From NCBI GenBank assembly GCA_000091205.1, contig AP006492.2: 64,000 nt of DNA; one strand, written 5' to 3'. The notes beneath the pieces are model-generated. The model saw only the letters and a program-made list of their open reading frames with translations, was not told the DNA's origin and did not search any database. The DNA is from Cyanidioschyzon merolae. Lineage: Eukaryota. The translations under genes were made by a program, and so were the position numbers. Shown here one piece after another: positions 1 through 64,000 of this stretch. Numbering within the stretch: position 1 is the first letter of the stretch; the number at the start of each line of letters is the position of its first letter.

Positions 1-136
1 GACGCCTGCGGCTGGAGGCGGAATGCGGCGACAGTGACTTCCCAGTGCCTGCCGCAAAGCTCACTGCTGCAACGCACCCTGAGAGCGTCCAGCGACCTGG
101 TTACCCAGAACGTTGTGAAGTGAAGGGTAGCTCGAT

Positions 137-3100
137 ATGAATGGTCTCTGTGCTGCACTCATGAAGCCGCCCATGGTTTGGTTCGTGCCGCCTGCTGGAC
201 GGCTTCGGAGAGCGCCCGGCTGGACTCGGGTCGCAGCAAGTGCAACGTCGCACCACCGAAGTGAGCAACTGCAAAGGTGGCGAAGACACCGGCACGACGC
301 TCTAGGCTTGAAAGCGCTGCGTGCCTCTGCAGATGAAACAGCACCAATGCCTTGGGATGCAAGCAAAAGCGGTGTCATTCCGTACCAGAAACCGCCGAAG
401 GAAATTCAAGCGTTGGTGGACGCTGACCTTGATCCCGTCTTAGCCCTGTCGCCAGGAGAAGAGATTCGCTACATATTGGAGCTTAAGCGACCTCCACGCT
501 CTCCTATTCGGAACTTTGCCCTGGAGGAACTGCGACTGGCTGGCATCCGATTCTACCCGGCAACCTACACTCCTGCGCGTATGACGTTCTTCTGTGGAAT
601 CGGTGTTCGCGAGCTGGACGCTCCCGACCGGACGGCATGGTCATTTACTGGACTTGCCTCCGGACAACTCGATATAGGCTACGTCAAGTGGTCACCAGAT
701 GGGGCACAGGTCGCGTTCTGCACCTTTGATCGAGAGCGTGGCTTGGACCTCTGGTTGGCCGACATCGCCACGCGCTCCGCGCGTTGTCTGCTGCAGAGTG
801 GTATCAGCCTCGCACGTGAACTTGGAATAGAGCGTCAACAGACAACAGATATCACGCAACCGGCCTTACCCGAGCGACTCCGACTGAACGGTATCGTTTC
901 CGACCCATTTGCGTGGTGCGGAAACACCGGATACCTCCTGGTGAACCTCGCCGTCTACGACGAGGCACAGGACCAAACGGCGGATCCGCTGAAGACACAA
1001 CGTTGGCAGCAAGCGAAGCGTCCGACAGTTCCCCTCGGACCCACAGTTCAGGTCTATGAAGCGGGTCGAGCTGCACCTGCGCGAACCATTCCGGACCTTC
1101 TTCGCGACGAGTTCGACATGGAGATCTTCGAGCTGTACACCACGACTCAGCTGGCACTTTTGGACACACGTACCGGCCGAATGCACAGCATTGGTGGCGC
1201 TGGCGTCTTTCGATACGCGTCTCCTTCTCCAGATGGCAAATACCTGTTGGTGGAACGAATTGAACGGCCCTATAGTACGAGCGTACCAGCGTCGCGCTTT
1301 CCGCGGACAGTCGAGATCTACGACCTAGTGCACAGGGCTCTTACACGAACTGTTGCCCATATTCCGGCACAGGAGCACGTACCACTCGCGTTTGATGCGA
1401 CGGTAAGCGGTCCCAGAGCGTTTGGCTGGCGCCAAGACGATGTCCAACGTGCAACCCTGGTCTGGGTAGAGGCACAGGATCAGGGCGACCCAGAGCAACA
1501 AGTATCGGTTCGTGACGTCGTCTACTGCCTCCGGGCACCGTTTAGTGACACAGAGGAGCGACCGCGTCCCCTTATTGCCCTAGCAAAGCGCTTTGGTGGC
1601 ATCACATGGGGTGACAATACCACCGCGGTTGTCTCGGAGACGTGGTACAAGTCGCGCTCGATTCGCACATACCTCTTCGAGCCGGCTGCGTCATTGGGAG
1701 GCGAGTCAGCACCATCGATTAGCGAGCCGACGCAGCTGCAGTGCTTGTTCGATATACCCGACTGGGAAGATGCGTATCGCAACCCTGGCAATCTGGTTGT
1801 GAAGGCGACGCCCTCAGGCAAACTCGTCTTACATCTCGTGGGTCCCCGCCGGCGTCAAGTCCTGCTCACTGGCAGTGGGGCATCCGACCAGGGTAATAGG
1901 CCATTTCTCGACCTCCTGGACTTGGACACTCGAGCGCGATGGCGCTTGTGGCAGTCTGCACCACCGTACCTCGAGTACTTTCTGAAGGTTTTGGAGCCAC
2001 GGTCTTCGGAGCGGGTCCCGCGTCGCTTGCTGATCTCGCGAGAGAGCCCAACAGAGCCCTCGAACTGCTACATCATTGAGTGCATGGATCCTGTGCCGTT
2101 ACCGTCTGGCGTGTCTATGGATGCGTGGACGGCACACACGGACCAAGCACTCAGCTCGGATAACGGCCAGCAGGAGTCGCCAGTGGACCAAGCGCAAGGC
2201 AACGGAGACGTGGCCCATGATCATCACCATGCAGTGCGTAGACGCTGGCGGCAGCTGCGGCAAGTCACGTGGTTCCCACACCCGGCACCATCGCTTGCCT
2301 CGGTGCAGCGACAACTGGTACGCTACGAACGCAGCACCGACCAGGTACGATTGAGCGCATCGCTCTATCTCCCGCCAGGCTATGACAAAACCCGCGATGG
2401 GCCGTTGCCGTTCTTTGTGTGGGCGTACCCGCGTGAGTTTCTCTCAGCGGACTCTGCTGGACAGTTGCGGGACTCACCCTACGGTTTTACACACCTGGCG
2501 AGGGTACCACTGTATTGGTTGACCCAGGGATTCGGGATCCTGGAGGGTCCCAGCATGCCCATCATCGGCCCCAGCGGGGAGGATGCGAACGACACCTTTA
2601 TCGAGCAGTTGGTTGCTTCCGCCCGGGCCGCGGTAGCATTTCTGGTGTCGAACGGTTACGCTGATCCACAACGGATCGCTATCGGTGGTCACAGCTATGG
2701 GGCGTTTATGGCAGCGAACCTGTTATGTCATGCCCCGGATCTATTTCGTTGCGGGATCGCGCGCAGCGGTGCCTACAACCGCACACTGACCCCGTTTGGC
2801 TTCCAGAATGAGCAACGAACGCTCTGGCAAGCACGCGATGTTTACGTGCGCATGTCGCCGTACCTGTATGCAAACCAGATCCAAGCCCCGTTGCTCTTGA
2901 TTCACGGCGAGGATGACGATAATCCCGGAACGTATCCACTTCAAAGCGAGCGCTTTTTTCAAGCGCTGAAGGGTCAGGGCAAAATCGCTCGGCTGGTGTT
3001 GTTGCCGCTCGAATCGCATTCCTACCAAGCACGCGAGAGTGTTCTACACGTACTCGCTGAAATGGATGCCTGGTTGAAGCGTTGGTGTGCCCCAGCGGCA

Positions 3101-3250
3101 TCCTCGTACACGTCAATGTCGCCAGCGAGCATACCGACAGAGATGAATACCCACAATACTGCCGCTGCGGATGCCGGTCTGGGGCTTTCGCGCACACCAA
3201 CAGTGCCGACGCATCACGAAGGTGATACCCAAGGCCCCGGGACCTTGTGA
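137..3250 (+). CDS. S9 family serine peptidase (prolyl oligopeptidase / glutamyl endopeptidase-like) with a TolB-like beta-propeller N-domain and a putative N-terminal transit peptide
   Basis: Uninterrupted 1037-aa ORF starting at an ATG. The C-terminal alpha/beta-hydrolase domain carries the GGHSYGAF nucleophile motif (GxSxG), acidic HGEDDDNPG and ESHSY (the S9 catalytic Ser/Asp/His arrangement). The N-terminal half has WSPDG/SPDGKYL propeller-like repeats. The Arg/Ser-rich N-terminus resembles an organellar targeting peptide. Confidence 0.85.
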   Translation: MNGLCAALMKPPMVWFVPPAGRLRRAPGWTRVAASATSHHRSEQLQRWRRHRHDALGLKALRASADETAPMPWDASKSGVIPYQKPPKEIQALVDADLDPVLALSPGEEIRYILELKRPPRSPIRNFALEELRLAGIRFYPATYTPARMTFFCGIGVRELDAPDRTAWSFTGLASGQLDIGYVKWSPDGAQVAFCTFDRERGLDLWLADIATRSARCLLQSGISLARELGIERQQTTDITQPALPERLRLNGIVSDPFAWCGNTGYLLVNLAVYDEAQDQTADPLKTQRWQQAKRPTVPLGPTVQVYEAGRAAPARTIPDLLRDEFDMEIFELYTTTQLALLDTRTGRMHSIGGAGVFRYASPSPDGKYLLVERIERPYSTSVPASRFPRTVEIYDLVHRALTRTVAHIPAQEHVPLAFDATVSGPRAFGWRQDDVQRATLVWVEAQDQGDPEQQVSVRDVVYCLRAPFSDTEERPRPLIALAKRFGGITWGDNTTAVVSETWYKSRSIRTYLFEPAASLGGESAPSISEPTQLQCLFDIPDWEDAYRNPGNLVVKATPSGKLVLHLVGPRRRQVLLTGSGASDQGNRPFLDLLDLDTRARWRLWQSAPPYLEYFLKVLEPRSSERVPRRLLISRESPTEPSNCYIIECMDPVPLPSGVSMDAWTAHTDQALSSDNGQQESPVDQAQGNGDVAHDHHHAVRRRWRQLRQVTWFPHPAPSLASVQRQLVRYERSTDQVRLSASLYLPPGYDKTRDGPLPFFVWAYPREFLSADSAGQLRDSPYGFTHLARVPLYWLTQGFGILEGPSMPIIGPSGEDANDTFIEQLVASARAAVAFLVSNGYADPQRIAIGGHSYGAFMAANLLCHAPDLFRCGIARSGAYNRTLTPFGFQNEQRTLWQARDVYVRMSPYLYANQIQAPLLLIHGEDDDNPGTYPLQSERFFQALKGQGKIARLVLLPLESHSYQARESVLHVLAEMDAWLKRWCAPAASSYTSMSPASIPTEMNTHNTAAADAGLGLSRTPTVPTHHEGDTQGPGTL

Positions 3251-4599
3251 CATGTTCCATACGGTTATTGTTGCCGGTGCAGGTTTTGCCGATGGACTGA
3301 ATGCCGATGTCGAGAAAGCGACACCTAATACGTTTCCTATTTGTGCAACTGCTCTGTTGCGTTGCATTTTCCTGAGTTGATGCCAACCTTCTCTTCGATA
3401 AAACCTGAACTGGATGCGTTTCCTGTTCGTGCAACAGCATTGTTGGATTGCGTTCTTTTTCGTAGATGCGAATGCCCGGGTATCGGCGAACGAGCAACTC
3501 GCATACCTCTATTTCTTTTGTCATTCATGACATTGGATGAAGCGTTGGTAACTCGTCTCGACGCTCGTGCTGCAGAATTTGGAGCGATGCTCGCAGTGCT
3601 TTCCGTAATGAAGCGCTGCTCCAGCGGAAGTGCTCGTTCACTGCATACTGGCAACAATGGTAGTGCATGGTTCGGCAAATGCGTCGTGATCTGGACTCTA
3701 CCAGAATCATGAACCAAAACTAAGTTTCAATCTCTGGGCAAAGTTCGTGTTTAGGAACACTACACTGGACACCCGTCGCGTGCCTGGTACCTTCTCTCGA
3801 ATAGCAGCGAGCACGATCAACGCTCTAAGCAAGTGCCTATCCATGTGAGTGTATTCTTGTCGGTAATTTTCAGAGACTTGGATCTATCCGTGAGCAGGTA
3901 TTCCTTTCTACCAGCTTTCATGATACGCTTTCTACATTCGTGCTGGGCTGAAATGGAAAACTGAACTGCACTCTCTGATAAGAAAAGATTTTTCGAAATT
4001 TTTTTCAAGTGTCCAGCCTCGACATTTCGAGTGCCGCATCACGGGCGTCCGGATTCATAGGTAGGTTTAGGATTCTCCATCGTTTCTGGGCTGTGGCTCC
4101 TTCGACACGTTGCCGCTGGAATTCGGTATGTAACCGGAATCAAGAACATTCGCGACGTAACCAAACCAGAATTTGTAAAGTAACCGATATGATTATCCAA
4201 TACATGGGCACGAGCCTTCACTCTTCTCCTCTGCGTACCGTGGAATGACCTAATCACTCTTTCATCAATGTTTTCATGTTTAGCTCTCAAGAGAACGTGT
4301 GAGCACTGCACCTAGCACCACCGGATTGGTGATGGAAACGATTCGATGTCGTGCCTTGACGACTTGCTCGCAAGTTCATATCAAAAGTTCACTCTGAGCT
4401 TTTCGCGTCAAACCATCGGTCCCGTTTGAACGTCGAATCCCGCTTTCTCTATGGCCATCAGGAAACGAGATGCGACAGCAGCATAGAACCTCTCATGAAA
4501 GTGCTCCAAGAGGCACCCGTCTCTCATGTTTGCATGCTCAAGGGTCACGGGCTAGAGTTATTGCGGCAAACTCGTCGACGAAAGCGTGCGTCACCGTGT

Positions 4600-5040
4600 T
4601 CCACCATGCAAGCGTAGACAGATCCGACGTTCTCGACTTGTCCTCCAGTCTGGCCTCTGCTTCCTTTACGTGTTTCATAATGGGAAACATGGCGTTCCAC
4701 AAAACCTGTATCGAATGGAACAGCTTGCGTTTGCATGTGTACCAGATGAAATACTTGCAGAGGGATCGCCCTGAAGAAGCCGGTGATCCTAAGGTACGGT
4801 ATCGGGTATGGAAACGGAGAATGACGTCGATGGGAGCCTTCTGTGCCCGTCGAGGCCATATACGAGGCAATGAAGCAAGCGTCGTCGCGCACAGAGGGCG
4901 GCCCGAGGATGACGAAGCGTGGAGCACGTAAGAAAACAAGCGAACGCAGCCAAGTATCACAGCTGCGAAGGGCGCACAGACACCGTATACAACGAAGTTG
5001 ATCATGGTAAGCGACGCGTGAGCGCTACTTCTGACTGTCC
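4600..5040 (+). repeat. Copy A of a dispersed repeat family of about 440 bp (unknown element; candidate SINE, solo-LTR-like element or ncRNA family)
   Basis: Hand alignment to 36200-36640 (-), 52560-53060 (-) and 57880-58330 (+) at about 65-70% identity. Shared blocks: TGTTTCATMATGGGNAACATNGCGTTC..TCGAATGGAACAGC; GAAGCCGGTGATCC..CGGTATCGGGT..GGAAACGGAGA; TATACGAGGCAATGAAGCAAGCG; CTGCGAAGGGCGCAC..CCGTATACAACGAAGTTGATCATGG. Confidence 0.6.
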
Positions 5041-5452
5041 GTGACACGCGTCGACATTAGCCGGCAACGACGACATCCGGAGTTGAAAGCTTCCACTAAT
5101 ATCCTTCGTCCGGTGATGGCAGAGCTGGAGGCGCAGCACAGGTCCGCATACTTAAATTCGGAGATCAGAGAGAGGAGACGAAGCTGTCACAGAAAAAGTA
5201 CGCAATGACTTGTCTTGACGACAGTGGAATTCATCTAAAAACTTGAGCAAGTGCCCGGGGTTGAACGTCCCTTTCCATGCTATTCTGACTCGGTCTCTCG
5301 AAAAATGTCGTGCACATATCGTCACCTGATCGCCAGAGTTCGCCTACCGCGGATATTCGCGCTTCTGTTGAACGTTGCTACAAAGCAAACTGTCCCCAAG
5401 CCTAATCTTCTGTGACGGAACTTGTCTCTATATCGAATTTCGCATGTGATAC

Positions 5453-6562
5453 ATGATAGACGATAAGCTTCAAACCGTCCTCGTGGACTTGGCGGCGCGG
5501 TTTCTGCTGAACCTGCCGGCTTCGGAGTTCGAGTCCTTCGAGCGACTCTTCTTCACCGTGGAGGAAGCGCACTGGTTTTACTTAGACTTTTATCGAGACC
5601 ACGACAAAAAGCTTCCGGCACTGTCTCTTCCAGAGTTCGCCTCTGAGCTATTTCAGCAGGTTGACTTTCTTCGACCGTACGTGCAGTACCTGGAGAAACA
5701 CTTTGCCGACTTTCAGGCGTACAAGCGCGAAGTACCAACTGCTGGGGTCATCGCACTTAACCAGCGAATAAGCAAGGTGTTGCTGGTACGTAGTTGGCAG
5801 CGGCAGCACTGGAGCTTTCCCAAAGGCAAAATCGCCAAGGATGAAACGCACCTCCAGTGTGCAATACGTGAGTTCACTGAGGAGACTGGCTTCGATGTAT
5901 CGCACTATGTGCTTGCGGATACCTACATCGACGCCCAGTTGCACGGTCGTCCTTGTCGGTTGTTTATCGCTGTCGGGGTGCCCGAGTCAGCCAAGTTTGA
6001 GCCTCTGGCGCGGAAGGAAGTATCAGAGGTCCGCTGGTTTCCGTTGCTAAAGCTCATACGCCATGTCCATGCCCGCAGTGAACAAGACCTTCAAGCAGAC
6101 TGGCCTGCACCAGCACGCTTTCACGCAGTACGCCCGTTTCTGGCTTGGATAAGAGAACAGTGCAAAAGGCTACGATGCACTTATGGCGTTAAACAAGGAG
6201 CAGGATCCAGTGATTTGGCTACAAGAGCCGCGTGCATACATCCTGGGTCAGTTAGGGACCCCGTGCCTGCACCGGTATCTCTTCCCGTACAGTCACGGAT
6301 ATCCGGTACTGAGCACGGTCACTCGGGGTATGCTGCAGATGCCCAAACGCATGTCAGGATATCGGGAGCATCTGCCCCCTTTTTTACCGCGATGACAACG
6401 ACAACCGTTGGTTCGAGCGATACGCGGTGGACAAGTTCAGCACCCGATACGGAGGTCGCTTGGGATCCACTGGAGCATTTTCAACTAGATCAGCAGCAGC
6501 TACTGGCAATCGTGGACGAAGCCTTTGGGACAGTTCCACGTATCACTGCAGACACACGCTGA
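5453..6562 (+). CDS. DCP2: mRNA-decapping enzyme subunit 2 (Nudix hydrolase with Box A N-domain)
   Basis: 369-aa ORF from an ATG. The N-terminal LVDLAARFLLNLPASEFESFERLFFTVEEAHWFYLDFY matches the Dcp2 Box A domain. A Nudix box GKIAKDETHLQCAIREFTEETGF (GX5EX7REUXEEXGU) follows. The C-terminus is low-complexity. Confidence 0.75.
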   Translation: MIDDKLQTVLVDLAARFLLNLPASEFESFERLFFTVEEAHWFYLDFYRDHDKKLPALSLPEFASELFQQVDFLRPYVQYLEKHFADFQAYKREVPTAGVIALNQRISKVLLVRSWQRQHWSFPKGKIAKDETHLQCAIREFTEETGFDVSHYVLADTYIDAQLHGRPCRLFIAVGVPESAKFEPLARKEVSEVRWFPLLKLIRHVHARSEQDLQADWPAPARFHAVRPFLAWIREQCKRLRCTYGVKQGAGSSDLATRAACIHPGSVRDPVPAPVSLPVQSRISGTEHGHSGYAADAQTHVRISGASAPFFTAMTTTTVGSSDTRWTSSAPDTEVAWDPLEHFQLDQQQLLAIVDEAFGTVPRITADTR

Positions 6563-8348
6563 TGCGCGCAGCGAATGACACTGGGTCCGCGCCTGCCAAA
6601 GCGACAATGGGACTGGCATCGAGACGCCAGACCTGCATGAATCGCTATGATGACGACATGGACGAGAAGTTTTTGCGACTGCAACAGCGACGGCAACGGC
6701 ACGGTGTGGCTCGCGACGCCCCCCTTCGTGTTGATACGGAGCGAAAGACAGAGCACAAGCTTGGCAGGGCTTTGGTTTCCAAAAAAAGAAGCACACCTTT
6801 CCGTTTGATGGGCACCGCTTTTCACCCCAGATCGACGCGAGCGTCAATGAATGTACCCCGTTTGCGGGACAGATAGGTTTGCGGGGGTCTTCTGGCGTTA
6901 GCGTCAGACGTTATTTAGCGACTTGAACTGATTTCCTGGTTGCGCTGTGAGCACACTGCATCCTTTGAGACTCACATTGTTCCGCAGAATCGTTTATCCA
7001 TTGTACCTGCAAAATCCTGCAGAACGAACTATTGGAGTTTGTTTGCGTCCGTGCGCGCACCGTACCGTTTCCGCCGGGGTGCTTGTTGTGGTGTCAAAAG
7101 ACGTGAAAAGCGAGTCCATCGAGCGTTGCCCGTATCGAGAATCACCTTTATGATCAGAGAGGCTCCATCATATACAAGGAACCCGAGTTCCTGATACGAA
7201 CCGCGGCTATGGCAAAATGCTTGATCGCTATGATCGGGATCGAGCAACGCAACGTTTCACTAATGGATCCTCACGTAGACATGGATCCAGCCTTCAAAGA
7301 GAAACCGATGTTCCGGGGTCATCTCAAGCGTCACGTGCAGCGCCTCTTTTTCGGATAATCATTCCGGAGTTCACGCCCTGGCCTGGTGTCCGACGCTATC
7401 CAGACAGCATCGATCGTCGGAGAACGGCATAAAGCGCTCAGCATCATCGGATACTTTCAAAGCACAGCTTGACTATGGACCAGAAGGCTCGTACGCGACA
7501 CCTGCACCTGCATTCAGGGTACACTATTGCCCTGTTCGATGGGCGTTGTGACAATCCGTATCCGTGGCATTCGAGTTGTCGATATAGCAGCGACGGCGAG
7601 AACGAGCATCACTAGCGAGTGGAATCATGATCCCTCAGTGCCGCGCCCGGCTCGCTTCTGGATCAAAGTGCTGCTACGTCGCAATGCGTTCAAGGACAGC
7701 TTCGCTACGCGTCTGGGTTCAGGGTCCAGAAACGTCACGAGACGAGCGCGACAGCATCCGGCACGCTCCAACGGAAAGGCGTTGTTCTGATCGTGCCAAC
7801 ATTCGTACCGCACGCGTGTCATGCGATACGGGACGACCTCGTACCCACCATCATGAGAAAAGGGAACGTTCACGCACCACACACAACTCCAGCTGGAGGT
7901 CCAGAGATGGACCCTGGCATGCGTATTCGTGCATGTTTTCTATCGAGAACACGATTGCAAGCGCTGGTCCAATACTTTCCCCAGATGCAGCGCCTCTGCA
8001 GGAGCCGAGCTCGAATGAGCATTCAAACCGGCTTTCTCTTTCGCTTATATGAAGATGCATACGTGCATATGTTGGCCGAAGAAGCCTAGCCCAGAAGCGT
8101 GCTGTGCATGAGAGCCTCATCATGCTCTATGATCGCTGACTCGCATCCCACGAAAGTGTTCCTTTCGTCGGTGAAGAACTCGCCGTCGCCGCATATGCTC
8201 TTCGTGTAAGCGAGATGGACGCTGCACCTTGTACGACAACCTCTGCTGTTGCTGGCGCAGTTGCAGGTGCCACAACCCCCGGCTATTCAAGCTTAACTCC
8301 TTCAACTTGCAAAGGTGCTCCTTCTATGAAACGACTGGTTTGGTGTCG

Positions 8349-9470
8349 ATGAGCGTAGTGTTCACGTCCACGAGACCGTCGAAGGGAGCAGCCGCACCCG
8401 TCATCGACTCCAGTCTGGGTCTGCGTGCACCGGTGCCGACGGTGGTACCCTTTCGCAAACTACCACGTGCAGCGCTCGCTGGAGGACTTGCTGGAGCTAT
8501 CGTCAACAGTGTGCTGCACCCCATCGATACAATCAAAAGCGTACGTCAGGCAGACACCTGGCGACGAAGCCAAAGTACCTGGTCGGTGTTCTGGCAGCTG
8601 GTTCGCGAGTCAGGACCGGGAGCGCTGTACCGCGGAGTTGTCCCGGCAGTTCTCGGTGCTGCCACCAGTTCCGCGGTGTATTTCGGAACCTACGAGAGTG
8701 TGCGGGCGTTGCTTGTCTGGTATGAACAGCAGCGACACTGCCGAGCCAAAACAGGCTCACAAGCAACGCACTCGGCGAGGGATGCGCACCTGGTTGCTCG
8801 CTCCTTGAGCAAGCGTGGTCTCATCCATATGATTGCTGCTGCCAGCGGCAACGTTGTCTCTTCGTTTATTTTCGTACCCAAGGAAGTGATCAAGCAGCGA
8901 CTCCAAACTGGGCGCGAGAGTACCGTCCGTGAGGTGTTCGCGCATCAGCACCTGCGGGGTCTCTACTGGGGCTACCGAGCAACCCTGCTAAGAAACGTTC
9001 CCAATGCCATGTTGAACTTTGTGCTCTATGAAGAGCTCAAGTTACGAATAGGTCAATTACGGACAGCGGTGCAGCAGTGCATGGGTGGCTCTCGAACCCA
9101 AACGACGCAAACAACGGAAGCGTTCCCCACACTGGATCTGTTGATGGCGGGCTCCTTGGCTGGGGCACTTTCGTCTACACTGACGACACCGTTTGATGTA
9201 CTCAAGACTCGTTTTGGAACAGCGTCTTCATCGGCTGTAGCGTCGCGAAGTCTGATGTCGTTAGCAGCTGAAATCCTTCGGCAAGAGGGCCTCGGCGGAC
9301 TGTTTCGGGGCGTCGGTACCCGAGCGGTCTGGGCTGGAATGTTCAGTGCGATCGGCTTTACAACTTACGAGCGGTGCAAAGACTTGCTCGTTTCGCATGC
9401 GAGCAGCTCGAAACGCAACGCGCACCTGCAGCTTTCAACAGGAAGACGACGACGACAACGGCAACAATAG
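8349..9470 (+). CDS. Mitochondrial carrier family protein (SLC25), substrate unassigned
   Basis: The ORF has three tandem carrier repeats with signature motifs PIDTIKSVRQ, VPKEVIKQRLQ and PFDVLKTRF, and six predicted TM helices. The listed ORF begins at 8229 with TTG; the first in-frame ATG is at 8349 (MSVVF...). The basic C-terminal tail is encoded by trinucleotide repeats. Confidence 0.8.
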   Translation: MSVVFTSTRPSKGAAAPVIDSSLGLRAPVPTVVPFRKLPRAALAGGLAGAIVNSVLHPIDTIKSVRQADTWRRSQSTWSVFWQLVRESGPGALYRGVVPAVLGAATSSAVYFGTYESVRALLVWYEQQRHCRAKTGSQATHSARDAHLVARSLSKRGLIHMIAAASGNVVSSFIFVPKEVIKQRLQTGRESTVREVFAHQHLRGLYWGYRATLLRNVPNAMLNFVLYEELKLRIGQLRTAVQQCMGGSRTQTTQTTEAFPTLDLLMAGSLAGALSSTLTTPFDVLKTRFGTASSSAVASRSLMSLAAEILRQEGLGGLFRGVGTRAVWAGMFSAIGFTTYERCKDLLVSHASSSKRNAHLQLSTGRRRRQRQQ

Positions 9471-9537
9471 CGACGACTGCGGCAGCAGCATCAACATGGT
9501 CGTCAGCAGCAACGCTTACCTGCAGTTTGGTGACGAT

Positions 9538-10137
9538 TCACTCGAACATGCACGCTGAGGGAACGAAGGGCAACTCCTCAAGCACCCGTTTCGTAGACGC
9601 TATATCATGTTTGATTTGGGCAACCAACGCATCTATGGCGACAAACTTGCGCTCTGGTCGCAAATAGGCAAGCAGGACGAGGTGCATCTGAGCACCGTAA
9701 AAATCTTCGGAAAACTCATGTAGTAGATGGGCTTCAATGGAGAGCTCTCGGTTGTCGAAACTCGGTACATACCCGACGTTCACCGCGGCTCTATACCAGT
9801 CGGTGACGCTCTCACCAGGCCATGGTGCACCCTCTGGACGCAACACTGCAGCGTACCCCGCATAGACACCGGGCGTCAACGTTGCCAACACCTCTGCGAC
9901 TTGAGGAGCCCTGGTGTCCAGATTCGCGGTCGGGAACCCCAGTTTCCTTGCACCCCGTCCAAAGCCCCGTATAACAGGTCCCGCAAGGTGCCGTGGACGT
10001 GACAACAGGTTCCACTGGGGCGGTTCCTCTGTGAGCTGCAAAAGTGGCCGCTTTCGACTCGGACGGTAGCGGTTCACTTGACGTTCGGGAGCGCGTTCGT
10101 TTGCACCTGCTCTTGGCTGGGGTATACGGAGAAACAT
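9538..10137 (-). CDS. Riboflavin kinase (flavokinase domain protein) with an N-terminal presequence
   Basis: Contains PVIRGFGRGARKLGFPTANL (the GRGSKxLGxPTAN flavokinase signature) followed by the conserved ...NVGYVPSF...E(A)HLL...DFYG... region. ATG at 10137. Convergent with the carrier gene, 68 bp away. Confidence 0.65.
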   Translation of the reverse strand: MFLRIPQPRAGANERAPERQVNRYRPSRKRPLLQLTEEPPQWNLLSRPRHLAGPVIRGFGRGARKLGFPTANLDTRAPQVAEVLATLTPGVYAGYAAVLRPEGAPWPGESVTDWYRAAVNVGYVPSFDNRELSIEAHLLHEFSEDFYGAQMHLVLLAYLRPERKFVAIDALVAQIKHDIASTKRVLEELPFVPSACMFE

Positions 10138-13100
10138 GACCCGGTGGTTCGTTTAAACGATCCTAAACCCCGACAAAGGCACTCCGTCGTATCGTATACG
10201 GCGCACAGAGTTGGTTACAGGTACCGCAGGTATCCTGTTTGGTCCCGCGGTCGTCCGCAATCTTCCCGTAGCCAGTTCTGACAGGTCTTTTGCCAAGACA
10301 AGCGACAGCGGCCGGTATAGAAACGGCGAGCCGGCTTCGCGAGTCGTGACCTGTGCCTGGTATGCACTTGGACGCTGGACCCGTCGGTTTTCCGCGTCCG
10401 ATGCCAGGACGTCTGTACGGTGACCCTTGGAGTGTGTCTCGTGGCGTTTCCTTGCAGCTTCCCGGTTCGCAACGTGTCGCTGTCGACGAAAACATGCCCT
10501 AAAACTCCATACGTATAAGGTGTGACGGTGGCATGAAACGGGCGTTTCGCTGCGTGTGCACTGCACAGAACGTTCGTTTGCCTTCGCTGGGGAAACGCTC
10601 ATCAGGGTAAAAGGTTCTTCAGCGATAGCGCCCCTGTCGGTACTGAGGTGCTGGCGGTACCTCTGGCAGGCGTTGTAAGCAGGATGCTCGCTGTGCACTA
10701 GATGAAAACCAGCTTCTCGTTCATAGGAACCAGTAAAAATGCCGTGAACATATACTAGTCTGGAGATGGGGGCGTCACGGTTGGCGCAAAGACCTGCAAA
10801 GCAAAGACGTATGGGTGTTAGGGTGCGGTTCACTGCATCTATCTAGACAACGAGCATGTTTCGTTTCGTCAGCATTATCGCATAGTGCAGCACTCGAAAT
10901 ACGCAGAAACATCGAATAACGGAATACCATGATCGCTCAACAAGTGCCTGAAAGCATCCTTCTTAGAGTGTCTGTCCGGTGCTGCAGCCTTTCCGGATTG
11001 CTGAACGGGGTATCATACCAGTACATGGCTCCAGCAGGGGCATCCGACGCCCTCTATCCCAACCACTGACTTCGACTCTTTGAAAGTCTTCAGGGTTTCA
11101 GCACAATGCACACACTGCATACCAGACGATTCGCGCGAGAGTTCGTTCGACTCAAACCCGCTGGAAGCTCCCCAAGCCCGAGACATTTCCGGTTGTTCTT
11201 GACCGCGGTGTCCAGGGCTCGTTGCGGAACGTTCTTGTGTGCACGGTTACTGGTGAAGTGATACCAGCGGAAGCCTCTCATCAGGGTTCGTGTCGCTATC
11301 TGGCCTTCGATCAGCTCGACGAACGTCATTGAAGGTACTTGCTTCAAGTTTACGCTCTGGTTGCCTACCAGTTTCAGCGTGCATGCGCGCTCCTGATCTG
11401 TTTATGTTATCTTGAACTGTTCGACTGGAATCGTCCAGAATCGATCGCTAGACTCGCTGTACGTTCTCGTCGACTGCGCAGGAGTGCTCTCATGGCGCGC
11501 TGTAGAGCGTCCAGCGCCACAGGCGATCCCCCGAACGCCGCGAATCACCAGTCATTTCCTACTCCAGCTCATAGAACAGAATGGCAAAGGCATGCTACCT
11601 GGTTCCGTACTACCGGATCCGTTGCCAACCCAGGTACGGTCTCGCAGACTCCGGGAGACATCATTCGTTTATGGAAATTGGAGACGCACATGCTCCCTGT
11701 ATGAAGCATAAAAGTCATTACGATCCGCTGGTTGCGGAGCGCATCACCTCGAGGTCGTTCCTGATGCCACCATTCCACCGGTTGGTATGCGTTCGGGGGG
11801 AGTCAAGCATGCCTGAATCTCGATGAAACCGAGCACTAGCAAACATGAGCAGCTTCATCTGCTTTCCTTTTAGACATCCGGCTCGGTCGTCTTGATTGAC
11901 GGGAACGGCGATGGCCATCGTGGTCGTAGACTCGGTAGCTGCGCGCACCACCAAGTGTTTCTGATTATTCACATTGAACGGTTGAAAATGAGTCTCGCTG
12001 CTCGACTTTGGCCCAGGTTTCACAAAAGTGCAAGCTGATGCATGTTTCGTAGGTCCCGATCGCCCAGGTATGATTCGTTCCAGTCGGTCCCTGGAAGCGA
12101 GAAGCCTTGTATATCGTCTGCGAATGCACTTGTCTCTGATTTCCTCGAATGTTTCGTACCTGCTCGCGGAGACCAGCTGTAGCCCACTGTGGAGGCAATT
12201 CAGTACAGAACAATGCATGAGAGTCTCTGTGATGTACCCGCACATGACGCGTGCTATGAGCACTACGTCGTATAGACGAGTGGGGAGGATCCAGTGCTCG
12301 CCGGCAGATGTGTAGTATGCTTCGCTCTTGTGGGTTCTGTTCTGGAACGCTTTGCACCACAAGATGGAAGGAAGACATGCGTCACGATTCAATTATTTTT
12401 GGCTTAAGGCCTCGGTAGGTCCAAGGCTTGCACGAAAACGATCAGCGCGCACAACCTGAAGCTGCTCTCGCTTACAATGCAACATCGCTTCCGAACGCGT
12501 GACCACCATGAGGTCTTTCGCCACCAGCTCGTCATTTTCTGCCATCGACATCCCAGAAGATTCTTCCATCAGTCCCGGCGGTTTGAGACCGGTAAGATGA
12601 GCGCATAACGCTCACCGGGAACGCCTCGAGAAGCGTCCGACACTGATCCGTATATGCATTTGGTTTCTGAGGTGCGTTTGATACTTTTTTGGTACCCGCG
12701 CTTCAGATCATTTCCAATCGCCTCGGCGGCACGACGATGTGTCAAGGCATTCTGGAAGCATGTGCGAAACTCTTGGATCCTATAACAAGGCCGTTCAGCA
12801 TCATCTGTTGCGAGCATCATTTGTGCTGTCGCCCGAGGCTTTGATCGAAAACCTCCAGAGAGATATGGACAGCTAGCAGGTCTGCGTCCGAAACTCGGAC
12901 GAACGGTTACTTGACGATTTGTGTCGAGGCTGGGTTACAGAATGCCTTGGCGACGAACGGAGTCACAGATGCGAACGACGCGTCTACGAATCCGTTCGCG
13001 TCGACACGACAGTCGACAACACACGAGACACTTCCGACAGGATTGAACCGAGAAAGATCTGCTGGCATGATGTGCAGTTCAACGTCAATTTCATCTGCGT

Positions 13101-15222
13101 ATTCCTTGACCACTTTTGAGTGCAGGAAAGCGACACTGTCTGAGATCATGACAGTGGGATGCGGGACGCACTAGCCACCAGGCGTCCTTCAACGCAGGAT
13201 GGTGTTTTAAACGATGTTGTCCGCTCGGCGATGTGTAGGCGACCATTCGATAGCATCACCGTTGCGGCTGATGTGTTCGTTATGAGCGCTTTTTTCTTCT
13301 CTACGAACAGCAACTAGCGCGTCTTTGAGAACCCATACACAAGTTGAAACTTCTACATGCACGGATTCTCATCGACTGAGCTGAACAAGTGTCCGTCCTT
13401 TGATGAATATTCGCGTATCAGAACGGAATCGATCGTGCATCTTTCTATGCGCAGCACTCTACAATACGAGCGTGCTTTTTTCTGTCCATCCGTATCTACA
13501 CATCACCGTTCAAATGAACTGGACGGGCACTTTATATCCAGGAGGTTCTTCGAGAGTGTTTATCAGAATTTATGCAGCGGAATGCATTGATGAGGAGACT
13601 ATTGAGTATATTGGTACTTTCGAGTTTGTGTGCATGACGATCAGGATGGGGGCTTTGAGAAGATCGATTCATCCACTCGTGACCGTCGAATGACGGGCTT
13701 GTACCACTGGCGAGCAAGAAACCTAGCAGCGATAGCATAGAGCGTTTCCGTTGCTTTCCTTGAATCTACAAAATACATACCTTCTATTCAACACCTTCAC
13801 GACAAGCGGAAGAAAACGATGTGCCTGTGCAGGTATTCCAGAATTTGCTGCCTTGAGGAAAACAAGCTGATGCCTGCACCCGTGCATTTGTCGCCATCAG
13901 TTTCGTTACGCTTTACACCTGCACGACATCGTCGAACAAACTCGTCCCTGATTCTGAGATGAGCTGGCGCAGGGAATCAGCAGTTTCAAGTTGGCTCAAG
14001 GACTCCCTTCAGTTCATGTCGAGGAACGAGAAACTTAATTCGAGTAACCCGACCCCAAACTCAAAGCTCAAGTGAACGACCCCGCTCGAGCGCATCCGCC
14101 TTGAATGGTAAGGGTGTAACAGATTCCCATCGTTTGCGCAGGGTTTGTCTTCTCTGGAGGCTGAACGAGCTTCGTTGATTAGTCCCTCGCCCCCCGCCCT
14201 GCCCCACAGCGTCATTGCCCTCGGGGTACCCGCATCACCCGCTTGAGGCCAATGGCGACCGTGTCGAACAATACATCGCTTCACTAGGCGACGCACTGAG
14301 CGATTCGTGTCTTGGGTCCGTGGTGACAGCGCGGCAGAGGGCGCTTCGGGCCGGCGCCCGCCAACGCACCGCACAGCCATCCTGTCTCCTTCTGGTGATT
14401 GTAGTGGCGCTAATAGCTCCAGCGGTAGCGCCAGCAAACAGTACAGTTTGGCTTGACAAGCCATCAAGGATCGTCATCCCTGAATCGATCGAATCTCTAT
14501 CCTCGACGACGAGAAGGTTACGATTCGGGTCAGCGACGCACAGCGGTATCCGGAGTGCGCGCCCGAAGCCCTCTCCCTATTGACTCCCTATAGCATTCAG
14601 GTATCCGGAGCGGTGTCTCTATTTCAATGCACTGATCTTGCCGGAGCCAGGAGGGCTCATGGCGTGCTGCACCTACACCAGCAGCAACTGCAGGAGCAGC
14701 ACATAGAAAAGTGCATACGCTCGCCGTGGACGTCTGCAGAGAGCCTTGTCCCCACGCGCAGTGTTTCCGTGCCCATCCGCATGCATGCAAGGACACGCTG
14801 CGAAACAGTCCACAGCACTTTCGACCCGGATCTCCTTGGTGGCATACCTGAAAAAGACAAAAATTGTTCTACATGACCTCCGCAGACACCAGATCACCAG
14901 CTGTCTCTGCTTCGTTGAGTGCCAGCACCAGATGCAGCAATGCATCGCAGTAGACGTATGTGCACCACCACCGCAGCGTGCCTGAAACCAGAGCCGTCGC
15001 ATCTCGCCATCGGCTTCATTGTCTCGGAAGGCGAGGATATAACGCCTTGACGAGAGAGAGAGGGCGGTTTCGAGGAAGCCCCCACAGCGTATCCCTCTGA
15101 TCGATAGAACAACAACCACGCTGGATGCCACGTCCCAACGGAGACGCGTTCGATCCAGGATGCACTGCAGTGATCAGAAAATCCTCAAAGACGCTGCACG
15201 AGTCGCGGTGAAGCTCAGCGCG

Positions 15223-16791
15223 TCAAGCGCTACGGTCCAGGTCCTCGAAGAGCTCCGTTACCGTTGAACTGAGACGCTTGCTGACGTTTCGCACAACGCT
15301 GCCTACCGTCTCAAGGGTCGGGGTCCTTGGTGAACGACTCGGCGTTGCACGCGCCTGTGAAGACACCGCCCAAGCAGCGTTGTTGCCGGAGATTCGAGCT
15401 GGCCCTGCCCCAGCTGCGGAAGCGGAAGTATCGTCAGCAAGCTGTAAGACCATCATTCGATCGCTTTGACCACGAACGTCTGCCGCTGAGACTGCTTTCG
15501 CGTGACGAAGCTTGTCTCTCCAGTCAGCGCTTGACGCCATGGATGTTTGCGGCGACTCACAAGCGGCTCGTTCGACACTCTGCTTGGCGATCTGTGCGGA
15601 ATCGCGAGTCGGCTGAACTGCAAGAGGAGGCCCCTTGGCTTCGATATCCAGCTGTCTTTGAGGCGGATCGCCTATGCCAGCACCTTGTCGTGTTGCAGTT
15701 ACAAACCCGGAAACAGCAGTCTCAGTGACAACCGTTCCTGTCAAAAGCGATGCCCTTGGCGGCGTCGTCCCAGTGCGCTGTGCTTCAAACACTGGCGTAG
15801 AGGCATCTCTGCTGCTTCCTTGGGGCAGCGCAGCGCTTCCGCTCGCAGAGCACGCCATGGCGGTACCAGCGCTGACTGATCCACCGGATGGACGCTCTAT
15901 CTGAACGGCATTACTCATGTTCGTACTCGTATTTTTGCAGCCAGCACTGAAACTTGGCCCGAGTCGTCGAGCACCCAACCCATGAGACCCGGTTCGTCGG
16001 GGCGCTGCGGACCTACTTGTCCAGTTTGGTGCCCCATTCATGGACGCACCTGTTCTCGTTTGCGACAAATTCCCTGCCACTGACGCTGTGACGAACCGCG
16101 TGGCATCATCGGACAAAGTGCTTGCAGTCGACTGCGAGAAACGCTCTTCAGTTCTTGCCCCAACAGATGTGCTACTCGACGGCTGCAATGGCACGGCGTC
16201 GCGATCTCCGCTTCCCGCACCGTTGGTAGTCGCCGTTCTCAGCTCCGTCTGGGTTGCATCCACTGTTTCAGGGACTACCTGCCTGGCAACTGCAGCCTCT
16301 CGTTGGCCTGAGCGCTTTGATTGCAGCGGCTGCTCCGGTGCGCTGGGCGTTGACGGTGCGGGTTCCGGAGCGACACCGACGCACCCCAGGGTGTCCTGGT
16401 GTGCCAAACGAACCTGCTCTGCTTCGCGGCTGAGCCGCTCTCTATACAGGTACGCTGCTCTTGATGAGTATTTTTGCGAGAGCGAACCACTCATTGGCGC
16501 TTGGTGCGCCTTGAAAAAGCTGCGCGCTCGTTCGTTACCGCCTGCAGTCATGCGCCACAGCTGTTCAGGCGTCCACGAGTCCATAAGCGTCGATCGAACA
16601 AAGCTCAGGTGCGTCCCGAGGTTTCTATGGAGTCCGGCACAGTCTATGCAGAGAAATATGCCATACGAGGTTGACGCCCAAGTCGGGTGGTGTGCCTCAC
16701 AGTCGAAGCAGAACCTGTTCTCCGGTCTCGCTCGCAGCCGAGTCAAAAGCGCCCTACTCTCCGCCAGAGGTAGAGGTTGTGCGGACTCCAT
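15223..16791 (-). CDS. ADP-ribosylation factor GTPase-activating protein (ArfGAP zinc-finger domain) with a long Ser/Thr/Ala-rich tail
   Basis: The N-terminus NRFCFDCEAHHPTWASTSYGIFLCIDCAGLHRNLGTHLSFVRSTLMDSW is the C4 ArfGAP finger with the catalytic Arg. ATG at 16791. The rest of the 522-aa ORF is low-complexity. Confidence 0.8.
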   Translation of the reverse strand: MESAQPLPLAESRALLTRLRARPENRFCFDCEAHHPTWASTSYGIFLCIDCAGLHRNLGTHLSFVRSTLMDSWTPEQLWRMTAGGNERARSFFKAHQAPMSGSLSQKYSSRAAYLYRERLSREAEQVRLAHQDTLGCVGVAPEPAPSTPSAPEQPLQSKRSGQREAAVARQVVPETVDATQTELRTATTNGAGSGDRDAVPLQPSSSTSVGARTEERFSQSTASTLSDDATRFVTASVAGNLSQTRTGASMNGAPNWTSRSAAPRRTGSHGLGARRLGPSFSAGCKNTSTNMSNAVQIERPSGGSVSAGTAMACSASGSAALPQGSSRDASTPVFEAQRTGTTPPRASLLTGTVVTETAVSGFVTATRQGAGIGDPPQRQLDIEAKGPPLAVQPTRDSAQIAKQSVERAACESPQTSMASSADWRDKLRHAKAVSAADVRGQSDRMMVLQLADDTSASAAGAGPARISGNNAAWAVSSQARATPSRSPRTPTLETVGSVVRNVSKRLSSTVTELFEDLDRSA

Positions 16792-17153
16792 GTCTACGTG
16801 CTCCGCTGTACCTGTTTACAGCTCAACAAACTAGCGCCTCAAGGGTAGCGTTCACAGAGTCGCCCTGGGAAGCGGCGGACGCTATCGTAAAAGCACAGCA
16901 CAGCCGCTGACGCAAAGCCAAGCGTCGATGACGCTGCATGTGATGATTCTCGCCTAGCGTTCCCGAAGCCCTAAAGCCCCTGCATAGCGGTATTCGGGGG
17001 AGGTTGTTTCCTTGGTACCCAGCGCATCGTTGCATCCGAAAGACGCTGACTGAACACATCAATCACATCTCTTTCGTAGAGCCGCAGCTGGCTACCGCAG
17101 TGCAGCGGTCTGCGAGCAGGGAATGCGTACGCTGTGCAGTCCGTCGACGCGTC

Positions 17154-18398
17154 ATGTGGATTTCCCTCGCAGGTCCTGCAAAGACTTTACCAGCGCTCAA
17201 CGGACAAGCCAGAGTGCATACACGAACGTTCACCCAGCAGAGGCGAGACGGGCAGCGTCGGTTGGCTCCAGTGCCGCCTCGGGGCGTCAGTGCCGCACGA
17301 TGCCCACTCAGCATGGACGAGCGTCGCCTTCACGCGTCCGACAGGCACGACGCCAAAGCGTCTGCTTCGTTTCGCCCCAAACTCGAGTGCGTACCGAGTC
17401 AGTGCTTTCTACCGGCAGCAGAGGTAGCTGCCATTCGTGACGAACGAGCGCAGCGGCTCATACAGCGGCTGCAGCGCGTCGCTGCCGACGAGACTATCTG
17501 CTTTTACACGAACGAGCCGGCGAACCTTGAGGACACGAAAAAGCCGGCTTTGGTGTTGATTCACGGTTTCGACTCATCTTGTTTGGAGTTTAGAGCATTG
17601 CTCCCGGAACTCGAGCGGCTGTTGGCACCCTGGGTTCGTCTCTTTGCTGTAGATGTGTTCGGCTGGGGCTTCGGCGCTCGGCCTTCTGGGTTAGACTACG
17701 GTCCTGCAGGAAAACGAGCTCACTTGAAGCGCTTTTTGCTGCATGTTGTCGACGGTGGTGTCGAGAACCTGCAGACGCCGCTGGTGCTAGCAGGGGCATC
17801 ACTCGGCGGTGCAGTGCTGACGGACTACGTTCTACATGCGGATGCTGCGGAGCGGGAACGCATTCGAGCTGCTATCTTCATTGACGCGCAGCTCTTCGTA
17901 GATGGGAAGGGGTTTCGTTTCCTGGTACCCCCGTTGGACTATGTGGGGTTGTGGGTCCTCCGATCGGCGGCACTTCGCCAGTACGCGAATAAACTAGCGT
18001 TTTATCGACCTTCGGAACACGCGACGGAGGATGCGCTGCGTATCAGCCGTCTTCCTTGCCTCATGGCGGGTTGGATGGAAGCGTCTCGAAGCTTCCTGCG
18101 CGCGAATGGGTACACGATCTCCGAAGAGGTTGCACAGTTGGCGTGCTTTCGCCTACCGGTGCTGGCTATCTGGGGAGCGGAGGATCGCATCGTCCCGCTC
18201 AGTACGGTAGAGCGGCTGCGGGGCTTTTATCGAGACCAAAGCTGTGCGGATCTCGTACAAGTGGACGTTATCCCTGAGTGTGGTCACCTACCTCACTTGG
18301 AACGACCCGAGCAAGTCGCGAGCATCATGGATCGCTATGTGCGGGAGAAGCTGCTCGCGGGAGATAGCGCAACCGTCCATCGGTCCCAGCTCAGCTAG
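17154..18398 (+). CDS. Alpha/beta-hydrolase fold protein with an organellar presequence
   Basis: Contains PALVLIHGFDSS (oxyanion HG), LAGASLGGAV (GxSxG nucleophile elbow) and ECGHLPHLERP (catalytic His). The reported ORF opens at 17004 with TTG; in-frame ATGs lie at 17154 and 17313. It is divergent from the ArfGAP gene across a shared upstream region of about 360 bp. Confidence 0.7.
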   Translation: MWISLAGPAKTLPALNGQARVHTRTFTQQRRDGQRRLAPVPPRGVSAARCPLSMDERRLHASDRHDAKASASFRPKLECVPSQCFLPAAEVAAIRDERAQRLIQRLQRVAADETICFYTNEPANLEDTKKPALVLIHGFDSSCLEFRALLPELERLLAPWVRLFAVDVFGWGFGARPSGLDYGPAGKRAHLKRFLLHVVDGGVENLQTPLVLAGASLGGAVLTDYVLHADAAERERIRAAIFIDAQLFVDGKGFRFLVPPLDYVGLWVLRSAALRQYANKLAFYRPSEHATEDALRISRLPCLMAGWMEASRSFLRANGYTISEEVAQLACFRLPVLAIWGAEDRIVPLSTVERLRGFYRDQSCADLVQVDVIPECGHLPHLERPEQVASIMDRYVREKLLAGDSATVHRSQLS

Positions 18399-19184
18399 GT
18401 ATTGATGTGAGGGGTAACGGCAAGACGAATGGGTTCTATGGGTGAAACTCGAACAAGGTGCTTGTTTCGGAGCGACGTGGATATCCGCTTGTAGATGAAC
18501 TGCGATCTATGCGTGGTCGTCAGGAAAGGAAACTTGAATGGAAAATTACGTGGACCTTGGGGAGAACGATTCTGTCAAGCTGATCTCGATCAAAGCGGTC
18601 ATATCCTCTTAAATTGTTTACGATCGCTACAGGTTTTTCAAATACGTGCACACTTCCTGGGTATTCCCGATGCATTGGCGGCAACCCAGCTTCCCTGCGA
18701 GCGTTTGCGGCACCATCCGGTGTATCGCTCGCTGTATGTTTTGCTGGTCACGATAGCCAGCAACTAGGACTTGCTGACTGATATGCAATACGAACGATTG
18801 AAAGTTCTCACAGTGCCCCGAGCAGACGCCCGTTAAACGCTCCGGTGTAGTTGTTCGGTCTCCGTATGCCGCTGACCGTAGTCGGCTTCTATTTCATTGG
18901 ACGCAAACGAGTGACCGTTGTTGACCGGGATACCGGCACGAGCGCATCACTTGTACGTCACGAAAGCGCTTGCAGACGCTCTTGCAGGGTCTGCTGCTCT
19001 GGTTTCGAGACCGGTCATCGCTAACGCCGGAGAGCCCACGCTGCGCCCAACGCAGGAGCAGCACGGGCAGCCTTTCAAGCCCGTGTCTCCATAGGGGTAA
19101 CGCGGGGCTGCGTTTCCCTGCAACGCCTGCTGGCTTCGTGGACGTGCCTCGGCACCGCTTCACTGAGCGAAGCAGACCGAATCT

Positions 19185-20336
19185 ATGCGACGATCGGTCA
19201 CGCGTACCAAGAGAGGTGTCGTCTCCACCTCTGGGGCAACGTCTCCGTTGCGAACGGCGCTGGAAGCTGCGGGAACGTCACCGAGGGTGACCCCGGCCCC
19301 TGGCGACAAACCAGAGGCGTTTCAGGGACCGAGAAACCGCCGAACGATCTGCCACCGTTTACAGGAATCTACCAAAGAAGCTAGCGCCGGCATGCTGCCG
19401 GTGTCAACGGGGGCAACCCGACCGCCAACGGCAGCGGATCCAAGGGGGCAGCTTCCCAGCGCGACTGTGGCGAGCGTATGTTTGGACCGAAAGCCTCAAC
19501 CTAGACGCCGTCTGAAGCGAGCCGTGGACGAACTGGACTCCGCGCAAACGCAGTCAGAGCGGACGGACACCCTGTCCATGGACCGATCGAGACAAAGTGA
19601 GGAGATTTCACCGAAGCGATCGAATCGAGATACCAGACAAACCGATGATATCCTCAGCCATGTTACGACTGATGACGGTATGCACGTCCCGGGTACGCGT
19701 GGCGTAACTCGTGTCGACCTGCATCCGCAGAGGCTGCCCTCTGGGCCTGGACTTCAGTGGAACATGCCGTCACTCGAGAAAGCCGCACCGACGACGAGTC
19801 CAGACGCTGCCTCAGCCGCAAACGCCGCCTCGAGTGGTGCAACATCACAAGAACTTGTGCGGAAACTGCTTGAACATGAAAGCGGCTGGATTCGGCTTAC
19901 GCTGGGGCCAACGCTTCCCCTCAGTTGTCAGTATCTGCCGCTGCACGGTACGGCGAAACTGGGCCGGGTGGAAAAGCTAGCTTCTGGGCGTTATCGTTTG
20001 GTCTTTGGCCCCGACGACAAAGTGAATGACGACGACGAGAACGATCATGATCGTACTAGTGGTGGTGGTGATGCAACGAGTTCCGCTTTTTACTGGCTAG
20101 AGCTCGGCAAGTTGATTGCGCACCCACAGCGCTGGTGGAAACTGGTCCGAGAACGAAACAAGAAACCTGCAGAGGACGGGAATTCGGAAGGGCAAGCACC
20201 ACAACAACATCTCATTGAAGCCGGTGAGGTGGATACGGAACACGCTGGTCGTTTAGAAGCGAACGTGGAGGTAACAGGGCCGTATACACTGATTGGAGTA
20301 CCCGATTTGGCACATCTCTATACGACAAGTCGTTGA
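19185..20336 (+). CDS. Hypothetical protein (383 aa) with a low-complexity N-half and a C-half without recognised domains
   Basis: Long ATG-initiated ORF in an otherwise unassigned interval, with codon usage similar to neighbouring genes. I recognise no motif. Confidence 0.3.
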   Translation: MRRSVTRTKRGVVSTSGATSPLRTALEAAGTSPRVTPAPGDKPEAFQGPRNRRTICHRLQESTKEASAGMLPVSTGATRPPTAADPRGQLPSATVASVCLDRKPQPRRRLKRAVDELDSAQTQSERTDTLSMDRSRQSEEISPKRSNRDTRQTDDILSHVTTDDGMHVPGTRGVTRVDLHPQRLPSGPGLQWNMPSLEKAAPTTSPDAASAANAASSGATSQELVRKLLEHESGWIRLTLGPTLPLSCQYLPLHGTAKLGRVEKLASGRYRLVFGPDDKVNDDDENDHDRTSGGGDATSSAFYWLELGKLIAHPQRWWKLVRERNKKPAEDGNSEGQAPQQHLIEAGEVDTEHAGRLEANVEVTGPYTLIGVPDLAHLYTTSR

Positions 20337-21788
20337 CGTATGCAAGAGAGGCGCACCAGCTGAGCTCAGCGCAGCTGCGTGCATTGCTCTTCAACGGGTG
20401 CCCTCGCGAAGCATGTCGATGTTCAGGAGCCTGTCTCTCTCTCTCTCTTGTTCCGAAATGGATGCAATTCTGCTGCAGGTGTGATGCACGCGCCCGGAGG
20501 ATGTTGTTGGTGTGCGCATGCTCCCGTGGCCTCCAGAGCGGCCCGCATGGCAACTCGGTGCTGCACGTTGGTCATCGAAGGTACCTTCGGACATTCACTC
20601 GTTCGCTCGCTCGTTCCAGGAGGAAAACTCGCCATACACGCAGCGTTCATGCGCAGTGGATGCTGCATTCCATTCATGGATGCCGCAAAACCGTCACTGG
20701 TTCCATCGATGCATCGCGTCTAACGATGGGGTCGATGCATAGTTTGCAAAACTTGCGGCTCATAAGCGGGAAAGGCTACCTGCCGCCTTTTGTGCAGAGT
20801 TTGATCTAGAACGCTGGCTGCACAATTTACTCTTTTTGTCGTTTGGTCCGGGAACGGCGGGCGTGGAGCCTCTCAACAGGTGCTTAAAACCTGTACGCCT
20901 AGTGTGTCTACTGTTCGTCTAGTCAGACAACTGGGGCACAAGTCTTACGGTCATGAAAATATCCGTTTCCTGATGCTGAATGACGATACTGGACGGGCCT
21001 CGGCTGCAAACACGTTCGGCGCATGCGAGCCATATTATCGCATTTTTAGCCGACCACGATGCTTCGCTGTGCTTCCGAGATTTATTCAGCGAATGCAGAG
21101 CTGTTGCCAATTACAACCGGGATACTGCTCGTAATAGAGGTCCAGGAATGCTCTCTCTACGAGTCACAAGAGTCAGCACTTGGGCCGGTCCCGGCCGGTA
21201 ACGAGGCACCCGCGGTTGCCCTGTGGTGCGTCCGGTGTGTGCCAACGTCGCTGTTCTAATGCCTACCTTCACATCCATATGCAACGATCTCTCTGTAATG
21301 TATCTAATCAGCGTATACATATCGCTACTCCAGAGCCTCTTGTGACGAACACTTCGTCCATGGGAAACGGATGCGTAACAAGGGAAACGATCCTAGGGCC
21401 GCTCTCGCACGATACACCACACAAGCGTCCTGTTTTTTCAACCATCAAGAGCCGCGCGAATCCCATGCGCGTCGACACCGCGTGTCGCACCGGTGACCCA
21501 CTCCGACACGCCCGAGACCTTCCACGTCCAGTGCAATTCGCGGACGCTCTCGACTGGACCACAGACTAGCGCATAGATAGGTTGGCGTCCTGATCACCGG
21601 CGTGATGCACGGGCAGGCGTCACCTGAATTGTCGACACGTGAGCGATCAGAACTAGTCTCCAATCACGCTAGTCCGCTGCGTTGCAATCCGTTTTGCAAT
21701 TGCCCACTCAAATAAACGGCATCGTTGCCGGTACCCTCACATCCGTGAGCGCCATCATGATCATGGACGCACCAACCTGGTCGAGGCA

Positions 21789-23159
21789 TCAGCGGTCGGC
21801 CTCGAGGTCCACAGGTACGCAGAGGCCATCATAGGCGAGCGCGACGTGGACTGGTCGACCATCCATCCGTCGTGATTCGGCGGCAGACCAGGCTGCAAGC
21901 CGTGCATTGTCTCGTTCGTGATCCCACATATGGGTCATGCCCGTAAAGAACGTATAGATTGGTCTCAGTTGCGTGACGAGTGCCAGCGCTTGCTGCTCGC
22001 AGAAATGCGACACATGGGATCCTGTGCCAGGATGCAGTGCATCAACGATGAGGATGCGGCAGCCTCGAATTGCGTCCATTGCTTTTGGTGGAATATAGCT
22101 TACATCGCTGAGGTAGACCACTTCGCCGAATCGAAATCCTAGGCATCCCTGGTCACGGCCGTGCTCAACAGGCACGGGAAGCAGGCTAATGCAGTCAGGT
22201 GCGGGTGCCAGTGCGGGTGCCGGCGTCAACCGATCCGACTGCAAGCTATTCGCTGCGTTGACGGATCGCGGATGCGTCGGGTAGAATCGCTGGTACGCTT
22301 CGATTTGATGAAAGCTTAGTTTTGGAACGAGTCCACTACCCGTGGCACGAGATGGCTCTACAAGGTACGGGAACGCACCGTGAACGCGTTCCAGAGTTGC
22401 GGCGTCGCCCCAGACGGGTATAGAGAGCGGACCGTCGCCATGTCGACGACCAATGTTCAGTGTCCAGTCGCGGAGATCATCGAGACCATTGGTGGCGTCA
22501 GCGTGTTCATGCGTCAGCACTACTGCATCGATCTGGCGCAGTCCAGTCGCTGGGAAGACATCAATCGCCGACTGGTAAAAGAACTTGCCAACATCAATAA
22601 CCACCGTCTCGTGGGTGCGTCCAGCGAGCAACTCCCTCCCCGCTTGCGTTCTGCGTCGTCTATGTATCGCCAGAGAGGTGTTCCGTCGACGGTTGGGCGA
22701 GTGCAGTCTTTCACTCGCATCGACACAGACGTGACACTGAGGCACCGGCTGCTCCGTCAAACAGGAGACTCGGGGTACACCCTCCGATGTTGCTGTACCC
22801 AGAAACACGATCCAGTCCTGATTCGGATAGTTTCGGAGGTTTATCCTCGCCCCGTAGTTTAAAGGCACTACACTGCCCTCTGCAGTGGCTGTCATTCCTC
22901 GCAGACGACCTCCAACGACCCGGTGGCCCGAGCGAGTCGTCTGCCAGCCGGCAGTCGGCACAAAGGCTGGAAAGCGCTCTCGCCGACGCTGCACCCCGTC
23001 TACCGTTTTGTCAGCGGAGAAACAAGTGTTCCGCAATTCGTTCACACTACAGTGCAACGTTGCTTTCCCAGCGTACTGTAGCAGACACGGAAGCACGCAT
23101 TCACCATATTCGCCTGAATGCGTGCCCCATTTCATGCGATGCGTGCCGCGCGGCGCCAT
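21789..23159 (-). CDS. Metallo-beta-lactamase-fold hydrolase (PhnP/ElaC-like)
   Basis: WIVFLGTATSEGVPRVSCL..C..CHVC matches the N-terminal Gly-rich motif plus zinc-binding Cys cluster of PhnP-type MBL proteins. AVVLTHEHADATNGLDDL is a degenerate HxHxD(H) motif. ATG at 23159. The N-terminal roughly 100 aa may be presequence or non-coding. Confidence 0.55.
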   Translation of the reverse strand: MAPRGTHRMKWGTHSGEYGECVLPCLLQYAGKATLHCSVNELRNTCFSADKTVDGVQRRRERFPAFVPTAGWQTTRSGHRVVGGRLRGMTATAEGSVVPLNYGARINLRNYPNQDWIVFLGTATSEGVPRVSCLTEQPVPQCHVCVDASERLHSPNRRRNTSLAIHRRRRTQAGRELLAGRTHETVVIDVGKFFYQSAIDVFPATGLRQIDAVVLTHEHADATNGLDDLRDWTLNIGRRHGDGPLSIPVWGDAATLERVHGAFPYLVEPSRATGSGLVPKLSFHQIEAYQRFYPTHPRSVNAANSLQSDRLTPAPALAPAPDCISLLPVPVEHGRDQGCLGFRFGEVVYLSDVSYIPPKAMDAIRGCRILIVDALHPGTGSHVSHFCEQQALALVTQLRPIYTFFTGMTHMWDHERDNARLAAWSAAESRRMDGRPVHVALAYDGLCVPVDLEADR

Positions 23160-23566
23160 TTCCGCGCGTTTTGCCCCACGATCGCTGCAGCGCCTCTGTG
23201 AATGGCGACTGCGCCGAACACGCCTGCCCCGCTAGCGATGCGCCTCCCGTGATGTGATGCAGCGCTGCGTTATCCATGCTGCCGCTGTCTATAGGCAGAT
23301 CGCACGCATGCATCGCATGCATCGCATCCCATGGAATGCGCTCGCGTGTCGGTGCGCTGGCTGCTCGGCGGTGACGGCGTCGGCGTCGACATCGGCGCGT
23401 GATGATGACACGCTGCCTCGATTCCCGACGGTGCACGATCGCGTGGGGCGCAGCGCGGCGCGGCACGACCGTGCATCGCGTCGTCGACCGCACGCGACTC
23501 GGCTACGTACGACTTCCACGCTTGAGGCCGGCGACTCCAGTAACGCATAATTTGAAAGCATTTTCC

Positions 23567-25870
23567 ATGTCCATCGCACATACTCTAGGTTTTCCTCGCT
23601 TTGGCGCTCATCGCGAACTCAAACAGGCACTGGAGCGCTTCTGGAGTGGCAAGAGCTCGCTCGCAGAGCTACTGGAGGCTGGAAAAGCGATCCGCGCAGC
23701 GCAGTGGTCAGCGGAGTCGCACGCTGGACTTGACTTTGTCACCGTGAATGACTTTTCCTTCTACGATCATGTTCTTGACGCGAGCGCTATGCTGGGTGTC
23801 GTCCCGGCTCGCTTTCGGGACGCAAAAGCGGCTGATGCAGACCTCGACGTTTACTTCCGAATGGCGCGTGGACGAAGCCAAGCCGGGTCTTCCAAAGCTG
23901 ACGTACCTGCTTGCGAAATGACCAAGTGGTTTGATACAAACTACCACTACATCGTACCGGAGCTAGAGGAAAACCAGCACTTTGCGATCTCGTCGCGGAA
24001 ACTCTTCGACGAGAGCGCAGAGGCACTTGCTGCTGGATATAGGCCGAAGCCGGTCATTCTTGGACCATTGACGTTTCTGTGGCTCTCAAAGAGCGCTGGC
24101 AAGGAATTTGATCGCCTTTCGCTTCTGAGTCGTCTGGTGCCCGTGTATGAGGAGGTTCTGCGATCGTTGGACGCGCGCATCGAATGGATCCAGCTGGACG
24201 AGCCGATCCTGGCCCTGGACCTTCCCCAAGCGTGGCGGACGGCGTTCCCACAGACCTACCAAGCATTGGCGCGTGCAACACAGAACCGCAAGCTGCTCGT
24301 GGCGACGTATTTTGGAGGCATTCTGGAAAATCTCGAGATCGCCACCGCACTGCCAGTGCATGGACTGCATATCGACGCAGTGCGCGCACCGGACCAACTG
24401 GATCAAGTCCACCAGCAATGGCCTCGCGAACGCGTTCTCTCTGTCGGTATGATTGACGGACGCAATATCTGGCGCACGAACTTGAACGAGGCGCTGAAGA
24501 AGCTCCAGCCTATCTACAAAGAGCGTGGCGATCAGCTCTGGATTGCACCAAGCTGTTCCCTGCTCCACACACCCGTAGACTTGAATAATGAGACTCGTCT
24601 TGATGAAGAACTCAAGTCTTGGCTCGCCTTTGCCGTTCAGAAACTAGAAGAGACGCACATCCTGAAGCAGGCGCTTGCATCGGGCCCCGATACCGTACGT
24701 GCAGCGCTCGACGCGAACGCCCATGCGATCGAGTCACGCCGCCGCTCGCCGCGCACGCGAAATCCGCTGGTGCGGAATCGCATCGCGAATATCACGGATG
24801 CCATGAAGCGGAGATCGCAGGCGTACGCGATGCGTGCGCAGGCGCAGCGGGAAAAACTGAAGCTGCCGCTGCTTCCGACGACAACGATCGGCTCGTTTCC
24901 TCAAACAGCAGAAATCCGTTCTATTCGACGACAGTATAAGAGCGGCAAAATTTCTGAGCAGGACTATGTGAAAGCGATGCGTCACGAGATCGAGCAAGTT
25001 GTCCAGAAACAAACGGAGCTTGATCTGGATGTGCTGGTGCACGGTGAGCCCGAGCGTAACGACATGGTTGAATACTTTGGTGAGTTGCTCGAGGGGTTTG
25101 CCTTTACCCAGAACGGATGGGTGCAGAGCTACGGCTCACGGGGCGTGAAACCACCGATTATCTATGGGGATGTTTCGCGCCCCGCTCCGATGACCGTGGA
25201 GTGGATTCGTTTTGCGCAGTCCCTGACATCGCGCCCGATGAAAGGCATGTTAACAGGACCCGTTACCATCCTGCAGTGGTCGTTTGTGCGTGATGATCAG
25301 CCGCGCTCGGACACCGCGTTCCAAATCGCACTGGCGCTTCGGAACGAAGTGAGCGATCTGGAGGCTGCGGGTATTAACGTGATTCAAATCGATGAACCGG
25401 CGCTGCGGGAAGGTCTACCTCTGAAGGCCTCTCAGCGTGACGCGTATCTCAAATGGGCCGTCGATGCATTCCGCCTCTCCTCTGGTGGCGCAGCCCCGAG
25501 CACGCAAATTCACACTCACATGTGCTACGCGGAATTCAATGAAATCATTGAATCGATCGCTGCGCTGGACGCGGATGTGATCTCCATCGAGTCATCTCGC
25601 TCGCGCATGGAGCTGCTGGAAGTATTCCAGCGCTTCGAATACCCGAATGAGATCGGACCCGGCGTATACGACATTCACTCACCTCGTGTTCCGAGCAAGG
25701 AGGAAATCAGCGAGCTCCTTCACGCAGCGGCGCGATACATCCCCGTGTCGCGGCTCTGGGTGAACCCTGACTGCGGTTTGAAAACGCGTGGCTGGCCCGA
25801 AGTCATGGAGTCGCTCGCAAACATGGTCGCAGTGGCCAAGGCTATGCGCGCCGAATATGGGAAAGAGTAG
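23567..25870 (+). CDS. metE: 5-methyltetrahydropteroyltriglutamate--homocysteine S-methyltransferase (cobalamin-independent methionine synthase)
   Basis: The 768-aa product starts [13 protein letters not shown] and shows collinear MetE hallmarks: RELK, IPVLVGPLTFL-like [28 protein letters not shown], GxQSYGSR and the C-terminal zinc-binding region HTHMCY..E. The upstream in-frame ORF extension (from 23399) lacks homology; the ATG is at 23567. Confidence 0.95.
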
Positions 25871-27104
25871 CAAAGACCGCAACGCGAATGAGCCTGCTTC
25901 TCCGTCGGGCGCAGGACACGGTGCGGCAGGCCAGCACGCCGCCATGCAGACCGTGGCATCGGCGTATAGGAAATAGACAGAGTTAGCACGGCATGGACAT
26001 GGTTTAAAATTAACCGATCAGCTATGGACTTTTATACAGACGCACATACGACATCCCTGCATTGCTCCAGCGTCTCGTTTTGTTGCATCATGTCGAGCAT
26101 GCAGGATATCAGCGCTCGCTCAGAGACGGGAACCATCGTTGCCGCCGCGCCCAAAGCCGTGTCGGTGCTGACGGTGGCGCTTCTCGAAGCCGGCATGCTG
26201 CCTGACCTGCCATCAAGTGCTGCGGTTCAGGTTTTCGCATAGAAATCGTTTCGGTTTTGTTCGTGAGGAGCTCAGGGATTCTGAGGCACATGTGTCAAAG
26301 TCGAGTGGCGGTTTTCCGTGCGACGCTGCCACAGTGCCCGCCCAAAGACTGCCACGCGCAGCGATGCTTGGTATCCGCTCTGAGACGGAAGCGTATGTGC
26401 TTGGAGAGGCCCGCCTTCGAGCGACGCCAGCAGTGGAGCGGCATGATCGGAGGCTCGGCTTGCACGTCGACGCATCGGATATCGTGAAATGTGTCGATCG
26501 AGGCAGGTTTAAAGGTTTCGAAACAGCTAGTGTACGCCCAGCACCAGCATGAACAAAAGTGTGTCCCACGCCCTCGGGGGCTAAACAAGCCCACAGGCTC
26601 GGAGCTCGAAAGCGCACGTCGCTCCAGTGCCCATGGGTGCCTGGTCAACGCGTTCACGACGAAGACGCCGAGTACCAGCGGACTGCTCGTGTCCGGCGAT
26701 CGCGCTGCATGGCATCGACACCGACGCTTGGTGTAGCGTCGTGATCGCTTTTTGCGGCGACGGCGACGGCGGCGTATACAGTCATGTTACAACGTCCGTC
26801 TAACGCAGGCACAGCGTCGCGGACGTCAGTAAAGCATCGAGCTGGCCTCGATTCCGACGGGCGTTCCTACTGCGAGGTTTGCGAAACGCTCACGCATCTA
26901 CAGAGGAACAGCGATGTTGTTGTCTCGTCACCCGAAGCATGAGCGCATTCAAAAGATTCTGGTTCGACTCAGCGATCGTAGACCATGAAGGTACGCCATG
27001 TTCCCAGCGGATGGCGGTTGGACTGCCGCCCTGCACGCCACCGATGTCACATGGCGGGTGAGCGGGGGCGCATCTGCGCTTCACCGCCAGCCGCCAGCCG
27101 GTAT

Positions 27105-28010
27105 TCAGCGGTCCATCATTGATGCAACAGCTACTTCGATCCCGGGACCCTGTGTGCGACTCAGGGTTGCCCCTAGCAAATAACGGCGGCGAACAGTGTC
27201 AGGCTTCACGCGTAGCAGATGCTGCACGACGGCCATGACATTGTCCTGGATGCGCTCCGGGCCAAAGGATACCTTACCTACAGGAACGTGGACCTGCCCG
27301 TAGGCGTCTGTTCGGAACTGCACTGAGGATAGCGCCATATCGACCAGGTCTCCTATTTCGACGCCGACAGTGCCCAGTTTTTCGCTGGGAACCAGACCAC
27401 GGGGACCCAGCTGACGTGCGACGCGCGCCACATAGGACAGTGCCTCTGGCGTTGCCAAACAGCGCTCAAAGGTTATCCCGTTGGTTTGAATATGGCTGAC
27501 CAGTTCCGCTGCCCCGACCAGCGCTGCACCGTGAGCACGCGCCTCCTCGGCCTCGGACGGAAGCGTCGTAAAGACCGCGACGCGGGGCACTTTCGGCACC
27601 CCGGCCGGCAAGCGAACCAGTCCGCGCAGGTTGTGTTCAGGTTTGCGCACGTCAAGATTCAGCTGGACGCAGAGGTCTACGGTCTCGTCAAAACGCTTCC
27701 GCGCATTTACCAGACAAGCGTCGATCGCATCCCGCAAGTTACGCGGCTCTTCATAGGTGTCCGCCAGCGCTGTTCGGTGTGCGTGTGCGGAGCTCAGCGT
27801 CCGCAGCCCTGGGTGCGGGCATTTCAACTCTCTGCACTCTGGATGAAAAGAGGTGCGATGTTGTGCGAAAACGCCACGAAGTTGGCTTCGCAAAAGAGTG
27901 CGGTATAGAATGCCCATGCAGGGCACGTTGCTTGCTGGGGTTCCGTTCGTGCAGAACAGCGCGCGCATTGCGACGCTGGCATGCAATCGACAAGCTGCGC
28001 GAAGCGCCAT
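27105..28010 (-). CDS. Mitochondrial ribosomal protein uL1 (L1 family)
   Basis: The C-terminal region ...SVQFRTDAYGQVHVPVGKVSFGPERIQDNVMAV... matches the L1 family signature (hhGKhSF). The Arg-rich N-terminus MALRAACRLHASVAMRALF looks like a mitochondrial presequence. The reported ORF begins at 28022 with GTG; the first ATG is at 28010. Confidence 0.7.
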   Translation of the reverse strand: MALRAACRLHASVAMRALFCTNGTPASNVPCMGILYRTLLRSQLRGVFAQHRTSFHPECRELKCPHPGLRTLSSAHAHRTALADTYEEPRNLRDAIDACLVNARKRFDETVDLCVQLNLDVRKPEHNLRGLVRLPAGVPKVPRVAVFTTLPSEAEEARAHGAALVGAAELVSHIQTNGITFERCLATPEALSYVARVARQLGPRGLVPSEKLGTVGVEIGDLVDMALSSVQFRTDAYGQVHVPVGKVSFGPERIQDNVMAVVQHLLRVKPDTVRRRYLLGATLSRTQGPGIEVAVASMMDR

Positions 28011-31000
28011 TGCATGCACCACAACGCTTTATATACCATTTTCCGCGGCGCTTTCGCATTCAGTGCCGGGCATCCCGTGAGGTGTGCAGGTGCCGCTGCC
28101 CAGCGGCGAACACCTTTGGCGCAAACAAGACCGAAGCGTTTTGTCGCCCGATGGATAGCGCGTTCGCCTCCTAAGCGAAAGGTTGCGGGTTCGAGTCGTC
28201 ACCGCCTGCACTGTTTCTTTGTCTAGCGCTGGAGCGATGGCGACTGTCCAGAGCCTCTTATCGTGTTTCGAATCGATGGTGTTCTACCCGTCAGTGTGTG
28301 GAACCTGCTGCTTCTTTATGGTTTATTGAAAATGTGTTTGCGGCGCGTTCATTTCGAAGAAATAAAAAACCAAACGGAACGGTATGGACGAACAAATCGA
28401 GGATCCTGGTGGACCGGTGTCGCCGGCTGCCGGACAAAAATACGAAACAAAATCCTCTTCTCGCCGACCACTGAGCGAAGCAGAGCAAGTGACGAAGAAG
28501 AAGTCGTAGCAGAGGGGATACGGGCGAGAAAAGGTTTTTGCCCGGCAGGACGATGACGAGACTTTAGTGGCACAGAGGGCTCAAGTTCCAGCAATCCTTG
28601 CATTGATGATTCTCACCAGCATCCATTCACGCGAGCAGTTCGTGAGCCGGCACTTCAATGCCGCCACCGATATCACGAGATATGCGGTGCTGAAGGAAAC
28701 ACACGAGGAGCTGACGCGATCCAACCTCTTTGGCTGGCCTTCGATGCTCGAAGCTTTCCTTGATGAACTGCAACCGAAAGCAGGCGGCCAGTGAACCAAG
28801 GCTTGCAAGCGTCTGTGAGCGGCCAGATATATGGAAGCTTACGAGCTGACGCTCTCGGGGGCCCGGCAGAACCGTTCTTTAGCCACGGTACGACCGCGCT
28901 GGTGCTCTAGGCGCTATCTTGAACGATCAGGACAGGTACTCGGCGCACAGGATAGAACATACGAAACGACCAGTATATCCTTGGATATGTATGGGTCAGG
29001 GAAGTTGGATGTTGGGCCCGGGCAACGACGGATGCTTCACCGCGCGCCCGTATCGAGCGCCAAGTCCGGGAACGCTGGACTCTGCGATCGTTTTGTCCAA
29101 TTATAGACAACTGCGCGTCGCTCACACATTCGACGTTTTCGAGACCTGAACATTTCCGTGCAACGGACGCCTGAATTCGATGAGACTTCGCAGGGCGGCG
29201 AATGCTGGAGATCCTGTCTCAGCACGCCTTTCTTGATTTGGTTTGTTTTTCTTACAGGTATTCATCGCAAGGTGCGTGTGTTTTGTATCGGGGAGAGGTA
29301 CCGCAAGAAGACTGCATGTTGTCGCTGGGGGCTCGCGAAAGAAAGCCTCAGTTGTACGAGTCGGTCATTCTACGGTAAGCGAATGGATGAACCTTCTTTC
29401 GCATGGTTTATATCCAGAACCTCGTGAACGCAGGAAAGAACTTTTCAAATCCTGTCTAGACAAGTGTCTGCTCTTCATTTCATTCCGTATGTTTTCCAAG
29501 AATTACGGAATGAAAGGCTGTAAGATGTAAAAATTACGTACCACTGGCACGAACAGCGATAAAGCGAAACGGATGGACATCGAACAGAGTGCGCCTCTAC
29601 AGGACATCGTCGCCTCTTGCATCATACGTCATCGATTTATGGACGGAAATGCAGACGCTTATGCAACAAGGGACAGGTGCTCGTCGCACTCGATGAAAAC
29701 GCACTCACAAGCAATCATAGATATGTTGATGGGCGCTCAACAGGCGGCACACCGCTGTCTGCAAAGTAGAGGCAAGCGTGCTGTCCTACGGCACCAGCCC
29801 CGGTGGCGACGCAGTGATTTCGTCACTTGCAGAGCGCCGAATGGGCAGAATCATTCGATAAAGCGCAATTCGTGGTCATATTCTTCCACATTCCAAAGTC
29901 CATCTCTTGAACAACGTTGCTTTACATGAACCAGATGCCGTCGACGAGTACGCAGCTGAGATTGGTGTTGAGCTGCTCCTCGTACCAGCCTGATCTCCCT
30001 GCTCGAATCCGATCGAAGGTAGCTTTGGCGTTGTTCAGCGCCATGTTGATGCTCACGGATCAGTCGAAGCGTGGTTCGCATCCTTGACACCATTCGAAGA
30101 CAAGTCGTTCTGTGGTTTCACCAGTCCTGAAGTGTTCCATCGCTTCTGTGCTTGAGGGCGAGACGGAGCGGACAGCCGTGCCTTCACCACAGGACGTACT
30201 CCCGATGGAGCAAGTGAGCAACAGGTATTTGGGGATATTTCGATACGCAGAGACAATTGGCGGGATTCAGCCGCAGTCTTCCTCCGAGAGCTCGCCGCAC
30301 CCGAGAAGAACCTGATTTGAAGTACCTGGTCCATATCCATGCTGCCCCATCAAGTAAAAGCAATAGAGACGAATGCACCGGACAATGAAGAGAAACACAT
30401 GACGGAAACGAGGATAAGGAGTGGCAAGCAACATACACTTTCGGAACGAAAACATTTGTCTGGAGCCATTACCAAGGCCTCGCTATTAAACAAACACCAA
30501 CGGAGAGCATCTTCCGAAACGAGAGATGCAGGACGCCACCAGGTATCGTGCGGCTTTGTGCTCGAGTGAGGCGCGCGTCGCGTCCGTCGCCTTGACATAT
30601 CTCCACAAGTAACTGCTCGTACAAATTCCCGACACCGGGATGCTACTATTTCACATTCCTCTGGAATCCTGCGATCAAACCTTCATGAGAAAGTGCAACG
30701 AGTGCACGCGCCATAGGATGCAAGACTGCCAGCTCGTGGAGTGAGGGCTTTGCAAATGCGCGCTCCCGAATACCACGACGTGTCGCTGTGCAACGTCGTC
30801 GATGGATACATCTCCAGCAGAGGTGTCAAAAGCATGAAACCACCCTCGAAAACCATTTGCGGGTGCGTATTCAGCGGTTCAGGAAGCGCACCCCGCAGGC
30901 GGTGCACGCTCACGACCACGGCGGTACCGGCTCCGAAAAGTGAGGCCAAATCGAATGGATTCTTCAGATCTGCATGGGGGCAAATGACGAGCCGCTGGTG

Positions 31001-32661
31001 ACCCAAGAGACCGAGGTGCTAGCGAGCGCGTCCGAAAGAGATATCCCAACGAGAGCGGGAGTCGCTCGAGAGCCTGTAAACGTTTCCTGTTGCTCTGGGC
31101 ATCGAATCGACAAAAACCGAATCCCGAAAATGCTTGGAGCGAGATGCCTGGCTCGATTCCAAGCTGTGCAACAATATGATCCTGGGTGGAGCCGTCCAGA
31201 GCAGGGCAGCGTTCTTCCCTGTATCCGAGCGGCCTTGGCTGCTCAAGCCCCTAATGCATGTGTTCCCTATTTGTCCGATCAAGGCGCATTACACCACATG
31301 AGTCTTTTGTGTACTATTTTGGTATCCTCACTGAGCTTTGACTAGTCCCTGCGACAGATCCGCGTGAAGCATTGGCAGAGGACGTTCAAGGTTTCTCGTT
31401 TAATGTGAGGAAACCGAAAGAATTCTACAGGGATAACGATTACCTACGGAGTATGCACCTGAATGCACATCATGAAACCTAGGCCTGAGTCCGTCAGCGA
31501 GACTCCCTTTTGACCGTTCAAGGTAGACGACGAGCAAGACTTTGAGGTGGTCGTGGACCGCGCGTTGAAGAACATCATACCCGTCGCCCTACATCGAATT
31601 ACGGAGGACCGTCGCGGTAACAACACGAATGGGAAGCATAGGAAACTGCTCCAATTTCCCGGAGCACCGTATTATCGAGATTCGGGTATGACAGACGCCA
31701 GGAGGTATACCACCAGATCGGAATGACTGCGCCAGAATCCCCGTGTCGACGCTCTGTGCACCGCCTCGAGCAGAGCGACATGCTTGATGGACCCCATTCA
31801 AAACGTTCGTCGCCGTCCACATGGGTCATGCCGGTCAGCTGCAGCAGGCGTACGCCAAACCGCCCTGGGATCGCCAACAGCCTCGGCAGTGCCGAAGCAG
31901 GAACCGTGCTCTTTCCAACATGTTCATGAGTTCGCAAAAGGATATGGCGGAACAGTCGCATTGTTCGGTCGTGGCGGTTGTGGCGATGGCAGTGATACCC
32001 CATGGCGCTTGAGGTTGCGTAGCGCGCACGCCCGCTCCGTCGACGAGCCCATACACTGAATGGAGGAATCGATTCTATATGATTTCCGTCCAGGCGTTCA
32101 AGGTTTCATATGTGCATCGCAAGCACGGGTGCCTCCTGAACCCGGTAGACAACAATCGCGTGAACCAGAGACTAATGGAAGAAATCGTGCTCGAGAAGCG
32201 ATTCGAATGTCAGTCGGCAAGGCAATCGAAAGTGAATAGCCTACCATTGCATGCTTCCACCGGCAAGCAGGCGTGCAAGCACGTACTGCAACGAGACTCG
32301 AACGCCGCGAACGACGTTCGGACATGTATCGCAGTGCCGCAGCACCCAGCGGCTTTGGGTCAAGCGGTCTTTCGCTGGAATCGCTTGGTATTTCAGGGAA
32401 ACAGGCTTCTGAAACGCCCTAGACTCGCGATTCACATAAACTCAGCGTCCACGAGCCAAGGCGTCGAATTCGCCCTTCATGATCGCCCTGCTATGGTACG
32501 GTGGTGCAGCAATGCCGCACGGCTTCAGCGCCCATTGTACATTCGCATTCGGAACAGGTTTCCGGGACAACTGACATCCAGTCATGGTCTTCCATGATAC
32601 CCGATGACAACGTATACCATGAACGATGCAGCGTATTCCAGAAGCACATGGAAGCGGACGT

Positions 32662-34713
32662 TTACAGAGGATGCGCTGCCGCTACCTGCAACCACTCTCC
32701 CAGAACAGAATGCAGAGCAGCGAGGCTACCCAGAGGTACGCGAATACGCTGGTTTTTCGGATCGGTAATTTCGAGATGCGTCGGTGCTCGTGTGCCGGTC
32801 GACTGTTGGGTGTCGCCGACCTGGTTAGCGACCAACTCCACTTTGACGCTGGAGGTTTCATCAACCGGAATTTGAACCGGTCCGTGCACAAGCGACGCCG
32901 ATGTGTTCCCCAATGCCAGATTCATATCTACAGGGGCAAGGCCGCTGGTCGGTGCCGCCGTTGGTGGCGCCGGGGTGGGGGGGGGGGGCACGGGGGGCCA
33001 ATTCCGCCGGCGGTGTTGGCGCCGACACGCGGCCGCTTCGGCTAGCGACGCTGCCGGCACGCTGGTGGCCACGGGCGCCGCTGGCACTGAAGGTGCAGCT
33101 CCTGCGGTGCCAGGCGCTGCGGGCGGAGGCGGCGGTGGTCCCATGGACGTGTAGAGCGCAGACGGCATGCCTGGTGGTCCAGCACCCGGAGGAAACATCG
33201 GGTACGCGATCGCGGGGGCAGCGCCTGGCGCGAACGCCATGATATTCGGGTTCGCAGCCAAATGCAGCGTCATCTCCGCATACCGACACATCTCGTGAAC
33301 AGAGTCTCGAAACGCTGCCAGGCCAGTTGCCGGTACAACAATGCTACTGCGTTTGTTGCTGCCGGCGCTCTGGGATATTTTCAGATATTTCCCTTTTGCA
33401 TTGCTTAGCAGATCAAAGTAGTATTTCTTGGTTTCGACGCGCATCGTCGCCGAGGCCAGGGTTGTCGGCAGGCCCGTGGCGGGAATCTCGACGAGTTGTC
33501 CTTCGATAACGGCGCTTTGCGGGGTACCCGAGGCAACCGCCTCTGCCCCGAGTGCTGCGAGGACTGCTTCGCGCTCTTTCTGAGGAGTGCTCGTCTGGCC
33601 GTCGACCTCGTCGGAAGAGCCCTCAGATCCACGTTGTCCATCACCATCGGCCTCGGAGGGTGCGTCCGAGCTGGGCAGGGCGGGCGGCTCGCTGCTCTCG
33701 GGTGCGGCTGTCGCTGGCGTGCTCGGCGCTTCTGCGCGCTGCTCGCTTTGATATTCCTTCCTGGATTCAGCAACCATGTTATCTAGGATGGTCTTGAACT
33801 GGCCCAGACCGTACGCAGGGATGATGATTTTGCTGCGAGAGCCTTTCGCTTCCGCTTCGGCAATTTTCAGGAAGGCGCCGCGCTCGTTAGCGCGCAAGTC
33901 AAAATAGAAGCGCTTCAGCTCAATTTGGAGGGTGCAGGTGGCCAGCTCCTCACCGACGTGATGTGCAACAGCATTCATACCGGAGCGAGGTCCATTGCGC
34001 ATCTGACGAGTCCGATGTGCACCGGGACCCATACCGTTCAACAGCGGCATTGCGTTCATTGTTTGCGAGAACTGTTCGCCCATACGGACACCGTACGGCA
34101 GCGCGGCGGATTCATGATGCGAACCCATTCCCGCTGTCATATCGCTCATCATGGTCATGTAGGACCCGGGTGCATAGAAAGCATTCATATGCGGTGCCGA
34201 CTGGGAAAACGTGGACCGCAGGCGAGCGTGCCCCGAGGTGGACGCCTCCTGGCTGTTTCCCGTGGACACTGAGGTGGCGTCCGTGCTCGGTGCGTCTGCT
34301 CGTCGCCGCTCTTTTTCAGGCGATGCGGAAGTCGCACCACCGGTGCTATCTGATTGTTCTGGTGTCATCGTCGCATCAGGCTTGCCGCCCGCGTTCGCAT
34401 TGATGTTGCTTTTGCCTCGGACGCTCGAGCCGTTCGACCGCGTCAGAGCCGGAAAGTCCTCCTCAACATAAACAGCACCTGGAACTTGTCGTGGAGCCTG
34501 GTCCCCCATTTCATTGAAAGCACGCATCGCTCCTGACCCGCGACTTGCCCGCTGCGGCTTGACTGCTCGCGCACCGACGTTGTAGTAGTTCCCAGTGCCA
34601 CTCATACTGACGTGAACACCTGCGCGTTGCGGTTGCCCTGTTCCTAAAGCGCTGTTACCACCGTTCCAATTGACGCGCTTGAGGAGCTCACACGGTTTCG
34701 AGCTGCAACACAC
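32662..34713 (-). CDS. PUR-alpha-like single-stranded nucleic-acid-binding protein with extensive Pro/Gly/Ala/Met-rich low-complexity regions
   Basis: Two clear PUR repeats: LQIELKRFYFDLRANERGAFLKIAEAE..SKIIIPAYGLGQFKTILDNM and MRVETKKYYFDLLSNAKGKYLKISQSAGSNKRSSIVVPATGLAAFRDSVHEM. A possible third lies near the C-terminus. The ORF opens with GTG at 34713; the first ATG is at 34605. It contains a G10 homopolymer (poly-Pro on the coding strand). Confidence 0.6.
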   Translation of the reverse strand: MCCSSKPCELLKRVNWNGGNSALGTGQPQRAGVHVSMSGTGNYYNVGARAVKPQRASRGSGAMRAFNEMGDQAPRQVPGAVYVEEDFPALTRSNGSSVRGKSNINANAGGKPDATMTPEQSDSTGGATSASPEKERRRADAPSTDATSVSTGNSQEASTSGHARLRSTFSQSAPHMNAFYAPGSYMTMMSDMTAGMGSHHESAALPYGVRMGEQFSQTMNAMPLLNGMGPGAHRTRQMRNGPRSGMNAVAHHVGEELATCTLQIELKRFYFDLRANERGAFLKIAEAEAKGSRSKIIIPAYGLGQFKTILDNMVAESRKEYQSEQRAEAPSTPATAAPESSEPPALPSSDAPSEADGDGQRGSEGSSDEVDGQTSTPQKEREAVLAALGAEAVASGTPQSAVIEGQLVEIPATGLPTTLASATMRVETKKYYFDLLSNAKGKYLKISQSAGSNKRSSIVVPATGLAAFRDSVHEMCRYAEMTLHLAANPNIMAFAPGAAPAIAYPMFPPGAGPPGMPSALYTSMGPPPPPPAAPGTAGAAPSVPAAPVATSVPAASLAEAAACRRQHRRRNWPPVPPPPTPAPPTAAPTSGLAPVDMNLALGNTSASLVHGPVQIPVDETSSVKVELVANQVGDTQQSTGTRAPTHLEITDPKNQRIRVPLGSLAALHSVLGEWLQVAAAHPL

Positions 34714-34868
34714 AACACCAACTGGCGACTAGTACCGACCTTCTCTGATAGGTTGCAGCGTTTCCCACCGCTTCTGTCCGTCCGGTATTCGCAGTGTCCG
34801 AGGAGAGCTCCAGGCCCTGTGGCGGCCTCGAATGGCTCGGCGTACACGACAGCGAGCCCGGCGCCCTG

Positions 34869-35100
34869 ATGGACAGACGGACGGACGGACGGACGGTAAA
34901 GATCGCCGACGACGGCGGCGGCGACGGCGGCGACGGCGATGCTGCTGCTGCTGCTGCTGCTGGCGACTCGAATGGATGAGATGCGATGCAGTGGCGTGCC
35001 GGGCAGTGCGTGCGCACGTGCGCATGTGTTTCTGTGTGTGCGTGCGTGTGCGTGTGCGTGCGTGCGTGCGTGTGTGCGTGCGTGCGTGCGTGCGTGCGAT
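34869..35100. repeat. Microsatellite cluster in the divergent promoter between the PUR-alpha-like and bL28m genes: (GGAC)n, (GGCGGCGAC)n, (GCT)8, about 70 bp of (GYGC)n alternating purine-pyrimidine
   Basis: Read directly: gacggacggacggacggacgg; ggcggcggcgacggcggcgacggcg; gctgctgctgctgctgctgctg; gtgcgtgcgtgtgcgtgtgcgtgcgtgcgtgcgtgtgtgcgtgcgtgcgtgcgtgcg. Confidence 0.9.
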
Positions 35101-35372
35101 GCAGGGGCATCACCATCACCAGTATCATTGCCCAGGAGCCGGGCTACGGATTGCCGCCTGCCTTGACGCCCCCGCAGGGCGTCTGTGCCTGGACCCGTTG
35201 GTAGAACCGGATAGAATCGGTGTTGGAGTGCGTATAGTTTGCAGGTACGGTTTTGTTCGAGACTGTACGAGCTCGTGGTGCTGCACTGCAGGCGTACACT
35301 GCAGTATACGCAGCTGGTGTACCGCTGCGCGTACGACTTCGCTTGTGTTCAGCAGCTTGTTCAAGCGCATTC

Positions 35373-35723
35373 ATGACAAAACCCTCAGCGGCGTTGACTA
35401 TGTTGCGACGATTCCGGGGTCTGTACCAAGGTCGACACATTCGTTTTGGAAACCAGATAAGTCACGCAGAGAACAAAACACGTCGAGCTTGGCGACCGAA
35501 CGTCCATCGGAAAGAGTTCTACAGCCGAGTTCTTCAGGAGCCGCTGCGTTTCACGGTGACCACAAGGGCGTTGCGAACGATCGAAAAAGTTGGTGGCATC
35601 GACGAATACCTCATTCTTACCCACGAACGAGATATGCTGGGGCCGGACCTTGTGAGGTTGCGCGCTCGAATCGTAGAACGAGTTCGCGAGCTCCGACTTT
35701 CGGAGAACGCAGCTTCCACATGA
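35373..35723 (+). CDS. Mitochondrial ribosomal protein bL28
   Basis: GRHIRFGNQISHAENKTRRAWRPNVHRKEFYSRVLQEPLRFTVTTRALRTIEKVGGIDEYL matches the bacterial-type L28 core (G.r.fGn.vShs.nkTkRrw.PNlq..). ATG at 35373 (MTKPSAAL...); the reported ORF starts further upstream at 35253. Confidence 0.55.
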   Translation: MTKPSAALTMLRRFRGLYQGRHIRFGNQISHAENKTRRAWRPNVHRKEFYSRVLQEPLRFTVTTRALRTIEKVGGIDEYLILTHERDMLGPDLVRLRARIVERVRELRLSENAAST

Positions 35724-36199
35724 GCGGTCTTTGTTAAGCGTTTCGCTTGGCGCGCGTTTTAGGCCAAAAGCGTCTTGTGCAAGCTGTGCATTGCAGGAAT
35801 GGCTCGCGTTTTTGGACCAGTTCGCAATACCTAGGCCTGAGGCACCCCAACAACCGCAGCATTCTTTTGAATCGTTTGGCGGAGAGGGCTGCATTCTGCG
35901 GATGCGCTGCTCGCCAGCGAAACACCAGAGGCGGTACCGGTCGCACGCATTACAGAATCAAATGGAACAATTCCTGCAACATAACTTGGACGTGCTCACT
36001 ATAGGTTTCGTCTCCTTCCAGTGCCAGCGACGACAGCTTTTCCGGGCTTTAACTCTCTCGGATCTCCGGCTTTAAGAACGCTGGTCTCTCCTGTAATTCC
36101 GGCTCGATTCTCAACAGTCGCAGCATGTTGCTGGCAGCGTTCAAGCCCGGATTTCGCAGTTTCCGGCCATTATCGACGCTAAAAATTGCGCAGGCAAAC

Positions 36200-36640
36200 G
36201 TTGCGTGCGACGCTTCGTTTGCCATGATCATGTTCGTTGTATAGAGCCCGGGTACATACATCGCAGCGATGACTCTTGGAATTTTGCACAAGTGTTCCCG
36301 GATTTTCGCGAAACACCACCACGGCCTCCTTCTCCTCCGAGAGTCGACTTGTCGGATGTGAACGCTGGCTTCTTCGCTCTGTACGGGCACTTGACGCGTA
36401 TAGAGGTCTATCCGCGATGGTCGCTTCGGTTGCCGGGCCCCGGTGCCGTATCCGCCCAAAAACGGGCTTGTTTTGGGCGGTCTTTCGGCATCTCATTTCG
36501 CCAGCTATATGTACAATCGCACGCTGCTCCATTCGAGACAGGATTCATGGAATGCGATGTCGCCGATGATGAAACAAGTGCTGTAAGGATACGCCAGGTT
36601 TGAAAAGGTGGTCGAGAAATTTGAATCTATCTTCGCTTTC
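36200..36640 (-). repeat. Copy B of the roughly 440-bp dispersed repeat family (inverted relative to copy A)
   Basis: The reverse complement aligns with copy A blocks 1-3, for example tgtttcatcatcggcgacatcgcattccatgaatcctgtctcgaatggagcagcgtgcg; ggatacggcaccgggg; ctatacaacgaacatgatcatggcaaacgaagcgt. Confidence 0.55.
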
Positions 36641-37415
36641 ATCATGCACGGCGCTGACGCGATGCCCTCTGGAACCGATTCCTGCGATGACGCACGCCCG
36701 AGTACGACATACTTTACCATGCAATCAGAAGAGACTCGGGTCCCTTGGAGTATAACCCATGAGAGCTATCAAGCTGCTGTTGCATGCCGGTTCATAGATA
36801 CTCGCAAGGAGACGAGGATCCATCTTTCGAACGGGTTCGATGAATGCTCTGGGCTAGTTCAGTTAACCTTGTGCAAGAGGATATTCAGAGATCGTCAAGA
36901 AACGACAACGAGTATTTTTCATTTTCGATTCAGCTGTGCGCTCGAGCTGCCTTGAAAAAGATACATCGAAACTCGAAGAATGCACGCGTTGATCACGCTA
37001 GACGTAAGGAACGAGGAACCGCGGGGTCTTGCCCATATGAACTGGATCATGCGATTGATTATGTTACCAAACCTTGTTCGAAAGCGTTGCAAATCATCTT
37101 GATTCCGTTCACGTAAACAATTCCAGAAGCAAAGCTTCATCGAAGCCACTCCGAAAACAAAATCCGGAATCCGGACACTATACATGAATCTTTAAGCCTC
37201 TATTGCTACTCTTTGAGTTTCAGCACTATACAACTGAAAAAGGTATGAAAAAATCTCATGGCATGAACAGAGCGAGCGGTTCAGTGCTCCGTTCGGATAC
37301 AACGCGACGGCCGCTTGTTGCGGTTTGTGTGTATGGGCGTGAACGTGCGCGGCACAGGAACGACGTCAGGGTTTCGACGGTTCTCCGGAATCGGGAATGT
37401 TTATATACTCGCTTT

Positions 37416-38273
37416 ATGACGCGGAGTCGCTTGCTGCAGACGGCGAGAGTTTTCGCGCGCCGGTTCGCAGGTCACTCTCAGTTCGCGAACATCAAGCACA
37501 AAAAGGCTCGCGAGGACGCTCGACGATGTAAGGCTTTCCAACGTGTTTTCAACGCCATTGGTGCAGCTGTGCGCGCACAAGGCGGAGACGCTAACCCTGA
37601 AAGCAATCCAAGGCTAGCAACCGCACTAGAAATGGCACGCGGTGTGCGTATGCCAAAAGAGAAGATCGCTGCAGCCCTGGAGTCTGCGAAAGGCTCCGGA
37701 GTTCGGGCAACCGGACCCGTGTCGGATCTAGAGCTCGTCGTTTATGAAGCATACCTGGGGACGGAGCCCCTGCTTATTGAATGCTTAACGGACAATCGAC
37801 GCCGAACGGCCCCACGTCTTCGACACTTGTTGAACGAGCACGGCGGAACACTTGCACCGGACGGAGCTGTGCTCTGGCAGTTCAACCGAGTTGGACGAGT
37901 GCTGATTCGGTGCTGCCCGCGCTTTGAACAAGCCTGGCTTGACGCGATTATTGACACTGGTCTCGTCGAGAACCTGGAGCACTATCGAGCAGATGCACAA
38001 CCGAACGGCGACAAAACAAACGAGAACGAGGAATACGTTGAGCTTGAGACCGCCCCGGAGCTACTCTCGGCTCTGGAGGAGCACGTCCGCCAGCTTGCAG
38101 ATCAAATTCGTCACGAATCGACGTTCAGCATGGAAATCGTCTCGGCGGAGTTGGCTTGGAAACGAAAATCCGAAGCTGGAACGAGCGAAGGTTCAGAGCG
38201 GCCGCCAGAGTTGGATGAACTCATTCAGGCGCTCGAGGCGGAGGACGACGTCCAGCGCGTGATTTCTGGGTGA
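37416..38273 (+). CDS. YebC/PmpR-family protein (TACO1-like translational activator), mitochondrial
   Basis: GHSQFANIKHKKAREDARRCKAFQRVFNAIGAAVRAQGGDANPESNPRLATALEMARGVRMPKEKI is a near-canonical YebC/TACO1 N-domain. The presequence-like start MTRSRLLQTARVFARRFAG has its ATG at 37416; the reported ORF opens at 37203 with TTG. Confidence 0.8.
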   Translation: MTRSRLLQTARVFARRFAGHSQFANIKHKKAREDARRCKAFQRVFNAIGAAVRAQGGDANPESNPRLATALEMARGVRMPKEKIAAALESAKGSGVRATGPVSDLELVVYEAYLGTEPLLIECLTDNRRRTAPRLRHLLNEHGGTLAPDGAVLWQFNRVGRVLIRCCPRFEQAWLDAIIDTGLVENLEHYRADAQPNGDKTNENEEYVELETAPELLSALEEHVRQLADQIRHESTFSMEIVSAELAWKRKSEAGTSEGSERPPELDELIQALEAEDDVQRVISG

Positions 38274-41254
38274 CTGCTCCGCCAAAGCGAGTTTTGTGGC
38301 GTTGGGGCCGTGCCCCGAGCTTTGTCGTTGCTGGCAGCGTGAAGGAACAAGCCACAGACGCATCGATGGTATTGCTCCAGTGTTTTTGGGCAATTTCTAC
38401 GGGAAAACGCTTCCATGGGCAGCTCAGGTCGGCTTGCTGAATGCTCCGGACAATATTTACGTCGATGAGGTCTCTGGCTGGGGTATCATCATTAGAGCCG
38501 ACGGCGGATCCGGATGAATGTGTTTGCCGTCGCTGTTGGCAGTGAGCGTGCCCGACGAAAACAGCGTCAATTCACGCATTCGCATTTCATAGGCCAGCAA
38601 GTGAGCATTTAGCCTCCGCTGCAAGCCTGCGACGCATGCGCCTAGAATCCACAGCCCGCGTTTTCCGACATGCACTTGAATGATGGAGGCTTTCGCAGCT
38701 TCCGCGCACGCTGCCAAGTCGGCAGACCGCTGAGCAGCCGCAACCGAACATAGGTGTTTGTGACCTAGGCTACGGCCTCGTAGGCAACTTTTCGCACTGC
38801 ACGCGCCATTCGCGTGCATATCATGCATGATACAAGCACAACTTGCAGCTGTGGAGAAGTCGGATGTCGCTCCACGGAATGCGATAGTTGCGCAGCGCCG
38901 ACACCGACGCTGATGCCAAGGCCCTACGGAACGCATGCAATCGTTTCGAGCTTGGAGCACGCGCGCAGCGTCATCGCTTGTGCAGTCTCGCGAGCGTCCA
39001 CGCTGACCGTTCATCGCGGGTATCATTCGTACTTTCGAACCATGCAATGCCCGTACTGTTCATCATTAGTTGCCGGGGGGCGGGGGCGGGGGGCAAATCG
39101 TTGCCGGTGTATGTGTACGGCGCTCCGGCGTTGGTGTGTCGCTGAGCGGCACCATACCAGTGCCTTGTTTTGGTTCAGCATCTCATCTGCTGTGTTCAGG
39201 CGGCGGACTTGTTTTCATTGGAATTCAGCTGCATTTTACCACAGTGCGCCTATAGGTTACTGAACTATTGCCCCGAGAGTTCGCTCCATACAAATCCGCT
39301 GGGAGCTCTGGAAGCATGAAACTTTTCTTTCTGTTGATCGGGCGTTCAGGTCTCGGTGTGGAAAGTGCTGGTGCGCATCGTAGCTCGTGGTATGACACCG
39401 TCGTATGCTCCTCGCCGGCGATTTCCACGCCATACAACACTCTATCTGCGTAACGTACATCATCTCGGGCAACCGTCATTATTTCATGCGCTTCTTCTGT
39501 TCCACTGTCAGCGTGTATCTGCACCGGTGCAGCGTGTGTTCCTCCGTGAACGCATCGATGGGAAACGTCCAAAATCGATTCCTGCTCTCGTTGGGCGCAC
39601 CCGTCGACGAAGCAGAAATATAGATTATGCGCGCTACAGGGCGTCTAGCGCCATAGGCTAGTCTCGAACGTCGCATTGTATGAGCACTGCCCTTGTTTAG
39701 CTCATGGAACAAGTTGGCGAATGCACGCTGCTTGTCTTCACACAAGCGAAATCGTACGCGATCGCAGCAGGGTTTTATGTACAACAGCCGAAGATGCTCC
39801 GCGGGAGCTATTTGGACGATCGTACTCTTTCTGAATACAGCGTACAAAACAACCGTGTCTGCTCGATACGGAGCTCAGAGCGTCGTCTTGGGTCCTGACG
39901 CTGTCATTCAATTCATTGGTATGCAGCATGACGCCAATTAGGCCCGAAACCTCATGATGCCGAGCCCAGAACAATTCGAGCAGCTGTATCTGCTTTCCGT
40001 TCAGGTCTTTTACTTCGTCTTTTCGACTCGGAACGAAGGCGACGGCCACGATGGACTTCAACCCGAGATCTACGCCCATCACGAAATCTTACGGTTCACC
40101 TACCTTGGACGGTTGAAAATGAGTCTCGCGGCTCTTTTCATGCCGTTAGTCCGCAAAGTGCAGGTAGACGGGTGATCTGTTGCTCCTCGTCGCCCGCATA
40201 AACCTATTTCCATCGCCTGCCCGTCAACGAGATTCGTTGAACGAGCCCTGCCGATGCTCTCTGCGAAATGGGTTGAATGCTTCACACTAGCTGCCAGAAA
40301 CTATAGCCTTAGCTCATTGACAACGCCATACAGTACAGTATACAAGTGTCTACGGTCATTGTATGCGCCTTGAGGTCACAGATCGGGACCGCATCCCACC
40401 TACGATAGAGAAGTAGAGGGCGCTCGCATTCCGAAAACAAGCCTCATTTGCTCCGAAGCGCCCCCTTCAGAAACATATTGTATCGCGATATCCAAGGAAG
40501 GCACGCAACGCGCGTCAACCATCGTTTGGGTACAGCGTCCACCGCTTCGAGGTCGAAAGTAACCCAACGACAGTTCACAAACTGAAGCGACTCTCGCTCT
40601 CATTACAGCATCTGTGCCGAACTCGATATCGCCTGGAGCTCTTCCGCCACCAGCTCGTTATTTGCCTCCATCGACACGACCGACAATCTCTCGCATTTGT
40701 CCCTGCTTTTCCGGGCTGGCACGCTCAGCGTGCATCAACGCTGGTACGCAGATCACCCAGCGACTCGACTGCGCTTCCAAGCGGCTTGCCGTAACACTTG
40801 ATATGATTGTATAAAATGGAATAAAAATACCATAAATGAGAAAGAATCGTCGCTGACGACGACGCTCGCGTCCATGGCCCAGACTCGCGATTTTTCGAAA
40901 TCTGGTCGCTGGCGTGGGGGTTTAGATCTGCGGCATCGGCGAGCATCCCGTCCGCGTCACTGAACCTGCGCAGCAAACGCCTGCGCCGGCCCACGATCGT
41001 GAACGTTGTTGTTTGTTTCCCGTAGCGAGCAGCGACATTGGAAGGCGGAGTACCTGCTGCGCCGTACAATCAAAAAGCAGCGGTTGTTTCTTCGAGAAGA
41101 TACTTGTCTGGCAAGTAGAAGCGCTTTGGCCTCACCCGACCGCACAACAGTTCACGCAGGTTGCGTAGGTGACAGAGCCTCACTAGGATTCCGCTGCGAA
41201 CGCGGCAGCAGCCACGGGTGAAACTCAAACAGCGTTCGACGCACCACAAGGCAG

Positions 41255-43429
41255 ATGGCAACGAAAACCTCGCTTGGGGAACGTCAACTACCTGAAGCAG
41301 GCACGGTGAGCGGGCGCGAACCCATTGAGGCGGAAGTAGCGGCAGCGGAAGAGCTCCAGCTGTTCGTTAGCAACCGCGGTGATGGGTTTGTCTCATATCT
41401 ATCGCAGCGCTCGCCGACCCCAGTGGATCTGAGCTCTCTCCAAGCGCGAGACCGATCTTCTGAAGAAGACGAAAATGAGGATGAGGACCTTTGCAACGAC
41501 GACGACGAGCTCGACAGTGACGATGCTGACGTCTTCTCCGGTGTTACTGCTTCATCAGCAGGTCGGCTGTCAAGCTCCCCTGGGAGCGACGCGCTGGATG
41601 TGACTTCCGGGGCAACGCCAGTTCAGAAGCTCAGCTGGAGAGCCAGCTCTGGATCGCTCAGAACTCCCAAAACGGGTTCAATTGAGACGCCGAAACACCG
41701 CGTGACGGGTGTTGGATCCAATGCATCGGATCGGTGGGAGTCCGAGCGGAGCGCCACGCGCAAAACACCGATGTCACCAGCGCGGATGAAACTTGCAACG
41801 TCCGCGCGTAGGATTCCGCAGCGATACTCCATGGCGGCACAGTACGTCAGCGAAGTTCCAGATGAGATGTACGCCGAAGTGCCGCTTGTTGCTGCGCTCA
41901 TTACGTATGCTATGTACGCGGTGGTTATCGTTCTGGGGTATCTGCGTGACGCTTTATCGAAGATTTTGAAACGACGAAGATACGCGATGATCAAGCCGCA
42001 GGGCTGTGCTCCGTTGCTTTCGGATTTTGAGGATTTCTACACACGCCGGCTCTACCGCCGCATCGAAGATTGCTGGTCCCGACCGATTTGCTCAGCCCCA
42101 GGTGCCTACATCGACGTCATCGAGAGGCGTTTTCGTACACCGAAGGAGCGGGAGCTTCTCCTGCAAAAGGGCATACTTGAGAGATGGGCGACGAAACCGC
42201 CGCAACTGAAGCCAGTGGAGCTCATCCGGGAGGGCACCAACGAGGTGATTGGCTGGATTCCACAGGCACCATTCACAGCAGCGCTGACCTATACAGGTCG
42301 CGTCAAGCGGTGCCTTAACCTCAGCTCCTACAATTATCTCGGATATGGCGAGGTGCCGGGCGGTGTAGATGCATCCGTGCTGGAAACTCTGGATAGGTAC
42401 GGCGTTGCCACTGGCGCTGCGAGAGAGAGCGGTTGCACGGCGGTGCTTCGCGAGCTCGAGCAAACGGTGGCACGTTTCGTGGGCAAACCTGATGCAATCG
42501 TCATTGGTATGGGCTTCGCAACGAATTCTATGATCATTCCGGCGATCATTGGGAAAGGCGGCCTCATCATTAGCGACGAATTGAACCACGCGAGCATTGT
42601 GGCAGGCGCGCGTTCGTCAGGGGCGCGTATCCGAGTTTTTCGACACAACGATGCCAAAGACCTGGAGCGCGTCCTCCGATCAGCGATTGCTGAGGGTCAG
42701 CCAAGATCGCACCGCCAATGGCGTCGCATTCTCGTCGTTGTAGAGGGTATCTACTCCATGGAGGGTGCGATCTGCAACCTTCGCGAGATCGCGCGCGTGA
42801 CGCGCAAATACAAGGCATTCCTCTTTGTCGACGAGGCGCACAGTATTGGTGCGCTTGGAGAGCGAGGTCGTGGTGTGTGTGAGTTCACCGGGGTCGACCC
42901 GCGAGATGTCGACATTCTGATGGGCACCTTCACCAAGAGCTTCGGTGCAGTAGGTGGCTACGTCGCAGCCTCGCGGGAGCTGGTTGCACACCTGCGACGC
43001 ACAGCGCCCGGTGCCCTGTACGCGTCCACCATGTCGCCTGCTTGTGCGAAGCATATCCTATTTGCGATGCGTCAGATCAGCGGCGAGGATGGTACGGATA
43101 TTGGACGGAGGAAGCTGACGCAACTGCGGGAAAATTCGCTCTACTTCCGCCGGCGTCTCTTGGAAATGGGTCTGCAGACGATCGGCAGCACGGGGTCTCC
43201 TGTAATTCCGATCATGCTCTATGTACCTTCTGTGATTGCCGAGTTCAGCCGCGAATGCCTCAAGCGCGGCCTCGCAGTGGTCGTGGTCGGTTTCCCCGCG
43301 ACGCCCCTCATTTTGAGTCGTTCACGGATTTGTATCAGCGCGGCCCATAGTCGCGAGGATTTGGATTTCGCTCTGAATGTAATTGAACAAGTTGCGGATC
43401 TTCTGAAAATCCGTTACTTGCGCAAGTGA
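41255..43429 (+). CDS. Serine palmitoyltransferase subunit 2 (LCB2-type alpha-oxoamine synthase) with an acidic Ser/Asp-rich N-terminal extension of about 250 aa
   Basis: PLP-dependent class-II aminotransferase core with the GTFTKSFGAVGGY Lys-containing motif typical of LCB2, plus DELNHASIV and VDEAHSIGALG. ATG at 41255. Confidence 0.85.
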   Translation: MATKTSLGERQLPEAGTVSGREPIEAEVAAAEELQLFVSNRGDGFVSYLSQRSPTPVDLSSLQARDRSSEEDENEDEDLCNDDDELDSDDADVFSGVTASSAGRLSSSPGSDALDVTSGATPVQKLSWRASSGSLRTPKTGSIETPKHRVTGVGSNASDRWESERSATRKTPMSPARMKLATSARRIPQRYSMAAQYVSEVPDEMYAEVPLVAALITYAMYAVVIVLGYLRDALSKILKRRRYAMIKPQGCAPLLSDFEDFYTRRLYRRIEDCWSRPICSAPGAYIDVIERRFRTPKERELLLQKGILERWATKPPQLKPVELIREGTNEVIGWIPQAPFTAALTYTGRVKRCLNLSSYNYLGYGEVPGGVDASVLETLDRYGVATGAARESGCTAVLRELEQTVARFVGKPDAIVIGMGFATNSMIIPAIIGKGGLIISDELNHASIVAGARSSGARIRVFRHNDAKDLERVLRSAIAEGQPRSHRQWRRILVVVEGIYSMEGAICNLREIARVTRKYKAFLFVDEAHSIGALGERGRGVCEFTGVDPRDVDILMGTFTKSFGAVGGYVAASRELVAHLRRTAPGALYASTMSPACAKHILFAMRQISGEDGTDIGRRKLTQLRENSLYFRRRLLEMGLQTIGSTGSPVIPIMLYVPSVIAEFSRECLKRGLAVVVVGFPATPLILSRSRICISAAHSREDLDFALNVIEQVADLLKIRYLRK

Positions 43430-44222
43430 GGAAAAGCGATGTGCCGCAGCCTGACAACAGGCGACGAGCTGGCCAGCACAGGACGCTCTGGAATACGGGC
43501 CTGTCAAGCGCGCGACCGGCAGCACCAGCGCAGACACAATGAGCGAAACGACGTGCAGGGAGTATCCAGCCGGATTTTTCATCTGATCAGGGTGTCTCCA
43601 CTTTGTACCATGGCTTATCGCGATGTATCTGGATTCTTGCTCTTGAAGGCGGCCATCTGCTCGAACACCGAACAGGGATCCCGTTCTCAAACGATCGCGA
43701 TGTGCTGTTCGGGACGACGTTCCGAGCCCAGCGCCAATGCCACAACAGACAAGCAGCTCTACACTCGCGAAATTCACCCCGCTCAATGACGGTTGCGTGT
43801 CGCTGTTCGTGCAGGTCTCTGGCTCATCTTCATCATTCTATTTTGGATACAGATCCCCGAACTTGGATAGCGTTTCGGCATGGGACAGGAATTCGAGGTG
43901 TCGCTCAATTGCACAGCGATTCGCAACCGAAGAGACCTCGTCCTGCATTCCCGAGGTTGTATTGCAAACATAACCCACAGCTCATGACGCCAACGAAGTA
44001 ACGGTTTACGCCAAGGATTGCGAATATCGATACCGCTCTTCATGCCGCATATGCGGGATGACTAGGCGCCGCATCGGACGCCAGGCGAGCTGTTGAAAAC
44101 AAGCGAGTCTTTTTTTTCTGGTATATGCAGCGACGGGCCCTGATCCATATCGTTCGAGTGCGTCGCCTATGAGGTCCTCGTGCTCTCTTTTTGTCCTGTA
44201 GGTGACAAGTTCGCGCGGTGCG

Positions 44223-45767
44223 TCACCAGCTCGGCGGTGGAGCCGACGGACGTGGCACGCCCTCTGACCCGCCGTTTTCCGACCCTCCAAGCGAGGTCAC
44301 TGTTGACTTGCCAGCGCCCGCCCAGCTCGTGTCGGGTATTGTGGCGAGCGTATCCGCCCCGCCACCGAACCTGGAGTAAGGAGCGCTCGCAGCTTGGTTC
44401 TCGGGAGTAGCACTCGCATCCAATGGATAAATCTGGTACATGACTGGTTGAACGGTTCGTCCCGGAGCCATCTTTGCCCAGACAAGCAGGTCTGCATCCA
44501 GAACGAGCAAAAAGTAGAGGATAATGTAGATGGCGGCGAGGACCAGTCCGACGACAAAAACGATAAACGCGGAAGAGATATCCGAGTCGCGCTGACTGCC
44601 ACAGGATAAGGCACCAATACGGTGCACTGCCCGGAGCATCGTGGTGCAGTTCGTCAAGTCCTCGACCTGGGTCACCAGCTGGTCGGTCACCTGGGTGTAA
44701 TCCGAGTCGCTCAGGCCGGTTGCGCTCTCAATGATATATCGGCAGTCCGAAATGATCGACTTCAGTTCAGAAATCGCTTGGCTGTACGACTTGCCTAGGG
44801 TATTCAACACAGGGCACTGTAGGCCGACCTCGATAAAGGCGTTTCCTGAGGGAGGCGGTGGCGCTGGCTGACCCTGTTGAAAAGACTTGACCTGCGATTC
44901 CATATACTGGAAGAGTTGATTTTGGGAAACACAGGCATCGCTCAGTGCGAGGGCTGCGGCAACCGCGAGACCCACCACAACCCATGCGATGCCCATGACC
45001 AGTCCGGCAAAGATGAGTGCAAGAATGCGAGAAAAGACCGCACAGCAGTTGCGGACGTGTCCCTGACAGAGCACCAAGGCCAGGTAGGTTACGCCGACTT
45101 GAACGGCTAGCAAGATGACAATCGCCAGAAAGATGTACTGCACGACATAGATGCCTTCATTGCTGGCTCTGTAGTCGGCCCCGGCCACCAACTGGGCATC
45201 TGACTCGAGAGTTTGCGCTTTTTGGTTCAGACTGGAGAGCGCTGACTTGCACTCGAGGCCGTTCGTACTACCATGCGCCGCAACGTACTCGGAGACTGCT
45301 TGACTAAAGTTACTGACAGTCTGGGCGATGAATGTTGCACCATTGTCGAGCTCGCCTCCCGCAGATATCAGTGCTTTAAAGGTACCCGATACCGAGCGGT
45401 CGATACCGCGCGCCGCCTGGAACATGATCGCGAGCGAACCATACGTGATAACGATAAGAGCGAGACCCACGAGGCCCAAGGCCACAAAGTGCCTCCGCAA
45501 ACCCGGTCTGAGACTGCGCTTGTACCACCACTGCTTGCAGCAACATGAGCGGATCGTCAGAACCAGAAGAGCGGCTAAGAAGAGCACTACACCAACGATA
45601 GCGTACGGAAGTGCGTTCAGCGCTACCGCCACGGCATAGGACTTGCTGAGGGCAAACGTGTTCCGCGAGTCTACTCGCAGGTACTCACTGTGGAAGAAGT
45701 TTACGAGCGCAGATAGTTGCGCAGCTGACGTCCCTAGCCAGACACTTTCAACGAGAGAGAGACTCAT
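44223..45767 (-). CDS. Multi-pass transmembrane protein (about 5 TM helices with two large loops; prominin/tweety-like topology), function unknown
   Basis: Several 20-25-residue hydrophobic helices (ALNALPYAIVGVVLFLAALLVLTI; ALGLVGLALIVITYGSLAIMF; IYVVQYIFLAIVILLAVQVGV; ILALIFAGLVMGIAWVVVGLAVAAALAL; AFIVFVVGLVLAAIYIILYFLLV) separated by Cys-containing loops. The ORF is open up to 46571, but that upstream part is low-complexity and contains a tandem duplication, so I prefer the ATG at 45767 (MSLSLVES...). Confidence 0.5.
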   Translation of the reverse strand: MSLSLVESVWLGTSAAQLSALVNFFHSEYLRVDSRNTFALSKSYAVAVALNALPYAIVGVVLFLAALLVLTIRSCCCKQWWYKRSLRPGLRRHFVALGLVGLALIVITYGSLAIMFQAARGIDRSVSGTFKALISAGGELDNGATFIAQTVSNFSQAVSEYVAAHGSTNGLECKSALSSLNQKAQTLESDAQLVAGADYRASNEGIYVVQYIFLAIVILLAVQVGVTYLALVLCQGHVRNCCAVFSRILALIFAGLVMGIAWVVVGLAVAAALALSDACVSQNQLFQYMESQVKSFQQGQPAPPPPSGNAFIEVGLQCPVLNTLGKSYSQAISELKSIISDCRYIIESATGLSDSDYTQVTDQLVTQVEDLTNCTTMLRAVHRIGALSCGSQRDSDISSAFIVFVVGLVLAAIYIILYFLLVLDADLLVWAKMAPGRTVQPVMYQIYPLDASATPENQAASAPYSRFGGGADTLATIPDTSWAGAGKSTVTSLGGSENGGSEGVPRPSAPPPSW

Positions 45768-46030
45768 CGGGAGCGGTGCACCAGGGAATACGCCAGCCAC
45801 GTAGCTAGCAAGGTCGCTGTCGGAACCAGGAGGACTGCCCCCTGAAACGTTGGCTGGTGCGCCGCCTGCGTCCCTGTGCGAACACACGTGTCCGGCGGCT
45901 CGGGGTGCTGGCGTGCAGCATTCACCTGTCGGATTGATGGGCGAATGCGGTGTCGCGCTATCTCGGCAGAGGCGGCGATGCTGCTGTCTCGCGGTACAGA
46001 CACACCCACAGACGCTCTGCAGGTATGTGT

Positions 46031-46140
46031 ACCGATTGTTCATATTCTGTACAGTAGAGTTCATGTTCTGATCGAGCAGCAATGGTGACCGATTGTTCGT
46101 ATTATGTACATTAGAGTTCATGTTCTGATCGAGCAGCAGC
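46031..46140. repeat. 57-bp direct tandem duplication (x2)
   Basis: accgattgttcatattctgtacagtagagttcatgttctgatcgagcagc..(unit 1) and accgattgttcgtattatgtacattagagttcatgttctgatcgagcagc (unit 2), followed at 46205-46226 by (CTGG)5. Confidence 0.85.
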
Positions 46141-46667
46141 GTCCCTGTGCTGGGAATCCGCGGTGCTGCACGACCGACTCCGATGCGGGATTGATCGGCG
46201 ACGCCGCCTGGCTGGCTGGCTGGCTGGCTGGCGCAGAGCGTCCGTTGGCTGCTGTGTCGACACGCTGGCAAGTCGACGACGACGGCGACGACGACAGCAG
46301 TCTGACGCCTGATGCCCAGATGCGTAGCAGGCGGTGTCCTCGGAGTGGGTGGCGTGTCCTGCAGGCGCGTGCGCCACAACGTTGTGCTGTACAGCGTACG
46401 GCAGCTGGACAGCCTGCGTGCCTCCAGCGCCTCCGCTGTGTCCCTGTGCCTGAACGAAGCGTTGGTGATACGCGAGCTGCTCTTGTCTGTATCCAGAAAT
46501 ACGGCGCTCGGTAAAGTCTCTCGCTGAAACCGTTTTACTGGCGTTCGCAGAACCGAGCTGGGGTATCGCAAACCAGGTTGTACACTCGGTTAAAGTTCAG
46601 GTTCCTGGGCTCAGTTCTGCGGCTGTTCTACGCTGCTCAGACGAATCGAGCGCTATTTTTGAGTAAA

Positions 46668-47447
46668 ATGGGTCACAAGTCGCAAGGTAACGGGAACCGG
46701 CAGATCGAGTCCGACGAGTATTCGCTGGCAACGAAGCGCGACTCGAGCGCCCTCGGGCACAAGTCTCGCACCGTCGCTGAACGCAGTTACACGCATAAAA
46801 TCCAACGAGAACGGCTCTTGTCTGGATTTCTGCTTGCCCAAGTTCTTTTCGGATGCTTTCTGATTGTGTGGTCTTGCTGGTATCTTACAAGCGGCAGCTC
46901 GTTTCCCGCAACTCGGTATTATTACTTGGATGCATCCAAGATCTACACGCTCAGCTACTTCGAACCGTTAACGCACCGACCTTTTTTGATAGCGGCCATC
47001 AATGGTGGATATCCGCTGGTGAATAACATCATCCGTCTAGTCACTGGATGCATGATTGTGCTGGCTGCACTGCTATGGATCGTTCTTTTTTATCACTTTC
47101 GGCACGGGCATGCTTTCTTCTGGCTGACTCAGTTGGGCATAACAGGTGCTGCAGCGGCTTCCGCCGGGCTCGATTTTCATTCCACAGTAGAAGCGTACCG
47201 AATCTGCAGTCGAAGCAGTGCACAGGCACGATGCGACGGCTCGCCTTCGAGTATCGGCTCATTCTCGCTCTCGGAAATGTATTGCGAATGTGGAACCCAG
47301 GGATACTATTGGGCGCTGTCTGCCGTTGATGCGATCGTTTTCTTCTCTGCATTGCTGTCGCTTGTGGCGGCCATATCGGCAATGGTAGCGCTTCGTAGAC
47401 GGGAGCGGGGGAACAGACCACCCACGCCCGCATCAGTTGGGTGGTAG
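46668..47447 (+). CDS. Hypothetical 4-TM membrane protein
   Basis: Open frame with four hydrophobic helices (LLAQVLFGCFLIVWSCWYL; LVTGCMIVLAALLWIVLFY; FFWLTQLGITGAAAASAGL; AVDAIVFFSALLSLVAAISAMVAL). ATG at 46668 (MGHKSQ...); the reported ORF starts at a TTG at 46578. Confidence 0.35.
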   Translation: MGHKSQGNGNRQIESDEYSLATKRDSSALGHKSRTVAERSYTHKIQRERLLSGFLLAQVLFGCFLIVWSCWYLTSGSSFPATRYYYLDASKIYTLSYFEPLTHRPFLIAAINGGYPLVNNIIRLVTGCMIVLAALLWIVLFYHFRHGHAFFWLTQLGITGAAAASAGLDFHSTVEAYRICSRSSAQARCDGSPSSIGSFSLSEMYCECGTQGYYWALSAVDAIVFFSALLSLVAAISAMVALRRRERGNRPPTPASVGW

Positions 47448-49122
47448 ATGGTGCTAGAGGTCGCGCTGATGCGTTCTTTTCACTGAAAGCGCTTGAAGTG
47501 CCTGAGCCTGCGCTGGTGTTTGCGTTGCTATAGCTCGTTACGGGTTGCTGCTCGGACATGCAACGCCCCGCCATAAGCGAGGAAGACTCTCAGCAAGGTC
47601 CCGGGTTGGAACTCGGACCTGTCCAGAAATGAGCGCCTCAGCGTCGCGGTGCTTTGACCGTGAGTGCGCTCCTAGCGCGTGCTGCTGCTGCTGCTGCATC
47701 TGGCCTCAACGCTCGAGCGTGCCAGCATTATGCGAGCACTTGCCCGATGACCCTGCCCAAGACGGACTTAGATTCTTCCGCGGGTAGCGCACTGGCCCAG
47801 CCCGTGGCTCTCGACTCTGGGGAGTGCCGGTGGTTTGCAGCGTATTGTAGCACCCGCACCGCGGCATGAAAATCGCCAAAGGCACCTCTGCGAGCTCCAT
47901 GCTTTTTGTAAAACGACAACGTGAACGATCTGCTTGCGATTCCATCTCTAAACGAATTCCGAACCGTCCTCTACTTTCCGACTGCTCGCAAGGCACTCTC
48001 GGAACGTCGCTGGCAAAAGTGTTTACAGCGCTTACACGAGGCGTGCCCTCTCTAGAGAACTCCGCGTGACAGTTGCGCCAAAGTTTGTCAGTGACTACAC
48101 CATATCCTTACCCATAACCAGGCACTTGCGTACTGCACAGTTCGCGTCCACACTTGTTCAGGGTAGCCTCGCTTCTCCCTCGGCCAAAATGACGAGTAGC
48201 AGACCGTGAGCGGACTCGTGCGAAGAGCGCTCCTTGGCCGACGCTCGGCAATGGTACGCAGCAGATGACGAACGTGCTGTGCAAATGTTTCGATATTTAT
48301 ACAATAATATACATAATCAATCCATTATGTACCATGATGCGCTTTTGCGCTGGCATGACGCACTCCGCTGTGCAGCGCATCAAGCAGCGCGCCTGTGCAA
48401 TGCGCTGGAAGCGTACGTTTGTCAAGAACCTCGAAGAACGCCTGCATTCGAGCATATGCGGCCGGCTGACCCCCAGCGCTGCGGCTGAACGTGTGCAGCT
48501 TGCATACATGCTAAGCGGCCTAGACAGCGACACAGTGCTCGACTTGGTGGCGTTTCTCGCTTGGCTGCTGTCGCGCAAGCTTTCTGGTATCCCCGCAAGG
48601 GTGTCGTCATGAACCGGGAATCGCAGTTTTCCTGCAGCCAGCGCAGTACGCCAGCCTCATCAACAGACCGACATTTTCAACCGTGTCAGATCTATGGAGT
48701 GTGTTGTGAAACACAGCAAATTGCCAAGGCAATGCATGCTCCTCAGCAAGACTCCTGAGGTCCGCTACCCTGCCCTGTATCTACCGGGACTGCAAGAAGC
48801 TGGCTCTGCCACGACGCATACTCCGCTGTGTACGATAAGGCCGACAACTGGAATCCATTTGATTCGCTGTTAAACTCGTGCCCAGGCCGCTTATTGCATG
48901 AGAATGCTCTGGCATCCGCCTCTATAACGCAAGCACCGCAGGTGCAGCGTTGCCGCCCCCCGTCGCAACGTCGCGCCTCCACGAGGTCGTGGCGTTCGTC
49001 GCGGCCAAAGCCGAGGCCGCTGCCCATGCGCTGCTTGCGCCGAACGCTCGTGAGAGTTGCGCTTTTCTGGCTGGGTAACTCGGACGTCTTATAACGAGTG
49101 ACTCGGTGTTGCCTCTGCGGTT

Positions 49123-52100
49123 ATGCCGCTCCTGCACCGCAGCGAGTTTCGTCCACAGCAACCTTCGTCAGATCTCTCTCCTGCTGACTTGGTTTTCTAT
49201 TATCCCGACACTGGTGAAGTCTTTCGTGAGTACGCTGACTACCTAGACCACTACTGGTTGTACGCGAGTCGCATCTGGTCATGTTCTACGACAGGAAAGG
49301 GCGGGCTCACCTTTCGAGAGGCGCTCTTGTCCGAGCGAGCTGCTGCTGAGCGTCTGGAGCAGCGATTTCGCTCGAGCCTCTATCTAGAGCCTCTGTGTCG
49401 CCTGGTTCACCACTTTGCCGGGCGTCTGGATGATCTCGTCGACGCCGTGGCGGAAATATTCCAAAAATCCTATGTTCCTGGTGAAACATACGTCGATGGG
49501 GGCGGAAAGCAGGCGTCCGTTCGACGAGTCTTCATCGCTCATGCGGACACCAGCGACCTTGAACCTGTACGGTACTCGCCGGAGCTCGCTCGAGCGGTGC
49601 TCGAGAAACGCTTTGAGTTTGCGCGTATACGTTACGAGCTTGAGGATGGACGTATCTTGCCAGCGCCCTTAGCGGTATTGAATCGGAAAGCACCGCCTGT
49701 ACCCAAAACGCTTTTGAAACAAAAGATACGAGAGATTTCCTCCAGGGATCCATGGCACGGCGCGCCTCTGGTGGTTCAGAATCCCGTGCTGGTACAGCAG
49801 TTCCAGCTGCCCGAGGCACTTCCGACGCCCGAGATGCAGCGCGCCAAAGCGGAGTACGAGGAGCGAAGAATGCGACTCGAAGAGCCTGCAGCGGAGTCAT
49901 CAGCGCAAGCAGCGGACGTTGAGAAACCACGCGAGGAGCCTGAACCGGGTGTAACCACCGAAGCCAACAAGAAGCGACCGGGAAAACAAACGGAGCCAGA
50001 GCTCGTAGACGATCTGCTGGTGGACCATTCTGCGGACCCGCCGCGCCCCGAACCTGAACAGGACTTTATTGTGGACCGAGTTTCCTTCGGTGATGTGCTG
50101 ATGATCTGGAATTTTTTGAACCAATTTGGGAAGCAAGTTCTTATGCTAAGCCCGTTCTCGCTGGATGATTTTGAAGGTGCGCTGGCGTATCCGCCTGGGC
50201 ACTCACCACTGATCGATGCTGTTTTTTACGCACTGCTACGGTTGCTGCTGTCTGTGAGCAGCGATCCTGCCTGCTCTCGAGATCTGCGAGACTTTGTGGC
50301 CTCTAGCAGCAAGAGTGGCACTCTGGGCCTACTTCGACGAACGCTGTCACCGGCGAGTTGGCCACAGGTTTTGGTGGAGATGGTTCGTAATATGAAATTA
50401 CCCCCAGAGACGCGTCGTCTCTTCACGGAACAACGGCAACGCATTGGCACTGAGCAGGTCGGCATAGCGTCTGATGGAGCGGGCCCGACATCAAAGGATG
50501 CGGAGGTGACGGAACAGGCGGTGGTAAGCACTGCACCCCACCGTTTGCCTGGTTCCGATGGTAGCATCGAGCCTCGAGACCTCGAGGACGACAACAGTTA
50601 CAACGAGAACGACGATGGAAACAATCACGATGCTGCAGATGATCAGATGCTCTTATGGAACGAACCGCGCTCTCCTCTTGTTTCCAATCGAGTCGTCGAA
50701 GTGGTGCTTACGATCATGCAGCACGGCTATGGGCAAGTGCCACTCTCGGGGCGGCTTGTTGTTTTGAGGGCGCTCTGTGAGGAGGCCATGGCCACGGAGC
50801 GCGTTCGACGTGTACTGGACGCGATCCTTGTCGAGCGGGCGGAAGTTGCGCGGAGTACACGACAGCAGCTCATGGAGAAGCGTCGCGTGATCAGAGAGCA
50901 GATTGGAGAAGCGGAAGAGGCGCTCTTCGCTTTCGAAGAGGCGCACGGTATCAGACGGGATAGAGGCGAACACCGAGCTGCTACGCAAAGCGATGCCCAA
51001 TGCGTGAGCGCTTCGATGGCAGAGCAGCAGGAAGAGCATTCGGAACGAAAGCCCCACAGTAATGGAAAGAAATCTCGTCCTCGTTCCATCGGAGACGCCT
51101 TGCGGACTGAGCGAGCTGCTTCTCTGCAAAGTGGTGAAGAAGGTAGCTATGCAGATGATGCATCACAAAGTGGAAGCGAACAAGACGACGATGATGGCGA
51201 CGATATGGATCTGGGAACGCACGAAGAATCCACCAGTGTCTACAACGATGATGACGATGGCAACGACCTCGAGCCGGGACAGCGGGGAAGCGAGTCTCAG
51301 ACTGGCGCTGTCCGCTCACACCCACAGCGTAACCGGAGCCGGTTATCGGGGTCGATTTCGACGACTTCGGTGTGGAACGGGTCGCTGGTTTGCGCGGCGG
51401 ATGATCGACCCGACTTGAGTAGTGGCGACGACGCGTCGCAGTACACCCCATCGACAGAGCGTGGAGCGTTGCAGCGCGTCGCCCAGCAGTCCCAAGCAAA
51501 ATTGGACGAAGACCGAAAGCGTCACACAGACGCCAACGGGTACCTCTCAACGCCCGATGTGAAACGCCTCGTCCGCCTATCTCGCCAAGAGGCTCTCGCA
51601 GCCGAACGAGAGAGACGAGCTCAAGAGCGTCGTCAATTCGAAATTGAACGAGAGCATGCCCGCCTCATTGCACGCAGACGAACTCTGCAGAAAGAATTGC
51701 GGCGAGAGCGGGAAACATATGGTGAACAGATGGCGGCCGCACTCTCGGAATACTCGGTGCGGACTACGCCCCTGGGTCTCGACCGCGACCTCAATCGCTA
51801 TTGGTTCTTCCACGGCGAAGGTCGTCTGTTTATTGAAAAACAGCCGAACGCTGATGAACCGCCAGTATGGTCGTACTACGCATCAAAATCACAAGTGGAT
51901 GCGTTTCTCTTGCATCTGAATACGCGAGGGCGTCGGGAGAGTGCTCTGCACCGCCGGATCCTGCGATCTTACAACTGGATTATCAGCGCAATGCGAAAAC
52001 GAAACCAGACCATGCCCACGAAACGATTATGGGCCAGCGAGCGCCCATCGCGTACGAGACAGGCACCAGAATCGCGTCTGGCGTGGTTTCGCTACGAAAA

Positions 52101-52134
52101 CAAGCTTGCAACGGAGACGCCGACGAGGACCTAG
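49123..52134 (+). CDS. ACF1/ITC1/BAZ-like chromatin-remodelling accessory protein (WAC + DDT + WHIM motifs; no PHD or bromodomain evident)
   Basis: N-terminal WAC domain (LVFYYPDTGEVFREYADYLDHY..WSCSTTGKGGLTFREALLSERAAAERL..RLVHHFAGRLDDLVD). DDT domain (FGDVLMIWNFLNQFGKQVLMLSPFSLDDFEGALAYPP..IDAVFYALLRLLL). WHIM/WSD-like motif (LGLDRDLNRYWFFHGEGRLFIEK). ATG at 49123; 1003 aa with acidic low-complexity linkers. Confidence 0.7.
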   Translation: MPLLHRSEFRPQQPSSDLSPADLVFYYPDTGEVFREYADYLDHYWLYASRIWSCSTTGKGGLTFREALLSERAAAERLEQRFRSSLYLEPLCRLVHHFAGRLDDLVDAVAEIFQKSYVPGETYVDGGGKQASVRRVFIAHADTSDLEPVRYSPELARAVLEKRFEFARIRYELEDGRILPAPLAVLNRKAPPVPKTLLKQKIREISSRDPWHGAPLVVQNPVLVQQFQLPEALPTPEMQRAKAEYEERRMRLEEPAAESSAQAADVEKPREEPEPGVTTEANKKRPGKQTEPELVDDLLVDHSADPPRPEPEQDFIVDRVSFGDVLMIWNFLNQFGKQVLMLSPFSLDDFEGALAYPPGHSPLIDAVFYALLRLLLSVSSDPACSRDLRDFVASSSKSGTLGLLRRTLSPASWPQVLVEMVRNMKLPPETRRLFTEQRQRIGTEQVGIASDGAGPTSKDAEVTEQAVVSTAPHRLPGSDGSIEPRDLEDDNSYNENDDGNNHDAADDQMLLWNEPRSPLVSNRVVEVVLTIMQHGYGQVPLSGRLVVLRALCEEAMATERVRRVLDAILVERAEVARSTRQQLMEKRRVIREQIGEAEEALFAFEEAHGIRRDRGEHRAATQSDAQCVSASMAEQQEEHSERKPHSNGKKSRPRSIGDALRTERAASLQSGEEGSYADDASQSGSEQDDDDGDDMDLGTHEESTSVYNDDDDGNDLEPGQRGSESQTGAVRSHPQRNRSRLSGSISTTSVWNGSLVCAADDRPDLSSGDDASQYTPSTERGALQRVAQQSQAKLDEDRKRHTDANGYLSTPDVKRLVRLSRQEALAAERERRAQERRQFEIEREHARLIARRRTLQKELRRERETYGEQMAAALSEYSVRTTPLGLDRDLNRYWFFHGEGRLFIEKQPNADEPPVWSYYASKSQVDAFLLHLNTRGRRESALHRRILRSYNWIISAMRKRNQTMPTKRLWASERPSRTRQAPESRLAWFRYENKLATETPTRT

Positions 52135-52559
52135 TTTTACATCGAAGCTGCGCCGCACCGCACCGGCATTCACGGTGCTTGTCCAAGGTACCAAGCAGTG
52201 GAGATACCGAAGTTGGTACACGTGCTCCTGAATCCAACTCGCCGGAAACCTACCAGAGTCTATGGCGTTTGCTTGCTTTCATAGAGCTTGCCCTTAGAGC
52301 AACTCGTTCTCTAAATCTATTTCAGCATGAAATGAAACGAGTCGTCTTGCTCGTGCGTACGTAGAATCGTTTGGACTGCTTTTCATTCGTATTGGGACAT
52401 GTTTAAGCAGGACGCTTGCTGAGACTGCTTCGTATCCTCTCTGGTATCTCCGGGGCTGGAGTACGCCGATTTCTCCTGTCCATCCAGCTTCTTTGTCGGC
52501 AGTCGAACGACGATGAGAGCAGCATCAAAGTTCTGTTTGCACAGCTTTCGGCGATTGCT

Positions 52560-53060
52560 GCGATGCATACTTCGCTTGCGATTTTGATCTTCTTTTGATA
52601 CGGTCACCGTGCGCTCTTCGCAGATGTAATATTAGTCTGTGGTTCGGTGTTCGAACATGTCAAGGAATCCACTGCCTCCGAGGGCCTCTAGGTAGTGCGT
52701 AAGCGTTTGCATCAGCGCCCAGTGCGCATTCTTGACCGGCACACAAGTCGCCTTTTGATGCCCTCTCTCCGTTGCGGCACCCGATGCCCGGCCCAGGGAT
52801 CACCGGCTTCTGCTGGGCGACTCCCTCGGCGAGTACTCCTGTCGTAGGATGCGGAAGCGCACACTGTTTCTTTCGATAAGAGATTTGGTGAACGCGATGT
52901 TGCCCATGATAAAACATGAATCGGAAGGGCAATCCAGGCTAGAGAATACGTCGAGGAATTTCCATGCGTCTACGCGAGCCTCGTGCAAAGTGACGAGGTA
53001 CTCTTCGCTGGAAGCGATCGCCCGGATAACTGGAGTCCGAAACCAAGACTCCTTTCCATG
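52560..53060 (-). repeat. Copy C of the roughly 440-bp dispersed repeat family
   Basis: The reverse complement aligns with copy A, for example tgttttatcatgggcaacatcgcgttcaccaaatctcttatcgaaagaaacagtgtgcg; gagggagtcgcccagcagaagccggtgatcc..cgggcatcgggtgccgcaacggagagagggcatc; ctgcgaagagcgcacggtgaccgtatcaaaagaagatca. Confidence 0.55.
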
Positions 53061-54259
53061 TAAACAGAAGAGACGGCAGCTTCTCGCAGCATATCCCGTG
53101 AGAGATGTGACGCTGCTGTGGAATCGCGTATCGGCGGTAGTCCCTAACATCACGATATGCCATTTAAGCAGAATCAATTGTTTTCGATACAACGTCAGTG
53201 AGCTTTCGGGGTGTGCTAGTGAAAAGTCGCCAAGCGACGACGTTGAAGATTCTTCGTCGTCGTTCATTTAGCGTCACGCGTGGCAGCGATCACGAGTTGC
53301 ACCGAAACAGCGAGATTAAAAACACGAAGCATGCGTGATTTGAGCCTGCTACACATGAGGAAAAGAAGAAGCGTGGAGGCTTTTGCGTCTGGACGGCATC
53401 ATGGTATCGGTTTGTTGATGAACGTTTCGTCGAGAGCGTCGCGGGTCATCGTCACTCCAGTAGCGTCATGAATTCCAGCGGGGACGCTTCGACGGAGCCG
53501 ACTCGAGGCGACGCGCCAGAATCCAGAAAACAACGTACGCATTCGTCAACGCCTACTCCTGTACTTTTTTGATCAAATCTGTATATCCATCACAACATTC
53601 TGTATGTAACCGAGCGGGAGCAGCCGTGCGAGCAGTTCGCCACTCCATTTGAATCCGAAACAGGTGTCGTGTGCTTCTATGTACGTTTGGAACGCGCATT
53701 TGTGAGGTTCTTGTGCAGAGCGCATGCGTTTCTGAGGTTTGCTCCATTCGCTCCCCAGGTGTCGGGGAGGTTCCATGCGCACCGCAGATTTGCATGCTGT
53801 CAAACGTTGGATGGAATGAAGAGTAACGTCGGCATGATTTCCGTAGGTCGTGTTTCCATACGCACTGGTCGTTCACGGCAACTGCAACTGCTAGCTTGAA
53901 AGCCTGGAGTGTAACCGAGCACACGCCTGCCCCGGTTTCGGAGCACTGCACTGCATTGCATTGCATTGCCGATTGGGGATGCGGCGCACAGCGACCCGAG
54001 CGCTTCCTCTGGTGCTCACAAGTGCGTTAGGCGTCGCTCATAGGACGGCTGTGCGTTGCGGGCCACATCGAGCGTTTCTTTTCAAAAGGTATACAGGAAA
54101 ATCGTGCCGTTTTAACGTGTCGTTGAAGCGTTAGGTTGTCAACCGCTGTATCTGCACTTTGGATTCCCTTTCATCGACTCGCGGGCAACACTGGTGGCAA
54201 CGCGCACAAGCGCCACGCTTCGGGGTCTGGATCGGCTTTCCTGTAGCTTGGACACTTTT

Positions 54260-54598
54260 ATGGCTTCGGGTTACTCTGTTCACGGCGGCGAAAGTCGCTG
54301 CTACAGCTTCTGGTTAGCATTCAAACGTTGCATGCTCGAGTCCTCGGATAAATCAGTGTGCTCGTCGTACCGTCAAGATTACGAGGAGTGTTTACATCAC
54401 CGCAAGGCTATCAAGCGGTTTAACGAGGTCGTTCGGGAGTACCAGCGTCGACAAGCTAACGGCGAAGAGCTTCCCCTGCCCGGGCAAATGCCGACTGCGC
54501 CGGTGGATGCCCATGAAACGGGCTCTGCAGGGAGTGCACCCAAAGGCTCCGATGGAAGCACTGCTCCTGAGATTCCGCCTGAGGTCATGACGCCCTAG
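54260..54598 (+). CDS. NADH dehydrogenase (ubiquinone) Fe-S protein 5-like twin-Cx9C protein (complex I 15-kDa subunit)
   Basis: Two Cx9C motifs in the characteristic context: RCYSFWLAFKRC and CSSYRQDYEECLHHRKAIKRF (compare plant NDUFS5 RCYDFWMDFSEC / C..REDYLECLHH). ATG at 54260; the ORF extends upstream to 54194. The C-terminus is low-complexity. Confidence 0.65.
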   Translation: MASGYSVHGGESRCYSFWLAFKRCMLESSDKSVCSSYRQDYEECLHHRKAIKRFNEVVREYQRRQANGEELPLPGQMPTAPVDAHETGSAGSAPKGSDGSTAPEIPPEVMTP

Positions 54599-56079
54599 CG
54601 CTGGCGGGCTAGTATGCACTCACATAGATGACAAAGGGCATCACGAGCAGGGCTGGGCGGCAAAGCGCCGGCGCTGCTGATACCATCTGCCGCTGTCGAG
54701 GGCGCAACAAGTGCGTTCTGGGCCTCGCGAGCGTGTTCTGCCGCCAGCGCTAAAGTTTTCTCAACACCTAGACCCTTGCGAACCAGTTCCGCGACTCGTT
54801 CTTTATCTCGCCTCTGCCAAGCGCGATGAAGCTCCAGTGCATCTACGTTCGCGGGACCCTCAGCGGCGAGCAACACAGGGGCGGTAATCGTACCCTGCAT
54901 CAGATCTTTGTTGGCTGGTTTCCCCATATTGCTACTTGAAATACTGTAATCCATCGCGTCGTCTACGAGCTGAAACGCCAATCCCAAATGATCTCCGTAG
55001 TGCGCAGCAGCGTGAACGATCTGAGGCTGGTTTCGACTCACGGGATTCAGGAGGGTCACCGCGCGACAGGAATTCGCAATGAGTGAAGCCGTTTTGTACC
55101 ATGTCTTGCGCATATATGCGTGGAATGTGGGCCAGTCGTCGGGGGTGTTAGGCGATCGTCCATTGCGGGCATGCTCGGGGCCCGGGTCGTTCAGTTGCAG
55201 GACTTCCCCCTGCACGAGATGCTCAATGACACGCGAGAGGAGCTCCACGACATCACAGTCCCGGAGCTGCGCGAGACAGACAGATGCTCGTGCAAGTAGA
55301 AAGTCTCCTGCCAAAACAGCCAATTGATTCCCGAACAATGCATTCACGGTGCTCGCGGATCGTCGCATATTCGACTCGTCAATCACGTCATCGTGCAACA
55401 GCGACGCCGTGTGGATCATCTCGGTAATCATCGCTAGTTGAAGCTGCGCGTGGCTTACAGTGCCCAGCGACTGGAGACATGTCGCTTGGGCCATGAGCAG
55501 TACAACAGCAGGCCGCAAACGTTTCCCGGGAAGTTCGAAAAAGTACTGCGCCGCGCGTTGCAGCACCGGGTGGTCTACGGCGACCGCCTGAAGCACCTCC
55601 GCGGCCAACCGCTGTAGGTGCTGCTCGACTAAACGAAACGGATCCATAGATGATGCAACTCCGGACACGCGGGTTTCGAGTAAAGAAGCGAGCGATGCAA
55701 GCGACCACGGTAGACCGTTGGCTTGCGTCGGCACCCGAGCTGCGTTCGCCCACCTACGCTGCCGGCTGTCGACGTTCTGAGACGCGGATCCAGAAATCGC
55801 CTCAGCTACGCGGTTCAGTGCTCGATGTTTTCGATTTTCTTCATCTTTTAGAAACGCAAGGCCACCGGCTGCGCTATCGGGGAGCGCACTTCCAGGCAAC
55901 TCTGTACCCGCAGGTGTCAGTGTCGACAAAAACGCCTGGTGCGTTTCAGCGTGCGTCGAACGCGTAGTGCATCCAGCTGGATGCCAAGCAGATACCGGTA
56001 AGCCACAAACCCTCAAGAGTCTACTTCTGTACAACGAGCGGTGGTGGTGCCCGAAGAAACGGCTCAGGCCGCACCACAT
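54595..56079 (-). CDS. Trans-polyprenyl diphosphate synthase (COQ1/solanesyl-decaprenyl diphosphate synthase type) with a long N-terminal extension
   Basis: Both Asp-rich motifs are present (first DDxxD motif: LLHDDVIDESNMRR; second: FQLVDDAMDY), plus GNQLAVLAGDFLLARA, GKPANKDLMQGTITAP and a KRLRP substrate-binding motif. The reported ORF opens at a GTG at 56124; the first ATG is at 56079 (MWCGLSRFF..., presequence-like). Confidence 0.85.
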   Translation of the reverse strand: MWCGLSRFFGHHHRSLYRSRLLRVCGLPVSAWHPAGCTTRSTHAETHQAFLSTLTPAGTELPGSALPDSAAGGLAFLKDEENRKHRALNRVAEAISGSASQNVDSRQRRWANAARVPTQANGLPWSLASLASLLETRVSGVASSMDPFRLVEQHLQRLAAEVLQAVAVDHPVLQRAAQYFFELPGKRLRPAVVLLMAQATCLQSLGTVSHAQLQLAMITEMIHTASLLHDDVIDESNMRRSASTVNALFGNQLAVLAGDFLLARASVCLAQLRDCDVVELLSRVIEHLVQGEVLQLNDPGPEHARNGRSPNTPDDWPTFHAYMRKTWYKTASLIANSCRAVTLLNPVSRNQPQIVHAAAHYGDHLGLAFQLVDDAMDYSISSSNMGKPANKDLMQGTITAPVLLAAEGPANVDALELHRAWQRRDKERVAELVRKGLGVEKTLALAAEHAREAQNALVAPSTAADGISSAGALPPSPARDALCHLCECILARQR

Positions 56080-56854
56080 ACAGTGGAGTTCTCCGCGGCT
56101 ACACACCGGTGCGGTGAAAAGCACGTCGTCGTTGCGACTGCGGGACAGGATCCCCGAGTCGTCGTTAACGATCCTCTGGGCAGGGCGGCAGCCGGCCGGC
56201 CGGCACTTGCGCTTCCGCCCTGTAGTGCGGGTGCGGGTGCGCGCTGCCTTCAGCGGCTACGCGGGATGACTCAGTGGATTTCAGCTTCGTTCGGCTCAAG
56301 AGGCGTAGGTATTTCGTTGGATTCTCTGATGGTGTTCCATAAATTTACGTGTTGCTGAGCGCCATGGAGATTGGGTTGCTATGCTCCCGTGTATAGGGCG
56401 CGTACGGGCAGAGGTGGCATGCGCCAGGCTTTCGCCGTGCTGATCGATGCGCGGGTACCCGTTTTCTTGATAGACAGAGGGCTTTCCAGTGCTGCATCAT
56501 GCATACGGTATGAGGTGGTGATCATTTTCATACCGTGTCATGCTCGATTACGTTGCTCCTTGCGATAGGCTTTCCGAACTACTCGCGCTGGTATCGTGAT
56601 GCCCGCCGCACGGTGCCATCGCATCACCTCGTGCGATGCTCGCGCGCTGCTTGCCAGGGACCTGATCAACTGGCGCAAGCTGCGTTCCCTGCGAGGCTGG
56701 CTGGTGCAACGCACGATGCTTCTTTTCTAACGGATGGTATGGAATGCGGGGACCGGTTCCTGAGAGGGAAACCAAAAACTGCGGCATGCATTCGAGTGCA
56801 TTGGGATGCGGCGCTCTGTCTAGGGTCTTCGCTGCACTTGTGTCAGATGGTAAT

Positions 56855-57350
56855 GGGACACTGAACTAGCCGCCGAGTTCATGCTTTTCGGTGACAATCC
56901 GAGATTGTTTAGGTGTACAGGTATGGCGTTCGACTGATGGAAAGAGGGGCTTTGGTATTTATATGTTGTTTCGGTGATGGGACACTGAACTAGCCGCCGT
57001 GTTCATGCTTTTCGGTGACAATCCGAGATTGTTTAGGTGTACAGGTATGGCGGTCGACTGATGGAAAGAGGGGCTTTGGTATTTATATGTTGTTTCGGTG
57101 ATGGGACACTGAACTAGCCGCCGTGTTCATGCTTTTCGGTGACAATCCGAGATTGTTTAGGTGTACAGGTATGGCGGTCGACTGATGGAAAGAGGGGCTT
57201 TGGTATTTATATGTTGTTTCGGTGATGGGACACTGAACTAGCCGCCGTGTTCATGCTTTTCGGTGACAATCCGAGATTGTTTAGGTGTACAGGTATGGCG
57301 GTCGACTGATGGAAAGAGGGGCTTTGGGATTTATATGTTGTTTCGGGATT
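56855..57350. repeat. 124-bp tandem repeat, 4 copies (minisatellite), intergenic
   Basis: Unit gggacactgaactagccgccgtgttcatgcttttcggtgacaatccgagattgtttaggtgtacaggtatggcggtcgactgatggaaagaggggctttggtatttatatgttgtttcggtgat begins at 56855, 56979, 57103 and 57227. The first copy has 2 substitutions (gag/gtg, gcgttc/gcggtc) and the last copy diverges at its end. There is no ORF of 60 aa or more. Confidence 0.95.
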
Positions 57351-57879
57351 CTCGGTCGCGGATTTGAGACGTTTTTTTGACGCCAGGCCGCTGAATTTTG
57401 CTGCATTACCAGAATCGAACTGATTCGCGTCGATCTTTAATAACCACTCGTATACTATACGATTGCGTTATCCAATGCAAACGTACATGCTTCAAGTCTT
57501 CTTCTTTTGTTATGTTTCGCATGCTCGATGTGCGCGTGCTTCGAATTTTTGAAATTTCTAATTCAATTTGTGGGCGCAGCGTCTCGCACCTCTGGATTGA
57601 AGAGGTACAAAACTCGACTTTGCACCTTGAGGACTTGTTGACAAACTCACACTGAAACTTCACTGAACTTGAAAAGCCAAATAATCGATTCCGTTCGAGA
57701 GAGAGAAATCATTCGCTCTTCTTCTTGCTATCGACGAAACTGCATCCCACGGCAGCATGATCTACCAGACGGGATATGCTCCCAGAGGCTCCAGTCTCTT
57801 CTGTTTTCACAAAAGAGATCTTGGACTCGGACCGTATTCACCGCAGCAATCGCTTCTATTACAGTGTGCGTCGCTGCTT

Positions 57880-58330
57880 CGTACGAAGGGAGCGTCGTTG
57901 GATCGAAATTACTCGTCTGGATCTCTCGTATGGATTTTGCTTCCGATACTTGCATCATGACGGATAGCATCGCGTTCCTCGAATACCGTATCGAATGGGA
58001 CACCGTACTTTCCGAGTGTATCGTTCAGAGGAAGCGCGTCATTGCAAGGTGCATCACCTGGCACGGAAACGGAGGAGGGCATCGCGGGGAATTTCCTGCA
58101 CTCGTCAAGTGTGCATATCGAGCAATGAAGCAAATGTTCGCTCCTCGCAGCGTGGCGCAGAGCGGAGGTGATGTTCAGGCCATCTGGGTGCGCACCTATT
58201 CAGTGTCCAATGTAATCGCTGCGAAGTGCCCACCGAAGCTGTCTGTCAACAGGATGAAGATAGCAAACGAAACCAGGATCACAACGACCGTCTGTGCATG
58301 ACAAGCGTCGACAACAGCCAGAACATGTGA
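57880..58330 (+). repeat. Copy D of the roughly 440-bp dispersed repeat family
   Basis: acttgcatcatgacggatagcatcgcgttcctcgaataccgtatcgaatgggacaccgtactt; ggaaacggaggagggcatcg; tatcgagcaatgaagcaaatg; gctgcgaagtgcccaccgaag align with blocks of copies A-C. Confidence 0.55.
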
Positions 58331-58814
58331 AATCGGGACTTGGACGACGCGATTAACATCCTTGGACTGCTGACAACGAAGATGAAGGATTAGGAGAGAC
58401 CGGCGCATTCAAAGCAGGACAGGGGCGAGAGCCGAAAGGATGCAGTTACAGAGGAATCCCGCAGCTGCTGATGTTCACGACGCTGGAAAGCGCCCGAACG
58501 GCTGCCGAAGACGCCTCCGTGAGCAACATGCACCCGTTCCATCCAGCTTAAAATAGATCAATATTGTATGAAAATATCTTTATCTTTCTTTTACTGGATA
58601 AAGCTGTACCTCGTGATCCATCATGCGTGCGCGGCGCACGTCGAAAGTGGCGCGACGCGCTGACGGCTGGTGCAGTTTTTGGCGGGTAGTACCCAGTGTC
58701 GCCGCGGTGTCCCGCGAGCGCCCTGGAACTGCTGCACGACAGCAGTCAAGCGCTGGTGCTTCGCCTGAGGCGCTGTTCAAGAAGTCGCATGATCGTCGCG
58801 CTGCGATTTGATTC

Positions 58815-61800
58815 ATGGCACTTGCGAGCAACACGCTTCCAACGCTTCCTATTGAGGCAGCGTTGCTGACGGTTCTGGACGTTGGTATACACGGGAAGCG
58901 CGCTGCGGTACCAGGAAAACTACTAGGTTTGCGCACGAGCGCAGACATTGAGTCGGTGGTGAGGCGCGGTGAGCTGCCTTTTCGTGAGAGATTTCTTCTG
59001 GTGACGGCTGTCAGCCGCGACGGGCGTTCTATTCGAATCAGCGACGGCAAGAATAGCATCCTGGCGACGTGTTCGGAGCGGCTCTCGCAGGAAGCGGACG
59101 TACACGGAACGGTGCCGTTTCCGGTGTCTTTGCGCGACCGATGTGTATTTATGAACGGGTGTGTTCGGCTCAGTGCGGCACGTGACCTGGAATCAACGAT
59201 TACGGAGCCCGACGCGTGGGATCTCGCAGTGCGCGAGCACGCTGCCCGCCTGTACGGGCAGTGGTTTCGAAAGACGATGCTTGCGGGTGGCGGGACCCGA
59301 CCCTGGACTGCTTTTCTGCAACAGGTCACCATTGAGAGTTTCATTCGAGTCGAAGTCGAGCTGGTCAACACACAGACGACAGCATGGGCGTTTCCGAACC
59401 GAATGATGACCGGAGATGTGGTGGATGTGAACCAAAGCTTGCGAGTCAAAAGGAAACTGACGCAGTGCCTGATCCATCTGTTGGCACCAATTGAATACCG
59501 CGATAATGTGCCGGCGTATGCAGGGAGCGCATCGGCGAAGACAGGTGTTCGCGGTGCAGATGCGCTTCACGAGTTGCCTTGCTCCGATGCGGTACCATCC
59601 AATGAAACCTCCGGTGGGTATCCTCGGAATGCGTGTCCAGTCGAGGACGCGGGCTCAACAACCGGAGCCGTCCCACAGGCGCAGCACGCGCCAATACCGC
59701 GGCCTCTGGCTCTGCGTATGCGACTTGCAGCCAAACAGCGACCTGTCGAAGGATCAGACGATCCGATGCCACAAAGTGAGGCCGCTGATTCCTGTGCACC
59801 GATCAACTCCAGCAAATGCGATGGTGATGTTAGAGCGCAAGCGCCTCCGCTGAGGAAGAACGCGAAAATTGGTCAGTCTCATGAGCCGTTGCCGGACGCT
59901 ATGGCCACAGAAAGCAGCGGAGGAACTGATCAAGGCTCAGGTGCTAGCGCAAAGCATGCGGTTCATATCGAGAATCAGATCGCGGCCATGGCTTTGCCCA
60001 AAGTCGACCTGGCCCCAACTGGTAGCACGTGGGCGAATGTCGGCGACGCAGAGAAATCGAACACCGAAGCGCCCGAAAGCACCGTGGGTGGCACTTCCGA
60101 GAACGCCTTACTTCGGGGGAAAGAGCTCCGCGTTCTCTATAACGCACTGGAAGCGATGCGCCTGCCACCGAGTTCCTTGTCTGCATTAGAAGATGAGCAT
60201 GCAAGGGGTCCAGTAACGGAAATCGGCGCGCTCGGGTTGGCGCCTGCTCCGATTTCTGGCCCCGTGTCTGAGCAATGTGCATCTACCGAGGATGATCAAA
60301 TAGCCCCTGCGGTTGGCAGCCAGCAAAGCCAGCACACTGCTCTCACACCCGGGACGCCAACGGCATGCCCAACGAACGACGCTGTTGAGAACGCACAGCG
60401 AAATTTACATAGCGATCTGGTATGTGTCACGGAGTCTGTTGAAAGCGATGCCGTGCGCCGAGGAGCGCCTCCAGGAGCAAACACCATCCCTAGTGATGGT
60501 GATGACAAAAACGATGATGCGGCTCAAGCATGTCAGGATCATTCGGACGGTCGCAAACCATCGAGTGATGATCGAATACGCTCTCAGAAACGTATGCGCA
60601 TCTCACATTTGAGCTGCGACCGCAGAAGCCCTGAAAAACCCCAGGAGAGCGAGAGCGTCTGCACAAGTACGTCCCGAGAAACATTTCAGCAAGACAATAA
60701 CATTACGAACAGCGTTAGCACTTTCGAAGCAAACCTCATGAATATGAGCCCGGTACCGCGAAAGCGTTGCAAGGCTATTGTGCCAAGCAGCGCCACACGG
60801 ACACCTTCTGATGGACCCGCTCACGCCAGTAACGAACGACAAATCTCTCCCCAAGATCGCGCAGACGAGGCAACTGTGCGCGACAGCAATGGGACTGCGG
60901 CTGTAGCAATAGCCCCTGCATTCCAAGACACCGCAAACGGAACCTTGCCGCATAGGCAGTCGCAAAGGTCGCGCCAAACCCGCAACGCCGCTGTAACAGA
61001 CGGGGAAAATACGTCAGGTTCTCTGAATGCAACAGCACTGCCGCCGAAAAATCGCCGAGGTAAGAAGCCACGGCGGCGCGCTCCTCAGCCTATTGAAGAG
61101 ACGGGTCATTCCTCACCCGGGCAGGGCACGCGCAACAGCACGTTCGTCGGCCCCAGCAAAGCGTGCGACTCGTCCCAGCAAGCTCTGCAGCGCACACAAC
61201 TGGAGTGTCAGTTAGAAACGGCTGGCAAACACTCGAACCAGCACGAGTCAGTTCCTTTTGACTGCGCTCGCGACCAGACCAGTGACTCATCGACGACGAC
61301 AATGACGACGCAGCCACCACCAACATCACCACCATCGTTTTCTAGTACGGTACCGCCAGACGCTCAGCGCATTGCCGTAGAGTCTCCGCAGCTCGCGGAT
61401 TCAGCCGCATCGCCTGCTGGGCAAGAGCACCGCGGCCGCAAAACTCGCTCGGAACGGCGCCCCTTACCGGTGCATGCGCAGGATAGAGGTGATGGCGCAT
61501 GCAGGAATGCCACGTGTCCCGCTGGAGACAGCACCATCGACGCGCACGCATCTCCATTGATGACTGGCGAGCGTGATCGCACGCACCCGGTACGTGGAAG
61601 TGCGCGCGCTGCAGACGCGACTGCATGCGCTGATGGTCCGAAAAACGCTATGCAGGCTAGTGGCGAATTGCATGAGCGCCGCGATGCCCCCAGTGTGCCT
61701 TCAGATGATCTCCAGAGCCTCGTTGCGAATGGAACACCGCGAATGGCGCTGCTAACAGCTGGTACCGTCCAATCAAAGCGGTCTGAGGAGGAACGGTCCA

Positions 61801-61961
61801 TGTCAGCAGCAGTTACGCCCGTTCGCTCAGGGCACGCGAGTCCCGACACAACTTGTGCCCAGAGTGCTCTGCCGCCGTGGGCTCGCTACCTGCGCAACCT
61901 CGGTAGATGGCGGTTTTTCAAGGGACAAAAATGGCGAAATGATCCCCGAGATCCCTCCTAG
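58815..61961 (+). CDS. Large hypothetical protein (1048 aa): a structured N-terminal region of about 230 aa followed by a long Ser/Ala/Pro/Thr-rich disordered region
   Basis: ATG-initiated ORF uninterrupted over 3.1 kb. The N-terminus ...GKLLGLRTSADIESVVRRGELPFRERFLLVTAVSRDGRSIRISDGKNSILATCSERL... could be an OB-fold-like domain; this is speculative. No family assigned. Confidence 0.4.
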   Translation: MALASNTLPTLPIEAALLTVLDVGIHGKRAAVPGKLLGLRTSADIESVVRRGELPFRERFLLVTAVSRDGRSIRISDGKNSILATCSERLSQEADVHGTVPFPVSLRDRCVFMNGCVRLSAARDLESTITEPDAWDLAVREHAARLYGQWFRKTMLAGGGTRPWTAFLQQVTIESFIRVEVELVNTQTTAWAFPNRMMTGDVVDVNQSLRVKRKLTQCLIHLLAPIEYRDNVPAYAGSASAKTGVRGADALHELPCSDAVPSNETSGGYPRNACPVEDAGSTTGAVPQAQHAPIPRPLALRMRLAAKQRPVEGSDDPMPQSEAADSCAPINSSKCDGDVRAQAPPLRKNAKIGQSHEPLPDAMATESSGGTDQGSGASAKHAVHIENQIAAMALPKVDLAPTGSTWANVGDAEKSNTEAPESTVGGTSENALLRGKELRVLYNALEAMRLPPSSLSALEDEHARGPVTEIGALGLAPAPISGPVSEQCASTEDDQIAPAVGSQQSQHTALTPGTPTACPTNDAVENAQRNLHSDLVCVTESVESDAVRRGAPPGANTIPSDGDDKNDDAAQACQDHSDGRKPSSDDRIRSQKRMRISHLSCDRRSPEKPQESESVCTSTSRETFQQDNNITNSVSTFEANLMNMSPVPRKRCKAIVPSSATRTPSDGPAHASNERQISPQDRADEATVRDSNGTAAVAIAPAFQDTANGTLPHRQSQRSRQTRNAAVTDGENTSGSLNATALPPKNRRGKKPRRRAPQPIEETGHSSPGQGTRNSTFVGPSKACDSSQQALQRTQLECQLETAGKHSNQHESVPFDCARDQTSDSSTTTMTTQPPPTSPPSFSSTVPPDAQRIAVESPQLADSAASPAGQEHRGRKTRSERRPLPVHAQDRGDGACRNATCPAGDSTIDAHASPLMTGERDRTHPVRGSARAADATACADGPKNAMQASGELHERRDAPSVPSDDLQSLVANGTPRMALLTAGTVQSKRSEEERSMSAAVTPVRSGHASPDTTCAQSALPPWARYLRNLGRWRFFKGQKWRNDPRDPS

Positions 61962-62541
61962 CACCACGTTTCTACTGTATGTGCAGGATTTCCATGACGT
62001 CGACGCACGCAGCGCATAGCCAGGATGTGCACACGAGGCACTCGAACGTTCAGGTACTGCGGGCGTGTTAATGGCGAGCGCCGGTTACTCACTTGTTGAT
62101 CGATTGAACAAGGCAACTCTTGGCGAGCGGCGGCGGGATTAGAGTAACGCACTTTTTGGGTCCCTGGGCTGGGCAGCGCCCCGCTTGGAATGAACGCGGA
62201 ACCGCGAACTCTGTAGACAACGTTCCACCGATCCTTGCATCTGTTCTGGACTCGTGTCCAATGAAGGATGCGGCGTGGCGTAGGCAAGTTACCATGACCT
62301 AACAGGCAGCAGCGAAACGAGATATCCAGCTGCTCCGTATTCCATGCGATGAACGGAAGTGACCAATGGAGCTTGCAGAGGCATGCCCAACCGCGCTGTA
62401 TCCTGTTTCGGCACTTGTTTCCGATTGCATGTCAGGGATGCAGCTTTTTGACTGCGGTTTTTGTATGCCTTATCGCATTCAAGCAACACAACCAAGTTCC
62501 CAGCGTTCGCCGCTCGGTCACAGCTTATAAACGCTGAGCAC

Positions 62542-63084
62542 TTACGGGCTTTTTCGGGTGACGCCCGACTGTTGTGCAGGCGGCGACAAAATCGTCTGCA
62601 GTGTGCGCTCCTCGGCGGCACTCCAGCGCCAGCGCTGCCCAACGATTTGCTGCGTCAGCTGCCTTATTTGCGTCTTCGTCAACAACCGCGGACTCGCCAG
62701 TGTCTTCGAGGTAAGCGACAGCGTGCCGCGTCGCCTCAGGACGGTGACGCCTACCAGACCGCCGAGCAGGGCGCCGCCAAGCCACAAACCACGCAGCACA
62801 GGATCAGTCCAAAAGATATCACTTTCTTGGAACCAAACACTTTGGCCGTACTCCTGTGTGAGATAGTCACGAATCGTCTCCGAATCCAGACCGTCCCGAA
62901 GCAGTTTCCGTACTCGGTCGCGTAGCGCTACAGCGGTGGGAGCGTTCGAAAACTCAATATTTTGACCACTGCCGCATTCTAAGCAGCGAATTGCTCTAAA
63001 AAGCGCCTTGGCCTTTTCGTTGAGCAAAATCTCTTTTTCATCGACCTGGTCTGCGGTACCCGCGGGGTTCCGCGGGTCAGACAT
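62542..63084 (-). CDS. ccmH: Cytochrome c-type biogenesis protein CcmH (System I), mitochondrial
   Basis: LFRAIRCLECGSGQNIEFSNAPTAVALRDRVRKLL...IRDYLTQEYGQSVWF matches the CcmH signature (LRCxxCQxQxIxDSNAxxAxDLR), followed by one TM helix (GLWLGGALLGGLVGVTVL). ATG at 63084; the ORF extends to 63123. Confidence 0.65.
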   Translation of the reverse strand: MSDPRNPAGTADQVDEKEILLNEKAKALFRAIRCLECGSGQNIEFSNAPTAVALRDRVRKLLRDGLDSETIRDYLTQEYGQSVWFQESDIFWTDPVLRGLWLGGALLGGLVGVTVLRRRGTLSLTSKTLASPRLLTKTQIRQLTQQIVGQRWRWSAAEERTLQTILSPPAQQSGVTRKSP

Positions 63085-64000
63085 GGCGCTCCCCAGGGAA
63101 ACGCATGGGTGCCAGGGAAGCAACGCTGACGATGGACGGTGACGTGCGTTGCCATCACAAGCGCAGCGGTCGATCGTCGGGAACGTTTCATTCCTTGTGT
63201 TTCAGCTCCATTCGATTTCAACTTAGACGCGATGTATAGCATGAGATCGAAATCACGATGCAATGCACCGGATAGAATGTAGACGAATTATGTGCAGTAT
63301 ATATGCTTTACTGAACAGTGCAAGGTGGACTGCATTCCTCATTCAGGTCAGTAATGCCTCAGTACAGAGATAATTCAGGAGCACTGCAAGAGCGAAGCAT
63401 AGGCACGCAGCGCCAGAACCGAAACTCTTAGAGATTGCTTGCGGTCGGTGTTAGAAACCGAACCGTTGATCAGTTTCGGCAAAGCAAAAGCGACGATGGA
63501 AGTCGCCACGGGCGTCTCTGTTTCCCAACAGCTTGTTGGTTCGGTCCTGAATACACTGGAATACAGCCGCGTAAGAAGAGTCCTAGTTTACGCACAGTCA
63601 TCTTGCACCGAAATCGCAACTATAGCGTTCCCGGAACGTCACGATCGATATGAAGCACGTGGACGTCTGTTAGTTTTTGCCAGTCGATGAGGCTCGCTTC
63701 GGACGAAATCGATCGGGGCGTACGTGGGTCTTCGCGGAGCAGGGAGCCTGCCGTACCTACGATCGAACTCGAAGAGAAGTAAGACATCAGCATCTGTTCT
63801 AGATTGATTGGATGCATTTCGCGGCCTCAGATTCGCTTGTAGAGAGGGCTCATATAACAGCACCGACTACATTGTCGAATCATTGAAGACTTTTCCCCGA
63901 AATCTGGCGGCGTCCGTCTATTGGACAACGTGGCATTGCACCATTCCCCTTGCGTTCAATCTTTTTCCCGATTGTTTAAGGGTGCAGCTGCTTTTCATTC

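Follow-up and report, generated by a model that had tools for sequence, protein, structure and literature searches.

A probable transposon-derived minisatellite of 124-bp units in a decayed Fanzor1-like element copy of Cyanidioschyzon merolae

Four nearly identical 124-bp units stand head to tail in a 64-kb stretch of Cyanidioschyzon merolae DNA (the whole stretch analyzed, hereafter the window), and they occupy the 5′ end of one copy of a diverged dispersed element whose three other copies in the window carry the same segment only once. We consider it probable that the array arose by tandem duplication of ~124 bp within this old and inactive copy, copy D, of a Fanzor1-type relic, and that it constitutes a young minisatellite specific to this locus.

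Tandem Repeats Finder, run on the 64-kb window, reported a period of 124 bp with 4.0 copies, 98% matches, 0% indels and a score of 968, and together with an alignment of the units placed the array on the plus strand at 56849–57346, consisting of four 124-bp units followed by 2 bp. The four head-to-tail 124-bp units described in a first-pass annotation are thus borne out without indels, while the interval given there for the array, 56855–57350, was ~5 bp off. The units, all on the plus strand and termed u1 (56849–56972), u2 (56973–57096), u3 (57097–57220), and u4 (57221–57344), differ from one another at 0–4 positions (97–100% identity). Both u2 and u3 equal the consensus, u1 departs from it by A for G at unit position 4, A for T at position 28, and T for G at position 81, and u4 departs from it by G for T at position 108. 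A tandem repeat search found no other large tandem array in the window; at a smaller scale, a 57-bp tandem duplication of 1.9 copies (94% match, 46031–46138) and a (CTGG)6 run (46208–46232) both lie within a minus-strand ORF at 44223–46571. No frame of the array stays open beyond 55 codons, in keeping with its earlier description as free of ORFs. The array was also said to be AT-rich compared with its surroundings, which agrees with GC contents of 47.6% in the array and 55.8% in the window as a whole. The remainder of element D (48.9%) and copies A–C (49–52%), however, have nearly the same composition as the array, so that the AT-richness is a property of the whole element and not of the array alone.

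The dispersed element was revealed by comparing the window with itself, and its four copies were delimited by blastn, MAFFT, nhmmer, and a profile of copies A, B, and C. Copy A (3942–5304, plus strand), copy B (35944–37303, minus strand), and copy C (52297–53659, minus strand) each contain a single copy of the unit-homologous segment, and copy D (56832–58611, plus strand) carries the array near its 5′ end. The element measures ~1.36 kb, copy D measures ~1.41 kb once the array is collapsed to one unit, and a fifth, partial copy lies just past the window end at positions 12468–12650 of the environmental contig L005. Pairwise blastn of the four intergenic regions gave collinear alignments of 1.1–1.27 kb at 58–62% identity, and the collinear 1.2-kb alignment of copy B with the array-collapsed copy D begins at 56852, within a few bases of the array start. 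In a MAFFT alignment, the 124-bp unit matched the single-copy segments of A, B, and C column by column. To avoid circularity, a profile was built from A, B, and C only, with D left out; it matched u1 with an E-value of 1.5e-7, reaching 17 bp further left to 56832, u2 with 1.8e-4, u3 with 1.9e-4, and u4 together with the downstream sequence with 4e-17, and each of the four units fell on profile positions 23–142. Judged by this homology, the 124-bp unit is the 5′-proximal ~120 bp of copy D (element positions ~23–142), amplified in D only. The array had previously been placed ~530 bp upstream of copy D, which must be revised, as it forms the 5′ end of that copy; what had been called copy D (at ~57880) is the best-conserved core of the array's own element.

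All four copies share their left and right boundaries and contain few indels for such divergence. A mobile truncated derivative is one possibility to account for the common 5′ boundary, and neither terminal inverted repeats, LTR-like termini, nor target-site duplications were evident for the element. The element copies differ from one another by ~40% and the units by at most 3%, and this contrast between copies of 58–62% identity and units of 97–100% identity indicates that the expansion is far younger than the element, in line with the recent expansion first proposed from the near-identity of the units.

None of the copies A–D retains an intact ORF, all being interrupted by stops and frameshifts. 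The candidate of a protein-coding dispersed element was rejected, given the weak codon periodicity of conservation across the copies, the presence at the element center of open frames of ~170 codons on both strands whose homologous frames are broken, and two large protein searches that returned only the same loci in environmental contigs. Read across the stops, however, the plus strand of the element encodes near its right end a zinc-ribbon-like CxxC...C followed by a RuvC-III-like motif (NRDLDDAINIL in D and NPGLNAASNML in B) that resembles TnpB and Fanzor proteins. We searched the six-frame translation with a Fanzor1 HMM built on the C-terminal parts of nine Fanzor1 sequences from the literature, leaving out that of C. 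merolae, and recovered in copy D, on the plus strand at 58202–58411, a Fanzor1/TnpB-like C-terminal remnant with in-frame stops that contains the zinc ribbon and the RuvC-III motif (11.6 bits, i-E 7e-5); the best score among 60 Markov-shuffled windows was 4.0 bits. A weak Fanzor C-terminal match also occurs in copy B at 36064–36231, the place homologous to that in D. The consensus of the four copies, with its frames stitched by hand, scored 25.5 bits (E 3e-9) over positions 21–136 of the 137 of the Fanzor1 HMM, spanning the RuvC-II region, the 'DEyrTS..C..C' ribbon, and the RuvC-III motif.

Alignment by hhalign with CMe-1, the published Fanzor1 protein of C. merolae, placed the same motif in register, although weakly (P 0.003, probability 11%), profile searches of the stitched element peptides against Pfam, NCBIfam, and PDB gave no matches, as expected for a decayed and frame-shifted relic, and a convincing RuvC-I motif was not found in the A–D copies. 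The weak and decayed C-terminal match suggests that the A–D element is a decayed relic of a Fanzor1 (TnpB-like) transposon. In the first-pass annotation it was argued that the array's presence here would be incidental if the unit turned out to be a fragment of a transposable element, and the unit, present once in each of A, B, and C, does appear to be a piece of a Fanzor-type relic; by that argument, its presence at this locus is incidental.

Previous work described 253 interspersed repeats in C. merolae that contain a truncated ORF weakly related to WSV486 of white spot syndrome virus (WSSV) and were reported to be transcribed (Nozaki 2007, PMC1955436), and the WSSV and C. merolae elements were later classed as Fanzor1 carriers, including CMe-1A (Bao and Jurka 2013, PMC3627910). 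Using the CMe-1 protein and the CMe-1A consensus from the supplements of PMC3627910, we located decayed CMe-1A/CMe-1 copies in the window at 28259–29097 and 30824–32372 on the plus strand and at 11141–11539 and 39341–40503 on the minus strand, with tblastn E-values for CMe-1 of 4e-24 to 2e-11 and a recognizable N-terminus (MDEQIEDPGGPVSPAAG), and with blastn matches to CMe-1A at 28259–29097 and 11376–11518. The CMe-1A copy at 28259–28815 has an internal deletion, with a reversed 5′ fragment alongside. Membership of A–D in CMe-1A was rejected, as blastn with the 3169-bp CMe-1A consensus and tblastn with CMe-1 both missed A–D. Like the WSV486-like repeats and CMe-1A, the A–D copies are dispersed and intergenic, contain a decayed ORF with a TnpB/Fanzor C-terminal signature, and lack visible terminal inverted repeats or target-site duplications; unlike CMe-1A, they are ~1.36 kb rather than ~3 kb long, and no nucleotide similarity between the two was detected. 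On these comparisons, A–D would represent a second Fanzor1-like relic family beside CMe-1A, either diverged or truncated. The CMe-1A relics and the A–D family make up a noticeable share of the intergenic DNA of the window, and the former by themselves point to C. merolae, or a very close relative, as the probable source of the DNA.

The window contains long uninterrupted ORFs on both strands at ~56% GC and a nuclear CcmH gene, and no tRNAs were found in it. To the left of the array lies a COQ1-like polyprenyl diphosphate synthase gene on the minus strand (54595–56124), identified from the ORF list and from homologs with PF00348. Its ORF starts at 56124, 725 bp from the array, matching the earlier estimate of ~730 bp, and its probable ATG, the first internal Met, is at 56079, so that the array lies 725–770 bp upstream and transcription points away from it. 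The best named relatives of the encoded protein are red-algal and stramenopile with at most 47% identity, and a 100% identical protein is present in JGI environmental data. Two JGI samples yielded one contig each, L001 and L002, that start at exactly the same position, 56107, which is 28 nt before the probable ATG; this start marks either the 5′ end of a transcript or an assembly break common to both, close to a (GGCC)n-like tract (~56160–56185 in L009). Together with L019, these contigs gave nothing usable on whether the array is transcribed. At its other end, the COQ1-like gene converges with a small NDUFS5-like gene (54194–54598, plus strand), the two ORFs overlapping by 4 bp at their stop codons, and the same convergent arrangement is present in the relatives L003 and L004. 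To the right, ~200 bp beyond the end of element D, a conserved gene of 1048 aa (58815–61961, plus strand, from the ORF list) is syntenic in L003, with which its 5′ end shares 70% nucleotide identity; no Pfam domain was found in this ORF. Given the short distance between this gene and element D, its promoter is predicted to lie, probably, inside the transposon relic.

Two relatives with the same gene order, L003 (COQ1 identity 64%) and L004 (52%), have intergenic regions of ~0.5–0.7 kb at the two places that measure 2.06 and 2.69 kb in the window, the region at the array being ~590 bp against 2.69 kb. At copy C, the size gap of ~1351 bp approximates the element length of 1363 bp. A profile search for the element in L003 and L004 gave no match, and these short intergenic regions together with the missing match indicate that the elements are lineage-specific insertions. 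Elsewhere in the window, several environmental contigs stop matching at 35171, near a (GTGC)n microsatellite at 35034–35098. Past this point, contig L013 (7363–9759) continues with a 63-bp duplication and then with unrelated sequence that contains a prolyl-tRNA synthetase gene, which is either a structural difference or a chimeric contig.

The homology with A, B, and C makes the history of the array legible from its variant sites. In the MAFFT alignment, copies A, B, and C have A in the column of unit position 4 and (mostly) G in that of position 108, identifying these as the ancestral states. The ancestral A4 is retained in u1 and the ancestral G108 in u4, and at each of the three internal junctions the derived T108 and G4 stand on either side, 21 bp apart. 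The duplication junction reads TTTCGG joined to T(A/G)ATGG, with the GG common to both parental flanks. The derived T108/G4 pair is also present in environmental contigs, indicating that the array is older than the ~0.5% divergence between strains, and A28, T81, and an A at unit position 58 (GATTGATTAGG in L006, L009, and L011) are later segregating changes.

From these states we infer the following order of events. The element would have landed in the interval that separates the COQ1-like gene from the 1048-aa gene, and much later a primary tandem duplication, joined at the 2-nt microhomology GG, would have produced two units. Point mutations would then have altered both flanks of the new junction, from G108 to T in the left unit and from A4 to G in the right unit, after which slippage during replication, or unequal exchange between sister chromatids, may have multiplied the 124-bp register containing the junction to give four units. 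On the aligned sequences, such an order of duplication, mutation, and amplification is the most parsimonious history.

A genome-wide satellite, or a false expansion or collapse during assembly, would offer a different origin for the array, and both possibilities had been raised earlier. We scanned a metagenome collection with one 21-mer taken from a stretch in which the units do not vary and obtained five contigs, four of which (L005, L006, L007, and L009) are this locus in the same species, being 99.3–99.5% identical to the window over up to 12 kb. The fifth, L008, is an unrelated AT-rich sequence that has the 21-mer alone in common, a chance match, and the scan gave no other locus, at odds with the earlier suggestion of a satellite. 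A viral origin of the unit was rejected as well, as a search of viral contigs for the unit gave no match. Confinement of the array to one locus follows from the window self-comparison and the metagenome 21-mer scan, plus a few contigs of this genome. Satellite DNA consists of long arrays, or of many arrays genome-wide, and a minisatellite of head-to-tail copies at one locus with a constant period of roughly 10 to more than 100 bp. As the array has four units only, the segment is single-copy in A, B, and C, and no further locus was found, satellite DNA was rejected.

The assembly itself gives some reason for caution, as short-read contigs L007, L009, L010, L011, and L012 either end within the array or begin directly past it, and L005 and L006 have only two units. 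In both of the latter, however, the first unit carries A4 and the last G108, and they match the shortest de Bruijn path through u1 and u4, so that they are best read as an assembler collapse rather than a two-copy allele. At least three units are indicated for L009, where T108 occurs in the second unit, and the edge variants A4 of the first unit and G108 of the last recur in independent contigs. That independent metagenome contigs of the same species carry the array speaks against its being an artifact of this assembly, and a satellite or an assembly artifact is, in our estimate, a very improbable source of the four units. Contigs L010 and L012, from different samples, start at 57329, directly behind position 108 of the final unit, a G/T site; this suggests that the site is polymorphic in the populations they represent and marks the end of an assembly bubble. 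L009, on the minus strand, contains a 229-bp tandem duplication corresponding to window positions 56639–56867, immediately left of the array but including the first 19 nt of u1. It crosses the left edge of the element, with a junction of cactgaact joined to gctcgcgcgctg, and, as a second duplication polymorphism at this place, hints at a duplication-prone spot, unless the contig is chimeric.

The position of the array raises the question of whether its units, being at the 5′ end of the element, serve as monomers of a promoter or enhancer and boost transcription of either the relic or the divergently oriented COQ1-like gene. The array does stand at the element 5′ end relative to the Fanzor-like reading frame and in the space between divergent genes, where one would expect regulatory DNA, and related C. 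merolae repeats were reported to be transcribed (PMC1955436), so that the 5′ end could have promoter activity. In addition, each unit contains two short hairpin-forming palindromes. These palindromes and the ATG-containing segments, which had been singled out from the sequence of the unit, are not kept in A, B, or C in the MAFFT alignment, and the three other copies have only a single unit. The unit region is conserved no better than the element remainder, with a mean column identity among the copies of 0.50–0.56 compared to 0.57–0.66 elsewhere in the element, and relatives that lack the element manage with only ~0.5 kb upstream of COQ1. Weighing these observations, we regard a role as promoter monomers as unlikely. 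A more specific proposal, that the number of units tunes transcription of the relic or of the COQ1-like gene, a ubiquinone side-chain synthase, which would make the array a putative convergent analog of L1 monomers in this extremophile alga, appears more doubtful still. As to the earlier suggestions of a transcription-factor binding array or a replication-associated element, none of the present results speaks for either.

Tandem small-RNA genes, such as C/D-box snoRNAs, would be another functional reading of the units, with GUGAUGG as the C box, CUGA as the D box, and UUUC/GAAA as the terminal stem. On the plus strand of u2–u4, GUGAUGG indeed occurs near the start and CUGA ~85 nt further on, with a possible 4-bp terminal stem. 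Nevertheless, neither box occurs where A, B, and C align with the unit; u1, which retains the ancestral state, has GUAAUGG and hence a broken C box; and CUGA also occurs 5 nt past the supposed C box, illustrating how easily such motifs are found by chance. Rfam, searched at the gathering score and at E ≤ 10, returned nothing relevant for the unit or the array, and the sequence belongs to a transposon relic, all of which makes snoRNA genes highly unlikely here. More generally, two units folded no better than shuffled sequences on either strand (z = +0.94 and +0.16), and a structured RNA from the array was rejected on this basis. We infer that the array lacks a function, and most likely it is neutral and driven by slippage or unequal exchange in a dead transposon copy.

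Read as a young minisatellite within copy D, a repeat that stands out in a genome famous for having few of them becomes a clean negative, namely an ordinary transposon-derived minisatellite, whose stepwise history is legible from four variant sites. Should the array prove polymorphic, it would offer a convenient means of telling strains apart in environmental populations of C. merolae, and the A–D family, with four to five copies in ~65 kb, is relevant to cataloguing Fanzor/TnpB remnants in red algae.

Among known systems, the 5′ promoter monomers of mouse LINE-1 and the enhancer repeats of retroviral LTRs resemble the array in having tandem units of ~100–200 bp at the element 5′ end, upstream of the reading frame. 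The monomers of mouse L1 are family-wide and of proven promoter activity, whereas the amplification described here affects one of the four copies. The closer likeness is to transposon-derived minisatellites, in which, as in the array, a fragment of a transposable element is repeated head to tail at one insertion and is much younger than the element, and in which the edge units hold the ancestral states while the interior units are homogenized. Taking these comparisons together, the array is probably an ordinary transposon-derived minisatellite rather than a satellite or a special regulatory array, distinguished from other such minisatellites by its Fanzor1-type host relic, its very TE-poor red-algal genome, and its size of only four units.
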